NCBI GenBank assembly: GCA_016699995.1
Contig: CP064996.1
Coordinates: 837,747-901,746, forward strand
Source of the DNA: a bacterium
GTDB lineage: Bacteria > Patescibacteriota > Doudnabacteria > UBA920
Direction of reading: 5' to 3'
DNA length: 64,000 nt
Program-made: the position numbers and the translations under genes
Notes under the pieces: generated by a model
Database searches by the model: none
What the model was told of the DNA's origin: nothing
Seen by the model: the letters and a program-made list of their open reading frames with translations, nothing else
Shown here: in pieces, positions 1 to 64,000 of the stretch
Numbering within the stretch: position 1 is the stretch's first letter
How the letters are laid out: each line of letters begins with the position of its first letter

Positions 1-1605
1 AAGAAATACATTGCTATGCTGTTCACCTAAAGTTACGGGACCAAGCTCATCGCTCATGCCGTATTGAGTGACCAGATTTCTCGCCATGTTGGTAGCAACT
101 TTTAAATCATTGCTGGCGCCGGTAGTAAGCTCTCCATAGACCAATTTTTCTGCCGCATAACCGCCAAGCAGTGCTGCGATTTCGTCCAAAAAACCGGATT
201 TGGTATGTAGGTGCTTGTCTTCCGTTGGAAGCTTCATAGTATAGCCCAAGGCACGGCCGCGGGATAATACAGTAACTTTATGAACCGGGTCAGACTCCGG
301 AAGAACTGCGCCTACTAAAGCGTGCCCGCCTTCATGGTAGGCAGTGCGCTTTTTCTCCGATTCGCTCAGAAGATGGCTCTTGCGAGAAGGGCCCAGCATA
401 ACTTTTTCTATAGCTTCTTTGAGTTCGCCGGTGTCAATTTCTTTCTTATTGGCGCGGGCGGCTAAAATAGCTGCCTCATTGATAACATTCGCCAAATCTG
501 CACCGGAAAAGCCTGGAGTGCGTTCTGCTACCGAACGAAGATCAACATTCTTCGCCATCGGCTTGTTTTTAGAATGGACTTTCAAAATAGCTTCGCGGTC
601 ATTAATGTCCGGCAAGTCTAACATGACTTGTCGGTCAAAACGCCCAGGGCGAAGCAAAGCCGGGTCTAGCACATCCGGACGGTTAGTAGCTGCGACTACA
701 ATGACATTGGTATCAGTCTCAAAACCATCCATCTCTACCAGAATCTGGTTTAGAGTCTGTTCGCGTTCATCGTGGCCGCCGCCAAGGCCTGCGCCGCGCT
801 GGCGACCAACGGCATCAATTTCATCGATAAAGACAATACAAGGAGCATTGCGCTTTGCTTTTTTGAACAAGTCACGGACACGGCTCGCACCGACACCCAC
901 GAACATTTCCACGAATTCAGAACCGGAAATATGGAAAAAAGGAACATTTGCTTCTCCGGCAACCGCGCGAGCCAATAGTGTCTTACCAACACCAGGGCTT
1001 CCAAGCAATAAAACGCCCTTAGGAATCTTTGCACCAAGCGCCAGAAACTTTTGTGGGAATTTTAAGAACTCTACAACTTCCTGCAATTCTTCTTTGGCTT
1101 CACTAGAACCCGCCACATCGGTGAAGCGGACTTTATTCTTCATCTCATCAGAAAGCTTTACCGAGGATTGGCCAAATGTGAGTGCTCTGTTATTAGAGCC
1201 CTGGACTTGGCGCATTAAAAAGTAAATAAACAGAGCAATTAAGATGAAAGGAATCAAAAATGGCAAGATTGTTCCAGCCAATACAGTAGCAAATGAGCTG
1301 TTCTTAAATTCAACTTTCACTTTCCCGATCTGATCTGCAGTCACGCCGCTGTCGATAAAGTACTGGGGAATTTCGGTATTTACACCAATCGCCGAAGATA
1401 GCTTGGTGTCACTGTCTTTAATCTGAGCAGTCAGGGTTCCTGGGCCGACAACAATCTGATCAACCTTCTCTTCCTTAATCAAACTTGTAACTTCGGACAG
1501 AGGTACTTCGCGCACTTTATCGTCATTCATAAAGGCTGCGATCCCTACAGATACAATCAGGAAAACTATTAAAACTAAAATAATATTTTTGACAATCTTA
1601 CCCAT
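1..1605 (-). CDS. ftsH: ATP-dependent zinc metalloprotease FtsH (partial; C-terminal end runs off the window start)
   Basis: Minus-strand translation gives N-terminal TM segment ([18 protein letters not shown]), AAA Walker A ([17 protein letters not shown]) and zinc motif [10 protein letters not shown]; ATG at 1605..1603; no stop inside window. Confidence 0.9.
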
Positions 1606-1620
1606 AAAATAATTTAATGA

Positions 1621-1707
1621 TGGTGCCGGGGAGAGGACTTGAACCTCCACGGTATTGCTACCGCCAGCTCCTAAGGCTGGTGCGTCTGCCAATTTCGCCA
1701 CCCCGGC
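1621..1707 (-). tRNA. tRNA-Leu (anticodon UAG)
   Basis: Cloverleaf with long variable arm; anticodon stem CCAGC/GCTGG, loop CUUAGGA; T-loop GGTTCAAGTCC; discriminator A; CCA encoded. Confidence 0.85.
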
Positions 1708-1750
1708 AAGCTAATAAAATTTAATAACCAGTAGCTACTACTGGTTATAT

Positions 1751-1778
1751 ATTATACTAACATTTTCAGTTTTTTCAA
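1751..1778 (-). promoter_or_regulatory. sigma70-like promoter candidate (TTGAAA, 16-nt spacer, TATAAT) upstream of tRNA-Leu
   Basis: Consensus-like -35/-10 hexamers read on minus strand between pilin paralog stop and tRNA. Confidence 0.3.
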
Positions 1779-1801
1779 ATACCCATAAGTTAACAATTGG
1801 G

Positions 1802-2593
1802 CTATTTATTGGTCAAATAATTGGTCAAAGCTTGAACCACCGCAAAGGATACAACGACTATCACCAAACCGATTAAAGCGTTAACCAAGGTCTTACGGCC
1901 GCTCTTTGCCTGGTCTTCATTGCCGCGTGCTGTCATAAACAGATAACCGCCGTAAATGATCATTATCACCGCTACTATCCCAGCTAAAGATAATAAAGTA
2001 GAAATAACTTGGGTAGCCAGACCGCCTAATGTTCCTTTGCCGGCGACCCCTTCGGAGTTACCGAAAGGATTATCTGGAATACACAATGGGCCTTTGGATG
2101 TGAAACCGCTTGGACAATCGCCGGTTCCAGCTGTATTAGAGCTCTGAGGTTTAGTTCCGCCTGTATTGCCGGTTCCGGTTCCTGTATTCCCCGTCCCAGT
2201 GCCAGTTCCGGTTCCGGTTCCAGTGCTACCACCGGTAATGCTGTTTTTGTTAACGAGCTTAATGTCTTCGTAAGTACTTGGATCTGCCTCGTAAACACTA
2301 CAGTTGGTTTTACCTGTTCGGTCTACTGCATTAAAAATTCCAAAGTCCTGTTCCTTTGGCAAATAAGCTACACATACGCCCTGAAAAGTAGTCGGAACTT
2401 GAGACGGTGCAATCTCCTTAACATCTTTCGCTGTCGAGCACTTACCGGCGGAGTCTGGCCAGCTAACCGCGAATGTTTTGGTATTTAAACAAAACTTCGA
2501 CACATATTGTACCAGAGCCTCAGACCTGTGAGCAGGCACCGCACTGAAGATCAATGCAAAGATAGATACTAAAACCAAGCTGGCTAACTTCAT
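1802..2593 (-). CDS. secreted protein with C-terminal TrbC/VirB2-like pilin domain (paralog 1 of 7); Gly/Thr-rich linker
   Basis: ORF; N-terminal signal peptide MKLASLVLVSIFALIFSAVPA; GTGTGTG linker; C-terminal motif IIYGGYLFMTARGNEDQAKSGRKTLVNALIGLVIVVVSF shared by all seven paralogs; start moved to Met5 of the track ORF. Confidence 0.7.
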   Translation of the reverse strand: MKLASLVLVSIFALIFSAVPAHRSEALVQYVSKFCLNTKTFAVSWPDSAGKCSTAKDVKEIAPSQVPTTFQGVCVAYLPKEQDFGIFNAVDRTGKTNCSVYEADPSTYEDIKLVNKNSITGGSTGTGTGTGTGTGNTGTGTGNTGGTKPQSSNTAGTGDCPSGFTSKGPLCIPDNPFGNSEGVAGKGTLGGLATQVISTLLSLAGIVAVIMIIYGGYLFMTARGNEDQAKSGRKTLVNALIGLVIVVVSFAVVQALTNYLTNK

Positions 2594-2594
2594 A

Positions 2595-3014
2595 CTATCT
2601 CTCATCTATTAAGAATCTATAGGCTACTTGAACAATAACAAACGAAAGAACGACAATCGCTAACCCTATCAAGGCGTTCACCAAAGTGGTTCGTCCCTTC
2701 TTTGCCTGGGCCTCGTCACCTCGAGCGGTGATATAGTAGTATCCTCCAATGATTATAAAGAGTACAGAAATAATTGCCGCGAGATACAACGCATAATCGA
2801 TTATGGTCTTAGCTAAGCTCTGGGGAGTCGCGCCTTTGTCCACGACTGTCTCTGGAAAAACCTCTTTAATATCATTCAAGCCGTCCTGGACTCTGTTCCC
2901 CGAAGAGGAAGTAGGTGTAGCTGCCCGCTGTGCATCGGCAGCAGTGATTGGCATCCAGCCGAACACAACGACTGTTACCAAAGTAAGAAACATGTGAAGC
3001 AATACTTTTTTCAT
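2595..3014 (-). CDS. secreted protein with C-terminal TrbC/VirB2-like pilin domain (paralog 2 of 7)
   Basis: ORF; signal peptide MKKVLLHMFLTLVTVVVFG; C-terminal IIIGGYYYITARGDEAQAKKGRTTLVNALIGLAIVVLSF; start taken at internal Met (3014). Confidence 0.7.
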   Translation of the reverse strand: MKKVLLHMFLTLVTVVVFGWMPITAADAQRAATPTSSSGNRVQDGLNDIKEVFPETVVDKGATPQSLAKTIIDYALYLAAIISVLFIIIGGYYYITARGDEAQAKKGRTTLVNALIGLAIVVLSFVIVQVAYRFLIDER

Positions 3015-3120
3015 ATTGTTGTTTAAAATAATTCCGGAGGGAAAATCATATAATTTTGCCCCCGGAATTATCCCGCATATCAATTCAACCTAAAGGAAAA
3101 ATCTGAATGCGGGAAAAACT

Positions 3121-3624
3121 TTAGCTTCCAAAAATGCCACCGCCGCTGCTGTCGCCAGAAACGAAGCGGTAAACGATTTGAACAATAACGTAAGACAGTA
3201 CGATAATAACCACACCGATCAATGCATTGAAGATTGCGGTACGGCCAGCTTTAGCTCCTTCTTCATTACCACCGGCGAGAATGTATCGGAAACCACCGTA
3301 AATTAAGAAGATAACTGCCAAGATAAAGGCAATTGCTAACGCCCAGTTGATTACAGTCACAAAGATTTCTGCCAAACCGCCTTCATTACAGCGGATACCA
3401 GTTTCTTCTGGACAATCATCAACGAAATCATCTACTAATTGCGCATGACCTACTTGAGGGGCCATCATTAATAACGGCATCAAAGCAATACCGATAGCAG
3501 CAATTGCCTGAACAATTGTAGTTAAATTTAAGTTCTTTAATATTTGTTTCAAATTTCTCACCACCCTTCTGCTTGAGCTTTTAAACTCATATCGCAAAGT
3601 GCGAGTTACTGAGATTCTGGCCAA
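3121..3624 (-). CDS. secreted protein with C-terminal TrbC/VirB2-like pilin domain (paralog 3 of 7)
   Basis: ORF; hydrophobic N-terminal segment; C-terminal LIYGGFRYILAGGNEEGAKAGRTAIFNALIGVVIIVLSY; true start uncertain. Confidence 0.65.
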   Translation of the reverse strand: MARISVTRTLRYEFKSSSRRVVRNLKQILKNLNLTTIVQAIAAIGIALMPLLMMAPQVGHAQLVDDFVDDCPEETGIRCNEGGLAEIFVTVINWALAIAFILAVIFLIYGGFRYILAGGNEEGAKAGRTAIFNALIGVVIIVLSYVIVQIVYRFVSGDSSGGGIFGS

Positions 3625-3671
3625 TAAATCGGCTGGAATTCATTAACCTTATTGTACTATACAGATCGCGA

Positions 3672-4136
3672 TTAGAAAAGCTGATTGTCAACAATCAAAT
3701 TTACAACGATGGTAACTATGGCTGTCGCAATGATTGCCAAGGCCACGCCTCCCAACGTATACATCATCACAGTCTTAGCTTTCTTGATCTGCGCATCGTT
3801 GCCGCGGCCGGTCATATACAAATATCCGCCGTAGATCATGGCTAAAACTGCCCCGATACCGACTACAAAATAAAGCCAGTAAACGATCTTTTTGTAAACC
3901 GCACCTTCGTCGCAATACTTTGGTAGTTCCTTTAGACGGTCTCCGCCGAAACCAGTGCTATATTCATCAATCTGATTCTGCAAACCTTCGCACCCCCAGC
4001 TGTCTACATCATTGCCAGGAGCCGGCGTGGGTGCAGATTGAGCCAAAGCAGATTGGAACAGATTAACTTTCGACGCGCCAATAAAAGCAACAGCTCCGAT
4101 CAAAATTGTCAGTAATAACAAAAATTTTAGTTTCAT
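3672..4136 (-). CDS. secreted protein with C-terminal TrbC/VirB2-like pilin domain (paralog 4 of 7)
   Basis: ORF; signal peptide MKLKFLLLLTILIGAVAFIGA; C-terminal MIYGGYLYMTGRGNDAQIKKAKTVMMYTLGGVALAI. Confidence 0.7.
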   Translation of the reverse strand: MKLKFLLLLTILIGAVAFIGASKVNLFQSALAQSAPTPAPGNDVDSWGCEGLQNQIDEYSTGFGGDRLKELPKYCDEGAVYKKIVYWLYFVVGIGAVLAMIYGGYLYMTGRGNDAQIKKAKTVMMYTLGGVALAIIATAIVTIVVNLIVDNQLF

Positions 4137-4139
4137 ATA

Positions 4140-4994
4140 TTATCTTGCAATAACTCGTTCTATTATCGCCACAATACTAAATGACATTAAGCATACAATC
4201 AACCCGCCGATCGCCCACATCACTGCCTTCTTGCCGTTCGTTAAGCGAGTCTCATTGCCCGAAGACGTAACCATTTGGAAGCCCCCCCAAATAATCACTG
4301 CAACTGCTATCATCGCTGCAAGCATCAGTAAAATATTGATGATGCGAATAATCAACTCGGGCACCGAATCAAATTCCAATGGATTAGAAAATGTGCCAAG
4401 TACAGCATCAAAATCTCCGCCGATCACCTTAACAGAAGAGTCGACGTCAGCACCTCCCCCGCCGGTACCAGAACCGTCGTCATTACCATTGCCGTCTCCG
4501 CTGCCGCCGTCGTCATCATCACCGGTACCTCCACCCCCGCCGCCACCTTCTTGCGGACCTTTGCCGATTTTCAACTTTACAGTTCTTTCCTGATATACGC
4601 TAGAGAAGTCATTGGAACCCAAAGTGTTGTTAGTCTGAAATTTAATGGTATAGTTGCCATTGCCGATACCTAAATTATTTCGCAAGTAAACACTCTTTTC
4701 TGTAGAACCCTGGTTTAGAACGAAGTTATCTGTATTATTGCTCCAGGAATAGGTAAAGCGAGCATTCTTCCCACAAGGATGAAAACCTAAAGAGCTGGCA
4801 GGGACTTTAACATGAACCTGAACCTCGGTGCTTAAATCATCAACCCTTAAATCGATAGAGCCCGTAGGGGCATTAGGATGATAAAGCTTAAAGTCGGCCT
4901 GACAGTTGGATTGGGCAAATATCTTGGTTGGTACTAGCATAGCCGAACCAACATACAGCGCAGCGATAAAGGCAATAATAAATTTATTCAACAT
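4140..4994 (-). CDS. secreted protein with C-terminal TrbC/VirB2-like pilin domain (paralog 5 of 7); Gly/Asp-rich linker
   Basis: ORF; signal peptide; Gly/Asp-rich linker (GGGGGGGTGDDDDGGSGDGNGNDDGSG); C-terminal IIWGGFQMVTSSGNETRLTNGKKAVMWAIGGLIV. Confidence 0.7.
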   Translation of the reverse strand: MLNKFIIAFIAALYVGSAMLVPTKIFAQSNCQADFKLYHPNAPTGSIDLRVDDLSTEVQVHVKVPASSLGFHPCGKNARFTYSWSNNTDNFVLNQGSTEKSVYLRNNLGIGNGNYTIKFQTNNTLGSNDFSSVYQERTVKLKIGKGPQEGGGGGGGTGDDDDGGSGDGNGNDDGSGTGGGGADVDSSVKVIGGDFDAVLGTFSNPLEFDSVPELIIRIINILLMLAAMIAVAVIIWGGFQMVTSSGNETRLTNGKKAVMWAIGGLIVCLMSFSIVAIIERVIAR

Positions 4995-4997
4995 ATT

Positions 4998-5453
4998 TTA
5001 TAGTAAGGACTGAATGATATTGACCAAAGCAAAAGCACTCACAGCCACCACTAAGCCGATGACTGCCCAGGTCAAAGTAGCCTTTGCAGATTTGATCCTC
5101 GATTCATTACCCTGATTGAAGATCAGCATAACTCCTGCGTAGATAATGACTATAGTAGATACCATGGCAATTATCATTAGCAACCAATTGATAAGCTTCG
5201 CGACTAAATCAGAAACATCTCCGCTATTGGAAGGGTTTTTAATGCTTAAAGAACCTTCCCAGTCGACACCATCATAAGTGCGAGCAACATAGCCAGAACC
5301 TTCCTGAGGCTTGGTAGTGGAGGTAGCTGGAGGCTTTACAGTAGAAGTGGCGAGGTCCTTCGGCTTTGGCGGTTCGACCGCGAGCACTTGGACAGGTGCC
5401 AACAAATAAATACTGAAAGAAAGTAATATCAAAATTTTCTTAAGTACTCTCAT
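4998..5453 (-). CDS. secreted protein with C-terminal TrbC/VirB2-like pilin domain (paralog 6 of 7)
   Basis: ORF; signal peptide MRVLKKILILLSFSIYLLAPVQVLA; C-terminal IIYAGVMLIFNQGNESRIKSAKATLTWAVIGLVVAVSAF. Confidence 0.7.
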   Translation of the reverse strand: MRVLKKILILLSFSIYLLAPVQVLAVEPPKPKDLATSTVKPPATSTTKPQEGSGYVARTYDGVDWEGSLSIKNPSNSGDVSDLVAKLINWLLMIIAMVSTIVIIYAGVMLIFNQGNESRIKSAKATLTWAVIGLVVAVSAFALVNIIQSLL

Positions 5454-5457
5454 GATA

Positions 5458-6258
5458 TTAATCAGAATTAATATATTCTCTCGGATTACTGAGGATCAAG
5501 CCCCCATTGCGAATACCAATATTAAGCGAACCTGCAAGAAGGGAGTTAACCAAAACAAACGCAATTGCAACCAACACTAACCCACCCACTGCTCCTCCCA
5601 GCTTTCTTTTTGCTGCTGTGAGCTTAGATTGGTCGCCGCCGTTGAACTGAGAAATGATGATCTGAACCCCTGAGATAATAATAAATAAAACGGCAACCAA
5701 GCCCGCCATCGTAATAAGGTAATTGATGATAATTACCATTGCTCTAAACAGATGAGTGACATTGCATGGAGTATCTACAGTATTACCGCAAATTACAAAA
5801 CCCGACCGGCCGGATTCATCTACATCTTCTCCGGTGTCTTTATCTAAGTTTCCAGGCGGTGGCGTGCCTTCGCCTCCTTGAGGTTTATCCGGAGCCCGAT
5901 AATTATCTTTTATTGCCTTAATCACCGCGGCGCTTGCGCCGGCATCTGTTAAGGCCTTTTCGTCGGCGGAGGTCGGCTTAAAGTCGACTCCAGACTTGTT
6001 AATTTGCTTGATCAGTTCTGCTGCTGGCGGCTTCTTTTCTTTAACCATAGTCAGGACTTTTGACTTAGTCAAAGCCGTACCTGTGTAAGCCTTGCCGGAA
6101 GCTTCTTGAACTTTTGCACCGCCATCCTGCGCTTGAGCCAGCACGTCGCGCGCTGTTCCGGAAGAAATTATTAAAGCAAAAATTAAACACACCGCGGTTA
6201 ACCCCGCTAGCAGAAAAGGCCCGAAACGGCTCTTTAACTTATCATTAATGTACTTCAT
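5458..6258 (-). CDS. secreted protein with C-terminal TrbC/VirB2-like pilin domain (paralog 7 of 7)
   Basis: ORF; N-terminal TM/signal; C-terminal IIISGVQIIISQFNGGDQSKLTAAKRKLGGAVGGLVLVAIAFVLV. Confidence 0.65.
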   Translation of the reverse strand: MKYINDKLKSRFGPFLLAGLTAVCLIFALIISSGTARDVLAQAQDGGAKVQEASGKAYTGTALTKSKVLTMVKEKKPPAAELIKQINKSGVDFKPTSADEKALTDAGASAAVIKAIKDNYRAPDKPQGGEGTPPPGNLDKDTGEDVDESGRSGFVICGNTVDTPCNVTHLFRAMVIIINYLITMAGLVAVLFIIISGVQIIISQFNGGDQSKLTAAKRKLGGAVGGLVLVAIAFVLVNSLLAGSLNIGIRNGGLILSNPREYINSD

Positions 6259-7568
6259 TAAAATAACCTCCCTTGCACCAAGGCGGACGCCTGGCTCTGA
6301 GCTCGGCTTAAGCTGCTATTAACGCTTTGGTTTTTAAACAGAATATTATTTATAGCTTCTCCTATTAATTCATCAAACTTTTCTTCGCTCACTTTATAAA
6401 AAGATTTAGCAGTAAGGTTTGCATGGGCGAAGACACCGATGTCCAAATCCTGGGTTTGCAGTTCTATCAAATCGCGGCGGGAGGATGGCTGCTTATCTTT
6501 GGCGTAATAGGCATCCAAGGCCTGCTTGCTGGTTGCAAATTTTAAGAAGTCCCAAGCATCTGCACTATTTTTACTTTGCTTGCTGACTACTTCTCCAAAA
6601 TAGCTGGCAAAATTCACGTTGGGTTGAGATAGATCAAACTGTGGTACCGGTGCGACATCATAATTTAAGTTTGGAGCCTTTGCATCAATTTGAGACCTAG
6701 TATAACTATAGCCATACAAAAACGCTGCGCGACCATTGGCAAAAGCATCTACCGAATAATCACTTTCCGAATTCCAGGTATAGTTCTGGCTGGACGGATT
6801 GGCAAACGAAGTATAAAACTCCATAGCTTCCACACCCGGATTAACGCTACGTCCATTACGCTGGACACTAGACGCAAAGCGCGGCGTACGACCGTCATTG
6901 GACCAAGGAACAGTGCCAGACTGGAGCATTAACAGGTACACAATATCCACTCCCCGGTTAACATTGTCATGTGTCCCCATTGCTACACCGCTGCGGTCAA
7001 AGTAGCCCTGAGAATTTTGGCTAGAAATTTTTCTCGAATCACGCGCCAGTTCATCCCAGCTTTTGGGCGGGGTGGCAATACCGGCAGTCCCTAATATATC
7101 CTTGTTGTAGTACAAGGCCAGAGAATCAACCCACATAGCAGTGCCGTAAATTTTATCGGCGCGGATAAAATCTGTACTGACCACGTCAACAAAGCCATCT
7201 CTATACTCTTTCATCGTATAAAGCTTATCCGGCGCTGGGGTAACTTTATCTAAATATTCCGGCAGCCAAGTATTATTGATAGAAAAAATATCCGGACCGG
7301 ATCCGCTCGCTAATGCATTCAGAAGATCGCTTTCGTAGTTTTCGATGTTTTTCTTAGTGTACTCGATCGTAACATTCGGCTTAACTTTTTTGTAGGCCTG
7401 AATAAGTGTATTCATCTTGTCGCTGTCAACAAAAGGCTTCCAGATACGAAGCGTTACCTTGCCTGCCTTCTGATTGCCGCCGCCGCAGCCGGCAGAAACC
7501 AAAACTAAACAACCTATCACCAAGGCGAAGGTAAATTTTTTAAAAACAGAGTTTTGATTTTTTTTCAT
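6258..7568 (-). CDS. ABC transporter substrate-binding lipoprotein (extracellular solute-binding protein, family 1-like)
   Basis: ORF 436 aa; signal peptide with lipobox LVSAGC; general solute-binding-protein-like sequence. Confidence 0.7.
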   Translation of the reverse strand: MKKNQNSVFKKFTFALVIGCLVLVSAGCGGGNQKAGKVTLRIWKPFVDSDKMNTLIQAYKKVKPNVTIEYTKKNIENYESDLLNALASGSGPDIFSINNTWLPEYLDKVTPAPDKLYTMKEYRDGFVDVVSTDFIRADKIYGTAMWVDSLALYYNKDILGTAGIATPPKSWDELARDSRKISSQNSQGYFDRSGVAMGTHDNVNRGVDIVYLLMLQSGTVPWSNDGRTPRFASSVQRNGRSVNPGVEAMEFYTSFANPSSQNYTWNSESDYSVDAFANGRAAFLYGYSYTRSQIDAKAPNLNYDVAPVPQFDLSQPNVNFASYFGEVVSKQSKNSADAWDFLKFATSKQALDAYYAKDKQPSSRRDLIELQTQDLDIGVFAHANLTAKSFYKVSEEKFDELIGEAINNILFKNQSVNSSLSRAQSQASALVQGRLF

Positions 7569-7606
7569 TTTTGTTTCTTTTATTTTAAATCACTTCGAAG
7601 GCTTTT

Positions 7607-8503
7607 TTACACCTTTAGATTTTTCAAGAACTCTGCAAATTCATCATGCAAATCGTCATGCTTTAAACCAAATTCCACAACGGCTTTGATGTATTCCAGC
7701 TTGTTGCCACAGTCGTAATACTTGCCATCTTTAACTTCTATCGCATAGCAGTCCTTATTCTGTTCTAATAAGACCTTAACTCCGTCTACATAAACCAGTT
7801 CGCCTGGGGTATTTTGCTGTTCATAACGGCGCATTGCTTCTTCCAAAGCAGGAAAATAATCGGAGGTAAACAGCATTCCAGAGACCACGGCACAATGGTC
7901 ATTTTCCATCGGTTTTCCCGGTTTTTCTATAATTTCTTCTATTTTTAAAGCATTTTCCCCGACTTTCGTACCGGCAGCATAGCCATATCTCTTATAATCA
8001 TCAGGGTTTTTGGCATCCAAGCCAGCCAAAATGGCGCTTCCGCCGTGCTGTTCATATGCCCTGATCAGCTGCTGACTGCGGCTAGGGCTGGCTTCAAAAA
8101 CATCATCCCCCCATAGCACCAAAAATGGCTCATCGCCTATAATATGGCGTGCATTCCAGATAGGAGTCGCATTGCCCAGGGGTCCTTTTTGGCGAACATA
8201 ATAGAAATTAGCCATTTCTGCAATTCGGCGAATTTCTTCTAGTTGTTCGTGCTTTCCGCCCTCTTCTAAACGTTTTTCTAACTCAAACGGGTAGTCAAAA
8301 TGGTCTTCAATATTGCGCTTGTGCCACCCTGTGACTAAAATGATATCTTCGATACCGGCAGAGACAGCGTCTTCCACCACATATTGAATGATTGGTTTGT
8401 CCACTAAAGGCAACATTTCTTTTGGCTGCGCTTTGGTAGCAGGCAAGAATCTGGTTCCGAACCCAGCAACAGGAATTACGGCTTTTCTAACTTTTTTGTG
8501 CAT
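7607..8503 (-). CDS. galU: UTP--glucose-1-phosphate uridylyltransferase
   Basis: N-terminal motif AVIPVAGFGTRFLPATKAQPKEMLPLVDKPIIQYVVEDA typical of GalU. Confidence 0.9.
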   Translation of the reverse strand: MHKKVRKAVIPVAGFGTRFLPATKAQPKEMLPLVDKPIIQYVVEDAVSAGIEDIILVTGWHKRNIEDHFDYPFELEKRLEEGGKHEQLEEIRRIAEMANFYYVRQKGPLGNATPIWNARHIIGDEPFLVLWGDDVFEASPSRSQQLIRAYEQHGGSAILAGLDAKNPDDYKRYGYAAGTKVGENALKIEEIIEKPGKPMENDHCAVVSGMLFTSDYFPALEEAMRRYEQQNTPGELVYVDGVKVLLEQNKDCYAIEVKDGKYYDCGNKLEYIKAVVEFGLKHDDLHDEFAEFLKNLKV

Positions 8504-8524
8504 ATAGTGGTATTATAGCACAAC

Positions 8525-10024
8525 CTAAATGGAATTATTTATACGATATTGTAAACTTTCTGCCAAATGGCTCGATTGAATATCTCTACTCTCCTCCAAA
8601 TCGGCAACCGTACGGGCAACCTTCAATAATCGGTTTATTGCCCGGCCAGATAAGTTGAACTGATCAGCTGCCTTTTGCAATAACTGTTCGCTGTCTGAAT
8701 CAAGTCTGCAAAACTTTTTGATCTCGTCGCCATTCATCTCGCTATTTGTTTTTATGCCCCCGAACCGACGTTGCTGAACACTCCAAGCTTTCTCGACCAA
8801 TCTTCTCATCTCTGCCGAAGTAATTTGGTTATCACTGATACTAAACTCTTCGTATTTTAACCGTGCAACTGTTAAATGCAGATCAATTCTATCCAACAAC
8901 GGACCAGAAATTTTTTTATTGTAACGGAGAACATCTACAACCCGGCAACTGCATACTAACTTTGCATCGCCATAATTTCCGCAATGACAAGGATTCTGAG
9001 CAGTAACCAAAATGAATTTGGCCGGAAAGGTTACAGTACTCCTCGCCCGCGTAATGGTAATACTTCCATCCTCCAACGGCTGGCGCAAAACTTCTAACGC
9101 ATTCCTATCAAATTCGGGCAGTTCGTCCAAAAACAAAACACCATTATGAGCCAAACTTATTTCGCCGGGCCGTGGTTTGGCTCCGCCTCCTATTAATGAC
9201 AGCATCGACGCAGTATGATGCGGCGATCGAAACGGACGGAAACGCATTCTATTGCTACTCTTGCCAGCCAAACTATGCAAATTTGCAGTTTCTATAACTT
9301 CCTCATCAGTAAGCTTAGGAAGTATCCCTGCTAGAGCCCTAGCAAGCATAGTTTTACCACTGCCCGGAGGGCCGACCATCTTGATGTTATGAAAACCGCT
9401 AGCGGCAATTAGCAAAGCTCGCTTAGCAATGCTTTGCCCGGCGATTTTTCCAAAGTCGATTTCTGACTCTAAACGAATTTCTTCTTCCTCATTTAAGCTC
9501 GGGGCGTGTAACTCTGCACCATGCACCAAATGATTTATAACTTCTTTTAAATTTTGAACAGCATATACTTTTACACCCTTAACCAAACAGGCTTCGTGAT
9601 AATTTTCTAAAGGAACGTAAACCTCGCTTAAAGATTGCTGCTTGGCAGCCAAAACCATGGAAAGCACTGCTGTACCTTTGCGTATCCGACCGTCTAGCGA
9701 TAGCTCGCCAATAAACATTTTACCCGATGGCTCAAAGACTATTATGCCGCTGGCCAGCAGTATGGATAAACATATAGGCAGATCAAAATGACTACCGACT
9801 TTTGGAATGTCCCCCGGAGCAAGGTTCACAGATATCCTAGTGGCTGGATAATCATAGCCGGAATTTTTTATTGCCGACCTTACTCTTTCCCGACTCTCTT
9901 GCACTACTGTGTCAAGCAGTCCCACTATGATAGTTGCCGGCAAACCGTTGCTGACGTCAGTTTCTATTTCCACCAGCTTCGCATAATACCCATCGGGAGT
10001 TGCAGTCAAAATTTTCTGAATCAT
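8525..10024 (-). CDS. comM: YifB/ComM family Mg-chelatase-like AAA+ ATPase
   Basis: 499 aa; Walker A GPPGSGKTMLARA; family-typical N-terminal and C-terminal regions. Confidence 0.9.
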   Translation of the reverse strand: MIQKILTATPDGYYAKLVEIETDVSNGLPATIIVGLLDTVVQESRERVRSAIKNSGYDYPATRISVNLAPGDIPKVGSHFDLPICLSILLASGIIVFEPSGKMFIGELSLDGRIRKGTAVLSMVLAAKQQSLSEVYVPLENYHEACLVKGVKVYAVQNLKEVINHLVHGAELHAPSLNEEEEIRLESEIDFGKIAGQSIAKRALLIAASGFHNIKMVGPPGSGKTMLARALAGILPKLTDEEVIETANLHSLAGKSSNRMRFRPFRSPHHTASMLSLIGGGAKPRPGEISLAHNGVLFLDELPEFDRNALEVLRQPLEDGSITITRARSTVTFPAKFILVTAQNPCHCGNYGDAKLVCSCRVVDVLRYNKKISGPLLDRIDLHLTVARLKYEEFSISDNQITSAEMRRLVEKAWSVQQRRFGGIKTNSEMNGDEIKKFCRLDSDSEQLLQKAADQFNLSGRAINRLLKVARTVADLEESRDIQSSHLAESLQYRINNSI

Positions 10025-10080
10025 AAAACCAGCATAACTGCTGGCTGCTCAAAGTCATATCAATTTTATAAAAGCATTTG

Positions 10081-10539
10081 TTAAATTTTTTCTGAATTTG
10101 TTTTCGAGACGACAACTAATATTGCTCCCAGGAAAATATAGATATCTGCCAAATTCAAAACTCCATTAAGGACAAAGATGTAATCTGTCACATAGCCAAA
10201 ATAAATTCGTTCGGCTAAGTTTGCCACTCCGCCGGAGATAATTAATCCGAAACCAAGTTTAGACAAGTTACTGAGCTTGTTCCAATAACGGATTAAATAA
10301 TAGGTCATAAACCCGAAGACCAAGAAGTACAAACTGTAAATTACTGCGAGAGGAATATTTATGCTGAACGCAAATTTTTCGTTATAAAAAATTTTCTTAT
10401 TGGAGTTTTTCACCAGTACTCTTACTACTTGTGTTAGAACGATAAACCCGATCGAGCTTATTAGCCATGAATAAAAACCGGGCGACGATTCACGCCTTCC
10501 GGTCAATTCAGAATTAGTTTGAGTAACTTCTTCGTTCAC
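10081..10539 (-). CDS. lspA: lipoprotein signal peptidase (signal peptidase II)
   Basis: 152 aa polytopic membrane protein; motifs GGVANLAERIYFGYVTDYIF and NLADIYIFLGAIL. Confidence 0.8.
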   Translation of the reverse strand: MNEEVTQTNSELTGRRESSPGFYSWLISSIGFIVLTQVVRVLVKNSNKKIFYNEKFAFSINIPLAVIYSLYFLVFGFMTYYLIRYWNKLSNLSKLGFGLIISGGVANLAERIYFGYVTDYIFVLNGVLNLADIYIFLGAILVVVSKTNSEKI

Positions 10540-10545
10540 GAAAAA

Positions 10546-10851
10546 TTAAAGTGCCTTGTCTGCCCACGGGATGGCACGCAAGCGTTCTTCAGAAATTTGA
10601 TTGCCTTCATCATCTGTGCCATAAGTACCATCTTCGATCTTCTGCAAAGCTTTGGCAATCTTTTCTAAGTCAGAAGTAATGCGCTCCGACATATCGCGGT
10701 TAACATCATCCAATTGGACTTCCGTAGCGTTTTCATCCAAGTCGTCGCCAATTTCGGAGTGGCCGCTCATGGCCGCTAAGTCGTTTTTTAAAGTTTCCTG
10801 CTCAGCCAATAGGCTAGCTTTCATTTCTGTAATAAAATCTTGAGATAACAT
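10546..10851 (-). CDS. DksA/TraR-family-like small protein lacking the zinc-finger cysteines
   Basis: 101 aa acidic coiled-coil protein; C-terminus resembles the DksA/TraR tail but with no Cys. Confidence 0.45.
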   Translation of the reverse strand: MLSQDFITEMKASLLAEQETLKNDLAAMSGHSEIGDDLDENATEVQLDDVNRDMSERITSDLEKIAKALQKIEDGTYGTDDEGNQISEERLRAIPWADKAL

Positions 10852-11469
10852 AACTATTCATTAATTACTTCTTCATTATACAAGCAAGTAGATATATCGC
10901 CAAATCTCATTTCAGCGCATTTTGGGAAATAAAAAAGCGCCCCATCATGGGCCCCAAATTTTATAAATGAACAGGCCTGATAGAGGCGCTATCTGAAAGC
11001 TTCCAGATAGTCGCCGCTCGTGCTGTAGGACCCCAACCTTTGAGATCCTAAAGCACAAGCGGTCGCTACCAACTTAATAGCTTCCAGGTTCGAGCAACAA
11101 AATGTTGCTTGATAAGCGTCTGCATTCCAATCGATGTCAAACTGCACTCCAAACTCCTCTTGTGGTCGTTAGACCTAAAACTTTTTGTTCTTTTTGTTTT
11201 TGTTTTTGAAAAATTTTTGTTGCTGTTAAGGTCAGCAAAGAACCTACATTGATTTTGGTTTTCATACAGCCCAGATTGGAGTAGGCTATGACGAGAAGTT
11301 TAAAGGAAGCCTACCTCCAAGCTCTCTAGATGCTTAGAATGGGCAGATTTCCTTAGTTCAGTTTGTTTTATATTTTGATTTCAAAGATCACTTATCGATT
11401 ACTTTTATATATTAGCAGAAATTTTTGCTTTTGTCAATTGATGCGCTTCGACCAATAACAACAAAGCAA

Positions 11470-11500
11470 AAATAAAATTTCCCCTAGTGGGGAAATTTAG
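11470..11500 (-). terminator. rho-independent terminator candidate downstream of exonuclease gene
   Basis: Minus-strand hairpin CCCCACTAGGGG followed by A/T-rich run. Confidence 0.4.
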
Positions 11501-11524
11501 TTGTCCACAAATATTTTTACAGAC

Positions 11525-13696
11525 TTAGCTAATGAGTTCTTTAGAAACAAGCACTCGGGGAAGCTTATGTCCGGAAAGTTGCTTGAGATTGAAAATGAAG
11601 TCATTTAGATTAAGGATCTTAACCAATTCTGGATAGCTTTCTGAGTAATTTGCCAACAATGACCGGATGTAAGGATGCTGTTCATCTGTCTTTGGCCAAG
11701 TTAAGTAAATAACCGTGCCACTGGGTGCGCTATACCTTTGCTTATTAATGAATTGGCTGGTTGCCAGCAGTAATGCATTAGGAAAAATGCGGAAATTTCT
11801 GAATATCTTGTTGCCGCTGCCTGAGTATTCCTGAGCAAACAGCCGATAGCTGCCAGATAAGTCGGCAAAGTGATCCTTATAGAAGGACTTTGCTCCATTT
11901 GGTCCAGGGAAGACCACCACCACAGGGAAGCTACTATCGCCAAGCTGTTCGAAAATCTCCCTGGGATTGTTTAAGTCAAATTCGATTGGTTCTTTGTCTA
12001 TCCTTACATAATTCTTAATATTATTTACAATCTCAGTATCTAGTCCTAAGCGTTCGGCTAAATAAAAAAGTAGATCTTTTTGCACCAGTGTATCCGTAAA
12101 CCTTACTGCCTTAAAACTAGACATTAAATTCGCAGCCATCTCCTTAATTTCTATAGGCTGGCTATGCAGTACCACATTCTCATCCGATAGCTCGATCCAC
12201 TTCACTAGATTCTCCTCAGATTTAAAGAATGAGTTCAAATCGTTCGTGAGCTTCTGAACTCCTTCAAATCCCTTCGCATTGGAAAGGCTCTGCAGTTTTG
12301 CCGCCAGGTTGCTGGCAGCCTGCTGAAGACGATTGTAAAACACTCCATACTTCTCTTCCAGATCAGACATGGAAATGTACTCGAGATCCTTCAGATTCTT
12401 TCTTAGGGTGATTTGTACCAACCCAAAAAACAGGTCCGTGCTAGACAATGATTCAATGACATCGCGCTTATACTTAGATTGACCCAAATCTGTTTCCGGA
12501 TTGTAGATTGACTTCAATACATAATTGAACGAGTACCAGCTAATTCTCTCTGTACTGTTATGAGTGATGAAATATTCGAAGCGTTGGAGATCGCAAATCT
12601 GCAACTTGCGATCTGGCTCTAAATTATCTTCGGCAAGCACTAATAATGTCCGAAAATCTGATGCAATAATTCTGGCATCGCTTGCCTTGTAATCCCCGCC
12701 GCAGATAAAAGTCTTAAACTGCCCGCCAAAGAAAGACAGGTTTAAATCTAAAATTGTTTTGGTTTGCCAGTTAGTATGAAGCCAAACTAAAATCTTCAAA
12801 ATAAATCTGTACTCCTCCGGTGTCTGCGCACTAGCCTTGAACTGTTTAAAACTTTCAGCATCGAATAGGTCTTTTGTTTCAAATACACCTTCTACTAATC
12901 CTGCTTGCCACAACTTTAAAACTTCCTGCTTGCTGCGCATTGCTAACAGCCATCGACCTTCCTCTTTTTGCAGAGTCTTTGCTACGCGTGATTCGTGCAA
13001 GTGATGCTTGCTATCGATAGTAATAACTTCACCCAGTGATTCAAGCTCGTCTTCTGCTAGTTCGCTGCGAGACAACGAATCATTAGATTCAAAATCCTTA
13101 TGCGTAATTTTTAGCTCTAGCAATTGCCTCCAAGAAAAATTGCCCTTATCCAAAAACTCAGCTAATTCAGACTTTAACTGATCGGAAAAATTATTATGGA
13201 TAGCAACCATCTTTTCTAACAAAGAAATAGTAGACAAGCAATCCGCCAAAGCCCTATGACTGTCTTTATGCTCAATGCCGAAATAATGCATCAGGTTTTC
13301 CAAATTATAGCTATGGTGAGTAGGGAGGATAAACTGTACCAGTTCCAAGGTATCAATAAATTCGCCGGATAGCTTTACTCCAGCCATCTCCAAAAATTTA
13401 ATATCCAGAGTAGGATTATGAGCGACCAATGTTGCACCCTGCAGTTTCTCAGTTAGAAAATCCTTAAACTCGCCAATCGACGGAGCCGTATCAATCTCTT
13501 CCTGGGTAATACCGGTTAGACCAAGAATTTTCTGGTGAACCTCAATGGTAGGCTTAAAAACCTGTGACCATGTTTCGCCAACCCTAAGACCAGAATCAGT
13601 CACATCAAAAAACGCAAACCCTATTTCTAGGATTTGTTCTTTTTCCGGGTCAAAGCCGGTAAATTCGAGGTCTATACTGCAATATTTCTTGTTCAT
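11525..13696 (-). CDS. DnaQ-like (DEDDh) 3'-5' exonuclease domain protein with large C-terminal extension
   Basis: 723 aa; N-terminal exonuclease motifs SIDLEFTG, LVAHNPTLDIKFL, HRALADC; no helicase Walker motifs seen in C-terminal part. Confidence 0.7.
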   Translation of the reverse strand: MNKKYCSIDLEFTGFDPEKEQILEIGFAFFDVTDSGLRVGETWSQVFKPTIEVHQKILGLTGITQEEIDTAPSIGEFKDFLTEKLQGATLVAHNPTLDIKFLEMAGVKLSGEFIDTLELVQFILPTHHSYNLENLMHYFGIEHKDSHRALADCLSTISLLEKMVAIHNNFSDQLKSELAEFLDKGNFSWRQLLELKITHKDFESNDSLSRSELAEDELESLGEVITIDSKHHLHESRVAKTLQKEEGRWLLAMRSKQEVLKLWQAGLVEGVFETKDLFDAESFKQFKASAQTPEEYRFILKILVWLHTNWQTKTILDLNLSFFGGQFKTFICGGDYKASDARIIASDFRTLLVLAEDNLEPDRKLQICDLQRFEYFITHNSTERISWYSFNYVLKSIYNPETDLGQSKYKRDVIESLSSTDLFFGLVQITLRKNLKDLEYISMSDLEEKYGVFYNRLQQAASNLAAKLQSLSNAKGFEGVQKLTNDLNSFFKSEENLVKWIELSDENVVLHSQPIEIKEMAANLMSSFKAVRFTDTLVQKDLLFYLAERLGLDTEIVNNIKNYVRIDKEPIEFDLNNPREIFEQLGDSSFPVVVVFPGPNGAKSFYKDHFADLSGSYRLFAQEYSGSGNKIFRNFRIFPNALLLATSQFINKQRYSAPSGTVIYLTWPKTDEQHPYIRSLLANYSESYPELVKILNLNDFIFNLKQLSGHKLPRVLVSKELIS

Positions 13697-13746
13697 TCTT
13701 CTATATTATAGAGGAAATTGGATTTTAGGGCGAAAGGTAAATTTAA

Positions 13747-13766
13747 AAGCCCCCGGAGGGGCTTTA
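13747..13766 (-). terminator. hairpin terminator downstream of recA (palindromic, potentially bidirectional)
   Basis: GCCCC-CGGA-GGGGC hairpin flanked by A and T runs. Confidence 0.5.
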
Positions 13767-13778
13767 TATATAGAGGAT

Positions 13779-14849
13779 TTATTCTTCGTCTTCTTCCATG
13801 TCTTCCATGCCTTTGTTAGGGATAGTATCACCGGATTTAAGCTTGTCACGCAAAGCTTTATCAACCTTTTTAAAGACTTCTGGGTTTTCCTTAAGGAACG
13901 TTTTAGCGGTTTCTCGCCCTACTCCCAGCTTTATATCTTCGAATGAATAAGAATTACCGCTCTTAGCGATTACTTCCATCAAAATGCCAGTATCCAAAAC
14001 GTCGCCTGCTGCGGAAATACCCTCGTTATACATAATGTCGAATTCAGCTACCTTGAAAGGCGGAGCCACTTTATTCTTTACAACCTTGGCTTTAGTACGG
14101 TTGCCGATAATTTTGTCGCCGTTTTTGATCTGAGCGCTGCGGCGAACTTCTACGCGTACAGAAGCATAAAACTTGAGCGCATTACCGCCAGTGGTGGTTT
14201 CCGGATTTCCAAACATAACTCCGATCTTCATGCGGATCTGGTTGATGAAAATTACAGTGGTGCTGGTTTTAGAAATAATGCCGGTAAGCTTACGCAATGC
14301 CTGAGACATCAATCGTGCCTGCAAACCCATATGAGAAGCCCCCATCTCTCCTTCGATTTCTGCACGAGGAGTCAACGCAGCTACGGAGTCGATTACGATT
14401 AAATCCAAAGCGTTGCTGCGAACTAAAGTTTCAGCGATATCCAACGCCTGTTCGCCGCTGTCTGGCTGAGAGACTAATAAATCTTCCAGCTGCACTCCAA
14501 TCTTTTTTGCATACTCCGGATCCAATGCATGCTCGGCGTCAATAAAAGCTGCCTGTCCACCCTGCTTCTGAACTTCTGCAATCATATGCAGAGTCAAAGT
14601 AGTCTTACCGGAACTTTCCGGTCCGTAGATTTCTACAATTCTTCCTTTTGGAATACCGCCCACTCCAAGCGCCATGTCCAAGCTGATGCTTCCTGTCGGG
14701 ATGGCTTCTACATTTAATTTCTGGTTGTCAGAAATCTTCATAATACTGCCATCACCAAACTTGTCGCGAATCTGATCGATAGCATTTTCTATTGCCCCGG
14801 CCTTGCCGGAAGCTTCGACTGTTTTTTTTGCTTTTGCTGCTTTTGCCAT
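13779..14849 (-). CDS. recA: recombinase RecA
   Basis: 356 aa; Walker [14 protein letters not shown]; classic RecA sequence throughout. Confidence 0.97.
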
Positions 14850-14858
14850 GCTCGTATG

Positions 14859-15872
14859 TTAATTAAGAATCTTTTTAGTAGTTGCCGAAGGATTATTTTC
14901 CTTTACAAATTCATTGGCTTCTCTGTTAAATGGAATAGTCAATGTCTGTCCTGCTTTTCCCAATACCCCAAAATTATTTCCATTAAAGACTGCTTCCGTA
15001 CTGCCAGCATCGCTGGTGGTAACTTCGATGTCATCCTGCGCGACAATCTTTTTGGTAGCTCCGCTCGGAACTAACTCCTCGGACAAAGACTGGCCGTCGC
15101 GCTTAATGGAAATAGTAGTCGCTTTTTTAAACTTCAACTCCAAAACTATTTCTGATGGCTGCGAAGTGGCTTCGCCAGCAACTTTAGGCACATCATCAAT
15201 TCGCAGCGATACTAATTCATGCTTCTGCTTTCCAAACCGATTAGTGGCCCCGAAACGAACATCTTTTTGTCCTGGAGCCACACCCAGAGTAGTTTCGAAG
15301 CTACCATCACTTTGCACTAAAACGTTTTGCGAATTTACGCTAACAGTAATTCCTGGCTCTGTCTTGCCTTTAACCACCACGGAACTGCCCTGCAGAACAG
15401 TGTCCGAACGCGGCTCTAAAATAGTGAGAGATGGGGTGTGGTTAACAGAAAGGGCTTGAAACAAAATGTAGGCAAAAGCCCCTACGCCGAGGACCAGACC
15501 AGAAGCGATAGTCAGGAATGCTGGGGTTATAGAGATTTGGGAGACTAGAGCCTGCCAGCCCTTTTTGGGGGTAATCTTCTCCCGGAATGATTCGAGGGTA
15601 ATACCTTTTTCCTTTTTAAACTGCTCAGTAATATCTTCGCAGGAAATTCGGTACAATTCCGCCATTTTTTTTAAAAACCCTAACACGTACACGTCCGGCG
15701 GCAAAACCTGATATTTGCCTTCTTCTAAAGCAGAGATGAATTTCTCAAAAATTCCTGTTTTCTGGCCGACTTCTTCGATAGTTAAGCCTAAATGCTGGCG
15801 AATAGAGTATAGGTATTCCCCTAAGGTTTCTTGAGCCACTTTTTTTGTTTCAAATCCTTCTGACATATCCAT
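14859..15872 (-). CDS. RodZ-like protein (N-terminal HTH, TM helix, C-terminal extracellular domain)
   Basis: 337 aa; HTH near N-terminus, single TM (ITPAFLTIASGLVLGVGAFAYILF), RodZ-like architecture. Confidence 0.6.
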   Translation of the reverse strand: MDMSEGFETKKVAQETLGEYLYSIRQHLGLTIEEVGQKTGIFEKFISALEEGKYQVLPPDVYVLGFLKKMAELYRISCEDITEQFKKEKGITLESFREKITPKKGWQALVSQISITPAFLTIASGLVLGVGAFAYILFQALSVNHTPSLTILEPRSDTVLQGSSVVVKGKTEPGITVSVNSQNVLVQSDGSFETTLGVAPGQKDVRFGATNRFGKQKHELVSLRIDDVPKVAGEATSQPSEIVLELKFKKATTISIKRDGQSLSEELVPSGATKKIVAQDDIEVTTSDAGSTEAVFNGNNFGVLGKAGQTLTIPFNREANEFVKENNPSATTKKILN

Positions 15873-15953
15873 TATATTAGCATAGACATAAATTCCGGTT
15901 AAATTTTAAGTCTAATTTTCCCAAGATTTCCTGAATTTTTACAAAATAATATA

Positions 15954-16064
15954 AAAAGAGAAAGCGTTGGTTTTTAAGCGACTTCACTTCACAGTCGCCA
16001 GCCGCAGGCTTGCGGCGTGGGCGACGTAGAAGTTCAGGAGCGGAAAACAAACGCTTTCTCTTTT
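15954..16064. repeat. 111-bp palindromic element: perfect 15-bp terminal inverted repeats enclosing GC-rich hairpins
   Basis: AAAAGAGAAAGCGTT at 15954 and its exact reverse complement AACGCTTTCTCTTTT at 16050; internal hairpins GCGACT..GTCGC and CCGCAGGCTTGCGG. Confidence 0.5.
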
Positions 16065-16081
16065 ATTTAGTTTTTAAAAAT

Positions 16082-18322
16082 TTACAAGTCTTGTTCTTCC
16101 CCGCCGTATTCGGCGCGTTCAGAGTCGGATACACCATAAACCTCACGTGGCTTGGCTCCGTCGGCAGGTCCGACGATTCCTGCATCTTCCAAGATGTCCA
16201 ACAAACGAGCAGCCCGGGCGTAGCCTACGCGCAAACGTCTTTGCAACAAAGATGCGGATGCTTTCCCTGCGCGCAAGACCTCTTCCTTAGCCTCCTCAAA
16301 CAAGTCATCTTCATCACTGCCGCCGCCACCGCTGTCTGACATCCCTGGAATACCTAAACCTTTTTTAGGCTTATCAACTATTTCTTCGTTATAAATTACT
16401 GCACCTGCTTGATTCTTAAAGAAGTCTACGACTTTATGAACTTCCTTTTCTATTACCAGAGTACCTTGTATACGTCTAGGCTTGGTAGTCTCTGCAGAAG
16501 TGAACAACATATCACCGCGTCCCAAAAGTTTTTCTGCACCGCTGGCATCAATAATAGTTCGGCTGTCAATCTGACTTGGAACTTTGAATGCTACACGAGA
16601 AGTAATATTGGCTTTGATCAAACCTGTGATAACTTCCGTACTTGGCCTTTGCGTAGCTAAAACCAAGTGAATACCAACTGCACGAGCCATCTGAGCCAAC
16701 CGTACAATGGCTGCTTCTACATCCTGCTTGGCGACTGCAATTAAATCTGCCAACTCGTCTACTACTATTACTATATAAGGGAGCTTAAGTTCGTTCTTCT
16801 CATTGTATTCTGTAATGTTGCGCTTGCCGGCTTCTGCCACCAGCTTATAACGCCGTTCCATTTCTGCCACTGCCCACTTAAGAGCATTGATAGCTTTGTC
16901 TGTATCTACAATTGGCGAGGTCAATAGGTGAGGGATACCGTTGTACGGAGTTAATTCCACGCGCTTCGGATCTACCATAATAAACTTCACATCCTGCGGG
17001 GTGTTTCGGTAAAGCAAAGAAATGATCATGCTGTTTACAGCCACACTCTTACCTGTGTTAGTCGCGCCAGCTACCAATAAGTGGGGCATTTTAGCCAAAT
17101 CCACTATTTGAGGTCGACCGGCTACATCGCGACCTAAAGCCATAACGAGCTTGCCGGAATTATTAACAAAATCCGTAGTCTGCATTACTTCGCGCAAAGT
17201 CACCAGCGCAGTAGACTTGTTTGGCACTTCGATGCCTACTAGAGACTTGCCTGGAATCGGCAATTCCATACGTAAAGATTGCGGCGCAGCCAAAGCCAGC
17301 GCTAAGTTGCTTTGCAGAGTCGCGATCTGGTTCAACTTTACGCCTGGTGCCGGAGCAAAAGTATATTGAGTTACCGTCGGACCAACATTAACCTCTCCCA
17401 TCTCCACATTAATGCCGAAGTCTGCTAGAGTTTTTTGAATCAAAGCGACATTAGCTTCGATATCACCCGAATCCACTTTGCTCTTATTTTCTTCTAATAA
17501 ATCAAATGGAGGAAGCTTCCAGTCGCGGCGGTCCTCTAAAATTATTGATTCCATTGCAGAGATAGCTTTGTCCTCTTTTGTTTGTTTTCCTGTCGTAACA
17601 TTTACAACCGGCTCCACTGGCTGAACCTGCACCTCTTCCTCTTCTTCACCATCAGCACCGCTTGCATCACTAACCCGCTCATTCATTGCATTGATCTTGA
17701 GTTCGGTAACTTTATTTTCCAGTTCCTGCTCCTTCTTCTTATTCCATAGCTTCAAAGGAGTAAAGTTAAAGGCAACCAAAATGCCGATAACAAGAATTCC
17801 TAAAATGATCAGCCCCCCAGCCCAAAAACCAAGCGCGCTTAGCAAAGGTCCAGCAAGCATCGCGCCCAGGTAGCCGCCAGCTTTTCCACTGCTTGCCAAG
17901 CTGAATGCTGTCTGGCCTTCATCTATATATAGAGCATGAATCAACCCAGCAGCGCCCCCGGTAAGCAGAAACACTCCTAAGTAAGTGCGCAGGTAAGGAT
18001 GGGCCTGCTCCTCCTCTTCTCCGATCTCATCTTCTGTGACTTTTGGTTTGGACTTAAACAACACCCAGGCAATAAGCAAAAACAAGAACGGCACTAAGTA
18101 TGCGATTACTCCAAAAAGTATGGAGATGAATTTAAAAATTAGCTGGCCCAGAGTTCCGGCCGCTCCGATTAAGCTCAAACCCACAACGCCGGCCAAAACT
18201 ATAAATACAATTATAGAGATGCTGCGCTTGGTTTCGTGAGCAAGGTTAAGTTTTGGGGTCTTCAATTTTAGTGAGCTGTCTTCTTCCTGTCGCTTGGTAT
18301 ATTTTCTTTTAGTACGAGCCAT
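16082..18322 (-). CDS. ftsK: DNA translocase FtsK/SpoIIIE
   Basis: 746 aa; N-terminal TM helices; Walker A VAGATNTGKSVAVNSMI; FtsK gamma-like C-terminus. Confidence 0.9.
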   Translation of the reverse strand: MARTKRKYTKRQEEDSSLKLKTPKLNLAHETKRSISIIVFIVLAGVVGLSLIGAAGTLGQLIFKFISILFGVIAYLVPFLFLLIAWVLFKSKPKVTEDEIGEEEEQAHPYLRTYLGVFLLTGGAAGLIHALYIDEGQTAFSLASSGKAGGYLGAMLAGPLLSALGFWAGGLIILGILVIGILVAFNFTPLKLWNKKKEQELENKVTELKINAMNERVSDASGADGEEEEEVQVQPVEPVVNVTTGKQTKEDKAISAMESIILEDRRDWKLPPFDLLEENKSKVDSGDIEANVALIQKTLADFGINVEMGEVNVGPTVTQYTFAPAPGVKLNQIATLQSNLALALAAPQSLRMELPIPGKSLVGIEVPNKSTALVTLREVMQTTDFVNNSGKLVMALGRDVAGRPQIVDLAKMPHLLVAGATNTGKSVAVNSMIISLLYRNTPQDVKFIMVDPKRVELTPYNGIPHLLTSPIVDTDKAINALKWAVAEMERRYKLVAEAGKRNITEYNEKNELKLPYIVIVVDELADLIAVAKQDVEAAIVRLAQMARAVGIHLVLATQRPSTEVITGLIKANITSRVAFKVPSQIDSRTIIDASGAEKLLGRGDMLFTSAETTKPRRIQGTLVIEKEVHKVVDFFKNQAGAVIYNEEIVDKPKKGLGIPGMSDSGGGGSDEDDLFEEAKEEVLRAGKASASLLQRRLRVGYARAARLLDILEDAGIVGPADGAKPREVYGVSDSERAEYGGEEQDL

Positions 18323-18415
18323 TTGTTTCTGTGTCTATATATTAGGGTTTAAAATCATAATGAATTATACCATTTTACGGCCTATTCTCCCAACAGTCTA
18401 TATATTCAAAATAAA

Positions 18416-18443
18416 AGACCTCTATTTATATATAGAGATCTTT
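18416..18443 (-). terminator. terminator candidate downstream of hsp20
   Basis: Imperfect palindrome AGACCTCTAT..ATAGAGATCT followed by T-rich run on minus strand. Confidence 0.4.
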
Positions 18444-18450
18444 ATTGAAA

Positions 18451-19117
18451 TTATAAGCCCTTAACTTTCACTTTTTTAGTCTTAGCTTTAGCGGCTTTTG
18501 GAATGATTATGGTAAGAATACCGTCTTTGAGATCGGCTTCTGATGTGTTCGCTGTCGATATCTACCGGTACGATCACGCTTCGGGAGAATCCTCCCCAGT
18601 AACATTCTTGGTAGAAGTAGTCATCATCATGGATTTTCTCTTCTCGGGAGCGAGAACCCTGGATGGTCACCATGTCGTTTGCCACGGTAATATCAATATC
18701 ATCCGGGCGAACACCGGCTATGGTGGACTTGATGATTACATTATCCTTTGTTTGATACATATCTATGTTCAAGGCGCCTTCGTAATCTGTCATCCAGTCT
18801 TCGTCCTGCTTAGAAATAGGAGTAGAAACAGCAGCCGGCTTTACTGGAGGCTCTTCCGGAGCTTCTTCATACTCTTCTCCGTCTTCATCAGCTTCTTCTT
18901 CATCGGAATAATCCTCTCCTTCGTCCAATTCTTCGTCTGCACCCTCTTCTTCTTCCTCGTAACCCTCTTCTTCGTCAGCCGGATTAGCGACGTTTACCCC
19001 TACTGGAGAACCTTCATCATAGTAATCCTGCTCTACATAGACCTTTTCCACGGTCTCTGGTTCGGCCACATTCCCGCCCATGATTTTGCCAAAAAATGAT
19101 TGCTTTTGTCTTGCCAT
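18451..19117 (-). CDS. Hsp20/alpha-crystallin family small heat-shock protein with acidic N-terminal region; 3' end frameshifted
   Basis: Alpha-crystallin domain through VDIDSEHI in track frame (ORF 18488..19117); conserved tail EADLKDGILTIIIPKAAKAKTKKVKVKGL is in the +1 frame ending at 18451. Confidence 0.8.
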
Positions 19118-19188
19118 GCGTTTTCTTTCAGAAACTTACCTTTTTATTCTCGACGTTTGGTAAGTTTTAATAAGTTATGTCTGGTTTT

Positions 19189-19217
19189 ATAATATAGCAG
19201 TTCAAAAGACCCGTCAA
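19189..19217 (-). promoter_or_regulatory. sigma70-like promoter candidate upstream of hsp20 (TTGACG, 17-nt spacer, TATTAT)
   Basis: Hexamers read on minus strand about 70 nt upstream of hsp20 start. Confidence 0.35.
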
Positions 19218-19237
19218 ACAATTTTTTTCTGCTTTCT

Positions 19238-20368
19238 CTAGCCGTGAAACAGGCTATTTACAGAGGCTTTTAACACTTTTCCCTCGTTAGGCGACTGGGT
19301 AATCTTATATCCATTTTTTGTTTCACCAGGTGATTCACGAGCCTCGTCAAAAGTGTTGAGTAGTTTAAGAGTTGAATCGCATAGATTTTGTGCAGTAAGG
19401 GGTTCTGGAATAGGATTAACCAATCCATTATCGATTAAGTACTCATAGTTCGGCTCTTCCTGGCCTGGGAGTGTATGGGTTATCTGGATCCGGATGCCAG
19501 CCTGCAGAGCTTCTGCGATGGTTAGCCCTCCCGGCTTTGTTACCAAAACTTCTGCAATCTGGTATAACTCTGTGGGGTTGTCATAAAAGCCTAGCGCTGT
19601 GACTTTTGATAAGGCAAAATTCTCTACCTGCTTTTTAAAGTCCAAATTCTTTCCACACAAAACCAAGACATATATATCAGGGTCACGACTGGTTAGTTTA
19701 GTTAAATAGTCTTGTAGCAAGCTGGCATCAAAGCCAATTCCTAATGAGCCGCTGGCAAAAATGATAATTTTATCTGAGTCATCAATGCCTAATTTTTGGC
19801 GCAATGTATCTTTATCTACTTCAACTTTCGGCTTTAAAGTTATTCCGCATACAGCGATCTTTTTCTCTGGTATTCCCAATGCCATCATTTCTTGCTTTTG
19901 CTCCTCTATGTTTGCTAGGTATAGGTCTGCCTGATCATACAGCCAAAACTTATGCAGATGGTAATCGCTAAAAGCAATAATGAATTTTCCAAAAAATAAT
20001 TTTTGCTCAATGAGCGCAGCAGTAGCCGCAGACGCTGTTGTCTGAGTAGATAAAATACAATCTGGCCGAAATGTTTTTACCACCTCGTGCAGCCTTTCCG
20101 AATTTCCCTTAGCTAGAGGAACTCGCAATGGCAACGAAATTAAGTTAACTATTTTGCTGAAGTAAATCCAGCGCCAAACAAACGGCAAGCGGCGATTAAT
20201 AAAACTGTGCAACCATACACCGAAGTCTACCATCAAGCCTTCTTGCACCTGCAGTATGTCATGCAACAAAATTTCATAACCGTCTTTCTGTAAATGGTAA
20301 GCGATATTCTCTGCAATATATTTATGACCCAACCCCACCGAGGTATGGAGGATAAGAATTTTTTTCAT
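19238..20368 (-). CDS. glycosyltransferase, UgtP/MGDG-synthase-like (diacylglycerol glycosyltransferase family)
   Basis: N-terminus MKKILILHTSVGLGHKYIAENIAY resembles UgtP/MGDG synthase; start taken at internal Met (track ORF extends to 20479). Confidence 0.7.
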   Translation of the reverse strand: MKKILILHTSVGLGHKYIAENIAYHLQKDGYEILLHDILQVQEGLMVDFGVWLHSFINRRLPFVWRWIYFSKIVNLISLPLRVPLAKGNSERLHEVVKTFRPDCILSTQTTASAATAALIEQKLFFGKFIIAFSDYHLHKFWLYDQADLYLANIEEQKQEMMALGIPEKKIAVCGITLKPKVEVDKDTLRQKLGIDDSDKIIIFASGSLGIGFDASLLQDYLTKLTSRDPDIYVLVLCGKNLDFKKQVENFALSKVTALGFYDNPTELYQIAEVLVTKPGGLTIAEALQAGIRIQITHTLPGQEEPNYEYLIDNGLVNPIPEPLTAQNLCDSTLKLLNTFDEARESPGETKNGYKITQSPNEGKVLKASVNSLFHG

Positions 20369-20393
20369 ACTATTATAGTATAATAATTTCAAC

Positions 20394-21393
20394 ATGACGG
20401 AAATAGAACATATTTTAAAACGCTGGCCTATCGATAAACCTGTTTCAATTAAAAAAGTGGAGACTGGACTTCTTAACAAGACCTATGTCATTCGAACTTT
20501 TGATGGTTTATTTGTTTTGCAACAGCTCCACCCGGCCGTATCTTTAGATGGCTGCACCGAAAACTATTTTCAGGTTACCAAGTTTCTTTTAGGTAAAGGC
20601 AAAATCACCCAAACAATTACACCAACCAACGAAGGCCAACTTTGGGTTGATATAGATGGGAAGCCGCTGGAGACTGATCCATGGCATAGAAGGCGAAGTT
20701 TACACCGCCACCCCTGCAACAGAAATCGCTTTCAGAGCTGGCAAGGTCTTGGCACAATTTCACAGCCAATTGAAAAACTATACCGAAGAGCTAAAGCCGA
20801 CTCTTCCAATGTTTCGGTATGATGAAGTTCTAAATAAACTAATCAAGTACGAACCGCAATTTCTAGCGACTAGAGACCCTAAAGTTATACAAGCTTTCAC
20901 ATTATTAAAGGATCAGTTTCCCAAATTACTGCTTCCTAAAAACTTACCCGAGCAGATTATTCACACGGACCCAAAAATCACCAATTTTCTGTTTAACATC
21001 CAGGACCAGGGAATCTGCATGATAGACCTGGATACGATTCAAAAGCTTTCTCCGTTATACGATATAGGTGATTGTGTAAGGTCGCTGTGCGGCCAGAGTG
21101 AAGACAATCCGAACAATGTTTTTGACAAAGAAAGATATGAAGCCATTATCAAGGGATATTTGCATGTGGAACAAACGGCCTTTGCAACAATCCTTTCGGA
21201 TACCGAAAAGGCTCTCATTCCTCAAGCTTGCCAGCTGATTATGCTTGGCTTGGCATCACGTTTCTTAAATGATTATATAGACGACAATTACTTTGGCTGG
21301 GATGAAACAAGGTACACAAGCCGAAAGGACCACAACCTGGCCCGAGCTATAGGACAGATCGCTTTGTGGCACAGCATGAAACAGCAGGCTTGA
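20394..21393 (+). pseudogene. APH-fold phosphotransferase (aminoglycoside/choline-kinase-like) split by a +1 frame shift near 20660
   Basis: N-lobe in ORF 20394..20822, kinase core (HTDPKITNFLF, IDLDT) in ORF 20656..21393; frames join around ...VDIDGK / WRLIHGIEGEVY. Confidence 0.6.
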
Positions 21394-21447
21394 AGTATAT
21401 TGCTAAATCTGATAAATTACCAAGACGTTAAAAATTCAGGAGGAAAC

Positions 21448-22086
21448 ATGGAAGCTTACGGACTAACCGGAAACATCGGCTGCGGCAAGAGCACAGTAGC
21501 TAAAATACTCGCTAAATTTAAAGGCGTAGCTGTCTTTGACTGCGATCAAATCTCCAAGGAACTTATGTCGAGCGGCAGATACATTAAAGAAATTAATACA
21601 ATTTTACAAGATAATGTATTCGACATCACCCATGGCAACCGTCCCGACCTGCCTAAGATAGCAAAGATAATTTTTAGCCATCCGGAGCGGAAAATGGCTT
21701 TGGAAAAATTTATTCATCCATTTGTATGGCAAGAAGTCGAACAGCAGGTTAATGCCCAGGACGGCAAAAAGCTCTGCGTAGTCGAATCGGCGATTATCTT
21801 CGAAACCAGAAATCAGGACAGATTTACAGATATCATTACCGTAACATGCAATCAGGTAGAACAGCTGCGGCGCTTAAGAGAAAATCGCAAGATGAGTGAG
21901 GACCAAATCAAAGCGCGCATCGTTCAGCAAGTCCCTTCTAGCTATAAAGAAAAAAATGCTAGATATGTGATTAACACTGACTGCAGTCCGGAACAGCTCG
22001 AGCAAAGAGTAGAATCACTTTACCGGCAGCTGCGGTTTCGCAATTGGCGGCAGCTTAAAAATAACTCACGTCTATTTCTGACGTGA
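21448..22086 (+). CDS. coaE: dephospho-CoA kinase
   Basis: YGLTGNIGCGKSTVAKIL P-loop at N-terminus; AGGAGG-like RBS before ATG at 21448. Confidence 0.85.
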   Translation: MEAYGLTGNIGCGKSTVAKILAKFKGVAVFDCDQISKELMSSGRYIKEINTILQDNVFDITHGNRPDLPKIAKIIFSHPERKMALEKFIHPFVWQEVEQQVNAQDGKKLCVVESAIIFETRNQDRFTDIITVTCNQVEQLRRLRENRKMSEDQIKARIVQQVPSSYKEKNARYVINTDCSPEQLEQRVESLYRQLRFRNWRQLKNNSRLFLT

Positions 22087-22524
22087 TTTTTTATATGCTT
22101 CAATGTATTTTTTCACCGACTGATTCTTTAAAACTTGCTGTATAGTTTTTAAATCCAAATCTTCAATTTTCTTAAACCGCAAACAGCTTTTTCCCATATC
22201 CAATTTCTTGCCAGACTTTTTATATCCATCAACCAGCATCTTGTAAGTCTTTGGGTCGCCGTATACCGTCATTAGATACAAAGCGTAATAATTTTTTTGA
22301 ACCGCCAGACCCATAAAAGGCAATGGCTGCTTTGGATCATTTAAATAGCCTTCGGGAAATATTTTTAGCGGGACAGAATAGCAAATCATTCCCCATTGCA
22401 TAAACTCAGCAACTTCTTTCGGTAAGAAAGATTTCAAATTTTTGCGCACATACTCTATAACAGTTTTCTGCTCTGCTGTTAGCGCTTTGATATATTCACT
22501 GGGAGTCTTGGCTTTTGATTGCAT
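22072..22524 (-). CDS. DUF1801 (YdhG-like) domain protein
   Basis: 151 aa from internal Met of track ORF 22072..22905; the upstream part of that ORF is a spurious translation of the repeat. Confidence 0.6.
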   Translation of the reverse strand: MQSKAKTPSEYIKALTAEQKTVIEYVRKNLKSFLPKEVAEFMQWGMICYSVPLKIFPEGYLNDPKQPLPFMGLAVQKNYYALYLMTVYGDPKTYKMLVDGYKKSGKKLDMGKSCLRFKKIEDLDLKTIQQVLKNQSVKKYIEAYKKSRQK

Positions 22525-22532
22525 AAATGTCT

Positions 22533-22929
22533 TTGGCGGTGTTTTCTGGACGAAGTTCGAACATTTTTTGAGCAAAACCCCCAATAAGGAAGCCAGCCCC
22601 GCCACTGCTCGGAAACCTCGCCACACCACAGAAAAATACTCTTTGCTCTTTTCATTTTGCGCGCGCCCGATTTCTTTTTCTTCTAATGAAAAGAGTATTT
22701 TTCTGCGGTGTTCTGCCTTCCAAGTATTCAGGCAGGTGGCGGGGCTGTCCTCAATTTGATTTCGAAAAGAAAAAGCGGAATTCCCCCCAAACCCCCCTTC
22801 CGCTTTTTCTTTTCTCAAACGGAACGGGAACGGAAGCAGGCGGGCAAAAATTCCTTCCCCCCAACCCCCTTCCTTTTTGCCCGCCTGCTTGGGCTTCGCC
22901 CCCAAAACTTTTCGGCGGGACGGCGGGAC
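22533..22929. repeat. IR1-L: 397-bp GC-rich structured repeat, inverted copy of 30380..30776
   Basis: Base-by-base comparison: reverse complement matches the 30380..30776 copy with about 3 mismatches; nested palindromes and C-tract loops. Confidence 0.9.
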
Positions 22930-25625
22930 TATTTAATATTAAGCTTTTCACCTCTTTTTTCAAATGCCTCTTTTCCGCCTTCAAGTTTTAGCAATTCCTC
23001 TCTGTTTTTTGTGTCCTCAATTGTCGTTTCAATAACTTCCGTTTGCCCCGATTCATTTTTCAAAATGAAAATTTTCTCTGCATCTCCGTTGATTACAAAA
23101 TTTGCGTTATGGGTGGCAAAAATGATTTGGCGATCTGATTTTTTCTCTTTCAACAAAGGCACAAGATAATTCGCAATCAACGAGCTATCAAGATGAGCCT
23201 CTGGCTCATCAATAATTAGCGGATAATTCCCAAACAAAAGTAAAATCACAACTACCGCCGTACATCTTTGTCCGAAAGACGCTTGTTCAACATCTCGATT
23301 GTCATATTTGACTTGGATTATTTTGTTTAGCTTCACATCGTACAAATGTTTATCCCTAATTGCCTGAAAGATTTGAAAATTTTTCTCTTCCTTAAAAACC
23401 TCATCAAGAAATTTGGTGTATTTTTTATCGCTCTTCTGGGATTGTTGGATAATTTTTCTAACATCGTCAAATGAGTTTTTGGAAAAAGTTTGCTCATTGC
23501 CCGTTATAAATTCGCACACTTCTTTGCCTCGTTCCGTATCGTGGTACTTTGTGAAAAAATAATTGTAAAACTCTTCTGCCAGAGCAACCCAAGCACCTTT
23601 TTCGTTGAAAGAATATTCGAGTGAAATTTGCTTGATATCTTTCCCTTGATTGTCTTCAAACTGTTTCTTCAATAAATCCTGCAAGGGTTTCAATATCTCG
23701 GTAATTTTTGTTTCGTAATTTTGTTTATTTGTGCTTAATCCAGCGACAACATTTTCGAGCGTTGCAAGCACTTTTGTTTTTGCCTCAATTTGAGCGGTTA
23801 AGCTCTTAATTTCGCTTTCCAAGTTCGTTATTTTTTGTGGAGCGGATTTGATCTGCTCAACGCTTTCGGGAGTATAACCAGCTTTCTCAATTAGTGTCTT
23901 GGCTTTAGCTTCCAATTCTGTCAGAGCTTTTTTGATCTCCGATTCTTTCTTTGCTTCCTCTGCAAACTTTTCTTCTTTCAATAATTCAACCGCTTCAGCA
24001 ATCTTGGCTACTGCAAGGTCATAGGCTTTTTCGTATTCAGTTTTTTCAACTTCTTCTTTTGATTCTTCAGATTCAGATTCTGGAATTAGATCAGACAGTG
24101 AATTTTTAAGATCAGATATATTTTCTTTCCAATCTTCTAACTCCTGCAACTCTTTTGATTTATCTGTAATTCCAGTAATAACCTCGTTATATTCTTTGCT
24201 CGATAATACTTTAACGCTACTTTCAAGCGTCCTTTTTTCTTTTTCTTTTGCAATTTTTTGATCCTCAAGAGTTTTCAAATCAGAAACGGCTTGAATAATT
24301 TGACCAAGTTTGCCTTTCAAGGATTCAATTTCTTCCTCGTATTCCTCTAAAATATTACCTGCGTGCGAATTAGCTCTGTCATAAATTGCTTGCGTAAATT
24401 TAGATTTATCCCGCGCAAAAGTTTCTATTTCGCTTTGAGCTAAAAATTCAAAAATTTCAGTTCCGCCAAAGGAAAAAATATTGTTGTCATTCGGATCAAA
24501 AGAGGGGCTTAAATTATTCCAAAACTTTTTTGGAGAATCGGGGTTGTTTGAATGCAATCCCAGAAAATTCAAAATAGTGCTTTTTCCTGATCCTCTACCA
24601 CCGATAAAACAATTAAAATATGGGCTTAAGTTATATGAGCCGTTATTCCCAGCAAAACAAAACTTATCTTCGCCAACTTTTGCGTCGGTAGGAATTTTTA
24701 GAGTAATTGTGTCAATCGTGTTTATCGGCTTTTTTGGTTTTTCCTCACCAATAAAAATTCTTGTTTCTGGCTCATAAACAATTTGCTTCAATCCCTCAAA
24801 TGTTGGCTCGGCTTTAATCCAGCAATATTTTTCAATCGGTTTTGAATCTTTATCCTTTAGCTTTCCAATTGGATAATCTTGAGCGTGTGAATCGCTTCCT
24901 TTTATACAAGCCTTTTTTCGTAAAAACCAACCGCGAAACTGATCTTGTGTAAATTTTACAGTTCCGTCAGTTTTCAAATCAGATTTCCAAAGGAAAAAAT
25001 CAATTTGTTTTTGTCGTGAAGAACCTAAAACATCAGCAGTTCTTATGTAATTACTCTTTATCCACTCATCTGAATTCGGATCAATTTCATCAATACCGCC
25101 GTATTCATCATACGGAAGCCACAATAAAAATTTATCCTTAAATTTTTCGTCCTGGTTTAATTCAGTTAGCAAAGAACCGAGGGAGATTTTCTTATCTTTC
25201 AGTTTGGCTTTGTCATCATAATCGCCACTGATTTTTGTTCCGTTGCTTTTCAACCCCTTAATTAAATTTTCAATGTCAGCAATTTGTATTTGGTCATCAA
25301 AAATAATATGAAAATTGAAATGAGTTGCCCCGTTTGTTGTGGTGTTTTTGTTTTGTACGCTTTCAGTCATTCGAAATTCAACAACGGGCAGGATTTTCTT
25401 ACCGCCAACATCTAAATCGCCCTTGTCGATTTTTTCTTTGATTTGTTTGTATCCTGCTACTGAAAAATAATCATTTATCCCAATAACATCACAATCAGCG
25501 TTTTTCAGTTGAGTTTCAAATTGATCCCAAGTACCAGAAAAGCCGTCAGAAGCAGGGCTATGCACATGCAAATCCCATTTTCTCCATTCGGAGCCGATAT
25601 TTGGTTTTGGAATCTTACTGCTCAT
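22929..25625 (-). CDS. PHP-domain phosphoesterase fused to Rad50/SMC-like ABC ATPase with long coiled-coil insert
   Basis: 898 aa; N-terminal PHP-like WDLHVHSPASDG..VIGINDY; Walker A GGRGSGKST; about 400 aa coiled coil; C-terminal signature ASFGQR, Walker B LIIDEPEAHLD, H-loop IFATHNANF. Confidence 0.8.
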   Translation of the reverse strand: MSSKIPKPNIGSEWRKWDLHVHSPASDGFSGTWDQFETQLKNADCDVIGINDYFSVAGYKQIKEKIDKGDLDVGGKKILPVVEFRMTESVQNKNTTTNGATHFNFHIIFDDQIQIADIENLIKGLKSNGTKISGDYDDKAKLKDKKISLGSLLTELNQDEKFKDKFLLWLPYDEYGGIDEIDPNSDEWIKSNYIRTADVLGSSRQKQIDFFLWKSDLKTDGTVKFTQDQFRGWFLRKKACIKGSDSHAQDYPIGKLKDKDSKPIEKYCWIKAEPTFEGLKQIVYEPETRIFIGEEKPKKPINTIDTITLKIPTDAKVGEDKFCFAGNNGSYNLSPYFNCFIGGRGSGKSTILNFLGLHSNNPDSPKKFWNNLSPSFDPNDNNIFSFGGTEIFEFLAQSEIETFARDKSKFTQAIYDRANSHAGNILEEYEEEIESLKGKLGQIIQAVSDLKTLEDQKIAKEKEKRTLESSVKVLSSKEYNEVITGITDKSKELQELEDWKENISDLKNSLSDLIPESESEESKEEVEKTEYEKAYDLAVAKIAEAVELLKEEKFAEEAKKESEIKKALTELEAKAKTLIEKAGYTPESVEQIKSAPQKITNLESEIKSLTAQIEAKTKVLATLENVVAGLSTNKQNYETKITEILKPLQDLLKKQFEDNQGKDIKQISLEYSFNEKGAWVALAEEFYNYFFTKYHDTERGKEVCEFITGNEQTFSKNSFDDVRKIIQQSQKSDKKYTKFLDEVFKEEKNFQIFQAIRDKHLYDVKLNKIIQVKYDNRDVEQASFGQRCTAVVVILLLFGNYPLIIDEPEAHLDSSLIANYLVPLLKEKKSDRQIIFATHNANFVINGDAEKIFILKNESGQTEVIETTIEDTKNREELLKLEGGKEAFEKRGEKLNIK

Positions 25626-25627
25626 AT

Positions 25628-27463
25628 TTATTCTGAAAAAATTTTCACTTTTATATCTTCCTTGAGTTTATGTATTGAATTTTCATATTCCTTTATTTGA
25701 TTTTCTCTTTCTTCAATCTTTTTCATTATCTTTTTTTGTACTTCCATTGGAGGTAACGGAAAACTAAAATTTTGGATTGCACCTAATTTGATATACGCCA
25801 TAGTATTTCCCAGTTTTTGTTGTAGAACAGAATCTTTCAAAGTGTTCTTTAACACGAAATATAAGTATTTAGGTTCAATATTAACAAAATCAGTTAGAAC
25901 ATATGTTCTTTGGTATGCTTCAAATTTACCCTTAAAATAAGTTACTGTGCCAACATCTCCGTTGCCTGCTATAAGTATCGCTTCTGCATCAAATGAAAAA
26001 ACATCACTATAAGTATGATTTTGGGCGCAAGTAAAAAAAGGGTACTTTCCATTTGGATTGCCTTCATTAACATTTTTCTTTCCCGTTCTTATTTTGCAAA
26101 TGTCGCCAAGTTTAACGCTTTCCCACTTACTTTTTCCTCGGTGGTCAGTTTGAAAATATGTTTTGTAATTTAGACTAACTTCACTGTGGTTTAATATCTC
26201 GTCTTTACTTACCCAAAAAACTTTTTTGCTTGGATTCTTTTTGCCATTTTTCCAATCAGTGATTACTTGGAGGGCTTCAGGCAAATCATTTTTTTCTATT
26301 TTTTGTCGTTTTGCACCGAGATCATAGCCGTCTGCTTCAACATTAATAAACAAAATATCTTTAACTTTTTTTGAAATTGAATTGTCAAAAAAAAGTACAC
26401 TTGTTTTAATCGTTGCGGAATATGGATTAAAAATTCCTACTGGCAAAGAAACGATCGCATATAACCCATCTTCTACCATTTTTTTTCTTAACGATTGATT
26501 AGCATTGCTTGTTTGAAACATTATTCCCTCAGGGACTACAATTCCACCTCGACCACTGATATTTAAATGTTCTATGATGTAATCAACAAACAAAACTTCT
26601 GCACGATTTGCCTGTATAGAAAATCGCTTGTGTGGCACTACTCCTCCACGAGGTGTCATAAAAGGAGGATTTGCCATTATCACATCAAAAGTTTCGTCCC
26701 AACGCTTTTCACTGGTCAGCGAATCATACTCGTGAATTTTTGGCTCTGGGAATCCGTGCAGATACATATTCACAAGCGCCAATTTCACCATATCAGGCGA
26801 AATATCATAGCCTGCCAAATTATTCATCAATTTTAATTTTTCGTCTGGCGTGAGCGGTTTTTCTTTGTTGGTTTTCAAAATGTGCTTGTAGGCAGAAATC
26901 AAAAATCCAGCCGTTCCGCAAGCGGGATCAAGAATTGTTTCGTTCTTTTTTGGATCAACAACTTCAACAATAAAATCAATAATGTGGCGAGGCGTGCGGA
27001 ATTGTCCCGCGTCGCCTTGGCTTCCGAGAATAGAAAGCAAATATTCAAAAGCATTGCCTAAATTTTCGCTGTGTTCGTAATTAAATTCGTTGATCTCTTT
27101 GAGGAATAGCGAAAGCGTGCGAGGGTCGTTGTATGGCAAAAACGCGCCTTTGAAAATATCACGGAACAATTGCGGAATATGCGGATTTTTCGACATATTC
27201 GTAATTGCTTGAACATACAAATCAAGGCGTTCTTGCCCCGAAAGTTTATTGTCCAAAAGTTTCGTCCAAGCGTATTGCGAAAATCCGTTGGCGAAAAATT
27301 TTGCCTCTCCGCCGAGTTCTTCAGATTCCTTGTCCATATCGTCCATAAACTTATAGACAAGAGCGGTCGTGATTTGTTCAACTTGAGCTTTTGGGTCTGG
27401 CACTTTACCGACAAGAATTTGTCGGGCAGAGTCTAGTTTTCGTTTTGTAGTTTGATCAAGCAT
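25628..27463 (-). CDS. hsdM: N6-adenine DNA methyltransferase (HsdM-like) fused to a single target-recognition domain
   Basis: 611 aa; AdoMet motif DPACGTAGFL, catalytic NPPF; C-terminal HsdS-like TRD plus coiled-coil tail. Confidence 0.85.
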   Translation of the reverse strand: MLDQTTKRKLDSARQILVGKVPDPKAQVEQITTALVYKFMDDMDKESEELGGEAKFFANGFSQYAWTKLLDNKLSGQERLDLYVQAITNMSKNPHIPQLFRDIFKGAFLPYNDPRTLSLFLKEINEFNYEHSENLGNAFEYLLSILGSQGDAGQFRTPRHIIDFIVEVVDPKKNETILDPACGTAGFLISAYKHILKTNKEKPLTPDEKLKLMNNLAGYDISPDMVKLALVNMYLHGFPEPKIHEYDSLTSEKRWDETFDVIMANPPFMTPRGGVVPHKRFSIQANRAEVLFVDYIIEHLNISGRGGIVVPEGIMFQTSNANQSLRKKMVEDGLYAIVSLPVGIFNPYSATIKTSVLFFDNSISKKVKDILFINVEADGYDLGAKRQKIEKNDLPEALQVITDWKNGKKNPSKKVFWVSKDEILNHSEVSLNYKTYFQTDHRGKSKWESVKLGDICKIRTGKKNVNEGNPNGKYPFFTCAQNHTYSDVFSFDAEAILIAGNGDVGTVTYFKGKFEAYQRTYVLTDFVNIEPKYLYFVLKNTLKDSVLQQKLGNTMAYIKLGAIQNFSFPLPPMEVQKKIMKKIEERENQIKEYENSIHKLKEDIKVKIFSE

Positions 27464-27473
27464 AATTTTTTGG

Positions 27474-29990
27474 TTACCTCATATAAACATTAACGGGAAC
27501 ATAGTCTTTCACATATTCAGGGACAGTTTCCCGCCAGCCGTTTAATTCCTTAAATTCCGACATTGTAAATCCAGCGTACACATTCAATTCCGCAAATTGT
27601 TTTTTGTTGATAATCTCGCGAAATTTTTCGTCTGTAACATACGCTTTCAGATAATTTTTGATATGCGGAACATATTTGCTTTCGGGCTTGTAGATTGAGA
27701 TAAACTTTTCGCATTCTTCTTCCAGTTTTTCGTCTTTGGATTTGAAAACATCAATCAAGCCGAAAGCTCTTTCCAAAAATTCACGCCAAGAAATACGGCG
27801 ATCAAGATTTTCGCTCTTGCGGATTTTTTCAAGATTCAGGAATAATTGCGGTTTGTCTTCGTATTTGTCGCGCATAATCTGCACGGCTTTGTCCCATTGC
27901 TCATTTTCCACGGCAGATTTTACTTCCGTGTCTTTTTGCAATTCTTCACGGGCTTTTTCAAAAAGTTTGCGATCAACTTTCATTCCCTCGATTCCGACAG
28001 GCGTTTCGGTAAGGGATTTTACTTTGTCGGGATTAAAAACTTCTATTTCATCAATATCAACGCCGACAGGTCCCTCTCCGCCAGTTCCTTTTTGTTTGAT
28101 TGGTAATTGCAAAATCTCGTCATAATCAAACTTTTCTTCAAAGTATTCGCAGTTTGCGAAGAAATCGAAAAATTTGAAATGATCTTTTGGCTTTTTGTGT
28201 TTCTCGCCATATTCGTCGGTATATTCAAAAGTGAATTTTCTTGTGCCTCGTCCTTTGATCTGAATAAAATCAGTCGGCGAAAAGATTGGGCGCATAAGCG
28301 CAAGATTCAAAATATCTTGGCAATCATAACCAGTCGTCATCATTCCGACAGTTACGCAAATTCTCGTTTTGCTGGATTTGTAGTTTTCCAAAAACTTGGT
28401 GTGTCCGTTTAGGTTGTTGTTGGCAAAATTGATTGTGAATTGCTGGCTGTCCGCAATATTTGAGGTGATTTGCACGGCAAAATCGGAATTGTATTTGTCG
28501 GGCCAAAGTTGGCTCGCCATTTGGTTGAGCGTTTGCGTTATTTTGGAAGCGTGCTTTTGACTGACGCAAAAGACAATAGTTTTGCCGATTTCACCGCTTA
28601 TCGGGTCTTTAAGAGAATTTTCAATGAGTGTCTGGCAAAAGACGCGATTTGTTTTTTCGGAAAAGAATTTCTTTTCAAAATCCTTTTGGAAAAATGTTTC
28701 TTCACTTTCTGTGCCATTCTCATCTTCAACCATAACCGCATAGCCCTTTTCCGATAGCAATTCGGTAGTGATGTCGGTTCGCGCGTCTGAAACGATAGGG
28801 TTGATCAAAAATCCTTCCTTTACGCCGTCAAGCAAACTGAAACGGAAAGTCGGCTCGCCATTTTTACAGCCAAAAGTCGTATAAGTGTCCAAGAGTTGCC
28901 GTCTTTCCCAAGCTCGTGGGTCTTTTTGTGATAATTTTTGCGGATCAACATTTTTCAAATAATCTTTCGGTGTTGCGGTTAAGCCCAATTTGTAGCCGAT
29001 AAAATATTCAAAAACTGCTCGCGAGTTTCCGCCTATTGCTCGGTGTGATTCATCGGCGATAATCAAATCAAAATCAGTCGGCGAGAAAAGTTTTTTATAT
29101 TTATCTTGCGCCGAAAGACTTTGAACTGTTGAAATGACAATTTCCGCTTTTTTCCAGTCGTCGCGGTTTTGCTTGTAAATAACAGAAGAAAAGTCATTGC
29201 TCAAATAGCGGACAAAGTTTTTATGGGCTTGGTCTTCCAATTCTAAACGATCAACCAAAAACAGAATTCTTTTAGCGTTGCCTGTTCGTAAAAACAGTTT
29301 GATAACGGCGGCGGAAATTAGAGTTTTTCCTGTGCCTGTCGCCATTTCAAAAAGAAAGCGATCATTTCCAGCTTCGGCGGACTTTTGCAAGGCGTGAATT
29401 GCTTTGAGTTGATACGGGCGCAAAATTCGCAAATTTTCGTCCCAAAGATATTGTTCACGAGTATCTTCTTTCTGATAACGAGGATCGTCTTTGAAATTTG
29501 GATTTTGCGTGAGGGCGATATAATCATCATTGACTTCCTCGTCTGCTAAACGCTGATTGTTGGGCTTAAAATCCTGCCTGTGCTTCAAAGATTCTTGCGT
29601 TGGAAATTCTGTGATAATTTCAGGATCGCCTCGTTCCAAATCCCAAAAATAATGAAGGTTGCCGTTTGAGAGAATTACAAAACGGGCGTTTTCAGTGTGA
29701 GCGTATTTTCTGGCTTGTTCTTTTCCGTCCAGTGGGTTTTTGTCTTCTTTTTTGGCTTCCAGAATAACGAGCGGGAAACCTTTTTCATCGAGCAATAAAA
29801 AATCAATAAAGCCGTTTTTTGTGGATTCAAAATCTTCACCAAAAGCGTCAATGTCTTTTTGGGTAAGTTTTACATTCGGTTCAAGCGAAATGTTTGCTTG
29901 TCCTTTTTCATTATCAAAAAATCGCCAGCCTGCTTGTTCAAGCAGTTTGTTTATTTTTATTCGCGCTTTTGCTTCTTTAGTATTTGCCAT
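27474..29990 (-). CDS. hsdR: restriction endonuclease R subunit (HsdR-like: PD-(D/E)xK nuclease + SF2 helicase)
   Basis: 838 aa; N-terminal nuclease FIDFLLLDEKGFPLVILEAKK; helicase motif I EMATGTGKT, motif II LIIADESHR. Confidence 0.85.
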   Translation of the reverse strand: MANTKEAKARIKINKLLEQAGWRFFDNEKGQANISLEPNVKLTQKDIDAFGEDFESTKNGFIDFLLLDEKGFPLVILEAKKEDKNPLDGKEQARKYAHTENARFVILSNGNLHYFWDLERGDPEIITEFPTQESLKHRQDFKPNNQRLADEEVNDDYIALTQNPNFKDDPRYQKEDTREQYLWDENLRILRPYQLKAIHALQKSAEAGNDRFLFEMATGTGKTLISAAVIKLFLRTGNAKRILFLVDRLELEDQAHKNFVRYLSNDFSSVIYKQNRDDWKKAEIVISTVQSLSAQDKYKKLFSPTDFDLIIADESHRAIGGNSRAVFEYFIGYKLGLTATPKDYLKNVDPQKLSQKDPRAWERRQLLDTYTTFGCKNGEPTFRFSLLDGVKEGFLINPIVSDARTDITTELLSEKGYAVMVEDENGTESEETFFQKDFEKKFFSEKTNRVFCQTLIENSLKDPISGEIGKTIVFCVSQKHASKITQTLNQMASQLWPDKYNSDFAVQITSNIADSQQFTINFANNNLNGHTKFLENYKSSKTRICVTVGMMTTGYDCQDILNLALMRPIFSPTDFIQIKGRGTRKFTFEYTDEYGEKHKKPKDHFKFFDFFANCEYFEEKFDYDEILQLPIKQKGTGGEGPVGVDIDEIEVFNPDKVKSLTETPVGIEGMKVDRKLFEKAREELQKDTEVKSAVENEQWDKAVQIMRDKYEDKPQLFLNLEKIRKSENLDRRISWREFLERAFGLIDVFKSKDEKLEEECEKFISIYKPESKYVPHIKNYLKAYVTDEKFREIINKKQFAELNVYAGFTMSEFKELNGWRETVPEYVKDYVPVNVYMR

Positions 29991-29994
29991 AGTT

Positions 29995-30204
29995 TTATTT
30001 CATTAAATCATCAAGGGAAACGCCGAGGGCGTCCGCGATTTTTTTGACTGTATCAATGGTGGGGTTGGGAGTAGAGCCAGCTTCAATCTTGGCGATTGTA
30101 TGAAAAGCCAAATCCGCCTTTTTTGAAAGCTGATCTTGCGAAATGCCGAGCTTGTTTCGGTATTTCTTTATATTGTCGCCAATTGTGGATTTTTCGTTTG
30201 ACAT
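29995..30204 (-). CDS. XRE-family HTH regulator (candidate controller protein of the restriction operon)
   Basis: 69 aa; HTH LGISQDQLSKKADLAFHTIAKIE; first gene of the tightly packed operon. Confidence 0.8.
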   Translation of the reverse strand: MSNEKSTIGDNIKKYRNKLGISQDQLSKKADLAFHTIAKIEAGSTPNPTIDTVKKIADALGVSLDDLMK

Positions 30205-30263
30205 AATCGTATAGTTTTACTATTATAGTTGTATAGTATTAAAAACATCACTGATTTATAGTT

Positions 30264-30292
30264 AGTATATGGAATTTTTATCAATTAGTCAA
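30264..30292 (-). promoter_or_regulatory. sigma70-like promoter candidate for the controller-hsdR-hsdM-PHP/ABC operon (TTGACT, 17-nt spacer, TATACT)
   Basis: Hexamers on minus strand about 60 nt upstream of HTH start; leader contains ACTATA direct/inverted repeats. Confidence 0.35.
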
Positions 30293-30379
30293 ACAAAATT
30301 AGGGAGTTCCTTTGATATAACGCGCGCACGGGTGGGTGGGGCAAGCGTTATTCCTCTTTTATCCTCTCTTTTGTTTTCT

Positions 30380-30776
30380 GTCCCGCCGTCCCGCCGAAAA
30401 GTTTTGGGGGCGAAGCCCAAGCAGGCGGGCAAAAAGGAAGGGGGTTGGGGGGAAGGAATTTTTGCCCGCCTGCTTCCGATCCCGTTCCGTTTGAGAAAAG
30501 AAAAAGCGGAAGGGGGGTTTGGGGGGAATTCCGCTTTTCCTTTTCGAAATCAAATTGTGGACAGCCCCGCCACCTGCCTGAATACTTGGAAGGCAGAACA
30601 CCGCAGAAAAATACTCTTTTCATTAGAAGAAAAAGAAATCGGGCGCGCGCAAAATGAAAAGAGCAAAGAGTATTTTTCTGTGGTGTGGCGAGGTTTCCGA
30701 GCAGTGGCGGGGCTGGCTTCCTTATTGGGGGTTTTGCTCAAAAAATGTTCGAACTTCGTCCAGAAAACACCGCCAA
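30380..30776. repeat. IR1-R: 397-bp GC-rich structured repeat, inverted copy of 22533..22929
   Basis: Two long hairpins with G-tract loops (GGGGGTTGGGGGG and GGGGGGTTTGGGGGG) plus a 14-bp-arm palindrome GAAAAATACTCTTT..AAAGAGTATTTTTC. Confidence 0.9.
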
Positions 30777-30903
30777 TTTTCACTTTTTGTGAAATCGTAA
30801 GGAATTGCCTCGGCGCAAAGCGCCTCGGCATGGTATTTTTCCGCAATTTTGAAGGCATTTTTGAAATCCAAAAACAAAGTGCGGTCGGCAATGCGGAAGT
30901 TCG
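30770..30903. repeat. IR2-L: 134-bp repeat, inverted copy of 32387..32520; overlaps IR1-R by the heptamer CCGCCAA
   Basis: Exact reverse-complement match to the recombinase 3' end / tRNA-Ser junction copy. Confidence 0.85.
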
Positions 30904-31017
30904 CAGAGCGAAGCTCTGGCAAAATGAAATTTTGCAAACCAATCTTTTTTCTTTTGCTTTCAGCGAAAGGTTGAGCGCATTTTTCTTTGATTGCCCAAAA
31001 GCTAATCTAAAAACAAT

Positions 31018-32631
<1,614 letters not shown>

Positions 32632-32668
32632 AATCTTCTTCTTAAACGCATCCGCGACTTACATATGA

Positions 32669-33276
32669 TTAAACAATATTACCACAAAACGAAGCGCGGT
32701 GTATAGGCGAGAGGCCATGGGCCTTTATCGCTTCGATATGAAATTTAGTTCCATAACCCTTATGCCTGTCTAAGCCGTAAACAGGAAATTGCTGGCCCAG
32801 CTCCTTCATTAAATTATCGCGGTGCACTTTTGCAATAATAGAAGCGGCGGCGATAGAGTGGATGATACTATCCCCTCTTACAATCGCCTCCTGAGTAATC
32901 TCCAAATCCGGAATAGTGTTTCTGCCGTCAACCAACAAGACTGAACTCCCCCGCACCAGTCCCCTACCCTGCTTTTGCAATTCCTCGACCGCGCGACGCA
33001 TAGCTAATAAACTACCTTGCAAAATATTTATGGTTTCAATTTCCATTACCGAACTAACTGCAATGGAGTAGAGAGAATTATTTTTTATATGTTCGCTTAG
33101 CTCTTCCCTCTTCTTCTCCGACAATCTCTTGCTATCGGTAATTTCGTTCCACCAAGATCGCCCTTCAAGTTCCTTAAAATTATCTGCAACAAAACTCACC
33201 GCTGCAGCAACTACCGGCCCTGCTAACGGTCCGCGGCCAACTTCATCAACGCCAACAACTATGCCTGCGCCGCCAT
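32669..33276 (-). CDS. rnhB: ribonuclease HII; catalytic N-terminal motif lies upstream of the only in-frame start
   Basis: Track ORF 32669..33199 starts at GTG after the GVDEVGRGPLAGPVVAAAV motif; the motif is in frame upstream but no ATG/GTG/TTG precedes it; out-of-frame ATG at 33276..33274. Confidence 0.7.
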
Positions 33277-33356
33277 TGTATAAACTTAGTTCTTTTTAAA
33301 TCGGTCCAACATAACATTTTTTATAAACCATCTACAAACTAATATATACGGATAAC

Positions 33357-33800
33357 TTACAAATTAGTTTCTGTTTCTACTTGCATGCGCATGCGAGGAT
33401 AAAATTTAAATCCGATAAATTCAAATCCGTCGTCAGTTTTTATAAGCGACATCTTGATTGTGCCTGCTGCTGCCAAAATTTCTTCCAAGTATTCCTCGTA
33501 GTCGCCATTGATGTGGAATAGATTGTGAGTAGAAGACAATTTTAATTCCGGGAAACGAATAAAACTTTTACGCCGGCCATAAAACTTTTTATAAAACATG
33601 TCTAGCAACTGAGGCTTCTGCATGGCAAATTCGGTAAAACCTTCTGCAATAGCGGCTCCGGAAATCATTGCTTTCAGTTCGTCATGCGGCTGATTGTTGA
33701 TTACATCTACGAAGTCCTCTAACAAGTGCTTAATCACAAAACGGTCTTCCGTACCTACGGTGTGGTCAAAATCCAAAGTAATTTCTGTACTCGGTATCAT
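33357..33800 (-). CDS. hypothetical protein
   Basis: 147-aa ORF, no recognised family. Confidence 0.45.
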   Translation of the reverse strand: MIPSTEITLDFDHTVGTEDRFVIKHLLEDFVDVINNQPHDELKAMISGAAIAEGFTEFAMQKPQLLDMFYKKFYGRRKSFIRFPELKLSSTHNLFHINGDYEEYLEEILAAAGTIKMSLIKTDDGFEFIGFKFYPRMRMQVETETNL

Positions 33801-34140
33801 ATCCTTAATTATAGCAATATAAAAAGGACAAGCTCAGCTTGTCCTTGTTCGTGAATTTGGAGCTTGGGAATTTTCTATTGTTTTTGCTTGGACTTGGTCC
33901 AATCAATCACACCATGGTGATCCCTTACTACCTGAAAACCAGTTGCAGCCATTTCAAGGCTGACTGCATTATCCTTCCTGAAAAGTCGCTTAAATGCGAC
34001 CAACGAAAGCAGTTTTCTCACACTCCTCCTGTTTGTCCCTTGCAAAATAAAAAGCGATTAACGCTAATGAATAATAGCATTTTCCCAGCTTTTGGTCAAT
34101 GCAAAAACACACCCTCACGGGGTGTTTAAATTTTCTTTAT

Positions 34141-34216
34141 TGGTGGACCCTACCGGACTTGAACCGGTCGCCTCATCCATGCCATGGATGCGCTCTACCA
34201 GATGAGCTAAGGGCCC
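34141..34216 (-). tRNA. tRNA-Ala (anticodon GGC)
   Basis: 76 nt; G3:U70 in acceptor stem; anticodon loop AUGGCAU; T-loop GGTTCAAGTCC; CCA encoded. Confidence 0.85.
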
Positions 34217-34523
34217 TCGAAAACCGAAGACCTGTTTTACTGAGGTTCAGTCTGGTGCCATCTGGTGAAACATATGTTCCACTGTTTTGATTTTGGATGA
34301 ATACTTCGCGCCACTGCTCTGCCTGTCTCTGGAATGCTGGAATAACACCTATTATTGTCAAAAACCATCCGATTAAAATAATTGCCAACCCAGCTCCTAA
34401 CACCGAACCAAACCCGGTTAGGATACCTTTTCCAAAGCTTAACCAAAAACTGCTCATGCTCTTATTAAGTCTCTGTAAATTTTCATTAAATTGCCTAAGT
34501 TCGTTGTCGTTCATGTTGTTCAT
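34173..34523 (-). CDS. hypothetical small membrane protein (3' end of ORF overlaps tRNA-Ala; true extent uncertain)
   Basis: 116-aa ORF with hydrophobic segment GILTGFGSVLGAGLAIILIGWFLTIIGVI; last ~15 codons are read from tRNA sequence. Confidence 0.3.
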   Translation of the reverse strand: MNNMNDNELRQFNENLQRLNKSMSSFWLSFGKGILTGFGSVLGAGLAIILIGWFLTIIGVIPAFQRQAEQWREVFIQNQNSGTYVSPDGTRLNLSKTGLRFSRALSSSGRAHPWHG

Positions 34524-34537
34524 AAATTAGATCTTTC

Positions 34538-34612
34538 TGGTCCCCTCGGAGGGAATCGAACCCCCATCGTCTCCTTAGGACGGAGCCGCTCTATCCATTG
34601 AGCTACAAAGGG
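34538..34612 (-). tRNA. tRNA-Arg (anticodon CCU)
   Basis: 75 nt; anticodon loop GUCCUAA; T-loop GGTTCGATTCC; CCA encoded. Confidence 0.75.
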
Positions 34613-34686
34613 TCGAGTTTTTTCATTTGATGTTAGAATTATATCATAACAAAGCGATCGTGCAATTAAGCCACACACGCATTCAA

Positions 34687-35925
34687 ATGTCAAAAATTAT
34701 AGATAGAATGAATAGTTATTTTGTTTCCCGTGAAATACCCAAACTCGAGGCCGTGGAACTACTTAGTCTGGCAGGGATCTTGGTCTCTATATTCTTCCCG
34801 ATAAGGTATGTACTAGAAAACAGCTACGCAACTATTCTTGGGTATTACTCAGACTTTACTTCAATCTCCATATACATTGGGTTTGCCTTTGTGTTAATTT
34901 TCATCGGCATCAATATATATAGAGAAATAAAATTGAAAAAGAACTTCAAATTTTGGCTCATTATCAGTTTAGTTTTCACAGGCCTTCTGATAGTTTATCA
35001 AGTCAAACTCGAAAGCGAAGCTGCAATATCCTTTTATCACCACTTGAGGATAACATGTGTATTACTCCTAGGTTATTCGGTATACAAATCCCCTACTGCG
35101 CTTAAGTATAAGAAATTATTCCTGTGGATTTGTGTATTACTTGGGGGTATCCAAGGGGTTATCGCAGTTCTACAGTTCTCGCTGCAGCATTCATTGGGAC
35201 TAAACCTACTGGGAGAATCTCCCCTATCCGTGACAATGTATGGAGTGGCCAAAGCTGTTTCACATGGAACAACTTATATCCGAGGATATGGAACACTTCC
35301 TCATCCGAATATACTTGCCGGTGTACTCGTTATTGTTTCACTCTTTAACATATATTTACTTAACAATACTTTACAACTGAGGGAAAGAGTCATTTTATCC
35401 GTGACATATATTCTTATGGTAATGGGAATATTTGCAAGTTTGTCACGTGGTGGAATGCTGGCTCTAGTTTTAGGTTTCACCACGTGGTTAATTCTGAATA
35501 GCTATAGAAAGAAATCTGTCTTATTTGTAAGGAAGTTATGGGTGGTACCAATCGGAATAGCTATATCAATAACGGTTTTCTATCCTTGGATTGTTTCCCG
35601 TGGAACAATCGAAAGCGCAGCAAAGAATCTTAGGAATACTTATAATGCTACGGGTGTAGATATCATTCGAGATAATTGGCTAGTGGGAACAGGTCCGGGC
35701 ACCAACATGTTCCACATGAAACAGAGGTTGAGTAGCCAATTAGAACAATGGGACATTCAGCCAATTCATAACTTCTGGCTCATTACCTGGTCAGAATTAG
35801 GCATAACTGGCTTAATTGTAAGCTTTTTTATGATAAAAGTTATGATTTTATCAATCTGGAGAGCTGTTTCACGTGGAAATACTGAAAAAAAAATTTCAAC
35901 AGGAATTGCTGGAATGTCACATTAG
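34687..35925 (+). CDS. O-antigen ligase/polymerase family membrane protein (Wzy_C-like)
   Basis: Polytopic membrane protein; motif ASLSRGGMLALVLG and HNFWLITWSELGITG; A9 homopolymer near 3' end; start taken at internal Met. Confidence 0.7.
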   Translation: MSKIIDRMNSYFVSREIPKLEAVELLSLAGILVSIFFPIRYVLENSYATILGYYSDFTSISIYIGFAFVLIFIGINIYREIKLKKNFKFWLIISLVFTGLLIVYQVKLESEAAISFYHHLRITCVLLLGYSVYKSPTALKYKKLFLWICVLLGGIQGVIAVLQFSLQHSLGLNLLGESPLSVTMYGVAKAVSHGTTYIRGYGTLPHPNILAGVLVIVSLFNIYLLNNTLQLRERVILSVTYILMVMGIFASLSRGGMLALVLGFTTWLILNSYRKKSVLFVRKLWVVPIGIAISITVFYPWIVSRGTIESAAKNLRNTYNATGVDIIRDNWLVGTGPGTNMFHMKQRLSSQLEQWDIQPIHNFWLITWSELGITGLIVSFFMIKVMILSIWRAVSRGNTEKKISTGIAGMSH

Positions 35926-36112
35926 GGGCAATAGCCTTAGCATTGCTTCCCGCTCTCTGATCGACCACTATTTGTATACAATTTGGCCAACCCAGATTCT
36001 TTTAGCGGTAGTCATTGGTTTCATGTGGAAGGAGATTGTTCCACGTGAAAACACCTACAAAACGATAAGCACTTAACAAATCAGAGTCAAAAAAACGCTT
36101 AATCAAGCGCTT

Positions 36113-36589
36113 TTATTTGTGATACTCTCTACCGGCAATTATCGTGTAAGCTCGATATATTTGCTCTAATAGCAAAATTCTCGCTAGATTATGCGGAAAA
36201 GTCAATGGACTGAGGGAAAGTGTATAATTAGAAACCTCTTTTAGTGACTCGTGAAGCCCAACACCGCTGCCAATAACAAAGATTAACTCCTGGCCTAAAG
36301 ATGTGAGTCTATCTAAATTAGCAGCAAAATCTTCGGAATTTCTTAAAGTTCCTTTTTCTTCCAAAAGAATGACAATAGCCCCTGTTTTTAGGTGCTTTTT
36401 TATATCCTCAGCCTCGGTTAATTTGATGCGGTCTATATCTGCATTTTTGCGGTAGGGTTGTTCCGGAATTTCTATAATATTAACCTTTGAAAAAGGGGAG
36501 AGGCGCTTCTTATACTCCTTCTCCAGCTCAAAATAGGCTTTTTCTTTGAATTTTCCTAAACAGATTATTGTAATTTTTGAATTAGACAT
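36113..36589 (-). CDS. rlmH: 23S rRNA (pseudouridine1915-N3)-methyltransferase RlmH
   Basis: SPOUT family; C-terminal SLSPLTFPHNLARILLLEQIYRAYTIIAGREYHK typical of RlmH. Confidence 0.85.
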   Translation of the reverse strand: MSNSKITIICLGKFKEKAYFELEKEYKKRLSPFSKVNIIEIPEQPYRKNADIDRIKLTEAEDIKKHLKTGAIVILLEEKGTLRNSEDFAANLDRLTSLGQELIFVIGSGVGLHESLKEVSNYTLSLSPLTFPHNLARILLLEQIYRAYTIIAGREYHK

Positions 36590-36763
36590 AGTTTTCATGT
36601 GAAACATGCAAATGACATTGGTTATTGACTTTTGTCATAGAATATGTTATAGTTACAGGTCTTTTTGAGCGTTACAGAAAGACTGGGCCAACTCGGTGAA
36701 GGCCGAATGCACCATTATTATAGCGCTAAAAATCTAAAAGAAAATTCCTAGGAGGAACTATTA

Positions 36764-37609
36764 ATGCTTACAAAAATTGGCGGTAATCACGGAAAAGGTT
36801 CTGTGGATCTTGTAGCGGTCTGGAAACGGGCCGATGCATCGGATGATAAAGGAGTTAATCTGACGCCATTGTCCAACGGCTGGCTCGACAACCCCTTAGA
36901 AAGAGGTTCGTTCCTGCTGCGCATATATGTGCGACCGACAGAAGGAGTGATCTTTTCTGCACCGTTCTTTGTTCACCAAAACAAGGATGGCAAGTCCATC
37001 GTGGCCTTAGACGGCACTCTTTTCCCCGAGAGCGGGATAATGCATTACGCAAAAAGCATCCCGGTGCTCAAAGCGAACAAAGGACGAAAGTCATTTTACT
37101 ATACTCATAAGACCACGAACAACGCTTACGTTGCCGCGATCGAGGGTAATAAATTGGCGCTCATCTTGGTCGGGATAGCATCCCAGAACAACGACTACTT
37201 CCTCCATCAGGAGACGAAGTACGAAGCCGAACTGTTCCAGCAGGACGGCGAGCTCGTAATACCGAGGCTCAGCGAATGGACGGAACTCCCTGGATTTATC
37301 GCGTCGCTCGTCGACGTAGACAGCTTACCGGATGCGAGCGAGTACATAGCGCCTTCGGCAAATACAGAAATAAAGCTTGGAACAAACCAGGCCGAGGTTC
37401 TGTGGTGCAATCCGTTTGCGCAGCAGATCGCGCTTCGCACCCAAAAAGGCAATGCGCTGTTACCGTTCAAATATATCCGCAATTTGGCCGAGAAAGAAAA
37501 GGTTGTTAACCCTAAGCCGGGGACGGTCGTAACCTTCCAGCAGCTGGCGGACCCCGACGCAAATTCGCAAACCCAATTCCCGTACATCGCGAAGGGGGTT
37601 ACACTGTAA
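36764..37609 (+). CDS. hypothetical protein (visibly more GC-rich than neighbours)
   Basis: 281-aa ORF with AGGAGG RBS and strong downstream terminator; no family recognised. Confidence 0.55.
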   Translation: MLTKIGGNHGKGSVDLVAVWKRADASDDKGVNLTPLSNGWLDNPLERGSFLLRIYVRPTEGVIFSAPFFVHQNKDGKSIVALDGTLFPESGIMHYAKSIPVLKANKGRKSFYYTHKTTNNAYVAAIEGNKLALILVGIASQNNDYFLHQETKYEAELFQQDGELVIPRLSEWTELPGFIASLVDVDSLPDASEYIAPSANTEIKLGTNQAEVLWCNPFAQQIALRTQKGNALLPFKYIRNLAEKEKVVNPKPGTVVTFQQLADPDANSQTQFPYIAKGVTL

Positions 37610-37632
37610 ACTCTGTAGCATAATGCTATTTA

Positions 37633-37661
37633 GCCGACACGAAGTATGTGTCGGCTTTTTT
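37633..37661 (+). terminator. rho-independent terminator
   Basis: Hairpin GCCGACAC-GAAGTAT-GTGTCGGC followed by TTTTTTT. Confidence 0.65.
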
Positions 37662-37741
37662 TCATCTTTTATTATTCGTGGATTTGGCAAGCAAAAAACA
37701 CCTACCCACGAGGGATAGGTGTTTTCAATTTTAGAAACAAG

Positions 37742-38002
37742 TTAGTTTCTTGGTGTCATTGGGCGAGCTTCGCTAACGCTGATATTGCGTCCACCGAAGT
37801 CCTGACCATTGAACATGCTGATAGCAGCAGCAGCTTCGTCTTCAGTAGACATTTCTACGAAACCGAAACCTTTGCTACGACAGGACATTTTGTCCATGAT
37901 GACTGTTGCGGATACAACGTTACCAGCTTTAGAAAAAGCTGCTTCTAACTCTTCATTAGTAGTAGAGTAGGGAAGTCCGCCAACATACAATTTTGATGCC
38001 AT
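37742..38002 (-). CDS. RRM-domain RNA-binding protein
   Basis: RNP-2 LYVGGL and RNP-1 KGFGFVEM; start taken at internal Met (MASKLYVGG). Confidence 0.8.
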   Translation of the reverse strand: MASKLYVGGLPYSTTNEELEAAFSKAGNVVSATVIMDKMSCRSKGFGFVEMSTEDEAAAAISMFNGQDFGGRNISVSEARPMTPRN

Positions 38003-38158
38003 AGTATTCCTTATGATTAATACACGTAAGACGACCTCTTTTACTTCAGGCCTTAAAACATAAGGAACGAAATACAAGAAACTTACAAACCAATTCTAGC
38101 ATATCCAAGCCAAAAAGTAAAGCCCGCTTTCGCGGGCCTTCTGAACGGGAAATATGTA

Positions 38159-38461
38159 TTAAAATAGTTTTTCGTACCAGCTGGTTAGGAAAGGATTGCT
38201 CTTATTAGCATAATATAGAGCAAGTACGGCTGCTAAAAATACGCCGTTTACCAAAGCCACTCTGATTAAATCATGTCGGACAGTGCGGTATTCTTCTGCA
38301 TGCGCACCATAAGCTGCAGCAGATTTTTCCAAAGGCGCAGGCTTAGCCGAAACAGTAGACGCCGAAGAAGTAGGAGATGGCTGGGAAGCCGAAAGGGGTG
38401 CAGACGAAGCAGAATTTACCGCTTGTTGATAATACTTTTTCTTCTTATTTTTCTTGCCCAT
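38159..38461 (-). CDS. hypothetical small protein with C-terminal TM helix
   Basis: 100-aa ORF, Lys-rich N-terminus, Ser/Ala-rich middle. Confidence 0.45.
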   Translation of the reverse strand: MGKKNKKKKYYQQAVNSASSAPLSASQPSPTSSASTVSAKPAPLEKSAAAYGAHAEEYRTVRHDLIRVALVNGVFLAAVLALYYANKSNPFLTSWYEKLF

Positions 38462-38562
38462 ACTAATATAGAAAGTTAGTTATTTAATATGCTAATCATA
38501 ATAAAAACGGCAATTTTTATCAAGTTGAACACACTCGCGCGGGGTGCTAAAATAGCCATACT

Positions 38563-38775
38563 ATGTCTGAACAAAATTTGGCTATAATCGCATTAACCGC
38601 TTCTATCATTGCACTCATCGCCGGCATTGCCGGAGTTATTGCCGGCCTAAAAGTCCGAAAATGGAGAGCAATGTTTGACCAAGACAGCCAGCCGGATAAT
38701 TTAGAGGAAGTTCTTACTTCTATTACCGAGAAGCTGCAGATGCTCAACAACAACCAAACAAGTTTAGAAAAATAG
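38563..38775 (+). CDS. hypothetical small membrane protein
   Basis: 70-aa ORF with N-terminal TM helix; stop overlaps the GTG start of the next ORF by 1 nt. Confidence 0.4.
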   Translation: MSEQNLAIIALTASIIALIAGIAGVIAGLKVRKWRAMFDQDSQPDNLEEVLTSITEKLQMLNNNQTSLEK

Positions 38776-39077
38776 TGAGACAAAATGGTGAAACTTTAGA
38801 AACCGCGTTCCAATATTCCAGCGTTGTTCGTTTCAACTCCGGAAGCAATGACGGCGGCAATCTAAGCTTTGCCCTGGCAATGCTCGATGGCCAACAAACT
38901 GGTTTGGTCATCACAAGCCTGCATGGACGCGAACACAACCGCATCTACTGCAAAGCCATAACCCACGGTCAGCCGCTTCAGCCGCTTAACGACGAAGAAC
39001 AGCAAGCTTTAATTGAAGCAGTCACCGGCCCAAGTCAGCAAGAGCAGAAAACCAAAAAGACCTCCAAACAAAAATAA
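38775..39077 (+). CDS. hypothetical protein (possibly one gene with 38563..38775)
   Basis: 100-aa ORF with GTG start. Confidence 0.4.
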   Translation: MRQNGETLETAFQYSSVVRFNSGSNDGGNLSFALAMLDGQQTGLVITSLHGREHNRIYCKAITHGQPLQPLNDEEQQALIEAVTGPSQQEQKTKKTSKQK

Positions 39078-39112
39078 TTTAAGACGAATCAGTAATTAAT
39101 TTTTATACTACA

Positions 39113-39505
39113 ATGGCACAAGAAAACAATGCAGCCGAAACAATTGTCGGCCCTTCCGTAAAAATCCAAGGTGATTTGGTTTCCGAAGGCAATATCCGCA
39201 TCGAAGGCGGAGTAACCGGTAAAGTCCACACATCCCAAAGCGTTCACATTGGTGAAGCTGCTGTCATTTCTGCAGATGTCCAGGCCGGCAACGCAATTGT
39301 TGCTGGGCAAGTTTCGGGCAATATCAAAGTTTCGGGCAACCTAATTTTACAATCGACTGCCCGCATCAACGGCGACATCGCTTGCGGAGTTCTTCGCGTA
39401 GAAGACGGCGCACTATTTTCCGGCAAATGCAACATGAAAGGCGCTAGCGCCGAAAAATCCAAAGCATCTTCCGGCAGCACTAACGAGCCAGAACTAGAAA
39501 AGTAG
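39113..39505 (+). CDS. bactofilin family protein
   Basis: Repetitive beta-helix-like sequence (IQGDLVSEGNIRIEGGVTGKVHTSQSVHIGEAAVISADV) typical of bactofilins. Confidence 0.8.
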   Translation: MAQENNAAETIVGPSVKIQGDLVSEGNIRIEGGVTGKVHTSQSVHIGEAAVISADVQAGNAIVAGQVSGNIKVSGNLILQSTARINGDIACGVLRVEDGALFSGKCNMKGASAEKSKASSGSTNEPELEK

Positions 39506-39565
39506 GCAGAGCACCTGTTAACTTTTCTGGCGCATAGCCAGCTTAATCTTTAAGCGAACGGCTCC

Positions 39566-40408
39566 ATGTATTTTTATATTCTCGACAGCACTAATATAAC
39601 TCCTAGCGAGTTCGAAAAGGCCCAAGTTACTTTACAGGGTCTTTTAACGCAGTTTAGAATTTCCGGCGAGATGGTTCGCGTGACCTCGATTCGGGGCATA
39701 CCGGAACTAGTCGAGCTCGCGGCAGAGCGCGGGGTAAAAACCTTAATAGCGTGCGGTACCGACGACACTTTTAACATCATGCTGGCTTATTTGGCAGGCC
39801 GTGACTTTGCCCTGGGCTTTATTCCATTAGTGCCAGACACCTCTCTCGGAAAAATTTTAGGAATCGACAGCTTGGAAACAGCGGTTAAAACAGTTGCGGC
39901 ACGCCGTTTGGAAAAAATGGACCTGGCTTTACTAGGGGACAACTATTTTATTAGCCAGGTGGAATTCGGAGTAGCTTCGACTAAAGTAAAAAACATGAGC
40001 TGGTTCAGCAGCATGTCTTCTTTAACCAAGGATGAAATTAAAGTGAAGCTGCGCATTGATAATTCTTATATAATGGACATTACTTGCTTAGGGGGAACCA
40101 TTACCAATAGTCGAACAACTTCCAGCTCCAACAGCACCATTGCCAATCCAACCGACGGATTTTTAGATTTAATGATTCTGGAGCGATTAAGCCGCGTAGA
40201 CATTTTAAAATATAAGCCAGATATTGCTGCAGGCGTCTTAGAAAATATCCCAGGAACTTCCGTGATCAAATGCAGGCAAGTAGAATTTTTAGAGCCGCGC
40301 GGCTTTCCTTTAAATATAGCCGGACGGACTTTTGCTAAAGTTCCGGCAGTGGTAAGCATTATCCCAAAGCACCTGCGCATGATCGTAGGAAAGGGACGAA
40401 CTTTTTAG
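39566..40408 (+). CDS. diacylglycerol/lipid kinase catalytic-domain-like protein (divergent: CGTDDT in place of GGDGT)
   Basis: 280 aa; DAGK_cat-like fold pattern with non-consensus nucleotide-binding motif. Confidence 0.55.
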   Translation: MYFYILDSTNITPSEFEKAQVTLQGLLTQFRISGEMVRVTSIRGIPELVELAAERGVKTLIACGTDDTFNIMLAYLAGRDFALGFIPLVPDTSLGKILGIDSLETAVKTVAARRLEKMDLALLGDNYFISQVEFGVASTKVKNMSWFSSMSSLTKDEIKVKLRIDNSYIMDITCLGGTITNSRTTSSSNSTIANPTDGFLDLMILERLSRVDILKYKPDIAAGVLENIPGTSVIKCRQVEFLEPRGFPLNIAGRTFAKVPAVVSIIPKHLRMIVGKGRTF

Positions 40409-40495
40409 ATCTGCTAAACTTAAACCGGGCAACCGGTTTTTTTATTTCGTGCTTCGCTTGATTTTTTCGACAATTTACAGTATAGTTAATCAGTT

Positions 40496-42436
40496 ATGAA
40501 CTTATCTTCGCTATCTCACGAATTGAATATGTCGATCCAGGAGCTGCGCGCTAAAGCAAACGCAGCCGGTTTTCATATTTCCCCGCGAGCCAATAAGATA
40601 GACAATCACTTGGCGAAGAAGATTGCGCAGGCCTTGAGCGCTAAACCTAAAGAAACAGCGCCGAAAGATACCACTCCCAAGAAAGTGTCTTTGCCGGCAT
40701 TTATCAAAGTTCGCGACTTTGCCGAGCTGCTAAAACTGCCGGTAACGGATGTAATTCGCACGCTCATTACCAATGGCGTAATGGCCACCATAAACGAAGA
40801 GGTGGACTTCGAAACTGCCAGCATTATTGCGCAAGATCTAGGTTACGAGGTTGCTAGCGAAAAGACTGATGATGTAAAAGAATTCGGAAGCGGTTTTTTG
40901 CAGGAGCAATTAGCAGCAGAAACCGAATCAGAAAAAGTTGCCCGCGCTCCAATTGTGGCTGTAATGGGCCATGTCGACCATGGCAAGACTACTTTGCTTG
41001 ACGCGATCCGAGAAACAGATGTTGTGGCCGGAGAAAGCGGGGGAATCACCCAGCACATTGGTGCGTACCAAGTTAAAAAAGATGGTCAGGCTATAACCTT
41101 TTTAGATACTCCCGGCCACGAAGCTTTCGTAGAAATGCGCGCCCGTGGTGCTAACGTAACCGACATGATTATTCTGGTAGTAGCTGCAGACGACAGTGTT
41201 CGTCCGCAAACTATCGAGGTTATTAATCGCGCTAAGTTCACCAATACCCCCATAATCGTTGCTATCAATAAGATCGATAAAGAGGGCGCAAATATTCCTA
41301 AAGTAAAACAGGAGCTAGCCGAACACGGCATTCTTACCGAAGAATGGGGTGGAAAAACTATTACGGTAGAAATCTCTGCGAAGAACAAAATTGGGATCGA
41401 CAACTTGCTAGAAATGGTTTTGCTGCAAGCCGAAGTAGAAAACTATACCGCTAATCCAAAAGGCAAACTGCTTGGTACAGTTATCGAATCCCATGTCTCT
41501 CAGGGGCAGGGTCCGGTAGCGACAGTTATTATTCAAAACGGCAGCTTAAAAGTAGGGGATATCATGGTAGCCGGAATCGGTTTTGGAAAAGTTAAATCTA
41601 TGGAAGACGAGCATGGCAAGAAAGTTAAAGTTGCCGGACCATCGACGCCGGTAGTAATCTCCGGATTTTCAGATCTTCCCGAAGCAGGTGATATTTTGCA
41701 AACCACCGAGACTTTAGACCAAGCTCGAGAAATCGGCACAACTGCGCAAAAGCTTAAGCACAGCCGCCGCTTAACTGTCCGCTCCAAACTTCAACTTGAT
41801 GATGACTCTAAAGCATTGAATTTAATTTTAAAGTCAGACGTTGCCGGATCGCTGGAAGCAATCAAGCAGTCATTCAGCAAACTAAAGAATGACGAGGTTC
41901 AGATCAATATACTGAGCGAGGGAATTGGCGAAGTAAACGAAAACGATATTCTGCTGGCAGAAAGCTCTAAGGCTAACATCATTGCTTTCCGGGTAAAGAC
42001 TAATCCAAAGGCAGTTAACCTGGCCAAGCAAAAAAAAGTCAACGTCGATAACTACGACGTAATTTACGAACTGTTAGAAAATGTAACCAGTGCCGTAGTA
42101 GAAATGTTTACTCCGGAAATGGAAAAGAAAACATTTGGGCGTGGCAAGATTTTAGCCATCTTCCGAACCGAAAAGGGCCAGATGATTGTTGGCGGAATGG
42201 TATTGGAGGGAGAGATCCGCAAGAATAAACAAATTGCCATTGTCAAAAAGAATGATGAAGGCGAATATCAAGAAGTGGCACGAGGAGAAATCCTGGAGCT
42301 TCAGCAAGGCAAAGTAGAAACCAAAGAAGTGGCTCGCAATAATGAGTTTGGCATGAAAATCAAAACCAATTATAAGCTGCAAGTAGATGACCTTATAGAA
42401 AGTTTTGAAGAGAGCCTTAAGCAGAAAAGCCTATAA
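40496..42436 (+). CDS. infB: translation initiation factor IF-2
   Basis: GTPase G1 [23 protein letters not shown]; IF-2 domain order. Confidence 0.95.
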
Positions 42437-42465
42437 AACCGCCCCGATATGGCGGTTTTATTTAT
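42436..42465 (+). terminator. rho-independent terminator after infB
   Basis: Hairpin ACCGCC-CCGATAT-GGCGGT followed by T-rich run. Confidence 0.6.
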
Positions 42466-42495
42466 GGTATCATTTAATTAATTAAGCATAATCAT

Positions 42496-42795
42496 ATGAA
42501 TGAATATGGTCATACCCCGGAGGAGGCGGAGGATTTTAAATTCGAAGAGAATAATGATGATTTTGAAGCTGGGAGAGCTGAACATTTGGCTCAAATAGAA
42601 GAAAAGCAAATCCAGCGCGATAAAGAAATTAAGGAATGGGAAGCAAAACGCCACCAAAACCATCTAATGAAGGAAGAAGAGTCCCGATTAAGACAACAAG
42701 GTGCAGAAAAGGCCTCTAAGCATTTCAAAAAGAAAGATATGTTTGGCCGTCCCTGGAAAACCAAAGGCACACCCGAGGTACCCATTAGTAAGTAA
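42496..42795 (+). CDS. hypothetical charged small protein
   Basis: 99-aa ORF followed by hairpin terminator (CCCGCC..GGCGGG + T-run). Confidence 0.45.
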   Translation: MNEYGHTPEEAEDFKFEENNDDFEAGRAEHLAQIEEKQIQRDKEIKEWEAKRHQNHLMKEEESRLRQQGAEKASKHFKKKDMFGRPWKTKGTPEVPISK

Positions 42796-42893
42796 ACCAA
42801 AACCCGCCAAAGCCAGGCGGGTTTATTATTTTCAATATTTCTGCGGCGGCGGCTTGATATAATATAGACAGTTTGGTATATTAATTCTTCGCT

Positions 42894-43253
42894 ATGAAGC
42901 AAAAAGAACCCAAAAATCCTAATCGAATCCCAAAACTAAACTCTCTTTTACAACAATTAGTAGGAGAGGCAATTTTACCGTACTTAAAAGGGGTAAACGG
43001 TTTAACCACAGTGAGCAGGGTGGAAGTGAGCGGGGATTCTCGCTGGGCCAAAGTCTGGGTTTCCATTGTTGGAGGCGATGACGATGAGATTATGAAGATT
43101 ATAAAAGATAATATTTACGACATTCAAGGGGAGATCAACAAGCAGCTGCAAATGAAGATGGTCCCGCGGCTGCAATTCTTTTTGGACACTTCTCCCCGCT
43201 ACGCGCAGCATATTAACGAACTGATCGATAAACTTCACAAGGAAGAAGACTAA
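42894..43253 (+). CDS. rbfA: ribosome-binding factor A
   Basis: RIPKLNSLLQQLVGEAI and VPRLQFFLDTSPRYAQHINELIDKL typical of RbfA; downstream of infB. Confidence 0.85.
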   Translation: MKQKEPKNPNRIPKLNSLLQQLVGEAILPYLKGVNGLTTVSRVEVSGDSRWAKVWVSIVGGDDDEIMKIIKDNIYDIQGEINKQLQMKMVPRLQFFLDTSPRYAQHINELIDKLHKEED

Positions 43254-44203
43254 TGCAGGAAAATTTCTTACAAGCTAAACAACTAATGGAATCCTCAAAT
43301 CGGATTCTATTTACTACGCACGAACGCACTGACGGTGACGATCTGGGTTCAGTTTTGGCTTTGGCTATAGCGGCCCAAGAAATGGGGAAGCATGTTACCA
43401 TAGCTGTAACCGAAGGCGTACCAAGCCGCTTGAGCTATATGCCGATGTCGGATGAAGTATTGAGCGACATCAACCACACAAACTTCGACCTGCTGATTAT
43501 TTCCGGCTGCTCTCATTTGGGACGGGTTAATAATCCTAATATTCAAAATCTGAAAATTCCAAAAATCAACTTTGACCATCATCCAGATAACCAATTTTAT
43601 GCAGAAGTAAATGTTGTTGATCACACCAAGTCTTCCGTGGCGGAATTGGTGTTTGATTTCTTCAAGTTTTGCGGATGGGAGATCAGCCACGACATTGCAA
43701 CCAACTTGTTAACAGGAATTGTCACAGACACAGGATTGCTAATGCATTCCAACACCCAAGCCAGCACTTTAGAGGCGGCTTCGGAATTAATGAAAAGCGG
43801 CGCGCGCATCAGCCAGGTCAGCAAGCATACATTTAACAACGCTGACCCAATTCAGCTCAAAGCATGGGGACAGGCTTTAACAAATTCTTACTACAATCCC
43901 GACAACCAGGTAATCTATTCTGTAATTACTCAGGACCAACTGCAAAGCTTGGGTAACCCAGAACAAGCCAGTTTCGAAGGTTTGGTGGAAACTCTCAATA
44001 AAGTTCCAGAAGCCAAATACGCAATGTTTCTCAAGGAAGACGGGGATCGTATTAAAGGCAGCCTGCGCAGCGAAGAGTACAAAGGGGTAAACGTGCAGCA
44101 AATCGCCCAAAAACTGGGCGGCGGCGGGCACAAATTGGCAGCCGGATTCTCTATGGTAGGGAAGCTGGCTAAAACACCGGACGGAAAATGGGAGATTATA
44201 TAA
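43253..44203 (+). CDS. nrnA: DHH-family phosphoesterase (NrnA-like nanoRNase/pAp phosphatase)
   Basis: 316 aa; DHH motif region (FDHHPDN), GGGGH near C-terminus. Confidence 0.75.
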   Translation: MQENFLQAKQLMESSNRILFTTHERTDGDDLGSVLALAIAAQEMGKHVTIAVTEGVPSRLSYMPMSDEVLSDINHTNFDLLIISGCSHLGRVNNPNIQNLKIPKINFDHHPDNQFYAEVNVVDHTKSSVAELVFDFFKFCGWEISHDIATNLLTGIVTDTGLLMHSNTQASTLEAASELMKSGARISQVSKHTFNNADPIQLKAWGQALTNSYYNPDNQVIYSVITQDQLQSLGNPEQASFEGLVETLNKVPEAKYAMFLKEDGDRIKGSLRSEEYKGVNVQQIAQKLGGGGHKLAAGFSMVGKLAKTPDGKWEII

Positions 44204-44229
44204 AAAACTTTGCTTATGCAAAGTTTTTT
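44202..44229. terminator. perfect palindromic hairpin between nrnA and tRNA-Leu (bidirectional terminator candidate)
   Basis: AAAAAACTTTGC-TTAT-GCAAAGTTTTTT. Confidence 0.6.
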
Positions 44230-44314
44230 GGTGCGCGGGAGAGGACTCGAACCTCCACGCCCTAGGGGCACTGCCACCTCAAGGCAGCCTGGCTACCAGT
44301 TACAGCACCCGCGC
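44229..44314 (-). tRNA. tRNA-Leu (anticodon GAG)
   Basis: 86 nt; long variable arm; anticodon stem CTGCC/GGCAG, loop UUGAGGU; discriminator A; CCA encoded. Confidence 0.85.
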
Positions 44315-44317
44315 TAG

Positions 44318-45004
44318 TTATAAAGACTCAGAAATTATATCTAATGCTTGTTTAATTTTCAATAGCTTACGAGTCAAACATAAACTACTATTTGAATACA
44401 TTTTTCTTAAAATAACCAAGCTCTCTTTTTTGCCATACCTTAATTGATAAACAGAAGAGTTCTTATTTTTACTAATGTGACCAGAGACTCTATATTTTAA
44501 ACTGTTTTGTACCCGTAACCAGTTAATATGATTTTCGCTAGCCGACATAAAAACTAAATAAAACAGAAAACTGGAAGGCCATCTTTTATCTTTGTAAGAA
44601 TAAAAGGTTCCGTCTCCATCAAAATGACCCCTCAAAAAGTCATCATAATATCGTTTTGGAATTTTGACTTCTGCTATAACTTTTGACTTACTAGGCATCA
44701 AGCCGATAGATAGTAAAAACTTATAAAGATTTATACTACCAAACTGTAAAAAGTAGCAGGTGGTTTTAGGTTCTGCACCTCGGATTTTGAGAGATATTTT
44801 ATTGGTTAAGTTAAGAGTATTTTTAACTATATTGACTAACTCTATATCCTTAGACGTAAAATTAATATGCCTACCATCCTTGGAAAGATTTCCATCAGTA
44901 ACGATTAACCCAATAACATAAGCAAAATCAGGGGACCATACAATTTTTTCAAAATGATTAGTGCTCATATCGATATCATACCTCAAGGCGTTAGCGTATA
45001 CCAA
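44318..45004 (-). CDS. LAGLIDADG-family homing endonuclease (two-motif, free-standing)
   Basis: Motif 1 VIGLIVTDGNLSKDG and motif 2 FLRGHFDGDGTF; stop 4 nt from tRNA-Leu 5' end. Confidence 0.75.
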   Translation of the reverse strand: MVYANALRYDIDMSTNHFEKIVWSPDFAYVIGLIVTDGNLSKDGRHINFTSKDIELVNIVKNTLNLTNKISLKIRGAEPKTTCYFLQFGSINLYKFLLSIGLMPSKSKVIAEVKIPKRYYDDFLRGHFDGDGTFYSYKDKRWPSSFLFYLVFMSASENHINWLRVQNSLKYRVSGHISKNKNSSVYQLRYGKKESLVILRKMYSNSSLCLTRKLLKIKQALDIISESL

Positions 45005-45069
45005 TATATATCAATAACCTCTTGCAAAAATATACCTAATTCTATATAATCATTAAGTTAGCAAATTTA

Positions 45070-45146
45070 GGGCGATTAGCTCAGTTGGTTAGAGCGTCTC
45101 GTTTACACCGAGAAGGCCAAAGGTTCGAATCCTTTATCGCCCACCA
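45070..45146 (+). tRNA. tRNA-Val (anticodon UAC)
   Basis: 77 nt; anticodon stem TCTCG/CGAGA, loop UUUACAC; T-loop GGTTCGAATCC; CCA encoded. Confidence 0.9.
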
Positions 45147-45162
45147 TGCGAAAATTTAATAT

Positions 45163-45448
45163 GCCCTGGTAGCTCAGTGGTAGAGCAGACGCCTGAATCT
45201 TCGGGCCATGCGAGAGTAATTTTGCAATGCAAATCGGGTGAACTCGGGGAACATCTAAATACATTTAGACAATCCCGAGCCAAGCCAAGAACGGGTTAAT
45301 ACTTCTTGGAAGGTGTAGAGACTAGTAGGTGAGCCCAACAATAATCCTACGGATAGCGCCCGACTTCCTTTCCAAAGGAAGATGATATAGTCCAAAATGA
45401 CGCAGGAAGAGCGTCGTGTCGTCAGTTCAATTCTGACCCGGGGCACCA
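45163..45448 (+). tRNA. tRNA-Phe (anticodon GAA) interrupted by a 211-nt group I intron in the anticodon loop
   Basis: 5' exon GCCCTGGTAGCTCAGTGGTAGAGCAGACGCCU; 3' exon GAAGAGCGTCGTGTCGTCAGTTCAATTCTGACCCGGGGCACCA; exons join to a canonical tRNA. Confidence 0.8.
45195..45405 (+). ncRNA. group I self-splicing intron (tRNA-type, IC3-like)
   Basis: Core elements GGTGTAGAGACTAG and GATGATATAGTCC (P7 strands GACUA/UAGUC), GAGCCAAGCC; guide sequence UCUUCGGGC pairs with both exon ends; terminal G precedes 3' exon. Confidence 0.75.
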
Positions 45449-45524
45449 TTAAAAAACAGTGAAATTTTCACTGTTTTTTAATACATAAGTTTTCGTACCG
45501 CTGTGCTATACTTTAAGCATACCC

Positions 45525-46214
45525 ATGAGAAACGATAAAGAAAAGGCACTGAAACTAAGGTTAACAGGAAAAAGCTACACAGAAATAGCTCAAGTTTTAA
45601 AAATTCCCAAAAGCACCCTTTCTACTTGGTTTAAAAACTTGCAATTGTCTAAAATTGCCTCCGATAGGCTAAATGACAAAACCAAGAAGGGGGCCTTAAA
45701 AGGATTGCTCAAAAGAAATGCATTACAAACTAAGCTAGCGCATGCAAAAGCAAAAAAAATCAGATCAGCAGCCATGCTAGAAATAGGAAGACTATCTAAC
45801 AGAGAACTGTTATTGATTGGCGCAGCCTTATATTGGGGTGAGGGTCATAAACGAGCCATTATGAAGAATGGAGTTGCCCGCTCTTACCATCCTGTTAGCC
45901 TATCTAATTCCGATCCGAAACTCGTTGCTATTTTTCTCGAATTTTTAAGAAAAGTTTGCAAGATAGAAGAAAATAGACTAAAAGCTGGCCTAAGAATTTA
46001 TCAACATCAAAATCCTGAGCAGCTCTTGCAATTTTGGTCAAAATTGACTAAAATTCCTAAAGAACGTTTCGAAAAGTTCTACTATGGCGTGAGTAAATCC
46101 ACTCTAAATAAAAGGCCTTACAATGTGCTGCCTTACGGGACAATTCAGGTCAGGATAGGCGACACAGCAACTTTCCATAAGATTATGGGTTGGATAGAGG
46201 GGATTGCAAATTAA
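45525..46214 (+). CDS. HTH-domain protein, possible single-motif LAGLIDADG-like endonuclease
   Basis: 229 aa; N-terminal HTH LTGKSYTEIAQVLKIPKSTLSTWF; LLLIGAALYWGEGHK weakly resembles a LAGLIDADG motif; sits between intron-containing tRNA-Phe and tRNA-Gly. Confidence 0.4.
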   Translation: MRNDKEKALKLRLTGKSYTEIAQVLKIPKSTLSTWFKNLQLSKIASDRLNDKTKKGALKGLLKRNALQTKLAHAKAKKIRSAAMLEIGRLSNRELLLIGAALYWGEGHKRAIMKNGVARSYHPVSLSNSDPKLVAIFLEFLRKVCKIEENRLKAGLRIYQHQNPEQLLQFWSKLTKIPKERFEKFYYGVSKSTLNKRPYNVLPYGTIQVRIGDTATFHKIMGWIEGIAN

Positions 46215-46220
46215 ATACGT

Positions 46221-46294
46221 GCGGCTATGGTTCAATGGTAGAACTCTTCCTTGCCAAGGAAGGGATACGGGTTCGATTCCCGTTAGCCGCTCCA
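46221..46294 (+). tRNA. tRNA-Gly (anticodon GCC)
   Basis: 74 nt; anticodon stem CTTCC/GGAAG, loop UUGCCAA; discriminator U; CCA encoded. Confidence 0.9.
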
Positions 46295-46361
46295 CCAAAA
46301 AACTCTCCCTAAAGGGGAGTTTTTTGTTATATAATATAGATAACATTATTAACTTAATAAA

Positions 46362-46901
46362 ATGTTAAGAAAAATTGTCTACACCCTAGTAGGGGCGTTG
46401 GTCTTTGGCACTATTGCTTGGTCCTTGGTCGTTGCTCAAAGCACCGATATCGACTCTGCAAACATGATCGCTATTATTGCCCTCATCGTAGGAGCCATTG
46501 CTGGCTATTGGCTGAGCAACAAAATCAAGGGAGGGGAAAGCCCTAAAACCTTTGCGGCGTTTTTTATCTTCCTAGGGGTTGTTCATTTAACTTTCCTGTT
46601 CATAAACTCGGACGGAGAAGCGTCATTGACCCCATCGCTTACTTTGGAAGGTTCTATCTCTGCCTTAATCGGTATCATACTGATAATAATTGGTCTTAAC
46701 ATTCGAACAATAATCAATAAATACTCGTCATGGATCCTAACCCTCAGTTATGTATCTATTGCCGGGTTGGTAATCTCTGCAATATACTTCTTTGCTACCC
46801 AAAATGACATGCTCTTAGGGATTCTGCTATGGTATGCCCTTGATGTTTATATCTTAGTCCATTTGATAAAGAGCTTAAAAAAACTTGGCAATCAAAGTTA
46901 A
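46362..46901 (+). CDS. hypothetical polytopic membrane protein
   Basis: 179-aa ORF with about 5 hydrophobic helices; hairpin terminator follows. Confidence 0.5.
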   Translation: MLRKIVYTLVGALVFGTIAWSLVVAQSTDIDSANMIAIIALIVGAIAGYWLSNKIKGGESPKTFAAFFIFLGVVHLTFLFINSDGEASLTPSLTLEGSISALIGIILIIIGLNIRTIINKYSSWILTLSYVSIAGLVISAIYFFATQNDMLLGILLWYALDVYILVHLIKSLKKLGNQS

Positions 46902-47020
46902 CAGAGAAAAAACTCCCGAGAGGGGGTTTTTGTTAATTTTCGATGTGTTACTATCTATATACAAAAACGTATACAAACTATAATACTGATAATTAACATT
47001 TGAACCTTATTTATATAATT

Positions 47021-47608
47021 ATGAAATCATTTAAATCATACTTATTACCAGCAGTCATAACTGCTATTGTCTTGGTGGGAGTAGTCTATTTTATGACGCC
47101 CCAGCAGAAAGATACCCAAGAAAGCCCTGCCCAGCAAACAAATAATCAAATCCCAGAAGAACCGACAAAAATCACTAATTATGATGAGTGTGTAGCTGCA
47201 GGCAATCCGAGCCTGGAAAGTTATCCGGCAAGATGTACTGCAAACGGCCAAACCTTTACTCAAGATATTGGCAATGAATTGGAAATGAATGATTTGATTC
47301 GTTCAGAAAGTCCTCGGCCTAATCAAATAGTTAGCTCGCCTTTGCAGATTAACGGAAAAGCTCGGGGCAATTGGTTCTTCGAAGCCTCGTTCCCTGCCCG
47401 ACTTCTAGACGCAAACGGTAAGGAGCTAGCACTAAAGCCTATTATGACCACTGAGGAATGGATGACTACCAACTTTGTTTCTTACAAGGGCACACTCACT
47501 TTCTCTAAACCAGCTACAGCTACCGGTACTCTAATTTTAAAAAAGGACAACCCGTCCGGATTGCCGGAGAATGACCAAGAACTCCGCATCCCAGTACGGT
47601 TTGAATAA
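47021..47608 (+). CDS. secreted protein with Gmad2-like immunoglobulin-like domain
   Basis: Signal peptide; C-terminal region GNWFFEASFPARLLDANGKEL..KDNPSGLPENDQELRIPVRF resembles Gmad2 domain; start taken at internal Met. Confidence 0.55.
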   Translation: MKSFKSYLLPAVITAIVLVGVVYFMTPQQKDTQESPAQQTNNQIPEEPTKITNYDECVAAGNPSLESYPARCTANGQTFTQDIGNELEMNDLIRSESPRPNQIVSSPLQINGKARGNWFFEASFPARLLDANGKELALKPIMTTEEWMTTNFVSYKGTLTFSKPATATGTLILKKDNPSGLPENDQELRIPVRFE

Positions 47609-47630
47609 TGAAATAAAAGCAAAATAAAAA

Positions 47631-47650
47631 ATCCTGTCGAAAAACAGGAT
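47631..47650. terminator. hairpin terminator between convergent genes
   Basis: ATCCTGT-CGAAAA-ACAGGAT flanked by A/T runs. Confidence 0.5.
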
Positions 47651-47656
47651 TTATAT

Positions 47657-47893
47657 TTATTCAGTCTTGATCATCTCGGTCTGTTCCGCTTCTGGCTGCG
47701 GATGCAGCTGCTTAGGCAAATACGGTATTTGCGTAAACATCAAAGCCAGCAGAGCGGCAATCAAAACCAAATAGTAACCTAACCATTTAACCTGGACGGA
47801 CTTTGGAACAACTTCCTCGTCTTCGGGTTCTTGGTCGCGGGTTATGAGCCTCTTGTATTCAAACCATACACCTAGATTAATAAAGGACGCCAA
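47657..47893 (-). CDS. hypothetical small membrane protein (may be a frame-shifted C-terminal extension of the M50 protease)
   Basis: 78-aa ORF with TTG start, overlaps upstream gene by 17 nt in a different frame. Confidence 0.3.
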   Translation of the reverse strand: MASFINLGVWFEYKRLITRDQEPEDEEVVPKSVQVKWLGYYLVLIAALLALMFTQIPYLPKQLHPQPEAEQTEMIKTE

Positions 47894-48647
47894 AACCGAT
47901 GTCGAGCATGTTAAGCCAGAAAGGCTGAGTGCTAAACCCAGTGAGCATTAGAATCATCATCAATCCCTGACAGACAAAGGCAGTAATCATCTTGAAAGTT
48001 GGATTAACTTTAAGATCAGCAATAATAATCAGCCAAATGAGCAGAATGTGAGGCTGGTGAACAACTATAGTCAGAGCTAATAGCAAAACAAATCCTACCC
48101 ATTTAAACCAGTCTCCAATAACCTGGGTAACTCTTCCACCATCCAAAGGACGAATCGGAATAAGATTAAACAGGTTAATGAATGCCGCTAAGTAACTTAG
48201 TATCAGCAATAATTCGTACTGAGTTGGCAGAACTGCCCAGATACCAAACAGTACCAAAGCAGAGATACCGCCTAGTAAGGGACCACCAATCCCGACAAAA
48301 GCTTCATTCTGCTTGCCTTTGAACTCTGGGGCAAAGATTGCCGCGCCCAACATTGGTATAAATACCGGAGCAGAGGTGGGCAACTTCTTAATTTTTAACG
48401 CAATCACATGCCCCATCTCATGGATGAACAGCATAATCACAAATCCAATAGCAAACCAGATTCCCCAAATAAAAGAATAAACAAAGGCGGACAGGGCCAT
48501 AGTAATCAAGGTCACAAATGGCTTCAAGAACTTCACGGCTTTAACGGCTTTCAGGGCCGTCAAAATTATTTTTGACTTAGACAAAAGGATCAGGGGTAAC
48601 AACAGCCATTTCCAGAATGGCTTCTTTTCTTCTAATTGATTCTCCAA
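47877..48647 (-). CDS. M50-family membrane zinc metalloprotease (site-2-protease-like)
   Basis: 256-aa polytopic membrane protein with HEMGH zinc motif (FIHEMGHVIALK). Confidence 0.75.
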   Translation of the reverse strand: MENQLEEKKPFWKWLLLPLILLSKSKIILTALKAVKAVKFLKPFVTLITMALSAFVYSFIWGIWFAIGFVIMLFIHEMGHVIALKIKKLPTSAPVFIPMLGAAIFAPEFKGKQNEAFVGIGGPLLGGISALVLFGIWAVLPTQYELLLILSYLAAFINLFNLIPIRPLDGGRVTQVIGDWFKWVGFVLLLALTIVVHQPHILLIWLIIIADLKVNPTFKMITAFVCQGLMMILMLTGFSTQPFWLNMLDIGFGVLY

Positions 48648-48828
48648 AACATTTTCCCTCCTTAAATTATTTTCGCACTTCTTCTAAACACGACAAGCTA
48701 TCACATCTAAAACTGAACCAGTAGTCAAACCCCTGTTAAATAAGCGCAAAAGGGTTCCGATTCGCCCCTTGGGCAAGCCAAAAAAAAGGTCTTTTGGCTT
48801 AAATAAGGCGTAAATGAACTAAAAAGAC

Positions 48829-48857
48829 TTGTAATTAAGCCAGATTTAAGGTATAAT
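48829..48857 (+). promoter_or_regulatory. sigma70-like promoter candidate (TTGTAA, 17-nt spacer, TATAAT) followed by a hairpin + T-run
   Basis: Near-consensus hexamers about 240 nt upstream of the 49098 ORF; hairpin ACTGC-TATT-GGCAGT + TTTTTT about 15 nt downstream of -10. Confidence 0.3.
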
Positions 48858-49097
48858 AGGTATGTAAGGTACTGCTATTGGCAGTCTTTTTTAATAGCAA
48901 AGACCCCTCAATATATATGGCAATTAGCCGAATATATTAGGAAATTTGCGAAACTAGTCTAAAAAAGCGCCAAAGTTGCAGTAACCCCAAAGGTCACTAA
49001 TTTATCATTCAATCCTCTTTTTTCGAATACAAAGGCTTTCCCTTTCTATAAGACCCTTTTGCCGAGAAATAGAGGTTAAGGAGTTGCCACTGAATAA

Positions 49098-49772
49098 ATG
49101 ACAGCTCGCTTATCCTTAAGTTCTGCAGTTGAGAAAGTAATCTTAATGGTCGCTTTCTTACCAGTAGTCACTATGGTTTATCCAGAGACTGCTGCCGCAG
49201 CTCTTGCTGTACAGAACTCAGGTGAAAAAGCTCTAGTTTTTCAAGTCAACTCAAAACAAAAAACAGAAATCATTCCTGCTACTACTGGTCTATCTTATGA
49301 TGAGTTAGTTCAGAACGATATCTTAGTTAAGAAAGTAAAGGCGTATTTGGAATCGAAAGGTTCCCCTTTGGCTATCTACTCTGATGAAATCGTAAAGCAA
49401 CCTCAGTGGCAACGCGCCTTAGCTATCAGTTTCGTCGAAAGCAACTTCGGTAAACGTTGTGCCAACAACAACTGTAGTGGTATAGGTGTAAGCCCTAGTC
49501 ATCCATCTTGGCGTCGTTATGCAACGAAGCTGGATTGGTTTAAGGACATGAGCGCTTTATTAGAAAAGCCTACTTATAAGCAAAAGTATACTACTTGTGC
49601 CAAAATGAAAGGCGTATACGTAGTACCTGGTTCCGCTCGATGGGTAAATGGTTGTAATAAGGTAAGCGAAGAATTGCTTGCTATTACAGCTCAAGCTGAA
49701 CAAGAACGTTTAGCTTTAGCCAACCAACCAAATGTATCCGTTGCAGTTCACGAACTAGCCTTGGTAAAATAA
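49098..49772 (+). CDS. hypothetical secreted protein
   Basis: 224-aa ORF with N-terminal hydrophobic segment; no family recognised. Confidence 0.5.
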   Translation: MTARLSLSSAVEKVILMVAFLPVVTMVYPETAAAALAVQNSGEKALVFQVNSKQKTEIIPATTGLSYDELVQNDILVKKVKAYLESKGSPLAIYSDEIVKQPQWQRALAISFVESNFGKRCANNNCSGIGVSPSHPSWRRYATKLDWFKDMSALLEKPTYKQKYTTCAKMKGVYVVPGSARWVNGCNKVSEELLAITAQAEQERLALANQPNVSVAVHELALVK

Positions 49773-49793
49773 GCTAGGAATTGAATTGAAATT

Positions 49794-49824
49794 AAAAGCC
49801 CTCGCCGAAAGGCGAGGGTTTTAA
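49794..49824. terminator. bidirectional hairpin terminator
   Basis: GCCCTCGCC-GAAA-GGCGAGGGT flanked by A and T runs, between convergent genes. Confidence 0.6.
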
Positions 49825-49840
49825 AATAACTGGTTAGTCA

Positions 49841-50149
49841 TTAATGAACGGTTTCGGAGCCATACTTATCTTTCCATTCACTTTGAAGCTTATCAAGTTC
49901 GGATGTAAGATTATCCAACAATTCATCAGCAGCTTGTTTATCAATCATTTCATCAGATTCGGCAGCTGCAAGCCTATCATTGGCTTTATCAATTTCGGCC
50001 TGTAATGATTCAATTTTTTGCCGCAGCTGCACCTTGTGAAGTTCAGCTGATTCCTGTTCCTGGTCGAGATACTGAGGATTTCCTCTAACTTCAGAACCAA
50101 TGCTCATATGTTCTCTTTCCATATAATAAAGGTTAATAATTACCTGCAT
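49841..50149 (-). CDS. hypothetical coiled-coil protein
   Basis: 102-aa ORF, charged heptad-like sequence. Confidence 0.4.
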   Translation of the reverse strand: MQVIINLYYMEREHMSIGSEVRGNPQYLDQEQESAELHKVQLRQKIESLQAEIDKANDRLAAAESDEMIDKQAADELLDNLTSELDKLQSEWKDKYGSETVH

Positions 50150-50332
50150 TATAGCAGAAAAAATTAAGATCAGCTTTCTTGAATAAATGCACAGGTTCAG
50201 TTAAAATTATATAGTTATCTTAAGAAGCGGGGCGGTTTACCGCATCCGCGACCAATACTTTAGTAAGTGAGTGACGGCTTTGCCGATACGAACGAGGAGT
50301 GGACTGGCTTGCCAGATCCACTACCAAGATAT

Positions 50333-50407
50333 GGTGCGGTGGCGAAGTGGTAACGCTGGGGTCTGCAAAACCTCGATGCGCGGGTTCGATTCCCGCCCGC
50401 ACCTCCA
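50333..50407 (+). tRNA. tRNA-Cys (anticodon GCA)
   Basis: 75 nt; anticodon loop CUGCAAA; T-loop GGTTCGATTCC; discriminator U; CCA encoded. Confidence 0.85.
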
Positions 50408-50413
50408 CTAAAT

Positions 50414-50500
50414 GCCTGGGTGGCGGAACTGGTATACGCACAGGACTTAAAATCCTGGGCCCGAAAGGGATTGAGGGTTCGATTCCCTCCTCAGGCACCA
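50414..50500 (+). tRNA. tRNA-Leu (anticodon UAA)
   Basis: 87 nt; long variable arm; anticodon stem CAGGA/TCCTG, loop CUUAAAA; discriminator A; CCA encoded; hairpin terminator follows. Confidence 0.85.
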
Positions 50501-50602
50501 TAGAAAACACAGTGATCGCTGTGTTTTTTTATTTTTGCCTTATATACAGCAAAGTATTTTTAGGAACTTGATTGCCTCGAGCGTTAGGAATAAAATAAAC
50601 AT

Positions 50603-51865
50603 ATGGAAAATAATACAAACACAACCAACCCAAATAACGTCGAGCCGGTATTAAATTCAGTATCTAGTACAATAGAATCATCTGCACGAGAGCCAGCAAC
50701 CCCAGAACCAGCCGCGAGTGATACAAAAAAAATTGTTATCACCAGTTTAATTACGGCGCTGATCACAACCCTAGTAGTAGGCTATGTTTTTAATCCATCT
50801 CAAAATAACAGGACCAGCGTTAGAACAGTTTCGGAATCAGAAAACGCCGTTGTCGACGCCGTAGAAGCTGCCAACCCTGCCGTGGTAGCTATAACTATTT
50901 CTAAAAACGTGCCAACTTACGAAAGATTTTATCAGAATATACCTGGTCCATTTGGTGGTTTTCAAATCCCACAACTTCGCCAGAACGGAACTGAGTTGCA
51001 AGAGATTGGCGGGGGTTCTGGTTTCTTAGTTTCGAGCGACGGTTACATCGTTACCAACAAACATGTTGTTGCAGATACAACTGCACAGTACACAGTCTTT
51101 ACCAATGACGGTAAAAAATATGAAGCTAAAGTTATCGATCGCGACCCGGTGCAAGATTTAGCGGTAATGAAAATTGACGGCAATAACTTCCCGTCATTAA
51201 ACTTTGCAGATTCCGACCAGGTTAAATTAGGACAAACCGTAATAGCGATTGGGAATGCGCTAGCGGAATTCCGCAATACCGTCTCTTTAGGCATCGTATC
51301 CGGTTTATCCCGTTCCATAACAGCTTCTGACGGAAGAGGTAATTCCGAATCATTGGATCAGCTAATCCAAACCGATGCCGGTATTAACTCGGGCAACTCC
51401 GGAGGGCCTTTGCTTAATTTATCTGGTGAAGTAATTGGAGTTAACGTAGCAGTTGCTAACGGAGCCAACAGCATTGGGTTTGCACTAAGCAGTAACAGCG
51501 TAAAAAACATTGTTGAATCCGTAAAAACGAACGGCAAAATTATTCGCCCGTACTTAGGGGTACGTTACACTGAGATCAACAAGGAACTACAGGAACAAAA
51601 TAATCTATCTGTCGATTACGGCGTACTGGTAACAGGCGGCAGAACAGAATCGGAACTTGCAGTGTTGCCAGGCTCGCCAGCAGATAAAGCCGGGATTGTC
51701 GCCAATGATATCATTCTCGAGATAGATGGACAGAAGATAGACGAAGGCAATAGACTCCCTAGCATCATGAGCAAGAAAAAAGTAGGGGATAGAGTAACGC
51801 TCAAACTGCTCAGCAAAGGCAGCGAAAAAATGATTACCGTGATACTAGAAGAAATGAAGTTATAG
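50603..51865 (+). CDS. htrA: HtrA/DegP-family serine protease with PDZ domain
   Basis: Trypsin-like motifs incl. GNSGGPLLN; N-terminal TM anchor; C-terminal PDZ-like region. Confidence 0.85.
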   Translation: MENNTNTTNPNNVEPVLNSVSSTIESSAREPATPEPAASDTKKIVITSLITALITTLVVGYVFNPSQNNRTSVRTVSESENAVVDAVEAANPAVVAITISKNVPTYERFYQNIPGPFGGFQIPQLRQNGTELQEIGGGSGFLVSSDGYIVTNKHVVADTTAQYTVFTNDGKKYEAKVIDRDPVQDLAVMKIDGNNFPSLNFADSDQVKLGQTVIAIGNALAEFRNTVSLGIVSGLSRSITASDGRGNSESLDQLIQTDAGINSGNSGGPLLNLSGEVIGVNVAVANGANSIGFALSSNSVKNIVESVKTNGKIIRPYLGVRYTEINKELQEQNNLSVDYGVLVTGGRTESELAVLPGSPADKAGIVANDIILEIDGQKIDEGNRLPSIMSKKKVGDRVTLKLLSKGSEKMITVILEEMKL

Positions 51866-51941
51866 TTAACAACAAGTTTATCTAAACTTGGTAACTCCTT
51901 AAATTGGATTTGACCTGCTGTATGCAATAGTTATGTTGCGT

Positions 51942-52015
51942 GGGGCGGGTCCCTGGTTGGGCAGGATAGACTCGTCACCCTATCCCAGCGGGTTCGATTC
52001 CCGTCCGCTCCACCA
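51942..52015 (+). ncRNA. tRNA-like element with canonical acceptor stem (G3:U70), T-arm and CCA but non-canonical anticodon arm
   Basis: 74 nt; GGGGCGG..GCGGGTTCGATTCCCGT CCGCTCC A CCA; central region folds as 4-6 bp stem with 10-nt loop; partial inverted copy at about 52057..52080. Confidence 0.4.
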
Positions 52016-52082
52016 CTCTTGAAAAAGAGTTCATATGCATGGTATGATGTGCATGACGAGTCTATCCTAAACAGGACCCAAT

Positions 52083-52104
52083 AAAACCGCCGAAAGGCGG
52101 TTTT
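52083..52104. terminator. bidirectional hairpin terminator downstream of rpsA
   Basis: AAACCGCC-GAAA-GGCGGTTT. Confidence 0.55.
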
Positions 52105-52119
52105 ATCATTGCATACGGA

Positions 52120-53400
52120 TTATTCAGCTTTTTCTTCGGTAGCTTCTGGAGAAGCTTCTTCTGTTTTAGGCTCTGCCTCAGCGACGGGAGCTTCTTCCTT
52201 AGCTTCTTTCTTTGGAGCTTCTGTTAACTGCTTAATAGACAGGCCCAAGCGGTGTTCTGCCGGCTCGATAGAGATGACCTTGAACTCGCGCTCTTCACCT
52301 TCTTTAACAACTTCGGACGGATCTTTTACTTCATCGTGAGATAGCTCTACTAAATGAGCCAAGCCCTGAATATCCTGGTCCAATTCTACGAAGACGCCGA
52401 AAGGCATAATCTTAGAAACTTTACCTTTAACAATTTGGCCGAGCTGATACTTCTTTACAGATTCCTGCCATGGATCGTTTTGCAATTGCTTGATAGACAA
52501 AGACACGCGGCCTTTTTCGATAGCGATTACTTTAGCTTGTACAGTATCGCCGACCTTAAATAGATCTTTAGGATTTTCGATACGCTGCCATGCCAACTCG
52601 GAGATGTGAACCAAACCTTCTAGTTCATCAAACTTCACAAATACGCCGAAGTCCACAATACCGGTAATCTGTCCTTTAACAATATCGCCGATTTTAAGCA
52701 CAGACAGGTTCTTTTGCAGTTCTTCTTCGAAGACTGCTTTTTCGGATACGATCAACTTTTCTTCTTCTGGGTCTGCAGTGATCACCTGAACATTGAAGTT
52801 GGAACCGACATAGCTGTTCAAGATTCCCAAAATACGGTTCTTATCTCCTTCTTCTACGCGAGGATAGTGTTCGATAGACAACTGAGATACCGGCAAGAAA
52901 CCAGTCACATTGTTGATTTCGATCATCAAACCGCCTTTGTTTGCAGCCAAGATCTTAGTGCTAACAACTTCGCGGCTTTCCATAAGGTCTTGTAACTTCT
53001 GCCATACGCGTTCGTGTCCGGCTTGGCGCAAAGACAATTCTACGTTGCCGTCGCGGTTTTCTGTTTCTACCACAGCTGCTTCGATTGTGTCGCCCGGCTT
53101 AAGGGAATTTAGAGTCGCTTGATCATCATATAATTCGCGGCCGCGAACTACGCCTACGCCGTAGCCAGCTAAATCTAAGTAAACTTCATTCTTGGTTACA
53201 GAAATGATCTTACCTTCGATCATATCGCCGGGCTTTAGCACGCGAATCTCTGCACCGCTTTGCAGCAAGTCGCTCATGGTTTGCGCATTGCTGTCGCCAG
53301 TGACAGCACTAGGCACAACCTGCTGGGCCGGAGCTTCTGCTACTGTATTGTTGTCGCCCAAATTTCCTGTTGTGTTTTCTGCTAAGTTTTCTTCTGACAT
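52120..53400 (-). CDS. rpsA: 30S ribosomal protein S1
   Basis: 426 aa with four S1 RNA-binding repeats and acidic tail. Confidence 0.9.
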   Translation of the reverse strand: MSEENLAENTTGNLGDNNTVAEAPAQQVVPSAVTGDSNAQTMSDLLQSGAEIRVLKPGDMIEGKIISVTKNEVYLDLAGYGVGVVRGRELYDDQATLNSLKPGDTIEAAVVETENRDGNVELSLRQAGHERVWQKLQDLMESREVVSTKILAANKGGLMIEINNVTGFLPVSQLSIEHYPRVEEGDKNRILGILNSYVGSNFNVQVITADPEEEKLIVSEKAVFEEELQKNLSVLKIGDIVKGQITGIVDFGVFVKFDELEGLVHISELAWQRIENPKDLFKVGDTVQAKVIAIEKGRVSLSIKQLQNDPWQESVKKYQLGQIVKGKVSKIMPFGVFVELDQDIQGLAHLVELSHDEVKDPSEVVKEGEEREFKVISIEPAEHRLGLSIKQLTEAPKKEAKEEAPVAEAEPKTEEASPEATEEKAE

Positions 53401-53710
53401 TTATTAATTCTTTCCTAATATATGAAAATAAATTGATTAAGCCTTTAAACAATATTGCCAGCGGAACAGGTGTCGGCAAAATAAAAACAACGTCTAGACG
53501 TTGGTTAAAATCTAAAAACTATTCATCATATATTAATTATTAAACACGCCTATTACTTGGACTCACCGGGGGTTAAGATTAAAATTTGCTTAGTTAGCAG
53601 GCTCAAGTTTAGAGCCGGCAGACAAGCTAGGCGCGTGCGCCGGTAAGTAGAGAAATTATAGCGGTTTTGTGGTGATTTGTAAAGGGCGGGGAAATAAAAA
53701 AACCAGCTTT

Positions 53711-54265
53711 TTAACAAGTCTGGTTTGAGTCAGTATAATCCGACAACTTACCGAAGTTTAAACCAAAGGCTGACGCCTCCAGCAAGGGCGGGTATACATC
53801 ACGAAAAATAATATAAGCAATTTCCTCGCGAAGCTTAGGTATTTTCTTAAGCAGAACTGCATCTCCCGGATTCTTCTCTGCTTTAGCAATCGCGAAAGTA
53901 AGTTCCAGAGCTTTTTCATCGTAGGCCTTGCAGCACCTCACAATCATTCTGCGAAAATCTTCCCCATACTTAACCATCCAAAGATCACGATGCTTTTGAC
54001 TATGGCTTAACGGCGGAGGAAAACCAGTACATTTTTTGAAACTATAAGCATCAAGACTTCTGCCAACAGCCATCACAAGAGGTAAGCCAATGATCGCAAC
54101 CAAGACCAAGCGAAATGCAAGGCTGAGAAGAGTAGGTTCTGCTTTCATTAAGCTTAAACCAAAGTCAGTAAGAGCAAGTAAAAAGCTTAGGCCAATAATT
54201 ACAACAAGAGTTGCTAAAGTAATCAACCACAATGCCATGACAGTAAGATTGTTTATCAATTTCAT
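53711..54265 (-). CDS. hypothetical membrane protein
   Basis: 184-aa ORF, two N-terminal TM helices; terminator-like hairpin downstream. Confidence 0.45.
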   Translation of the reverse strand: MKLINNLTVMALWLITLATLVVIIGLSFLLALTDFGLSLMKAEPTLLSLAFRLVLVAIIGLPLVMAVGRSLDAYSFKKCTGFPPPLSHSQKHRDLWMVKYGEDFRRMIVRCCKAYDEKALELTFAIAKAEKNPGDAVLLKKIPKLREEIAYIIFRDVYPPLLEASAFGLNFGKLSDYTDSNQTC

Positions 54266-54296
54266 ACTACCTCCTATATTGACTATTCTTTAATCC

Positions 54297-54863
54297 TCAT
54301 CTCCCCCAGTCGTTTGGGTCATAAATATAATACCTTTCTTTTTGTTCAGGACTACAATTAGAGTGGTAATCGATCCTTTGGGGGATATCTGTCCACTTGA
54401 TAATCTCTTCGTTAACGGGAATTGACCTGTCCCCATTCCAACACCACACACCCTGTTCGTATAGGAGTATGCCAAAGTCAGGCTCATTAATACCTCGATC
54501 ACGATAGACTAAATACCATCCTGTAGTCTTTGGTTGTTTCTTATAGTGCCAACCCAATTTTGGTATTTCACACCAAAAAGCCACTGATGAGGTTATGTCG
54601 TTATCGGCCGTTGGTTTCCAAACATTGTACCAGCGTGAATATGGCATTCGTGCCAAATCATGACCAGACCCGTCTGACCTAAAAAAATTAGCGACACTTA
54701 ATTCAAGAGTATCGATCTTAGTGCCACACTGACAATCGTCTGTCCTAACACCAAACATAACCAAGTATGGTCCGTTTTTTCGAGGGGGATCAGCTGCACC
54801 TATCCATTTCGAGTTTTGCATATAACTCCTCCTAAGGAAATTTCTAACATTAAATAGTGCCAT
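54297..54863 (-). CDS. hypothetical Trp-rich protein
   Basis: 188-aa ORF; no family recognised. Confidence 0.45.
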   Translation of the reverse strand: MALFNVRNFLRRSYMQNSKWIGAADPPRKNGPYLVMFGVRTDDCQCGTKIDTLELSVANFFRSDGSGHDLARMPYSRWYNVWKPTADNDITSSVAFWCEIPKLGWHYKKQPKTTGWYLVYRDRGINEPDFGILLYEQGVWCWNGDRSIPVNEEIIKWTDIPQRIDYHSNCSPEQKERYYIYDPNDWGR

Positions 54864-54917
54864 AAATATGCCGATAAGTCAAGTGCGTACCATACTAAAA
54901 AATGGTATAATTCCCTT

Positions 54918-55547
54918 ATGCAAATCCAATATTTCGGCCTTTCTAGCTTCAAAATTACGACTAAGGAAGCCACTATAATTACCGACCCATTCGATAAAGA
55001 ATCCGGTCTGACTCCGCCCCGCGGTGCAGCCGATATCCTGATTCTGGCCGAAAAAGCCAACAAGCTCTATAACGCCGTATCCGGAGTTTCGGGGGAGCCT
55101 TTTTTAATTAACGATCCTGGCGAATACGATATAAAAGGAGTGACCGTAACCGGAATTCCATTGGAGCAAGACCCTGGCCGCTACGTAACAGTTTACCTCA
55201 TTGAAAGCGAAGATATCGCCATTCTCAACTTAACCCACATCCGCGAGTGGAATATCAAAGAGAATGATTTAGAAGACTTGGGAGAAATCGACATCCTCAT
55301 TTTGCCGGTTGGCAGCAACAGCGTTCTAACTCCTAAAATTGCTTCGCAAATTGTTCATGACATCCAGCCAAAAATTGTCATTCCGTCTCATTACGAAATT
55401 CCTGGGCTCAAACTGCCAAACGAAAAAATTGACGTGTTCTTAAAGCAATACGGCGCTAAGTCTGAGCCGATCGAAAAACTTAACATCAAGAAAAAAGATT
55501 TAACGGAAGAAAAAACTCAGATGATATTATTAGACCCGCTTCGCTAA
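54918..55547 (+). CDS. MBL-fold metal-dependent hydrolase
   Basis: 209 aa; beta-lactamase-fold-like pattern (DILILAE.., HYE..). Confidence 0.6.
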   Translation: MQIQYFGLSSFKITTKEATIITDPFDKESGLTPPRGAADILILAEKANKLYNAVSGVSGEPFLINDPGEYDIKGVTVTGIPLEQDPGRYVTVYLIESEDIAILNLTHIREWNIKENDLEDLGEIDILILPVGSNSVLTPKIASQIVHDIQPKIVIPSHYEIPGLKLPNEKIDVFLKQYGAKSEPIEKLNIKKKDLTEEKTQMILLDPLR

Positions 55548-55592
55548 ATACAAAGACAAGAAAGTGTTCACACATTTTTATTCACCACGAAT

Positions 55593-55814
55593 ATGAAAAA
55601 GATTATCGAAAACATCCGTCAAAAACCTGACCATCACAAAAACCGAATAATATTGATTATTACCGGCTCTGTTGCGTTTGTACTAGTGATCATATGGATC
55701 ATAATCGGCATCCCCGATAGGGAAGGCAGGAGCACAGACGTAATAGACGACTTTACAACGAATGTAGAAGAAAGCAAAGATACTTTACCGAAATTATTTG
55801 AAAGCAATAACTAA
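55593..55814 (+). CDS. hypothetical small membrane protein
   Basis: 73-aa ORF with one TM helix, immediately upstream of gyrA. Confidence 0.4.
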   Translation: MKKIIENIRQKPDHHKNRIILIITGSVAFVLVIIWIIIGIPDREGRSTDVIDDFTTNVEESKDTLPKLFESNN

Positions 55815-58297
55815 TGGCCAAAAAGAATCCTAGTGACAGCGAAATTGCTGTTGCAGACAACAATTTAGGAGTGATTAAGCAGCGCTTCCTCGAACAGGAA
55901 ATGCAGGAATCATATTTGGATTACGCGATGAGCGTAATCGTTTCCCGCGCTTTACCAGACGTGCGCGATGGACTTAAGCCGGTTCACCGCCGCATTTTAT
56001 ACGCAATGCATTCCATGGGTCTGCGCTCCGGTGGAAAAACCACTAAGTCAGCAAAAGTAGTTGGTGAAGTATTGGGTAAATACCACCCTCACAGCGATAC
56101 CGCAGTATACGACACCATGGTTGGTTTGGCGCAAGTGTTTAGTATGCGCTACCCATTGGTTATCGGCCAGGGTAACTTTGGCTCTATGGATGGAGACAAT
56201 GCCGCGGCCATGCGTTACACAGAAGCCAAAATGAGCCCGTTTGCCGAAGCTATTTTAGAAGATATCGAAAAAGATACTGTTGATTTCCGCCCTAACTACG
56301 ACGCTACCGAAAAGGAACCAACAGTGCTTCCTGGCAAGCTGCCAAACTTGTTACTAAACGGTACCTTAGGCATTGCCGTAGGTATGGCCACCGACATCCC
56401 TCCTCATAACCTCGTAGAAGTAGCGGATGCTATCACTGCTGTTATAGACAACCCGGAAGTCTCTATCGATGAGCTTACCGATATTGTAAAGGGTCCAGAC
56501 TACCCAACCGGCGGCATTATTTATGACCGCAAAGCCATTAAAGAAGCTTATACCACCGGCAAAGGCGGTATTGTCACGCGCGGCAAGACCGAGATCGAAG
56601 AAATGGCCAATGGCCAAATGCGGATCCTGATTACCGAAATCCCTTATCGCGTAAATAAAGCGACCATGCTCGAAAAGATCGCATTGTTAGTTCAAGAAAA
56701 GAAACTTGAAGGCATTAAAGACGTGCGTGACGAAAGCGACAAAGATGGCGTGCGCGTAGTTGTCGAACTTAAAAAAGGCGCGCTGGCCAATAAAATCTTA
56801 AACCAGTTGTTTAAGTTCACCCAGCTGCAAGACACTTTCCACATGAATACCCTGGCCTTGGTAGATGGAATCGAACCGCACGTACTGAATTTAAAAACTA
56901 TTTTAGAAAAATACATCGAACATCGTCAGGTTGTTGTTCGCCGCCGTACAGCTTACGAGCTTCGCAAGGCAGAAGAACGCGCACATGTATTAGAAGGCTT
57001 AAAAATCGCTCTCGACAACATCGATGCAGTCATTAAAACCATTCGCGCAAGCAAAGACCGTGTTGAGGCGCATGCCAATTTAGTAAAGAAATTTAAGTTA
57101 TCAGATATTCAGGCCAGCGCCATCCTCGACATGCGCTTGCAAACCTTAGCCGGACTAGAACGCAAGAAAATTGAAGACGAGCTGAATGAAAAGCTAAAAC
57201 TAATCAAAGAGCTAAAAGGGATTTTAGCTTCCGAAAAGAAAATTCTGGGAATCATCAAAGACGAAGTTACCGAACTAAAGGACAAATTTGGCGACGAACG
57301 CCGCACCCAAATTGTTGCTCAGGGCACTGGCGACTTTAGTGCCGAGGATTTGATCCCGGAAGATAATGTAATCATCTCTACTACCAAGTCAGGCTACATC
57401 AAACGCCAGTCCCCAGACACTTATCGCCAGCAAAGCCGTGGAGGCAAAGGTGTTATTGGCCAGACTCTTAAAGAAGAAGATGTGGTGGATTCCGTACTCT
57501 CTGCTTCTACCCACGATGACATCATGTTCTTCACCAACAAAGGGCGTTTGCTTGTAACCAAAGCTTACGAGCTGCCAGAGAGCAGCCGCACTAGCAAAGG
57601 CCAAGCTCTAGTTAATTTCCTGCAGTTGGCACCAGAGGAATTTGCAACAGCCGTTCTGGCTTTGTCTAAAAAGAGTGAAGCCCAGTTCCTAGTTATGGCC
57701 ACCCGCAATGGCTTAATTAAGAAGGTAAAGCGCGATGAATTCGTTAAAGTCCGCAAATCCGGCATTATCGCCATTAACCTCAAGCCAGATGATGAACTGC
57801 GATGGGTTAAAACCACTTCTGGAGAAGATGAAATCATGCTTTCGACCGAAGACGGCCAGGCAATCCGCTTTAAAGAATCTGATGTCCGCCCAATGGGCAG
57901 AACCGCCAGCGGCGTAACCGGCGTAAAGCTGCGCAAAGGCGACCATGTAATTTCTATGGATATCATTACCAAAGACATGGAAGGACAAGGTAGGGAAGTA
58001 TTGGTTATTACTCAACATGGCTTAGGAAAGAAAACTCCGATCAAAGACTATAAAATTCAAAAGCGTTCGGGCAGCGGCATCAAGACTGTAAAGATTACTG
58101 ATAAGACCGGCAAGATCGTCTCGATGTGCATCTTGAGCAAAACTGATGAAGACAAAGACTTGCTGCTTATCTCTAAACAAGGCCAAACTATTCGCACCCC
58201 GCTAAAGACAATTTCTACACTCGGACGCGCCACTCAGGGCGTAAGAGTCATGAAGTTGAACGGTGATGATACGGTAGCCTCTGCTGCAGTCGTATAA
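55814..58297 (+). CDS. gyrA: DNA gyrase subunit A
   Basis: 827 aa; [28 protein letters not shown], active-site region, C-terminal beta-pinwheel repeats. Confidence 0.97.
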
Positions 58298-58342
58298 TAG
58301 GAAAAATAAAGACCGCGTTGCTAAACACAACGCGGTTTTGAT

Positions 58343-59620
58343 TTACCAAATTTCTTGAATAATAAAGTCATGAGCCTGCTCTCTCAAGCCATCTGCTACA
58401 GACCTATCAAGATTGATATGGACCCTATAATTACGAGGCTGGGTAACAGCTTCGGGATCGTCCGGAAACTTCTGGACCAAAAGCTCTTCAACAGTTGAGA
58501 CGCCTTCATAACCAAATACCGGCACATTAATGGCACGTTCCATGCCGTCAATGCCGACATAAACCGTAACTTGGTTAATGTCGATACCATAACGGATAGC
58601 AAACCTGTCCGCTAATTCCATTCTCATCATGGAGTCGCCAGCAATCTGCTTCATCTTTTCGCTAGGTTCGGTTGTTTTACTTCGAGCCACTTGCTCGAAC
58701 CAATTCATGCGAACGATCTTGTCCATCATTACTGGACTCGCTTCAGAAAGCAGCCTGATCATGCTAGTGTCTGTACCAAAGTAGTCTTCCATTCCGATAC
58801 AACCCTTTGCGTGAGCTTGCCAGAGTGCAGAGAACAACATGGTGCCTACAATTATATGCGGACCTTCCGAAATATCTCTATAAACCATACGGCGGGTTTT
58901 CTTCCAATCGAGCAAAACCTCTGGTACCGAGTCTTTAGTTTTTCTTATATCAATACCTAGGTTTTTCTTAAAAGCAGCCTGTAGATCAGATTTTTCAATG
59001 CCCCAGCATTGTTGTTCCTCGCTCCACTTAAAGTTAGTGGCTACCAGGGAAGGGCAACCAACCTTGCCCTTTAAGTTTGCACACATTGCATAACGATAAA
59101 CGTTATCGAGATTATCGACATCGAGATCGCCATGAACAAGCTTAGAATACGGTTCGAGATTTCCAGAAATCAATTTTACCAATGTTTCCGAATCAACACC
59201 CATATTATTTAAGGCCGATTTAGCAGACTTGCCAATCTCGCTATCGAGTAATACTTGTAGAAAAGTTTCGCCGTTGTAGCCAATATCAATTTTCATTAAC
59301 CGCTCAGTCAGGTGTGCAAAAGGGCCATTACCCCAATCGTGCATCATCGCTGCTGCTCGATACAGGTTTCCCAACTCTGTCGAAAAAAGCTCTTGGTTAT
59401 TCGCCCTTACACAACGATCTGTAAGCAAGTAAGAACCGATATTATGGTGGAAACGGCTTGGCAAAGCGCCATTCATACGAAACGCATTTGGCACTGTACC
59501 CATGGTAATGTCTCGGGCTCTCACTGCGAGATCAGAATTTACCAATCTCTGAAAATTGCCATCAAGCACGATCCAATTTAAATGCAATGGATCTTGATAT
59601 TCAACAAGTTTTTCTTCCAT
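58343..59620 (-). CDS. HD-domain phosphohydrolase (dNTP triphosphohydrolase-like)
   Basis: 425 aa; HD motif region AAMMHDWGNGPFAH. Confidence 0.65.
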   Translation of the reverse strand: MEEKLVEYQDPLHLNWIVLDGNFQRLVNSDLAVRARDITMGTVPNAFRMNGALPSRFHHNIGSYLLTDRCVRANNQELFSTELGNLYRAAAMMHDWGNGPFAHLTERLMKIDIGYNGETFLQVLLDSEIGKSAKSALNNMGVDSETLVKLISGNLEPYSKLVHGDLDVDNLDNVYRYAMCANLKGKVGCPSLVATNFKWSEEQQCWGIEKSDLQAAFKKNLGIDIRKTKDSVPEVLLDWKKTRRMVYRDISEGPHIIVGTMLFSALWQAHAKGCIGMEDYFGTDTSMIRLLSEASPVMMDKIVRMNWFEQVARSKTTEPSEKMKQIAGDSMMRMELADRFAIRYGIDINQVTVYVGIDGMERAINVPVFGYEGVSTVEELLVQKFPDDPEAVTQPRNYRVHINLDRSVADGLREQAHDFIIQEIW

Positions 59621-59775
59621 ATTTCCTCCTAAAATTACTAATTAAAATAGCAAAACCCTGAGCTTAAGTCAATGGAGGGGTATTGCTGGGAGGGCCTTTC
59701 TTCTCTATAATATATAAGACTTTAGCGCCAGATCTGAGCAGATTTACTAAATTGCCGGCGCTTTGTCTACAACAA

Positions 59776-59852
59776 GGGCGTGTAGCTCAGTTGGTTAGAG
59801 CGCCAAGCTTATACCTTGGTGGTCCATGGTTCAAGTCCATGCACGCCCACCA
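59776..59852 (+). tRNA. tRNA-Ile (anticodon UAU)
   Basis: 77 nt; anticodon stem CCAAG/CTTGG, loop CUUAUAC; T-loop GGTTCAAGTCC; discriminator A; CCA encoded. Confidence 0.8.
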
Positions 59853-59874
59853 CAGAAATTTAATTTATTTTCTT

Positions 59875-60147
59875 ATGGATCCAGAACGACAAAAAGATAT
59901 ATTTGAAGACAAGTACGAACACAAGCTCGGCATGTCTTACGAGGAATGGCTGGCTATGGCGCCAGAAACAGAAGACCAAGCTTACGAAAAACTAGCAGAA
60001 ATAGACGGCGAACTCAAAGATATTCGCGATAAGTACGACGACGCTGCGCCGGAAGCCAAAGAAATAATGGAAGATGAACGGGATCGCTTGAAATTAGAAT
60101 ACGATATTATAGAAGAGATGTTTGGCCTAGAATTAGATGACCGCTAA
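59875..60147 (+). CDS. hypothetical acidic small protein
   Basis: 90 aa from internal Met; the longer track ORF 59683..60147 overlaps the tRNA and is rejected upstream of this Met. Confidence 0.4.
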   Translation: MDPERQKDIFEDKYEHKLGMSYEEWLAMAPETEDQAYEKLAEIDGELKDIRDKYDDAAPEAKEIMEDERDRLKLEYDIIEEMFGLELDDR

Positions 60148-60193
60148 ACTAAGTAATTTTTATCAAATCGTTTTATAAACCAATCATGGCCAC

Positions 60194-60859
60194 ATGTTGT
60201 ATATAGTTCCGACACCACTAGGAAATTTAGATGATATAACCAATCGCGCTCGTACTGCATTAGAAGAGTGCGATTTTGTTATTGCCGAAAACCCAAGCCA
60301 AACCCATAAACTTTTTCAGTTGTTAAAGCTTCCCAAAAAAGAAGTTATACAACTAGCAGATCACAATGAAAAAATTGTTGCCACTAAAATTACTGTAAGA
60401 TTAAAAACCGAAACTGCGTGCCTAGTAAGCGATGCCGGTACTCCTACAATTTCGGACCCAGGCTTCCGCTTAGTAAGAGAATGTCGCGAACAAGGCATAG
60501 AAATAGTATCTTTACCTGGACCAAATGCAGCCATCACAGCATTGGCTGGTTCAGGACTGCCAACAGACAAATTTATTTTCGTGGGATTTTTCCCAAAGAC
60601 AGAGCCAAAGCTGATTAATATAATAGAGGAGAGTAAAGACATAGAGGCGACCTTGATAGGCTATGAGTCCCCCCAAAGAATAGTTAAAACTGTAACAGCT
60701 ATCGATAAGACTTTTCCGGATGCTAAAATATGCATGGCCAGAGAGCTAACCAAGATGCATGAAGAGTATTTAAATGGTAGTCCTAAAGCAGTACTAGAAA
60801 TACTAAACTCTCGTCAGGCAATAAAAGGGGAAATAACGTTATTAATATCTTTTAAATAA
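60194..60859 (+). CDS. rsmI: 16S rRNA (cytidine1402-2'-O)-methyltransferase RsmI
   Basis: [37 protein letters not shown] typical of RsmI. Confidence 0.85.
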
Positions 60860-60867
60860 TATTATTT

Positions 60868-61410
60868 ATGAGTGGACACAGTAAGTGGTCGACAATTAAA
60901 CGCGCCAAAGGGGCAGCCGATGCTAAAAGAGCAGTTATATTCGGTAAATTATCTAAAAAAATTAGTGTCGCCGCCCGGGAAGGCAACAGCGGGGATCCGA
61001 CCCATAACTTCCGATTGCGGGTAGAGGTGGACAAAGCCAAGGCTGCAGGAATGCCCAATGATAATATAGACAGAGCTATCAAAAAAGGCCTGGGGCTAGA
61101 TGGCAGTGCCCGTTTAGAAGAAGCTGTATACGAAGGCTATGGCCCAGGCGGATCTGCCTTTTATATAGAGGCAGTAACGGACAATAAAAACCGCACCGTT
61201 CAGAGCATTAAAACGATCTTCACCAGGAACAACGGGAATATGGGAGGTCAAGGCAGTGTAGCCTGGCAATTTAGCAAAAATAGCGAGGGAGAATTCGAAA
61301 GCAATCAGCCGCTTGAGCTGAGTGAAGAAGACTTAGCAAAGGCAGAAAAATTATACGACGCGCTGGAAAACGATGACGATGTTACTGCTGTCTATACAAA
61401 CATCGCCTAA
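60868..61410 (+). CDS. yebC: YebC/PmpR-family protein (short form)
   Basis: [29 protein letters not shown]; C-terminal [11 protein letters not shown]; shorter than typical YebC. Confidence 0.8.
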
Positions 61411-61435
61411 CCCGCCGCCCGAAAACAAATATCTT

Positions 61436-61918
61436 ATGACCATCTTAGGAATCGATCCCGGTACTGCTACTACGGGATTTGGGATCATCAACCAAAATCA
61501 ATCCAAGAAATCTCAATACGACATTTTAGAATTTGGCGTGATCTCTACATCGAAAAAGGAATCCGACCAGGAGCGCTTAAAAACTCTTTACGAAGATTTA
61601 AATTTCTTGATAAAGAAATACAAGCCGAAAAAGTTGGGGGTAGAAAAATTATTTTTTACCACCAATCAAAAAACTGCAATGGCGGTAAGTCAAGCCAGGG
61701 GAGTAGTACTACTGGCTGCAGTTAATAATGGACTGGAAATATCTGAGTTCACCCCTCTTCAGGTAAAAAACATTTTATGCGGTTATGGCAAGGCAGACAA
61801 AAAGCAAGTGCAGTTTATGATCAAGCAAACCTTCGGTTTAAAAAATACCCCAAAACCGGACGATGCAGCCGATGCCTTAGCCATTGCCCTGTGTACAGCC
61901 TGGGCTCGGAGCAAATAA
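61436..61918 (+). CDS. ruvC: crossover junction endodeoxyribonuclease RuvC
   Basis: ILGIDPGTATTGFGII N-terminus; C-terminal DAADALAIALC; start taken at internal Met. Confidence 0.9.
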   Translation: MTILGIDPGTATTGFGIINQNQSKKSQYDILEFGVISTSKKESDQERLKTLYEDLNFLIKKYKPKKLGVEKLFFTTNQKTAMAVSQARGVVLLAAVNNGLEISEFTPLQVKNILCGYGKADKKQVQFMIKQTFGLKNTPKPDDAADALAIALCTAWARSK

Positions 61919-62059
61919 TCATAAAATTCTTTTCAAAAGGACTGGACAAAATAATTTATAAGTGTTATTATTCTCTTACAGTTCTGTTATTTGGGACTGC
62001 GTATTTTTTATAACTAATCGCTTTGGGTAACTTGTTACTTTAAAGCAGGGAGAACAAAC

Positions 62060-62206
62060 ATGTTCTTTGACGACGAAATGATGCAAGATGGCGCTATGCC
62101 AGCTGCTTCTGACGACACCGCTACCGAAGGTACTGAAGAAACTTCTAACGAGGAAACTCAAGAAGAAGTAGCTCCAGCTGCTGAAGGCGAAGGTTCTGAA
62201 GAATAA
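62060..62206 (+). CDS. candidate small acidic protein (48 aa, below the ORF-track cutoff)
   Basis: ATG preceded by GGGAG; MFFDDEMMQDGAMPAASDDTATEGTEETSNEETQEEVAPAAEGEGSEE; followed by hairpin terminator. Confidence 0.35.
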   Translation: MFFDDEMMQDGAMPAASDDTATEGTEETSNEETQEEVAPAAEGEGSEE

Positions 62207-62247
62207 AATAAAACCCTCAGTTTCTGGGGGTTTTATTTTTGTATCTA

Positions 62248-63462
62248 CTATTTTATTTTTACGAATTTCCGCTTACCAACCTGGATTATCAGGTTATTTT
62301 TTTTGCCTATGTCCATGACGGAATCCGTAAAAGTTTTTTGATTTACCTTAACGCCATTCTGCTCCAGCAAGCGGCGGGCTTCGCTTTTGCTAGCCGCTAA
62401 ACTCAGCTTAACCAACAGATCAGTAGTAGCGTACTTGCCGGCGGCCAAAGAAACTTCCCTTATTTCATCCGGCAATTCTTTATTGCTAAACTGCTTCACA
62501 AACTTTTCCTGTGCGGCAATTGCGGCCTTCTGTCCATGGTACATAGTTACAATTTCCGCAGCCAGCTGCATCTTGATAGTGCGCGGATTTTCGCCTCGCT
62601 TCAACGCTTTTTGCTTCGCATCAATTTCCTCCATACTTACTCGAGTGCAGTCTGTAAAAGTTTGAATGATTCCCTCGTCCGGCAACGCCATGACCTTGCC
62701 AAACATATTCTCGCTAGACTCATTTAACCCAATACCAGTTCCCAAACTCTTGCTCATCATCTTTTCCCCGGTAACAGGGTTTGTAAGCAAAGTTGTAGTC
62801 ACCACAAATTTTTCTTTGTTTTTATAACGCTTAAGCAGTGTTCGCCCGGCAAGCATGTTAAACGTCTGGTCTGTGCCGCCAATTTCCATATCCACGTCCA
62901 TTGCCACAGAATCATAACCTTGCATTAATGGGTAGAAGAATTCATGCACATACAAAGGCTTGTTATCCTTAATGCGCTTTTCGAACATATCTCTCTCTAA
63001 CATTTGTTGTACGCTAAAGTTAGATGCCAAATCGGTAAGATCCTCAAAGTTAAGCTTGGCTAGCCACTGGCTGTTAAATTTAAATTGTATCGGGTTCTTT
63101 TTGTCTTTGAAATTCAAAATCTTGCCGATCTGATCTTTAAAAGTTTTTAGATTATGAAGAACTTGTTTTTTAGTTAACCGAACACGGGCTGCGGACTTGT
63201 CTGTGGGATCGCCGATCATTGCAGTAAAATCACCAACTAATACAATAATCTGATGTCCTAGTTGATGCAATCTTCCTAGTAACAAGTAATTAGTAGAATG
63301 CCCCAAGTGAACATAATCAGCGGTTGCATCAATTCCTACATAGATAGTAAGACGCTTACCGGAGAGAAGCGCATCCCGAACGCTTTTTCTGCTTGGATAT
63401 AAAGAATCTATCGAGCGGGTTAGGATTTGATCTACTGTTTTTAGATCCGATTTTATTTTCAT
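62248..63462 (-). CDS. tyrS: tyrosine--tRNA ligase
   Basis: Class I motifs HLGH and KMMSKS; C-terminal S4-like domain. Confidence 0.85.
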   Translation of the reverse strand: MKIKSDLKTVDQILTRSIDSLYPSRKSVRDALLSGKRLTIYVGIDATADYVHLGHSTNYLLLGRLHQLGHQIIVLVGDFTAMIGDPTDKSAARVRLTKKQVLHNLKTFKDQIGKILNFKDKKNPIQFKFNSQWLAKLNFEDLTDLASNFSVQQMLERDMFEKRIKDNKPLYVHEFFYPLMQGYDSVAMDVDMEIGGTDQTFNMLAGRTLLKRYKNKEKFVVTTTLLTNPVTGEKMMSKSLGTGIGLNESSENMFGKVMALPDEGIIQTFTDCTRVSMEEIDAKQKALKRGENPRTIKMQLAAEIVTMYHGQKAAIAAQEKFVKQFSNKELPDEIREVSLAAGKYATTDLLVKLSLAASKSEARRLLEQNGVKVNQKTFTDSVMDIGKKNNLIIQVGKRKFVKIK

Positions 63463-63614
63463 ATAAGAGGTTACTAAAGGCCGATTAAGCCGTAAAATAT
63501 ACTTGAATTATAGCATTAATTAATACTTTCGAAACTCTTCGCTTATTTGAGCGTTATATTAATTACACTCTTCTTATTTAGCTTAAAAATCAGTATAATA
63601 ACAGTATTAATCTT

Positions 63615-64000
63615 ATGAAATTATATAACTTTTCTACATCGCCTAGAGAACCATCAAAACCAAAGAAAGACTGGAAGTTCAAAGATCTGTTTTCCAGAAA
63701 GGGTTGGAAAAAGCTTCCATGGTCCACTATCGGCACCTGGACGTTCCGAATTGGGGCGGCCGGGGTTTTGTTCATTGCTTTTCTATTTATTTACTACAGC
63801 CGCCAGCTGCCGGATCCAAACCGCTTGCTTGGTCGCAATGTACCTGAAAGCACTAAGATTTACGCTAAAGATGAGAGTTTGATTTACGAAGTCCATGGAG
63901 AAATCAAGCGTACCTTAGTTAACCTGGACCAAATTTCCCCTGACCTAAAAAATGCTACCATCGCAGCCGAAGATAAAAACTTCTACAAGCACTCTGGAAT
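63615..64000 (+). CDS. class A penicillin-binding protein (transglycosylase domain; partial, continues past window end)
   Basis: ATG at 63615; N-terminal TM anchor; glycosyltransferase motif AAEDKNFYKHSG at window edge; not in ORF track because no stop in window. Confidence 0.8.
   Translation, partial: MKLYNFSTSPREPSKPKKDWKFKDLFSRKGWKKLPWSTIGTWTFRIGAAGVLFIAFLFIYYSRQLPDPNRLLGRNVPESTKIYAKDESLIYEVHGEIKRTLVNLDQISPDLKNATIAAEDKNFYKHSG

Follow-up and report, generated by a model that had tools for sequence, protein, structure and literature searches.

Precedents for the locus described here are two modes of homing (reviewed in PMC3984707). In phage collaborative, or trans, homing, a free-standing endonuclease gene lies beside a gene whose group I intron is ORF-less or endonuclease-defective, genomes have either both the intron and the endonuclease gene or neither, and cleavage is proposed to occur where the intron inserts; examples are F-CphI with the psbA intron of cyanophage S-PM2 and MobE with the nrdB/I-TevIII intron of T4 (PMC3984707; PMC2790892). 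Intronless homing is exemplified by SegB, a free-standing endonuclease in the tRNA gene cluster of T4 (PMC2330249), and likewise by SegF.

The locus lies in a 64,000-nt stretch of a Patescibacteria chromosome, hereafter the window, where a tRNA cluster is interleaved with two genes of endonuclease type, ORF1 and ORF2. [quoted passage not shown] Unlike in those systems, the host is a cellular organism, the interrupted gene encodes a tRNA rather than a protein, and the gene occurs in three arrangements around that tRNA; its product, a candidate enzyme, combines a helix-turn-helix (HTH) with a divergent, probably LAGLIDADG-like domain, whereas the phage enzymes are Endo VII-like or HNH, and cleavage is here proposed from sequence. 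ORF1 is more akin to SegB: it too has come to lie among conserved genes within a tRNA cluster, and in genomes without it the enzyme would be expected to cut the neighbouring region, the gene then being co-converted with its flanks. However, SegB is a phage GIY-YIG enzyme, whereas ORF1 is a LAGLIDADG protein of a bacterial chromosome, fixed to one tRNA isotype and with a relic of the 5' half of that tRNA as its putative promoter region.

ORF1 shares its fold, its two catalytic-Asp motifs and its length of about 200 aa with the archaeal I-Tsp061I and I-DmoI and with the LAGLIDADG enzymes in rRNA insertions of CPR bacteria (Tsurumaki et al. 2024, cited in PMC13011429). Unlike the intron- or intein-encoded I-Tsp061I and I-DmoI, it is a free-standing gene outside any intron or intein and abuts a tRNA. 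Fungal mitochondrial mobile ORFs, such as that of atp6 in Allomyces, insert in a gene and supply a substitute for the end that they displace. The ORF1 cassette is similar in that its putative target is partly duplicated, with one intact copy and one relic, yet the duplicated piece is a tRNA 5' half and has been kept promoter-like across many lineages. WhiA is a LAGLIDADG-derived transcription factor with an HTH that has lost the catalytic acidic residues, as have pure maturases. We considered ORF2 as a factor of this type, but its features do not fit: in WhiA two degenerate LAGLIDADG domains are followed by the HTH at the C-terminus, whereas in ORF2 the HTH precedes a single core domain, and the Glu at the catalytic position is invariant.

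The intron itself belongs to a surveyed group. A 2026 survey of Patescibacteria tRNA introns found a Phe(GAA) intron at position 33/34 in 1 of 95 complete genomes and lists it for GCA_016699995.1, the assembly of the window (PMC13011429). That survey looked for endonuclease genes only inside the introns, most of which are without them, and inferred limited mobility and horizontal transfer (PMC13011429).

Layout of the locus

The features of the locus are collected in Table 1. The tRNA-Phe intron sits between U33 and G34, with the junctions CCU/GAA...CAG/GAAGAG and a terminal G, and its P1 helix would pair exon GCCU with intron GGGC. The same insertion site and terminal G were found in 29 of 29 homologous introns parsed. 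It holds no ORF of note and matches the group I model, in agreement with the original prediction of an ORF-less intron in tRNA-Phe. The hairpin between tRNA-Phe and ORF2 has counterparts in L008, L009 and L011. No paralogue of ORF1 or ORF2 was found elsewhere within the window.

Table 1. Positions of the tRNA genes, the intron, the two ORFs and their putative signals in the window
Feature	Position	Strand	Remarks
A/T-rich hairpin, then T-run	44199..44228	minus	directly past tRNA-Leu(GAG); read from sequence
tRNA-Leu(GAG), intact	44229..44314	minus	ARAGORN; Rfam tRNA 43.9 bits with permissive filters
ORF1	44318..44968	minus	predicted free-standing double-motif LAGLIDADG endonuclease gene, 216 aa
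Relic of tRNA-Leu(GAG) 5' half with -10-like box	44975..45004	minus	TTGGTATACGCTAACGCCTTGAGGTATGAT; D-loop to anticodon loop
tRNA-Val(UAC)	45070..45146	plus	first in the plus-strand tRNA cluster; ARAGORN; Rfam 76.1 bits
tRNA-Phe(GAA), 5' exon	45163..45194	plus	last base U33; read from sequence
Group I intron, 211 nt	45195..45405	plus	Rfam RF00028, 56.9 bits (gathering score 50)
tRNA-Phe(GAA), 3' exon	45406..45448	plus	opens with anticodon GAA, CCA encoded; read from sequence
Terminator-like hairpin and T-run	45451..45480	plus	between tRNA-Phe and ORF2; read from sequence
Extended -10-like box	45504..45512	plus	TGCTATACT; 12 nt ahead of the ORF2 ATG
ORF2	45525..46214	plus	HTH at residues 7-39, long helix 43-87, C-terminal alpha/beta domain
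tRNA-Gly(GCC)	46221..46294	plus	6 nt past the ORF2 stop; ARAGORN, Rfam
Intrinsic-terminator-like hairpin and T-run	46305..46325	plus	after tRNA-Gly; terminator scan

ORF1 and its cassette at tRNA-Leu(GAG)

The minus-strand open frame 44318..45004 was confirmed, and its translation holds LIVTDGNLSKDG and LRGHFDGDGTF; according to the homologues and the NCBI call, the ATG at 44968 is the likely start. The protein matches Pfam PF14528 (LAGLIDADG_3) in two stretches with 38.8 bits against a cutoff of 22.5, and its top PDB sequence match is I-Tsp061I (2dch, E=1e-3). An AF2 model (pLDDT 87.7, pTM 0.85) shows two alpha-beta-beta-alpha-beta-beta-alpha repeats. Using this model, Foldseek returned 124 PDB matches at E<=1e-3 with LAGLIDADG proteins at the top, led by I-Tsp061I (E=6e-11) and followed by I-AniI, the bI3 maturase and I-DmoI. 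The catalytic residues D37 (GLIVTDG) and D131 (LRGHFDGDG) are invariant in 42 homologues, throughout which D37/G38 and D129-G132 are unchanged. Judged by its sequence and model, ORF1 is a genuine LAGLIDADG protein of the double-motif type, its catalytic residues intact. This agrees with the two-motif endonuclease originally predicted and speaks against a degenerate remnant with disrupted catalytic residues.

ORF1 ends 3 nt from tRNA-Leu(GAG), not 4 nt as first stated, and this proximity recurs across genomes. Among the best 80 of 553 GTDB matches, tRNA-Leu(GAG) starts between -21 and +19 nt from the ORF1 stop at 69 loci. A same-strand tRNA-Leu(GAG) or (AAG) follows downstream at 70 of these 80 loci, that is, 70 of the 74 informative ones, as six contigs end too early to tell. 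ORF1 had originally been grouped with ORF2 as lying next to an intron-bearing tRNA; the partner that it keeps across genomes is tRNA-Leu(GAG), and it has no connection with the split tRNA-Phe. On the other side, rplS lies immediately upstream of ORF1 in 62 of 81 loci, giving the order rplS-ORF1-tRNA-Leu, and nine unoccupied sites show rplS followed by tRNA-Leu(GAG) with neither ORF1 nor a relic; L116 and L138 have such an empty region. The site therefore exists as occupied and empty alleles at a fixed position, indicating sporadic presence. Taking the best matches biases identity upward, and the mean pairwise identity of ORF1 is 60% against 54% for the neighbouring ribosomal protein L19; the distances of the two proteins show a weak but significant correlation (r=0.32, Mantel 0/2000). 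Long vertical inheritance of ORF1 under purifying selection would also fit a domesticated function.

The relic upstream of ORF1 has the form of a promoter (TTGGTA, an 18-nt spacer and TATGAT) and is on the promoter scan list. The consensus TTGGTATACGCTATTACCTTGAGGTATAAT, with at most six changes, was found upstream of ORF1 at 59 of 75 loci. A search of the ORF1 upstream regions with a tRNA-Leu profile in nhmmer gave a significant match only for L025, whose relic retains the acceptor stem as well (E=0.0012); a length of about 25 nt is too short for sensitivity. Run against all tRNAs in place of nhmmer, a motif profile of the relic picked out positions 17-39 of the tRNA in 52 of 89 distinct tRNA-Leu(GAG) genes, with next to no matches in other isotypes. 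The conserved 30-nt relic looks like the ORF1 promoter. At the other end, the hairpin past tRNA-Leu is the probable terminator of an ORF1-tRNA-Leu transcription unit; the consensus terminator scan missed this hairpin because its stem is poor in G-C pairs.

Two other accounts of the cassette were rejected. A position of ORF1 inside a tRNA-Leu intron disagrees with the complete tRNA-Leu downstream and with the relics, most of which are without an acceptor stem. A relic remade from the host tRNA at each homing event disagrees with the finding that relics are closer to one another than to the local tRNA D-arms.

ORF2 and the intron-bearing tRNA-Phe(GAA)

For ORF2, an N-terminal HTH and a weak LAGLIDADG-like motif had been predicted. 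The HTH was recovered as an HTH_23 match at residues 7-39, and the motif LLLIGAALYWGEGHK is present; a match to the family profile was not obtained, as the Pfam search left ORF2 itself without LAGLIDADG. In the family, the motif LYW[GA]EGxK lies at the end of helix 92-105, with E106, G107 and K109 reported invariant; among 103 relatives E106 is kept in 101 and G107 in 102. The motif is present in all 80 homologues inspected, just one of which has an in-frame stop. Profile alignment by hhalign puts E106-G107 of ORF2 on the catalytic D37-G38 of ORF1 (P=0.03, probability <1%), whereas the profile search of the PDB gave no LAGLIDADG match, and Foldseek against the PDB gave nothing significant and no LAGLIDADG protein. 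LAGLIDADG_3 matches within the family stay below threshold, at E=0.14 for 2 of 42 members and at E=0.027 and 0.082 for two longer relatives. The family is without a Pfam model for its core domain. We take ORF2 as a probable single-domain LAGLIDADG-like endonuclease, a fold assignment with weak to moderate support.

The -10-like box is conserved upstream of most ORF2 homologues. As it lies so close to the ATG, the mRNA leader would be very short or absent. Palindromes or repeated boxes surround the promoter in many homologues, and ORF2 and tRNA-Gly are probably co-transcribed. Fused two-copy relatives of ORF2 were discarded as evidence for dimerisation, since the 576-aa gene call in L174 overlaps an opposite-strand tRNA-Gln.

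We then looked at the linkage of ORF2 to its tRNA across genomes, locating split tRNA-Phe genes by nhmmer coordinates, as a strict regular expression missed most loci. A tRNA-Phe(GAA) lies within 292 nt of the ORF2 relative at 79 of 79 informative loci and carries the 33/34 intron at 73 of them (92%). The intron-bearing loci show three arrangements: the tRNA precedes ORF2 in the same orientation at 20 loci, is divergent at 21 and lies downstream at 32. At six loci ORF2 is beside an intron-less tRNA-Phe, including L166 with the common C:G pair at 31:39. This pair is replaced by T:A in three of four intron-less tRNA-Phe alleles beside ORF2 and in 1 of 35 other alleles (Fisher about 0.002, on samples that are not independent), a pattern that could alternatively be caused by the P1 pairing requirement of the intron. 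T:A variants include those of L116, L119 and L130. Identity matrices of ORF2 and of tRNA plus intron correlate weakly (r=0.25, Mantel 0/1000). Distant ORF2 relatives are found upstream of intron-less tRNA-Ile, tRNA-Val and tRNA-Phe; association with a tRNA thus does not require an intron. For four distant ORF2-type relatives (L017, L035, L048 and L083), local alignments seeking cognate-tRNA relics upstream were no better than shuffles. The tie of ORF2 to tRNA-Phe(GAA) and its intron fits intron-less alleles as the putative target. The suggestion that an intron and its endonuclease had separated finds no support in the three free-standing arrangements and in the distant relatives at intron-less tRNAs.

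Presence and absence among close relatives

Relatives whose housekeeping proteins are 69-88% identical show a mosaic of the elements. All three elements (ORF1, ORF2 and the intron) are found in the window. Of these, L001 carries ORF1 alone, and only 23 nt separate its tRNA-Phe from its tRNA-Gly. The proposed comparison with intron-less alleles was run on this genome, and its tRNA-Phe is identical to the spliced exons of the window. Conversely, L008 carries ORF2 and the intron without ORF1. The gene arrangement is not a product of chance, because it recurs in dozens of independent genomes. Hundreds of intact homologues, at 45-72% identity, preserve the invariant motif residues.

Proposed homing and its alternatives

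We propose, with a probability of roughly 0.55, that ORF1 and ORF2 are free-standing homing endonuclease genes with tRNA genes as their homing sites, and that ORF2 is paired with the intron. From the protein families, conserved residues, linkage, presence or absence at fixed sites, relic and intron described above, we infer nuclease activity, target sites, co-transcription and homing. Both would be selfish, DNA-cutting genes that have settled in a tRNA cluster, each homing to a single tRNA gene. ORF1 would be a monomeric enzyme encoded in a cassette made of the tRNA-Leu 5'-half relic and ORF1, directly upstream of tRNA-Leu(GAG); the relic would act as promoter, and ORF1 and tRNA-Leu would share one transcript ending at the hairpin past the tRNA. 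In cassette-less genomes the enzyme would cut in or beside tRNA-Leu(GAG), and repair from a cassette-bearing copy, with rplS and the tRNA as homology, would copy the cassette in, i.e. intronless homing. ORF2, probably as a dimer, would cut intron-less tRNA-Phe(GAA) around the anticodon stem-loop, a natural palindrome whose centre is 1-2 nt from the intron insertion site. The intron at 33/34 would split this target and protect the host copy, and cut alleles would receive the intron together with ORF2 by co-conversion, as in collaborative homing. ORF2 would be expressed from its own near-leaderless promoter, probably with tRNA-Gly on the same transcript. Several observations count against homing. 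The ORF1-linked tRNA-Leu is intact, with no evident protection of the host copy if the target is within the tRNA, and ORF1 is as conserved as L19. On the side of ORF2, the fold assignment is weak, six loci have an intron-less tRNA-Phe, L019 has the intron but not ORF2, and distant relatives accompany intron-less tRNAs.

Both genes may instead encode domesticated DNA-binding factors that have ceased to act as mobile nucleases, either host regulators of their own tRNA operons, in the manner of WhiA, or genes kept since an essential tRNA depends on their promoter, which we regard as unlikely. ORF1 is as conserved as L19, is partly congruent with it phylogenetically and keeps the rplS-ORF1-tRNA-Leu order; ORF2 has an HTH, palindromes or repeated boxes at the promoters of many homologues, and an intact frame in 79 of 80 homologues. 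Moreover, the ORFs end 3-6 nt upstream of a tRNA that has no obvious separate promoter, and distant ORF2 relatives precede tRNAs that are intron-less. However, both families keep their catalytic acidic residues without exception, unlike WhiA and pure maturases, which lost theirs. The genes are dispensable, since close relatives differ in having them and empty sites occur frequently. Nor would one expect a tRNA-Phe regulator to accompany the intron in 92% of loci. At the opposite extreme, tRNA clusters are known landing zones of mobile DNA, and the two ORFs could be neutral, inactive remnants in an insertion-tolerant, tRNA-rich intergenic region. This is highly improbable given the hundreds of intact homologues with invariant motif residues, the promoter-like motifs conserved upstream in both families and the restriction of each family to one tRNA isotype (70/74 and 79/79 informative loci).

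The association with the intron also raises the question of whether ORF2 is a maturase, i.e. a splicing cofactor that binds the intron RNA of pre-tRNA-Phe. LAGLIDADG maturases such as bI3 and I-AniI help group I intron RNA fold, and the candidate fold family of ORF2 includes such proteins, with bI3 and I-AniI being structural neighbours of ORF1. The intron accompanies ORF2 at 73 of 79 loci, and between the window and L001 the two were gained or lost together. Yet intact ORF2 genes lie beside intron-less tRNA-Phe at six loci and relatives at other intron-less tRNAs, L019 retains the intron with ORF2 absent, and DNA binding is suggested by the HTH at the N-terminus and by the repeats around the promoter. 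In addition, small tRNA group I introns of the phylum self-splice in vitro protein-free, as shown for Asn and Asp, not Phe (PMC13011429). We consider a maturase role improbable.

Under the homing reading, the 73 of 79 loci suggest that the mobility partner of the Phe 33/34 intron lies beside it and not within it. If true, collaborative homing would extend beyond the phages from which it is known so far, to cellular genomes and to tRNA genes; it would help account for the high intron load of the reduced Patescibacteria genomes and would offer a testable picture of how an endonuclease gene and an intron come together. The ORF2 family could then be a source of new sequence-specific nucleases, and the ORF1 cassette would be an intron-free invasion of an essential tRNA locus, with partial tRNA duplication and reuse of the relic as promoter. 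A broader version, which we offer tentatively and hold to be doubtful, is that ORF2 represents a large, undescribed HTH-LAGLIDADG-like family in which each Patescibacteria subfamily is dedicated to one tRNA gene, and that ORF1-type cassettes invade tRNA genes with a replacement 5' half, the displaced half becoming a promoter. Such tRNA-dedicated subfamilies would explain why the phylum is rich in tRNA introns without internal endonuclease genes. The ORF2 superfamily comprises about 5,300 clusters at 50% identity.

As a separate observation on the tRNA-Leu genes, a CTACC/GGTAG anticodon stem was seen in about 7 of 14 ORF1-linked and about 5 of 73 ORF1-less copies, a difference that is suggestive and confounded by phylogeny.

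tRNA genes, intron and ORFs of the locus

ORF1, a LAGLIDADG gene, adjoins tRNA-Leu(GAG), and ORF2, a helix–turn–helix (HTH) gene, adjoins a tRNA-Phe(GAA) split by an intron. Rfam assigns the intron to group I (56.9 bits; gathering score 50). U is the last nucleotide of the 5' exon and G the last of the intron, and the window sequence allows a P1 pairing of exon GCCU with intron GGGC. With its exons joined, the tRNA-Phe is identical to the intron-less tRNA-Phe of L001, a locus from a close relative. The intron itself is already published, as the Phe(GAA) 33/34 intron of GCA_016699995.1 is included in a 2026 survey (PMC13011429). The sequence motifs of the original prediction were confirmed in the window. 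Its ORF1 also exists, but the first 12 codons are non-coding: ORF1 homologues begin with MKP..KVKIKWSP, and the true start is therefore likely ATG 44968 (216 aa).

Features of the window and of loci from related genomes and metagenomes
Feature	Location	Strand	Remark
tRNA-Leu(GAG)	window 44229-44314	-	ORF1 upstream; D-stem CTG/CAG
ORF1	window 44318-44968	-	
Relic motif	window 45004-44975	-	match to TTGGTATACGCTATTACCTTGAGGTATAAT consensus
tRNA-Val(UAC), split tRNA-Phe(GAA), ORF2, tRNA-Gly(GCC)	window, within 44.2-46.3 kb	+	in this order
tRNA-Phe(GAA) exons	window 45163-45194 and 45406-45448	+	junctions read from sequence
Group I intron, 211 nt	window 45195-45405	+	between U33 and G34
Extended -10 box of ORF2	window 45504-45512	+	TGCTATACT-type
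ORF2	window 45525-46214	+	
tRNA-Cys	window 50333-50407		
ARAGORN 'tRNA-???'	window 51942-52015	+	four-base anticodon cgtc
tRNA-Leu(GAG)	L001 4662-4748		D-stem CTG/CAG
tRNA-Leu(GAG) and 28-nt repeat	L008 2296-2500		
LAGLIDADG_3 ORF, 237 aa	L008 5775-6488		two motifs
tRNA-Cys(GCA)	L008 6471-6547		contains stop codon of preceding ORF
Intron-bearing tRNA-Phe(GAA)	L019 3845-4126		between tRNA-Val and tRNA-Gly
Distant ORF2 relatives	L048 340-975; L035 47-694; L083 4184-4840; L017 3601-4239		
Long ORF2-type call	L174 1497-3227		overlaps tRNA-Gln(UUG), opposite strand

ORF1 at tRNA-Leu(GAG)

By sequence and predicted structure, ORF1 is a canonical LAGLIDADG protein. It matches Pfam LAGLIDADG_3 with 38.8 bits (cutoff 22.5), and among PDB sequences it is closest to I-Tsp061I, an archaeal intron endonuclease. 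An AlphaFold model built from an alignment (pLDDT 87.7) has two alpha-beta-beta-alpha-beta-beta-alpha halves, for which Foldseek ranks I-Tsp061I first (E=6e-11), then I-AniI, bI3 maturase, I-DmoI, I-SceI and others. Across 42 homologues, D37-G38 and D129-G130-D131-G132 do not vary, so both catalytic Asp residues are kept.

A scan of GTDB species genomes gave 553 ORF1 relatives. Among the best 80 of these 553 loci, which were fetched, a same-strand tRNA-Leu(GAG) begins -21 to +19 nt from the ORF1 stop in 69 and tRNA-Leu(AAG) replaces it in one further locus; no such tRNA is present in 4, and 6 end too early to judge. ORF1 lies directly downstream of rplS in 62/81 loci. In the loci fetched for ORF2, rplS is followed by tRNA-Leu(GAG) without ORF1 in nine and the occupied form is seen in two. 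The coexistence of occupied and empty sites indicates that ORF1 is an insertion whose presence is polymorphic at a single fixed site. In the window and in L001/L013, its closest relative, the module is inverted and flanked by a DHH phosphoesterase gene and tRNA-Val; the same place in L008, from another close relative, holds a lone tRNA-Leu(GAG) in the opposite orientation. The last 28 nt of a tRNA-Leu(GAG) in L008 recur ~180 nt downstream of the gene, which may be the scar of an older insertion or excision at this tRNA.

Upstream of the ORF1 start, 59/75 loci carry a 30-nt motif (consensus TTGGTATACGCTATTACCTTGAGGTATAAT, at most 6 changes). A profile of it was run on the 298 distinct tRNAs of all the loci. 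It matched 52/89 tRNA-Leu(GAG) genes across tRNA positions 17-39, from D-loop to anticodon loop; outside these, hits were confined to the D-arm in a few further Leu tRNAs, with essentially none elsewhere. Acceptor and D stems are also retained in the relics of L025, L074 and L109. The motif starts with TTGGTA and ends with a TATAAT box, 18 nt apart, and is therefore promoter-like; the window copy is among the promoter-scan predictions. No such motif was found at empty rplS-tRNA-Leu(GAG) sites. The relics resemble one another more than the local tRNA D-arm, indicating that the relic travels with ORF1 as a cassette rather than being re-made from the host tRNA at each event. The founding event would have duplicated the 5' half of tRNA-Leu around ORF1, and the displaced half may have been kept because it drives ORF1 and, via ORF1, the abutting tRNA. 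tRNA-Leu(GAG) has an A/T-rich hairpin and T-run on its 3' side. Both window ORFs have a tRNA 3-6 nt downstream, followed by a hairpin with a T-run, which suggests a shared transcript on which the tRNA would depend on the promoter of the ORF.

ORF2 at the intron-bearing tRNA-Phe(GAA)

HTH_23 matches ORF2 residues 7-39, and the rest of the protein has no Pfam, NCBIfam or PDB sequence match. In its AlphaFold model (pLDDT 86.6) the HTH is followed by a helix of 45 residues and then an alpha/beta domain, the first helix of which ends in LYWGEG; Foldseek found no significant structural match and none to LAGLIDADG. Residues G99, L102, Y103, W104, E106, G107, K109, N128, D130, W171, G205 and G222 vary little or not at all, also when 103 diverse relatives are included, and LYW[GA]EGxK is kept in 80/80 homologues, one with an in-frame stop. 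hhalign places E106-G107 onto D37-G38 of ORF1 only weakly (P=0.03). Overall, our confidence that the core domain is LAGLIDADG-like is moderate. An exhaustive profile search gave 5,296 clusters at E<=1e-3, making this a large, unnamed family. For some members the gene call gives a protein of 424-576 aa that the profile matches in 2-3 stretches; the apparent fusion in L174 may be an over-extended gene call, as it overlaps a tRNA gene. In many ORF2 homologues (e.g. L122, L136, L138, L143, L156, L158), one or two boxes resembling TTATCCACA, the DnaA-box consensus, precede the ATG by ~30-70 nt. With palindromes, they lie on either side of a TGCTATACT extended -10 box, itself 8-12 nt away from the ATG. 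The boxes and palindromes may serve as the operator that the HTH binds, and the mRNA may have almost no leader.

Eighty loci with ORF2 relatives at 45-67% identity were fetched from metagenomes. tRNA-Phe(GAA) lies within 292 nt of ORF2 in 79/79 informative loci and contains the intron in 73, being intron-less in six; in contrast, the Phe 33/34 intron occurs in 1/95 complete genomes of the survey (PMC13011429). At the 73 intron loci the tRNA precedes ORF2 on the same strand (20) or divergently (21), or follows it on the same strand (32, mostly 14-55 nt apart), with several changes overall and a shared arrangement between nearest neighbours in 45/52. The 33/34 site and final G are constant in 29/29 parsed loci. 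The converse association is incomplete: the 5.7-kb locus L019 has no ORF2 homologue despite its intron.

At the DNA level, the anticodon arm of tRNA-Phe is palindromic (e.g. GACGC-CTGAAGA-GCGTC), centred on A35, 1-2 nt from the intron site. Such a site would suit a dimeric single-domain LAGLIDADG enzyme and is the putative target. Pair 31:39 is T:A rather than C:G in 3/4 distinct intron-less alleles adjoining ORF2, and C:G in 29/29 intron-bearing alleles and 5/6 intron-less alleles without ORF2 (Fisher ~0.002, with non-independent samples). This fits protection of the host copy by the intron or an altered site; alternatively, it could reflect the intron's own need of exon CCU for P1.

Distribution among relatives

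The window is 75%, 80% and 88% identical to L001 in DHH, RbfA and IF-2, and 70% and 69% identical to L008 in DHH and RbfA. ORF1, ORF2 and the intron are all present in the window, L001 has ORF1 alone (66%) and L008 has ORF2 (71%) with the intron alone; thus, ORF1 and ORF2 were gained or lost independently among near relatives. Intron and ORF2 are present or absent together in this trio, and tRNA-Phe and tRNA-Gly of L001 are 23 nt apart. Distant ORF2 relatives, 28-33% identical along the whole protein, precede intron-less tRNA-Ile(UAU), tRNA-Val(GAC) (twice) and tRNA-Phe(GAA) by 6-19 nt, so the tRNA association of the superfamily is broader than the Phe intron. L008 has a third LAGLIDADG ORF, ending within tRNA-Cys(GCA), unlike the window, where no LAGLIDADG ORF precedes tRNA-Cys. 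Together with the distant ORF2 relatives, it suggests that endonuclease-type genes directly upstream of tRNAs are general in the phylum.

Proposed homing and its alternatives

We consider ORF1 and ORF2 putative free-standing homing endonucleases, with a probability of about 0.55. Homing is favoured by intact catalytic residues in both families (putative ones in ORF2), one highly conserved tRNA gene per family, fixed sites with occupied and empty alleles, mosaic presence in close relatives, and the link of ORF2 to an intron that has no ORF and sits centrally in a palindromic site. The pattern matches intronless and collaborative homing in phages (PMC3984707; PMC2330249). Against homing, ORF1 equals ribosomal protein L19 in conservation (mean identity 60% versus 54%), with a weak but significant correlation of their identity matrices (r=0.32, Mantel 0 of 2000), the ORF2 fold is not secure, and ORF2 relatives accompany intron-less tRNAs. 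The main rival, domestication to a WhiA-like regulatory role, seems unlikely, and a maturase function for ORF2 is quite improbable.

The mechanism class is already known from phages and organelles. Our literature search found no report linking free-standing LAGLIDADG-type genes of Patescibacteria to particular tRNA genes, or describing a tRNA-Leu relic promoter or the ORF2 family.

Additional tRNA observations

The tRNA-Leu(GAG) variant with a CTG/CAG D-stem, found in the window and L001, was not reported by the whole-window Rfam scan in gathering mode and scored 43.9 bits with permissive filters on the region. The miss is a filter artefact, relevant to tRNA censuses. The ARAGORN 'tRNA-???', not in the Rfam output at the gathering threshold, resembles in sequence a tRNA-Asp(GUC) whose anticodon loop is oversized (GGATAG-ACTCGTCACC-CTATCC).

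Follow-up and report, generated by a model that had tools for sequence, protein, structure and literature searches.

The analysed window comprises 64,000 nt of the bacterial genome GCA_016699995.1 (CP064996.1:837747-901746) and carries on its plus strand a tRNA-Phe(GAA) gene that is split in the anticodon loop by a group I intron. The 5' exon (45163..45194, +) covers tRNA positions 1-33 and ends in U33, as seen in the sequence and by ARAGORN on both spliced and unspliced forms. The intron (45195..45405, +; Rfam RF00028) is 211 nt long, begins with G and ends with the terminal (omega) G45405, and the 3' exon (45406..45448, +) covers positions 34-76, with the anticodon GAA first and an encoded CCA last. 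An AT-rich hairpin with a T-run, possibly a terminator, lies directly 3' of the tRNA (45449..45483, +); it was left unflagged by a terminator scan, as it contains too few G-C pairs. Beyond this hairpin, 76 nt after the tRNA-Phe gene, starts an ORF of 229 aa (45525..46214, +), and another ORF of 228 aa (44318..45004, -) is located between tRNA-Leu(GAG) and tRNA-Val(UAC).

With intron detection switched on, ARAGORN called a tRNA-Phe(gaa) interrupted by an intron of 211 nt, and the exons ligated in silico gave a canonical tRNA-Phe cloverleaf of 75 nt with the 7-nt anticodon loop CUGAAGA. The match to the Rfam model RF00028 (Intron_gpI) spans positions 45185-45417 and scores 56.9 bits, above the gathering score of 50 (E = 8.7e-12 over the 64-kb window). 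The split gene was absent from the default ARAGORN list and no match to the Rfam tRNA model was obtained there either, so an intron-blind annotation would score this genome as lacking tRNA-Phe. With GAA next to U33 and a G in front of GAAGA, an identical product would result from four splice registers; the register 33/34 alone has a U at position -1 and a G at omega. On folding, the 231-nt precursor segment was more stable than its shuffles (z = -3.7), and its minimum-energy fold contained P2, P3, P4, P5, P6a, the extra hairpin described below, P8 and a further hairpin in which the intron tail pairs with the 3' exon.

The original prediction had proposed a group I intron of this length in tRNA-Phe(GAA), and its coordinates were reproduced exactly by ARAGORN and RF00028, the latter being the covariance-model check that it had called for and scoring above the gathering threshold. 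It had also named the core motifs GAGCCAAGCC (45277-45286), GGTGTAGAGACTAG (45312-45325) and GATGATATAGTCC (45381-45393), the exon end at U33 with a U33•G pair at the 5' splice site, the G before the 3' exon, which is G45405, as well as the anticodon loop of the product, on which ARAGORN agreed when the exons were joined. All of these were found, and the proposed pairings P1 (GCCU/GGGC) and P10 (GAAGA/UCUUC) were present and covaried across 52 homologous introns. This confirmed that the group I intron at 33/34 of tRNA-Phe(GAA) is real, and that its anatomy had been read correctly in every detail.

The same locus is contained in Table 1 and Table S3 of Nakagawa et al. (2026, mSystems, PMC13011429; preprint 10.1101/2025.07.03.662931). 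Table 1 gives GCA_016699995.1 as Phe (GAA) 33/34, found by the Infernal protocol, ARAGORN and tFind, and Table S3 assigns the genome to the class Doudnabacteria and places the gene at 882909-883194 with the intron at 882941-883151. These coordinates map to 45163-45448 of the window, and intron, length and splice position are identical. One base differs: the sequence in Table S3 ends with ...GGGGCACAA (CACAA), the window and an independent Logan contig with ...GGGGCACCA (CACCA). The suggestion that tRNA-Phe lacks reported group I introns was thus contradicted by this very locus, and the suggestion of an unreported insertion position did not stand either, 33/34 being the usual and classical site of the tRNA-fMet intron (Nakagawa et al., 2026; Williams, 2020), a class named 'fMet.2Ug' by Williams (2020), who reported 21 tRNA/site classes. 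Neither the host tRNA nor the insertion position is new, and the intron, which is of a known kind, has already been catalogued. In the parts of Nakagawa et al. (2026) that were consulted, the Phe(GAA) entry is given with no structure, splicing test or flanking-gene analysis; splicing was tested there for one Asn and one Asp intron, both at 35/36. Table S2 of the same article lists a single tRNA-Phe gene for GCA_016699995.1, by tRNAscan-SE and ARAGORN alike. As this appears to be the only tRNA-Phe gene of the genome, splicing should be essential.

The intron family in tRNA-Phe genes

A single pattern scan of 185,579 GTDB species genomes, in which the pattern consisted of the P7 strands with J6/7, gaps and a guide complementary to GAARA, gave 94 loci. 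At 57 of these, ARAGORN detected a tRNA-Phe(GAA) with an intron of 183-295 nt, so that the group I intron in tRNA-Phe is common rather than isolated and occurs in at least 57 GTDB species representatives. The unique register with U(-1) and G(omega) at 33/34 was found in 52 of the 57 intron-containing loci. Two of these 52 (L060 and L070) were judged atypical and left out, and with the addition of the window sequence the set for analysis comprised 52 sequences. According to the record titles, the genomes, which are MAGs, belong mostly to the Patescibacteria (Saccharibacteria, Magasanikbacteria, Moranbacteria, Paceibacterota and Doudnabacteria); some intron-bearing MAGs are labelled, likewise by record title, as Bdellovibrionales, Gammaproteobacteria or Methylomirabilota.

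The sequences fell into two exon classes. Class A (25/52, including the window) has an exon ending in ...CCU, followed across the splice junction by GAAGA, and the guide UCUUCGGG(C/G), whereas class B (27/52) has ...GACU followed by GAAAA and the guide UUUUCGGUC. Since the exons lay outside the search pattern, the agreement of each guide with its exon was obtained independently.

Two side observations concern the assemblies. The sequence of a Logan contig from SRR11674018 stops precisely at the opening base of the 3' exon, and in the scaffold of L060 an intron-less tRNA-Phe copy is joined to an intron-containing copy via ten N. Both would fit, and hint at, a polymorphism in the presence or absence of the intron.

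Secondary structure, covariation and tertiary contacts

The pairs of P1 and P10 were scored on a fixed-length alignment with an anchor (A2), because the MAFFT alignment (A1) misaligns the 5' exon end. In P1 (45191..45206, +), exon bases GCCU (45191-45194) face guide bases GGGC (45203-45206), with U33•G45203 at the splice site; the P10 guide UCUUC (45198..45202, +) lies in the P1 loop, pairs with GAAGA (45406-45410) and thereby holds the Phe codon UUC opposite the anticodon GAA. Among 21 distinct guide/exon combinations, exon position 31 formed C-G with the guide in 14 and A-U in 7, and exon position 30 formed G-C in 16 and C-G in 5. The second base of the P10 guide paired with exon position 37 as C-G in 14/21 and as U-A in 7/21 combinations (25/52 and 27/52 sequences, respectively), which amounts to a compensatory switch from UCUUC/GAAGA to UUUUC/GAAAA in the other exon class. 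None of the P1 or P10 pairs was broken in the 21 combinations, and U33•G was invariant.

The conserved core P3-P4-P6-P7-P8, with the P3/P7 pseudoknot, was present in full on the plus strand. The P2 hairpin (45209..45226, +) carries a GUAA (GNRA) tetraloop and showed two-sided changes at 7/7 pairs, with 94% of the cells paired. P3 is formed by the 5' strand UCGGGUG (45234-45240) and CGCCCGA (45357-45363) and was 98.9% paired; its two outer pairs covaried (UA/CG/GC and CG/UA/UG). P4 (45244-45249/45273-45278), placed like P5 by the Rfam alignment, encloses P5 (45254-45269) with A-rich J4/5 and J5/4; P4 was 98.4% paired, and P5 covaried, a part of it being misaligned by MAFFT. P6 (45279-45281/45312-45314) is extended by P6a (45285-45291/45303-45309), in which 7/7 pairs covaried and 96% of the cells were paired, and which is closed by a loop, L6a, with GGG at 45293-45295. 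P7, the expected guanosine-binding helix, is made up of GAGACUA (45318-45324, with bulged A45319) and UAGUCC (45388-45393). Its pairing is taken from the Rfam alignment; it was invariant and covariation was uninformative, because P7 was required by the search pattern. Between P7 and the 3' strand of P3 stands an extra hairpin of P7.1 type (45325..45350, +) with the stem GUAGG/CCUAC, all five pairs of which covaried (96.9% paired); its 16-nt loop, UGAGCCCAACAAUAAU, has the nearly invariant family form UGAG(U)CCCAACAAUAAU. P8 (45364-45381) and the following J8/7 (AUGAUA, 45382-45387) were again placed by the Rfam alignment; 7/7 pairs of P8 covaried, and the low pairing of 75% in the MAFFT register was due to a bulge in many members.

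The helices from P2 to P8, including P7.1 and the P3/P7 pseudoknot, were combined in a manual model of 52 pairs, which was counted on the 52-sequence MAFFT alignment A1. In this model 92.6% of the cells were paired, compared with 34-50% in slid controls, and the covariation score was 0.49, compared with 0.06-0.14; by any measure, 0 of 500 shuffles equalled the observed value. RNAalifold independently gave P10, P2, P3, P4, P6, P6a, the P7.1 hairpin and part of P8. The low percentages of P5 and P8 in A1 were considered as evidence against these helices and rejected as artefacts of the misaligned part of P5 and of the bulge in P8. The helix assignments of the Rfam model were not adopted, as P2 was misplaced and the tail/3'-exon hairpin was used as 'P9'; they were replaced by the covariation-checked manual model.

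Two pairings outside the core were found. The bases GGG of L6a (45293-45295) and CCC of the P7.1 loop (45334-45336) covaried in the alignment, with 94.8% of the cells paired and 13 double-change cells against 1.4 in shuffles, and variants occurred as GGA/UCC (4 sequences), GGC/GCC (3 sequences), GAU/AUC and GAC/GUC. This pattern of sequence change indicates a three-base loop-loop contact between L6a and L7.1.

[quoted passage not shown] A P9 hairpin with a GNRA loop is present in class B and in three members of class A. In most of class A, the window included, P7 is followed by no P9 but by a tail of about 13 nt. In the window (45394..45415, +), the tail bases GACGC (45399-45403) pair with the anticodon-stem strand GCGUC (45411-45415), and the 7-nt loop of this helix, composed of AG, the splice site and GAAGA, holds the terminal G as well as the P10 bases. 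A permutation test covered 21 distinct tail/exon combinations with 12 distinct exon strands. In the P9-less subclass the helix between cognate tail and exon had a mean of 4.05 bp, compared with 2.79 bp for non-cognate partners, and 0 of 5000 permutations reached the observed value. The P9-containing subclass (class B) showed no tail/exon helix signal in the permutation test (p = 0.07), so that the helix is claimed for the P9-less subclass alone. A number of tails depart in sequence from the 5' exon strand and still pair via G•U, which favours RNA pairing over a duplicated exon sequence. With exon bases 30-33 engaged in P1, the tail would then take the other strand of the anticodon stem. The tail/exon helix would thus place the 3' splice site in a structure imitating the anticodon stem-loop, in which the UUC of the guide would read GAA in a codon-like manner. 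The missing P9 could reduce autonomous activity. No description of the L6a-L7.1 contact or of a P9-replacing helix was found in the consulted parts of Nakagawa et al. (2026).

The covarying P7.1-type hairpin, with its five covarying pairs at 45325-45350, bears on the subgroup of the intron. In the definition attributed to Michel and Westhof (1990), a helix between the 5' strand of P7 and the 3' strand of P3 (P7.1/P7.2) marks subgroup IA, and the window intron has this IA-type feature. This agrees with Nakagawa et al. (2026), where nearly all Patescibacteria tRNA introns are placed in subgroup IA and none in IC. The tRNA-Asn(GUU) 35/36 intron of GCA_016700035.1 (Saccharimonadia) was found to be 74% identical to the window intron over 203 aligned nt and to have in common with it the same core motifs as well as the P7.1-type hairpin with the loop UGAGCCCAACAAUAAU. 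It differs in the host tRNA, the site (35/36) and the guide, and by a P9 hairpin with a GAAA loop. This Asn intron self-splices in vitro (Nakagawa et al., 2026).

The ORF adjacent to the intron

The 229-aa ORF encodes a predicted N-terminal HTH, a long helix and a C-terminal LAGLIDADG-like domain with the motif LYWGEGHK. Searches of Pfam, NCBIfam and PHROGs gave no match to a curated LAGLIDADG family, and an N-terminal HTH only. At least 300 homologous proteins were found at E <= 1e-5 in a large protein collection, and those with names were mostly annotated as hypothetical or HTH proteins. In 31 homologues the motif has the form LYW(A/G)EG(Y/H)K, with E106, G107 and K109 invariant. By analogy, this motif with the acidic E106 would correspond to the catalytic motif of LAGLIDADG proteins.

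In the 57 intron loci, this ORF family was by far the commonest flanking ORF, with 21 loci in one cluster compared with 5 in the next cluster. The ORF was located 3-214 nt from the tRNA, upstream or downstream depending on the locus, and almost always on the tRNA strand. Eight homologues on long contigs were picked by protein similarity alone; seven of them adjoin an intron-containing tRNA-Phe at a distance of 0-122 nt, with varying neighbouring tRNAs, and the eighth (L105) adjoins an intron-less tRNA-Phe with an unusual D-arm. As only 1 of 95 complete Patescibacteria genomes has a tRNA-Phe intron (Nakagawa et al., 2026), seven out of eight is a very strong enrichment.

As a control, a metagenome scan for the spliced junction GAGCAGACGCCTGAAGAGCGTCGT was performed, which gave at least 120 intron-less tRNA-Phe loci; 64 of these, with the same anticodon arm, had at least 1 kb on both sides. 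Within 1 kb of these 64 loci, one full-length homologue and one fragment were found. The ORF thus accompanied 15 of 32 loci with the intron, as opposed to 1-2 of 64 without it (Fisher p about 6e-8 when the one full-length homologue is counted, or 4e-7 when the fragment is also counted, for loci that are phylogenetically non-independent and come from two collections). It was present in 9/16 class A and 6/16 class B loci, about half of the intron loci being without it. In syntenic clusters of the order Leu(GAG)-Val(UAC)-Phe-Gly(GCC)...Cys-Leu(UAA) with an intron-less Phe gene, the Phe-Gly spacer measured 1-162 nt, compared with 772 nt in the window. One of these clusters (L134), which also shares the upstream IF-2 and DHH genes with the window, lacks the intron and both ORFs. 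These results demonstrated that the ORF tracks the intron and not merely tRNA-Phe.

The 228-aa ORF between tRNA-Leu(GAG) and tRNA-Val(UAC), the second free-standing endonuclease-like gene of this tRNA cluster, resembles a two-domain LAGLIDADG endonuclease (Pfam LAGLIDADG_3, 1.2e-9; PHROG 4645 endonuclease, 9e-29), and the Leu-Val spacer of 755 nt compares with 1-89 nt in the four closest-packed syntenic loci. This LAGLIDADG_3 ORF was considered as a partner of the intron and rejected, as its homologues were found near tRNA-Phe in 2 intron loci only.

Splicing, mobility and comparison with known systems

The observations are best explained jointly by a group I intron inserted between U33 and G34, a tail helix in place of P9, and a flanking ORF that probably encodes a homing endonuclease, a reading to which a probability of roughly 90% is given. 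For the splicing part, in line with the usual chemistry of group I introns, the last four exon bases GCCU and the guide bases GGGC would form P1 with the U33•G wobble, and a free guanosine bound in P7 would attack after U33. The terminal G45405 would next occupy the same site in P7, and with the 3' exon GAAGA held by the guide UCUUC in P10, U33 would be joined to G34, restoring the loop CUGAAGA. From the in vitro splicing of the 74%-identical Asn relative (Nakagawa et al., 2026), we infer that the tRNA-Phe intron is of self-splicing type.

The close association with the intron and the LAGLIDADG-like motif suggest that the product of the 229-aa ORF may be a free-standing homing endonuclease of LAGLIDADG type which travels with the intron. 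It would cut intron-less tRNA-Phe genes, and repair of the cut would introduce its own gene along with the intron. With a single LAGLIDADG domain, such an enzyme would work as a homodimer on a target that is nearly palindromic. The anticodon arm GACGC-CTGAAGA-GCGTC would offer a target of this kind, and the intron would divide it in the middle. The wider proposal is more tentative and, in our judgement, falls somewhat short of an even chance: that the tRNA-Phe introns found in Patescibacteria and in some other bacteria are not immobile relics but spread as an ORF-less ribozyme together with a previously unclassified endonuclease, encoded immediately outside the tRNA gene and cutting the palindromic DNA of the anticodon arm, with the tail acting as a mimic in the P9-less members.

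Several other explanations were weighed against this combination of intron and endonuclease. The 229-aa ORF might be an ordinary DNA-binding regulator or a transposase-like HTH protein that is merely syntenic and unrelated to the intron, but this is unlikely: the ORF lies upstream or downstream and the neighbouring tRNAs vary, while it always abuts tRNA-Phe; it is nearly absent from the 64 loci in which a tRNA-Phe with the same anticodon arm lacks the intron, and the Phe-Gly spacer measures 1-162 nt in the syntenic clusters, against 772 nt in the window. An alternative that accepts a real intron but makes its splicing protein-dependent, with the adjacent LAGLIDADG-like ORF serving as a maturase instead of or besides an endonuclease, is judged quite improbable. 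LAGLIDADG proteins can be maturases, I-AniI being an example; the tight co-occurrence of ORF and intron would suit such a role, as would the lack of P9, a stabilising peripheral element, in the window variant. However, the neighbourhood of about half of the intron loci, P9-less ones among them, contains no such ORF, the acidic residue of the LAGLIDADG-like motif is invariant, which speaks for an enzyme that is still catalytic, and the close structural relative splices protein-free in vitro (Nakagawa et al., 2026).

It is extremely unlikely that the tRNA-Phe gene is dead and its intron decayed, or that the split is a chimera of the assembly. Nothing positive speaks for this, beyond a splice register that is ambiguous by sequence alone owing to the GAA repeat. 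All core helices are intact and covary in at least 52 species with independently assembled genomes, the 3' exon and the downstream sequence recur exactly in a separate Logan assembly, and the published complete genome has one tRNA-Phe gene (Nakagawa et al., 2026, Table S2).

The intron alone adds nothing beyond the published catalogue of intron-rich Patescibacteria tRNA genes. What may be new is that it usually adjoins a stand-alone endonuclease-like gene that may move it. The association with the endonuclease-like ORF, the intron-exon helix in place of P9 and the L6a-L7.1 contact are leads worth recording, and the P7.1-L6a pairing as well as the replacement of P9 by an intron-exon helix are testable features of a minimal natural ribozyme. 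If the ORF family is an active endonuclease, this would explain the persistence and movement of ORF-less tRNA introns in reduced genomes and would represent a new homing-endonuclease architecture aimed at a tRNA gene. Nakagawa et al. (2026), whose analysis was confined to intron interiors, concluded that mobility is limited for tRNA introns with no endonuclease gene inside them; the present reading of the ORF would, if true, qualify this conclusion.

Among known tRNA introns, the classical IC3 introns (tRNA-fMet 33/34, tRNA-Leu 34/35, tRNA-Arg and tRNA-Ile 36/37) are likewise located in the anticodon loop, and they have in common with the window intron a size of about 200-250 nt, a U at -1 and a G at omega. 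The P4, P6 and J6/7-P7 motifs GAAUUCGGGGAA, CCCGAGCCAAG and AAGGUGUAGAGACU are nearly identical to those of the IC3-labelled Ile2 intron in Table S5 of Nakagawa et al. (2026). However, this IC3 example runs from P7 directly to the 3' strand of P3, whereas the window intron has a 26-nt covarying hairpin between them, the loop of which pairs with L6a. Subgroup IC3 was considered and rejected for the window intron, in view of this extra hairpin, of the missing P9, which in the compact IC3 core docks through a tetraloop, and of the statement by Nakagawa et al. (2026) that no Patescibacteria tRNA intron is IC.

As regards mobility, the arrangement is most similar to two phage systems, F-CphI with the psbA intron of cyanophage S-PM2 and T4 mobE/I-TevIII, in which an endonuclease-like gene likewise lies outside an ORF-less intron. 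In the collaborative homing of phages, a free-standing endonuclease is encoded beside an ORF-less intron, and the insertion protects the host allele. As in these phages, the presence of the endonuclease-like gene correlates with that of the intron. Unlike F-CphI and mobE/I-TevIII, the present locus is a bacterial chromosomal tRNA gene, and its putative partner combines an HTH with a single LAGLIDADG-like domain and is a predicted nuclease. If the two-part spread proposed here is true, collaborative homing, so far described in phages, would also operate on a chromosomal bacterial tRNA gene.

LAGLIDADG-like reading frames near the tRNA-Phe gene

Downstream of the intron-bearing tRNA-Phe, the window carries an ORF of about 230 amino acids (45525-46214, forward strand) which combines an HTH with a LAGLIDADG-like domain and belongs to an uncharacterised family. 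A protein search placed at least 300 proteins in this family among the matches listed. Homologues were found at L007, L009, L011, L014, L023, L030, L032, L038, L041, L043, L045, L055, L056, L063, L067, L070, L072, L080, L088, L091, L095 and L096-L104 among the loci compared with the window. Members of the family directly adjoin intron-containing tRNA-Phe genes and are almost never adjacent to intron-less ones. The family is a candidate free-standing homing endonuclease.

The sole homologue found adjoining an intron-less tRNA-Phe is at locus L105 (1202-2693, GCA_964599285.1). The D-arm of this tRNA-Phe is unusual, with GGCAGCAGCG in place of GGTAGAGCAG. The gap between its tRNA-Val and tRNA-Phe genes holds a further 220-aa ORF, for which no Pfam family is recorded.

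A second free-standing ORF (44318-45004, reverse strand) resembles a two-domain LAGLIDADG endonuclease (Pfam LAGLIDADG_3, PHROG 4645). It is flanked on either side by tRNA-Val(UAC), 65 nt from its start, and tRNA-Leu(GAG), 3 nt from its end. In the four closest-packed syntenic loci, which carry an intron-less tRNA-Phe, the Leu-Val spacer measures only 1-89 nt. Homologues of this ORF were located 1.5-3 kb from intron-less tRNA-Phe genes at three loci (L189, L200 and L225).

Loop-loop contact within the tRNA-Phe introns

In the tRNA-Phe intron family, the loop of helix P6a (L6a; GGG, 45293-45295) and the conserved loop of the extra hairpin P7.1 (CCC, 45334-45336) form a three-base loop-loop pairing that covaries, as counted at columns 128-130 versus 194-196 of A1, the MAFFT alignment of 52 tRNA-Phe introns. 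The variants include GGA/UCC, GGC/GCC, GAU/AUC and GAC/GUC. At loci L029 and L100 the conserved P7.1 loop was replaced by a longer, different insert between P7 and P3', and L6a changed in step with it: AGUA with UACU in L029, GUA with UAC in L100. The contact seems to be kept in both introns through different sequences.

Two Acetobacteraceae MAGs (L033 and L035) contain tRNA-Phe introns of about 268 nt which fit the search pattern yet are not typical members. Their guide region differs, and their splice register lacks the terminal G because T occupies the last intron position.

Possible alleles with and without the intron

The Logan contig SRR11674018_1381025 (L001), assembled independently from a public run, stops precisely where the 3' exon begins: its position 1 is the exon's first base, at window position 45406. 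Coexistence of alleles with and without the intron in the sample would break a de Bruijn graph at this point. [quoted passage not shown] The scaffolder seems to have fused an intron-containing allele with an intron-less one.

Other tRNA genes and the published sequence

ARAGORN called tRNA-Leu(GAG) at 44229-44314 (reverse strand), which was absent from the Rfam tRNA matches at the gathering threshold. A 74-nt tRNA-like gene (51942-52015, forward strand) was reported by ARAGORN as tRNA-??? with the four-base anticodon 'cgtc'. Its acceptor stem is GGGGCGG/CCGCUCC with G3•U70, its T-arm is normal, CCA is encoded and the oversized anticodon loop contains CUCGUCAC. In Rfam it gave only a weak tmRNA-type match (21 bits versus a gathering score of 47). 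Positions 59776-59852 (forward strand) encode a tRNA-Ile whose anticodon is UAU, a type uncommon in bacteria.

For this genome, 3 tRNA-Ile genes by tRNAscan-SE and 2 by ARAGORN are given in PMC13011429 (Nakagawa et al., 2026). In Table S3 of that paper the tRNA-Phe ends ...GGGGCACAA, whereas window positions 45446-45448 and the Logan contig agree on ...GGGGCACCA; the table is probably in error here.

Follow-up and report, generated by a model that had tools for sequence, protein, structure and literature searches.

The window, by which we mean the whole 64-kb stretch of DNA that was analysed, is part of a Patescibacteria (CPR) chromosome with 42% G+C, in which the best named homologues of the S1 protein are assigned to 'Patescibacteria group' and 'Candidatus Doudnabacteria'. 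A 254-bp spacer lies between an HtrA-like protease gene (50603-51865, + strand) and a convergent S1 gene (52120-53400, − strand), whose products are QQS22897.1 and QQS22898.1, and it holds on the + strand a 74-nt element at 51942-52015, GGGGCGGGTCCCTGGTTGGGCAGGATAGACTCGTCACCCTATCCCAGCGGGTTCGATTCCCGTCCGCTCCACCA, followed by a trailer that runs to a terminator. The spacer belongs to a stretch (tRNA-Cys, tRNA-Leu, HtrA, S1, gyrA) that is collinear with that of relatives, and no integrase or island is found by the element in the flanks covered by the window; since both strands of the acceptor stem are also present, an att-site remnant, one of the readings first offered for this locus, is not supported. 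A search of the window with the tRNA-like-domain pattern returns one match, against 0.00 expected from shuffles of the window, and no further copies of the element occur there. An identical stretch of 169 nt is carried by an independent Logan assembly (L001, SRR11674018), which excludes an assembly artefact. Elsewhere in the window, at 34141-34216, lies a normal tRNA-Ala(GGC). The element is composed of the following parts:

51942-51948 with 52005-52011, + strand: acceptor stem, 7/7 pairs, including G3:U70
51954-51962, + strand: D-loop analogue, TGGTTGGGC
51964-51969 with 51980-51985, + strand: short P2-like hairpin, with a 10-nt loop at 51970-51979
51988-52004, + strand: canonical T arm, GCGGG-TTCGATT-CCCGT
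52012 and 52013-52015, + strand: discriminator A and encoded CCA

The initial annotation had described a perfect acceptor stem with G3:U70, a T arm, a discriminator A and CCA joined to an aberrant anticodon arm, all of which the pair table and the predicted fold (−31.1 kcal/mol for the 74 nt) bear out. The place of the anticodon arm is taken by a hairpin with a 6-bp stem, GGATAG/CTATCC, and a 10-nt loop, ACTCGTCACC, and the D-loop is of the tmRNA type and stands without a D stem. Together, G3:U70, A73 and the encoded CCA supply the alanine identity set, of which G3:U70 with A73 is sufficient for recognition by AlaRS. These features and the T arm are common to the element and tRNA-Ala, whereas U8, the D stem and a 7-nt anticodon loop with an alanine anticodon are missing from the element. 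At exactly 51942-52015, ARAGORN reports 'tRNA-???' with a 4-base anticodon, cgtc, for which a mismatched stem is required; it calls no normal tRNA, the outcome that the initial annotation had wished to see checked with tmRNA included, and finds no tmRNA or tag peptide at the element either. The Rfam tRNA model RF00005 (at least 29 bits) gives nine tRNA matches at its gathering score, and the element is not among them. The 3' 30 nt of the element are 90% similar to the nearby tRNA-Cys, which we take as coincidence or gene conversion because a homologue described below has another acceptor stem and the same D-loop.

In bacteria, the main ribosome-rescue system is tmRNA-SmpB, and the tRNA-like domain (TLD) is the portion of tmRNA that is bound by SmpB and EF-Tu. 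A likeness to the 3' end of tmRNA had been remarked on and then dismissed, as the element seemed too short and without a tag ORF; tmRNA has nevertheless become its best-supported identity. In a permissive search of 301 nt, the element matches the Rfam tmRNA model RF00023 with 21.1 bits (E 7.4e-7), which is below the gathering score of 47, and this match outranks the other families of the clan, tRNA included. The alignment spans model positions 1-374, with 28 nt in place of 328 interior positions; on the 5' side, GGGGCGG-GUCC-CUGGUU... is matched to the acceptor strand and D-loop of tmRNA, and the 3' side is matched to its T arm and CUCCACCA. Over its last 28 nt, the element shares 93% identity with the 3' terminus of the tmRNA annotated in mycobacteriophage PegLeg, which is 403 nt long. 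The D-loop, CUGGUUGGGC, aligns to that of the model (type GGNUUCGAC) but has UUGGGC where tmRNAs almost always have UUCGAC and is 1 nt shorter, a variant that is also conserved in the two closest homologues, L137 and L139.

The element and standard tmRNA (RF00023) have in common the 5' GGGG acceptor strand, the D-loop analogue, the T arm, the 3' CUCCACCA and the alanine identity. In contrast, P2 beyond 6 bp, PK1-4, the resume codon, the tag ORF and its stop codon belong to standard tmRNA and not to the element, which measures 74 nt against about 350 nt. With only 28 nt between the TLD halves, the mRNA-like domain (resume codon, tag frame with stop codon, pseudoknots) is absent; because there is no room for these parts and the flanking halves align to tmRNA, we regard the element as a TLD-only homologue of tmRNA. 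Its halves stand in the standard order, a short hairpin joins them, no reading frame lies between them and tmRNA is closer than tRNA, an architecture that matches that of phage minis of 62-72 nt. A permuted two-piece tmRNA (RF04321), in which the acceptor piece from T arm to CCA precedes a coding piece that begins with GGGG, is at odds with the standard gene order; that model scores no more than 12.6 bits, for a match that covers the T arm and trailer (20.8 in L137), and the trailers have no conserved ORF in common. A tag ORF AWYDVHDESILNRTQ* in the window trailer was considered and rejected as unsupported, there being no matching frame in L137. The element is thus very probably a stand-alone gene for a CDS-less mini-tmRNA, whose TLD halves are joined by a 6-bp hairpin. 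This identity is well supported; its function we infer. Binding of SmpB, for one, is a prediction from the sequence and not assured, because the D-loop has UUGGGC in place of UUCGAC and no GGAC precedes the T arm.

RNAs of this architecture, listed as 'standard, no CDS', account for 9 of the 97,179 unique sequences in the 2025 tmRNA database, and among them are phage DS6A, Nasuia, a Patescibacteria species known from three genomes and two genes of plastids, each of about 65 bp (PMC11915505); the TLD-only form of DS6A has been documented separately (PMC4131195). Compared with such variants (DS6A, Mallomonadaceae plastids, Nasuia and '9FT-COMBO-53-11 sp001772805'; DS6A and 9FT-COMBO-53-11 by their published descriptions), the element likewise has its halves in standard order within less than 100 nt, G3:U70, ACCA, a short hairpin for the mRNA-like domain and no tag frame. 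It differs from them in having UUGGGC for the UUCGAC D-loop, in lacking GGAC before the T arm, in its antisense trailer and possibly an antisense RNA, and in being chromosomal in CPR rather than phage-borne. The jakobid and oomycete mitochondrial tmRNAs (RF02544; Jacob et al. 2004, as related in PMC11915505) have similarly lost the mRNA-like region and kept a chargeable TLD, yet by the same account their genes are usually circularly permuted and organellar, while the element is bacterial, in standard order and provided with an antisense trailer. A scan of viral contigs for minis with the canonical D-loop yielded 74 contigs with 57 unique sequences of 62-86 nt, 72 of the 74 with all seven acceptor pairs, and ARAGORN misses 67 of the 74. 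Given that this program either reports 'tRNA-???' or misses them, TLD-only genes are systematically under-annotated. For the CPR-type D-loop, one of two viral scans returned two chance matches inside coding sequences and the other none, and a contig scan with a loose TLD pattern gave tRNA-Tyr (GGA-GGGG...CCCCTCCACCA) for all 120 matches listed. In JN698994, the TLD of DS6A was not located by ARAGORN or regular expressions.

Alignment of orthologous loci, another of the checks that had been proposed, places the element outside the shared gene content of its relatives: it is absent from 13 of 13 S1-anchored syntenic loci, whose S1 proteins are 81-95% identical. The HtrA/S1 spacer of the closest relatives measures about 90 bp, except in L011-L013, where a 95-aa ORF stands between the genes, and the terminator is all that the spacers of the window and the S1-syntenic relatives have in common. 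Relative to the empty sites, the insertion amounts to about 165-250 bp. One relative, L010, has no TLD and retains a decayed orthologue of the trailer, GACGAttTtTtTCT..AaAACCC (nhmmer E 1.9e-4).

Homologues are found further afield, a pattern scan of metagenomes having returned two loci, L137 and L136. In L137, whose host is judged from its MreB relatives to be of candidate division WWE3, the homologue lies at 5434-5506 and reads GGGGATGGCTCTGGTTGGGCAGGGCCGGCTTATCATCTGGCTTCTGGGGGTTCGATTCCCCTCATCTCCACCA, with 35.2 bits to RF00023. L139, with 95% MreB identity to L137, carries a unit of the same type at 4692-4764 that differs by three substitutions, all in loops or linkers, and WWE3 relatives at 90%, 86% and 77% MreB identity have no element in the syntenic spacer. 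The mini of L136 is more canonical, scoring 49.5 bits, and so passing the threshold of 47, in an end-to-end alignment to RF00023 with the interior deleted, and it adjoins a DDE-transposase-like ORF. An AbiEii gene is the neighbour of one mini homologue. The element is thus present in two CPR classes or more, though confined to narrow clades within them. It is an accessory and probably mobile unit. Upstream of the element in L137 and L139 lies a conserved region of about 380 nt that was considered as a standard tmRNA and rejected, having no Rfam match and no 5' acceptor strand; it holds a tag-like ORF, ends in ...CGATTCCGTACGTCCACCA without a complete T arm, and is also found in L138 and L218, both without a mini. 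In the same two loci, a fragment made up of T loop, acceptor strand and CCA lies 130 nt upstream of the element, in a variable region.

The two lineages differ in sequence and agree in structure. Acceptor pairs 5 and 6, C-G and G-C in the window, are A-U and U-A in L137/L139, where T-stem pair 2 is likewise G-C instead of C-G; the P2-like hairpin is of unrelated sequence and still 5-6 bp long, with an 8-nt loop, CTTATCAT, in L137 for the 10-nt loop of the window. Identical in both are G3:U70, the D-loop CTGGTTGGGCAGG and the T loop. This covariation comes from two independent lineages only, with pair tables made by hand, and such compensation argues against a decaying pseudogene. The suggestion of a tRNA pseudogene is accordingly not supported, every stem being kept in the L137 homologue by compensatory changes, and that of a tRNA mimic, made alongside an accurate description of the structure, was right in spirit.

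Downstream of CCA, the window sequence contains the following features, to which the promoter-like signal ahead of the element is added:

51910..51937, + strand: promoter-like P1, TTGACC, 16 nt, TATGTT; 9/12 consensus, predicted start at about G1-G3 of the element
52016..52029, + strand: small hairpin CTCTTGAAAAAGAG, a predicted fold directly after CCA that overlaps the −35-like box of promoter-like P2
52019..52048, + strand: promoter-like P2, TTGAAA, 18 nt, TG-TATGAT; 10/12 consensus, predicted start at about 52055
52054..52068, + strand: antisense segment A, TGACGAGTCTATCCT, perfect complement of 51963-51977 (element positions 22-36)
52073..52079, + strand: antisense segment B, AGGACCC, complement of GGGTCC at 51947-51952 (positions 6-11)
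About 52081..52110, both strands: bidirectional intrinsic terminator, ATAAAACCGCC GAAA GGCGGTTTTAT, common to the convergent S1 gene

A downstream inverted copy had been noticed at the outset and put at about 45 nt, as an imperfect partial copy of the 5' half. It is real, but begins about 40 nt after CCA and includes, in segment A, an inverted repeat of 15 nt that is 100% complementary, with 76 nt between its arms. The duplex of the 5' half of the element with the trailer is stronger than those formed by all of 1000 shuffled trailers, and the 171-nt unit of element plus trailer has a folding z-score of −6.06. The trailers of L137 and L139 are built alike: TGATAAGCCGGCC is a perfect 13-nt complement of positions 23-35 of their own TLD, with 75 nt between the arms, and is joined by GAGCCA, complementary to positions 6-11 of the same TLD, after which comes a terminator. 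The L137 duplex is again stronger than with 1000 of 1000 shuffled trailers. Beyond a shared AGG, 6 of the 12 aligned positions have changed on both arms with pairing kept; because L137 and L139 hold a complement of their own, different in sequence and of the same geometry (75-76 nt), the masking helix covaries. The trailer is therefore more aptly called an antisense segment, conserved and covarying, than a partial copy. The masked fold, in which it pairs with the element, is predicted to be more stable than the folded TLD with a separate trailer by 11.0 kcal/mol in the window and 7.5 kcal/mol in L137, in cis and in trans. No such complement is present in the trailer of L136, where 757 of 1000 shuffles do as well, and none beyond shuffle expectation occurs among the phage minis, of which 59 unique ones had 80 nt or more of trailer for comparison; as far as these comparisons go, the self-complementary trailer appears to be specific to the CPR subfamily of minis.

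The promoter-like signals, P1 and P2, are consensus matches only. An extended −10-like sequence, TGTTAGAAA, ends 7 nt before G1 of the L137 element. Behind the element, L137 and L139 have TTGACA 3 nt after CCA, a 17-nt gap, TAATTT, 6 nt and then GATAAGCC..., and the sequence between these boxes is not conserved across the window and L137/L139. In both lineages, the start predicted for promoter-like P2, 7 nt past the −10 box, coincides with the base that opens the antisense segment (GACGAG... or GATAAG...). The terminator is also present in relatives without the element. This arrangement suggests a separate antisense RNA of about 55-70 nt, which would end at the shared terminator.

Taken together, a mini-tmRNA gene with a masking trailer is the best explanation overall, although we would give it about an even chance of being right. 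The mechanism that we propose for it, an accessory, alanine-chargeable decoy for SmpB or the ribosome that is gated by the antisense trailer or small RNA, is more tentative still, and somewhat short of probable. Transcription would begin from promoter-like P1 at G1 and run through to the shared terminator. The TLD would fold first and, once its 3' end is freed at CCA, could be charged with alanine by AlaRS and form complexes with EF-Tu and SmpB. As it has no mRNA-like domain, it could offer neither tagging nor a stop codon, and would therefore compete for SmpB and stalled ribosomes as a decoy. Such a role agrees with the literature on a TLD-only molecule in E. coli: according to a statement in PMC4131195 that cites Mao et al. 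2009, a TLD-like molecule strongly inhibits tmRNA there, perhaps by titrating SmpB. The trailer would restrain the activity of the TLD by pairing with its 5' half and unfolding it, the masked state being 7.5-11 kcal/mol more stable by prediction. It could do so in cis, within a read-through transcript, or in trans, as an RNA of about 55 nt from promoter-like P2. Should the masked fold prevail, the RNA may never take on a tRNA-like shape in vivo. The module would be accessory and patchily distributed, and not the core rescue RNA of the cell. With E. coli SmpB as the query, tblastn found no smpB match in the 64-kb window (of a genome of about 943 kb) or in 239 kb of CPR loci, and no standard ssrA was found in the window or in the 239 kb of CPR loci examined. 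Standard tmRNA is recorded in 78% of Patescibacteria (5,252/6,765), a figure limited by MAG completeness (PMC11915505, Supplementary Table 2), and a decoy beside a normal tmRNA rests on this phylum-wide prior.

An unlikely alternative is ribosome rescue without a tag, in which an alanylated TLD with SmpB would take over the peptide at a stalled A site, another factor would resolve the complex and the trailer would be a processing element. The elements for charging and A-site entry are intact, CPR genomes are reduced, and one Patescibacteria species is listed as possibly without a tag frame; moreover, such a role has been proposed for jakobid mitochondria, and CDS-less mitochondrial tmRNAs are conserved together with SmpB (PMC11915505). 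Against this, very close relatives are without the element at this locus, which would be odd for a core function, and it is not obvious why an RNA of benefit to the cell should have a conserved mask by which its fold is destroyed. The decoy is preferred for these two reasons, and also because most Patescibacteria genomes have a standard tmRNA, as given above, and a TLD-only molecule is inhibitory in E. coli.

Rather improbable is a non-functional relic, whether a decaying tmRNA with an internal deletion or mobile debris, the inverted repeat then being the scar of a fold-back DNA repair event. The absence of the element from close relatives, the partial decay of the module in L010, a score under the Rfam gathering score, a D-loop off consensus and the T-loop/acceptor/CCA fragment upstream of the L137/L139 element are all in keeping with decay. 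A relic, however, would not be expected to keep its architecture in two CPR classes, with double compensatory changes in three TLD stems, six compensated positions in the trailer helix and arms spaced by 75-76 nt, nor to retain G3:U70, A73, CCA and the T loop intact amid well-placed promoter-like and terminator signals.

The decoy reading can also be extended to an RNA-only module of the toxin/antitoxin or abortive-infection kind, which we consider of low probability, in which the antisense RNA would neutralize a mini-tmRNA 'toxin'. The mini-tmRNA would shut down trans-translation through sequestered SmpB, AlaRS, EF-Tu or stalled ribosomes; the antisense RNA, made from the promoter after CCA, would unfold its 5' half; and loss of the antisense RNA, for example when a phage shuts off host transcription, would release the decoy. 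As is generally known of type I, III and VIII toxin-antitoxin systems and of tRNA 3'-ETS sponges, a structured RNA stands beside a complementary one, and like them the unit is compact, self-contained and patchy. Unlike toxin-antitoxin pairs, its parts lie in tandem on the same strand rather than as overlapping antisense. If true, a tmRNA fragment would have given rise to a new class of module for regulation or defence that is made of RNA only.

Two further readings survive poorly. It is very doubtful that the element is an unusual tRNA, be it a quadruplet or frameshift suppressor that carries alanine on an 8-10-nt anticodon loop or an alanine donor for non-ribosomal uses: ARAGORN does offer the 4-base anticodon CGUC and alanine identity depends on the acceptor stem alone, yet the match to the Rfam tRNA model is below threshold and tmRNA wins the clan, U8 and a tRNA-type D stem are lacking, the 'anticodon' loop differs in sequence and length in L137, and none of the eight neighbouring ORFs (47877-58297) checked against Pfam is a Fem/MprF-type gene. 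Equally hard to credit is a DNA-level element, whose arms would be the terminal or recombination repeats of a MITE-like unit and whose tRNA-like fold would be incidental, since, for all its patchiness, its compact insertion and the transposase-like neighbour of the L136 mini, the left arm lies inside the TLD with the first 5 nt of the acceptor stem outside it, no target-site duplication is seen, the TLD motifs that serve RNA function are conserved between two lineages whose arms differ fully, and excision was not precise, L010 having kept the right arm and not the left.

The TLD-only architecture of tmRNA, rare as it is, is already known and published. What appears to be new, as judged by comparison with the forms described above, is a CPR subfamily with the UUGGGC D-loop, a conserved self-complementary trailer and possibly a tandem antisense RNA. 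Curated collections contain very few natural TLD-only RNAs, the roles of which are still debated, and the element provides a testable handle on the workings of tagless or inhibitory TLD RNAs. The covarying mask built into a chromosomal CPR mini suggests that cells or mobile elements regulate a decoy of trans-translation.

The 3'-terminal 30 nt of the element, a mini-tmRNA consisting only of the tRNA-like domain (TLD) of tmRNA, share 90% identity with the 3' end of the tRNA-Cys(GCA) gene (window 50380-50409), 1.5 kb upstream. The resemblance spans the T arm (51988-52004) and the 3' strand of the acceptor with CCA (52005-52017), and pair 3:70 and the discriminator are the only positions at which the two acceptor stems differ. 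This likeness could be a coincidence or could reflect gene conversion.

In the window, tRNA-Leu(UAA) and tRNA-Cys are separated by a mere 6 nt (50333-50500), whereas an HNH_3 endonuclease-like ORF is found between them in three close relatives:

L009, 6278-6754, HNH_3 endonuclease-like ORF
L011, 5639-6115, HNH_3 endonuclease-like ORF
L012, 5309-5785, HNH_3 endonuclease-like ORF

A tRNA-Ile with the anticodon UAU (window 59776-59852, +) is conserved in place in each retrieved relative whose flanking sequence reaches far enough (L001-L007); reading of AUA by a UAU anticodon is uncommon in bacteria. The anticodon loop of tRNA-Phe(GAA) (45163-45448, +) is broken by a group I intron, and the split gene in the window was not called by ARAGORN:

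45163-45197, +, tRNA-Phe(GAA) exon 1
45185-45417, +, group I intron (Rfam Intron_gpI match, 56.9 bits)
45406-45448, +, tRNA-Phe(GAA) exon 2

The tRNA-Phe of the relative L002 (13787-13861) has no intron and is 100% identical to both window exons.

The trailer, the segment 3' of the element that is complementary to the 5' half of the TLD, also occurs alone. In L010, a relative with 92% S1 identity, a diverged 'orphan' copy at 3846-3939 lacks the TLD and retains the hairpin, GACGATTTTTTTCT, AAAACCCAATAAA, and the terminator. This suggests that a deletion removed the TLD part in the L010 lineage.

In WWE3 genomes, a non-coding region of approximately 380 nt is conserved 3' of an HTH_17 gene, both in loci with the mini-tmRNA (L137, L139) and in those without it (L138, L218):

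L137, 4925-5303, WWE3 non-coding region
L139, about 4130-4560, WWE3 non-coding region
L138, 13005-13559, WWE3 non-coding region
L218, about 6030-6300, WWE3 non-coding region

The region, matched by no Rfam family, starts with GGCCCC...GGGGCC, and its copies share the motif TTTTCAAGGT. A possible tag-like frame reads ANKYQAQFGY* in L137 and AEYQAQFW* in L139, and in both loci the region ends in a fragment, CGATTCC(C)GTACGTCCACCA, comprising the 3' half of the T-loop, the acceptor 3' strand, and CCA.

A third TLD-only mini, of 72 nt (L136 1830-1901, -), is carried by a metagenome contig of 57% G+C, where it sits on the 5' edge of an ORF resembling a DDE transposase, with weak matches to IS1/IS240. 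It scores 49.5 bits against the Rfam tmRNA model, above the gathering score, and has no trailer complement.

On 74 IMG/VR viral contigs (L142-L215), a single strict pattern recovered 57 unique TLD-only minis of 62-86 nt. Their D-loop is the canonical GGNTTCGAC, GGAC usually precedes their T arm, the acceptor stem has 7/7 pairs in 72 of the 74, and ARAGORN calls just seven of the 74. Such genes are scarce in curated databases, so TLD-only mini-tmRNAs may be far commoner in phages than recognised.

Follow-up and report, generated by a model that had tools for sequence, protein, structure and literature searches.

An isoleucine tRNA gene with a directly encoded UAU anticodon, the probable AUA decoder of a Doudnabacteria genome

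The complete genome GCA_016699995.1 (943,189 bp) belongs to the class Doudnabacteria of the Patescibacteria (CPR). The window, which is the whole 64-kb stretch of DNA analyzed here, corresponds to approximately 837,747–901,746 of this genome, and four of its proteins are found in NCBI as QQS22862.1–QQS22910.1. An isoleucine tRNA gene lies near its downstream end (~897,522–897,598 of the genome) within the gene order gyrA, 425-aa ORF, tRNA, 90-aa ORF, rsmI-like gene, yebC, ruvC and tyrS (Table 1). The 11 tRNAs within 64 kb suggested a phage-borne tRNA cluster, an idea rejected on account of gyrA, infB, recA, ftsK and tyrS in the window. A comM-like gene, ruvC, yebC and rbfA also mark the window as cellular, not viral.

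Table 1. Coordinates of the features in the window (position 1 is the first nucleotide of the 64-kb stretch)
Feature	Position	Strand	Basis or remark
Seven consecutive ORFs (267, 162, 167, 154, 284, 151 and 266 aa)	1802-6258	-	PF18895
Defence/mobile-element block	22929-32631		Includes an 898-aa AAA_21 (AbiEii-like) ATPase
Fused HsdM-HsdS methylase	25628-27463		
HsdR	27474-29990		
Large serine recombinase, 537 aa	31018-32631		
tRNA-Ser(cga)	32515-32604		Opposite strand to the recombinase
ORF of 228 aa with LAGLIDADG endonuclease domains, free-standing	44318-45004	-	Domain match
tRNA-Phe(GAA) with group I intron between 33 and 34	45163-45448	+	Rfam RF00028, 56.9 bits
Intron of tRNA-Phe, 211 nt	45195-45405		
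Odd tRNA-like gene, 74 nt, "tRNA-?(Thr|Asp)"	51942-52015	+	ARAGORN
Reverse complement of the 5' half of the odd gene	52046-52078		30 nt downstream of the odd gene
gyrA, upstream anchor of the conserved block	55814-58297	+	Pfam
Conserved 425-aa ORF, upstream neighbour of the tRNA	58343-59620	-	No Pfam match
TATAAT hexamer, perfect, possible promoter	59706-59711	+	Sequence reading; 64 nt upstream of the tRNA
tRNA-Ile(UAU) gene, 77 nt, CCA encoded	59776-59852	+	ARAGORN, Rfam RF00005, MFE cloverleaf
Segment GCGCCAAGCTTATACCTTGGTG, 22 nt (D-stem end, anticodon arm, variable-loop start)	59799-59820	+	Exact-pattern scan
Anticodon loop C32-U33-U34-A35-U36-A37-C38	59808-59814	+	Sequence reading, ARAGORN drawing
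Anticodon TAT	59810-59812	+	Inside loop CTTATAC
ORF of 90 aa, downstream, co-oriented	59875-60147	+	No Pfam match; kept beside the tRNA in relatives
rsmI-like TP_methylase gene	60194-60859	+	Pfam
yebC	60868-61410		Pfam; after the rsmI-like gene
ruvC	61373-61918		Pfam; after yebC

ARAGORN predicts a tRNA-Ile(tat) with exactly the bounds given in Table 1 and the anticodon at gene position 35. The full Rfam tRNA model matches the gene with 73.7 bits (E = 3e-14) against a gathering score of 29. The minimum free energy (MFE) structure is a cloverleaf with a 7-nt anticodon loop at -31.6 kcal/mol, with a z-score of -3.26 relative to dinucleotide shuffles. The acceptor stem reads as GGGCGTG/CACGCCC (7 bp), the D arm as GCTC-AGTTGGTTA-GAGC with both G18 and G19, the anticodon stem as CCAAG/CTTGG, the variable loop as TGGTC and the T arm as CATGG-TTCAAGT-CCATG, of which the T loop fits TTCRANT. 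The 3' end consists of A73 followed by the encoded CCA, and no intron interrupts the continuous 77 nt. The loop C-U-U-A-U-A-C defines the anticodon as UAU, and alternative folds give no other triplet at positions 34–36. The first-pass annotation had claimed that UAU is encoded directly through the loop CUUAUAC and had named a refolding with a different triplet as what would overturn this; ARAGORN, Rfam and the cloverleaf MFE structure all agree with the claim, and UAU stands on refolding. ARAGORN finds an encoded 3' CCA in all ten regular tRNAs of the window and in the odd tRNA-like gene, and many other CPR tRNA-Ile(UAU) genes lack it.

The gene arrangement around the tRNA is common to eight loci of related genomes (L034, L036, L043, L048, L014, L019, L047 and L060), in which most orthologous proteins share 52–92% identity and a few share less. 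The gyrA orthologues in L043, L036, L014, L060, L019 and L047 show 71–92% amino-acid identity, and orthologues of the 425-aa ORF adjoin the tRNA in L034, L036, L048, L069 and L070. The last two of these, L069 (GCA_964631145.1) and L070, are relatives found via the S1-domain protein and have an identical gene order. This shared synteny indicates vertical inheritance of tRNA-Ile(UAU) as a core gene rather than carriage by a mobile element. The 90-aa ORF starts 22 nt 3' of the tRNA gene, and so co-transcription of the two is possible. The TATAAT hexamer upstream of the tRNA may be part of a promoter, with TTGCTG located 17 nt further upstream; it is missing from the list of the consensus scan because the -35 hexamer matches at only three of six positions. 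The promoter and terminator scan around the tRNA gene yielded nothing above chance.

An exact-match scan of one genome per GTDB species found identical copies of the segment GCGCCAAGCTTATACCTTGGTG in 65 loci of other Patescibacteria, spread over many CPR classes. ARAGORN calls tRNA-Ile(tat) in these loci, apart from three in which the end of the locus truncates the gene. The record titles include Paceibacteria, Berkel-, Beckwith-, Doudna-, Uhr-, Buchanan-, Yanofsky-, Terry-, Vogel- and Yonathbacteria, Spechtbacterales and "Patescibacteria group". Because the anticodon arm was the search key, its invariance is not independent evidence. Outside this arm, all 12 acceptor-stem and T-stem pairs (7 + 5) are standard in every one of the 52 distinct sequences, and between two and five kinds of pair occur at 10 of these 12 positions; the pair 6:67, for instance, is C:G, U:A, G:C, A:U or U:G. 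The discriminator A73 is invariant among these homologues.

Some TPA metagenome-assembled genomes (MAGs) with GCGCCAAGCTTATACCTTGGTG bear the labels Saccharibacteria, Pseudomonadales or archaeon, and these labels were rejected as unreliable. Those of the Saccharibacteria type are distrusted because complete Saccharimonadia genomes almost all have one Ile and three CAU tRNAs. Labels such as "archaeon", "uncultured Pseudomonadales" and "Gammaproteobacteria" occur on loci including L002, L018, L029, L044, L055 and L059. These contigs, and many "Candidatus Saccharibacteria" TPA MAGs as well, carry a CPR-type tRNA-Ile(UAU) and CPR-like tRNA clusters, and their taxonomic labels look wrong or mapped too coarsely.

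The gene could in principle be a non-functional or recent copy, namely a pseudogene, a point mutant of another isoleucine tRNA gene or mobile-element cargo, and other parts of the window do hold features that look mobile or foreign (the serine recombinase, the type I restriction-modification genes, the group I intron and the LAGLIDADG ORF). Such an origin is very improbable, however, in view of the core block from gyrA to ruvC, whose order is kept in several related genomes, the score against the tRNA model, the compensatory changes that keep every stem pair in homologues across the phylum, and the frequent use of AUA, for which a decoder is required. In agreement with this, no close relative was seen that lacks the gene or has broken stems. 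The locus is a real, conserved isoleucine tRNA gene with a UAU anticodon.

Several other features of the window are of interest in their own right. Each of the seven consecutive ORFs near its start ends in a type IV secretion pilin-like domain, two of them below the Pfam cut-off, and this tandem array of paralogues adjoins a solute-binding protein gene. The defence/mobile-element block may be an island integrated at a tRNA gene: the 3' end of the serine recombinase gene overlaps tRNA-Ser(cga), the G+C content falls to 0.36 at 24–28 kb and the sign of the GC skew switches at 28–32 kb. The intron-bearing tRNA-Phe is missed by ARAGORN without the intron mode. It is already published, matching the entry for GCA_016699995.1 in Table S3 of PMC13011429 over 285/286 nt, and the corresponding tRNA cluster of L069–L072 has an uninterrupted tRNA-Phe. 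The free-standing LAGLIDADG ORF adjoins tRNA-Leu(gag), ~160 nt from the intron-bearing tRNA-Phe, and since the intron itself has no ORF, it could encode a homing endonuclease separated from the intron.

The odd tRNA-like gene has an 8-nt anticodon loop (CUCGUCAC) with a four-base anticodon cgtc, A73, an encoded CCA and G3:U70, the alanine identity pair. Its best Rfam match is the tRNA-like domain of tmRNA, which at 21.1 bits does not reach the gathering score of 47, and it has 28 nt where tmRNA has ~328. Together with the downstream segment that is the reverse complement of its 5' half, it folds at -55.2 kcal/mol (z = -3.2). It is absent from four relatives, including L071 with the same htrA–S1 arrangement. 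It may have been inserted recently, be the degenerate remnant of a tRNA or tmRNA, or represent a tRNA-like RNA specific to this strain.

The codon AUA accounts for 270 of the 17,313 codons in the 53 confident ORFs of the window (15.6 per 1000) and for 20.1% of the isoleucine codons. It is rare in some highly expressed genes (one in gyrA, none in the S1-domain gene and two in recA). The overall frequency counts as "high" usage on the scale of PMC12514573. The stop codons of the same ORFs are TAA in 39, TAG in 11 and TGA in 3, TGA thus being rare. Alignment of twelve window proteins with their orthologues in related loci places isoleucine opposite 53% of the window ATA sites, valine opposite 22% and leucine opposite 10%, and the ATT/ATC sites behave alike. 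At the codon level, the 207 ATA sites are opposite ATT (61), ATC (25), ATA (25) and valine codons (45), as well as leucine codons, and opposite ATG in only two cases; window ATG sites align with ATG in 246 of 375 cases. Therefore, AUA means isoleucine, not methionine.

These profiles bear on the idea that the UAU tRNA is charged with an amino acid other than isoleucine, such as methionine, which AUA specifies in many mitochondria, or that it does not distinguish AUA from AUG. Code changes occur in other CPR lineages, an unmodified U34 can pair with G, and tRNA-Ile(UAU) of Mycoplasma mobile binds AUG on E. coli ribosomes. The match between the AUA-site profile and the ATT/ATC-site profile nevertheless makes an altered meaning extremely improbable, and the identity elements of the tRNA point the same way. 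The identity set of E. coli tRNA-Ile includes A73, A37, C4:G69 and U12:A23, and all four are present in the UAU tRNA, A37 being the t6A site; the pair 29:41 is A:U, not C:G. Judged from the nucleotides, A73, C4:G69 and U12:A23 would fit charging with isoleucine.

The question of whether the UAU tRNA is the only decoder of AUA can be approached through Table S2 of PMC13011429 (Nakagawa et al. 2026), which covers 95 complete Patescibacteria genomes and gives counts per amino acid, not anticodons. For GCA_016699995.1, ARAGORN with intron detection gives two Ile and two Met tRNAs, and tRNAscan-SE gives three Ile and one Met (PMC13011429 Table S2); ARAGORN types every CAU tRNA as Met, and the fMet and Ile2 classes of tRNAscan-SE are evidently uncounted in this table. 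The intron-bearing tRNAs of this genome are tRNA-Phe and tRNA-Tyr only, with no CAU tRNA among them (PMC13011429). Since two CAU tRNAs are needed for initiator and elongator methionine, none is left as tRNA-Ile2(CAU), and we infer from the published count of two that tRNA-Ile2(CAU) is absent from GCA_016699995.1.

The two programs also disagree on this genome beyond isoleucine (tRNAscan-SE versus ARAGORN: Ile 3 versus 2, Ser 5 versus 4, Thr 4 versus 3), and therefore about three further tRNA-like genes are typed differently. The third Ile call of tRNAscan-SE leaves one Ile-type gene unaccounted for. The odd gene at 51942 may be one of the differently typed genes, and the third "Ile" gene is another.

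Across the 95 genomes, 40 have at least two non-CAU Ile tRNAs and at most two CAU tRNAs, 50 have one Ile tRNA and at least three CAU tRNAs, five have both (at least two Ile and at least three CAU tRNAs) and none has neither pattern. Fisher's test on this either/or pattern gives p ~1e-21, for genomes that are not phylogenetically independent. The UAU-type pattern is found in all seven Dojkabacteria, all 12 Microgenomatia, the single Doudnabacteria, WWE3 and UBA1384 genomes, 14 of 20 Paceibacteria, two of four ABY1 and two of five Gracilibacteria. The canonical pattern is found in 34 of 36 Saccharimonadia, all seven JAEDAM01 (SR1-type class), Kazan-3B-28, five Paceibacteria and three Gracilibacteria. 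The GCGCCAAGCTTATACCTTGGTG scan and the ARAGORN calls suggest that the second Ile gene in the census genomes is the TAT gene. Therefore, the census counts make the UAU tRNA most likely the only AUA decoder of this Doudnabacteria genome, replacing tRNA-Ile2(CAU) and TilS.

Alternatively, the UAU tRNA may be a redundant decoder, with tRNA-Ile2(CAU) and TilS also present and AUA read by both the LAU and UAU tRNAs. This arrangement has been proposed for Lactobacillus casei and L. plantarum, coexistence has been documented in some bacteria (PMC3575796), and the five census genomes that seem to carry both systems indicate that it occurs in the phylum. It is nevertheless improbable here, given that ARAGORN with intron detection counts only two CAU tRNAs in a complete genome, that no CAU tRNA is hidden among the intron-bearing ones and that both are needed for methionine. 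On the enzyme side, no match to the PP-loop motif SGGxDS was found by a regular-expression search of ORFs of at least 120 aa in the 64-kb window and 66 loci, and E. coli TilS has no tblastn match in the same sequences. A TilS profile built from the N-terminal domains of the E. coli, Geobacillus and Aquifex proteins gave at least 120 listed matches in a collection of 5.8 billion proteins, all from Aquificae, Enterobacterales and Bacillales; these are close relatives of the three queries and are uninformative on CPR. The isoleucyl-tRNA synthetase (IleRS) gene ileS is not in the 64-kb window. Tblastn with E. coli IleRS matched only two partial ORFs in the loci (L022 and L002), whose motifs are ValRS-like.

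These observations lead to the hypothesis, to which we assign a probability of roughly 0.8, that the gene is a functional chromosomal gene for a minor tRNA-Ile(UAU) that is charged with isoleucine, reads AUA and most likely replaces tRNA-Ile2(CAU)/TilS in this Doudnabacteria genome. The tRNA would be transcribed with U34 already encoded, probably receive t6A at A37, as in tRNAs reading ANN codons, and be charged with isoleucine by IleRS. AUA would then be read through a U34–A pair, and AUU and AUC would be read by tRNA-Ile(GAU) encoded elsewhere in the genome. This would replace the usual route, in which tRNA-Ile2 is transcribed with CAU and C34 is converted to lysidine by TilS, and AUA, one in five of the isoleucine codons, would depend on the UAU tRNA alone. 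By analogy with M. mobile, a ribosomal property together with competition from tRNA-Met could keep misreading of AUG low. Acceptance of the tRNA by IleRS might follow either an M. mobile-type adaptation, with Arg or Lys at the position of W905 in the E. coli enzyme, or a eukaryote-type IleRS2.

[quoted passage not shown] Its further description of the UAU tRNA as rare and known from a few reduced genomes is valid for bacteria in general and fails within Patescibacteria, where the gene is widespread (65 genomes, and the census pattern in 40 of 95). The bacterial tRNA-Ile(UAU) type is thus already known, and it looks common rather than rare in Patescibacteria. The evidence leans towards the UAU tRNA being the standard AUA decoder of most Patescibacteria classes, with lysidine mainly in a few classes; this phylum-level reading rests on the published count table and the GCGCCAAGCTTATACCTTGGTG pattern scan. 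The classes using the UAU decoder may be ABY1, Dojkabacteria, Doudnabacteria, Microgenomatia, most Paceibacteria, WWE3, UBA1384 and some Gracilibacteria, and lysidine would survive mainly in Saccharimonadia, JAEDAM01, Kazan-3B-28 and a few others.

In 2013, bacterial tRNA-Ile(UAU) was known from nine species in three clades (PMC3575796); tRNADB-CE contains 19 species with it, and the tRNAscan-SE 2.0 survey lists 17 genomes, mainly of Bifidobacterium, Mycoplasma and Neorickettsia (PMC8450103). Reviews state that the UAU anticodon has been lost from prokaryotes and that lysidine is used in almost all bacteria, and TilS is quoted in ~98% of annotated bacterial genomes. Metagenomes, in addition, contain 371 distinct tDNA-Ile(TAT) sequences of unknown origin (Taniguchi et al., PMC3575796). 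No paper on lysidine, TilS or UAU decoding in CPR/Patescibacteria was found in the library searched, and no priority is claimed. PMC13011429, the source of the census, makes no comment on such a link.

How to read AUA as isoleucine without misreading AUG is a classic decoding problem, to which the textbook bacterial answer is lysidine made by the essential TilS. The Doudnabacteria gene would be a direct UAU solution for 20% of the isoleucine codons in a CPR bacterium. If the phylum-level reading is true, TilS is missing from a large part of bacterial diversity, and the hundreds of unassigned metagenomic tDNA-Ile(TAT) sequences reported in 2013 are explained; the results obtained here suggest CPR bacteria as one of their major sources. 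The reading raises the questions of how CPR IleRS accepts U34, whether U34 is modified in organisms with few modification enzymes and what in their unusual ribosomes prevents misreading of AUG. It also bears on tRNA annotation, on TilS as a "universal" essential gene and drug target, and on the expression of CPR genes in other hosts.

Among known systems, tRNA-Ile2(UAU) of M. mobile resembles the Doudnabacteria tRNA in its encoded TAT, A37, small genome and frequent AUA, and probably also in its role, reading AUA where tRNA-Ile2(CAU)/lysidine would otherwise do so (Taniguchi et al. 2013, PMC3575796). The unmodified U34, the loss of tilS, Arg865 of IleRS and the discrimination by the ribosome have been shown experimentally in M. 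mobile. In its IleRS, Arg865 takes the place of the Trp residue stacking on base 34, and AUG is rejected with the UAU tRNA by the cognate ribosome only (PMC3575796). M. mobile is a single late-branching lineage, whereas the Patescibacteria trait spans many classes of the phylum. In Bifidobacterium and Neorickettsia, tRNA-Ile(UAU), named tRNA-Ile3(UAU) in tRNAscan-SE 2.0 (PMC8450103), replaces the CAT-type tRNA-Ile2 by a TAT gene and was recognized from genome tRNA sets, which is the same type of evidence as here; the eukaryote-type IleRS2 is a feature of those two genera.

The tRNA-Ile(UAU) of L. casei and L. plantarum reads AUA, as the Doudnabacteria tRNA would, and is redundant because tilS coexists with it, whereas the CAU partner appears to be absent from the Doudnabacteria genome. 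The suppressor tRNA-Ile1(G34U) of a Bacillus subtilis tilS mutant also reads AUA but is a laboratory mutant of the GAU gene; the Doudnabacteria gene is old and conserved. Nanoarchaeum equitans and Korarchaeum cryptofilum have a similarly direct tRNA-Ile(UAU) in another domain, the archaea. The eukaryotic cytoplasmic tRNA-Ile(UAU), again from another domain, is of the same direct type and is read as pseudouridine-A-pseudouridine; its genes need an intron 3' of the anticodon for pseudouridylation at positions 34 and 36, whereas the Doudnabacteria gene is intronless. The tRNA-Ile2(CAU)/TilS system shares the task of reading AUA as isoleucine without reading AUG. Its gene, however, encodes CAT and depends on an essential modifying enzyme, whereas the Doudnabacteria gene encodes T34, and such a step would be unneeded.
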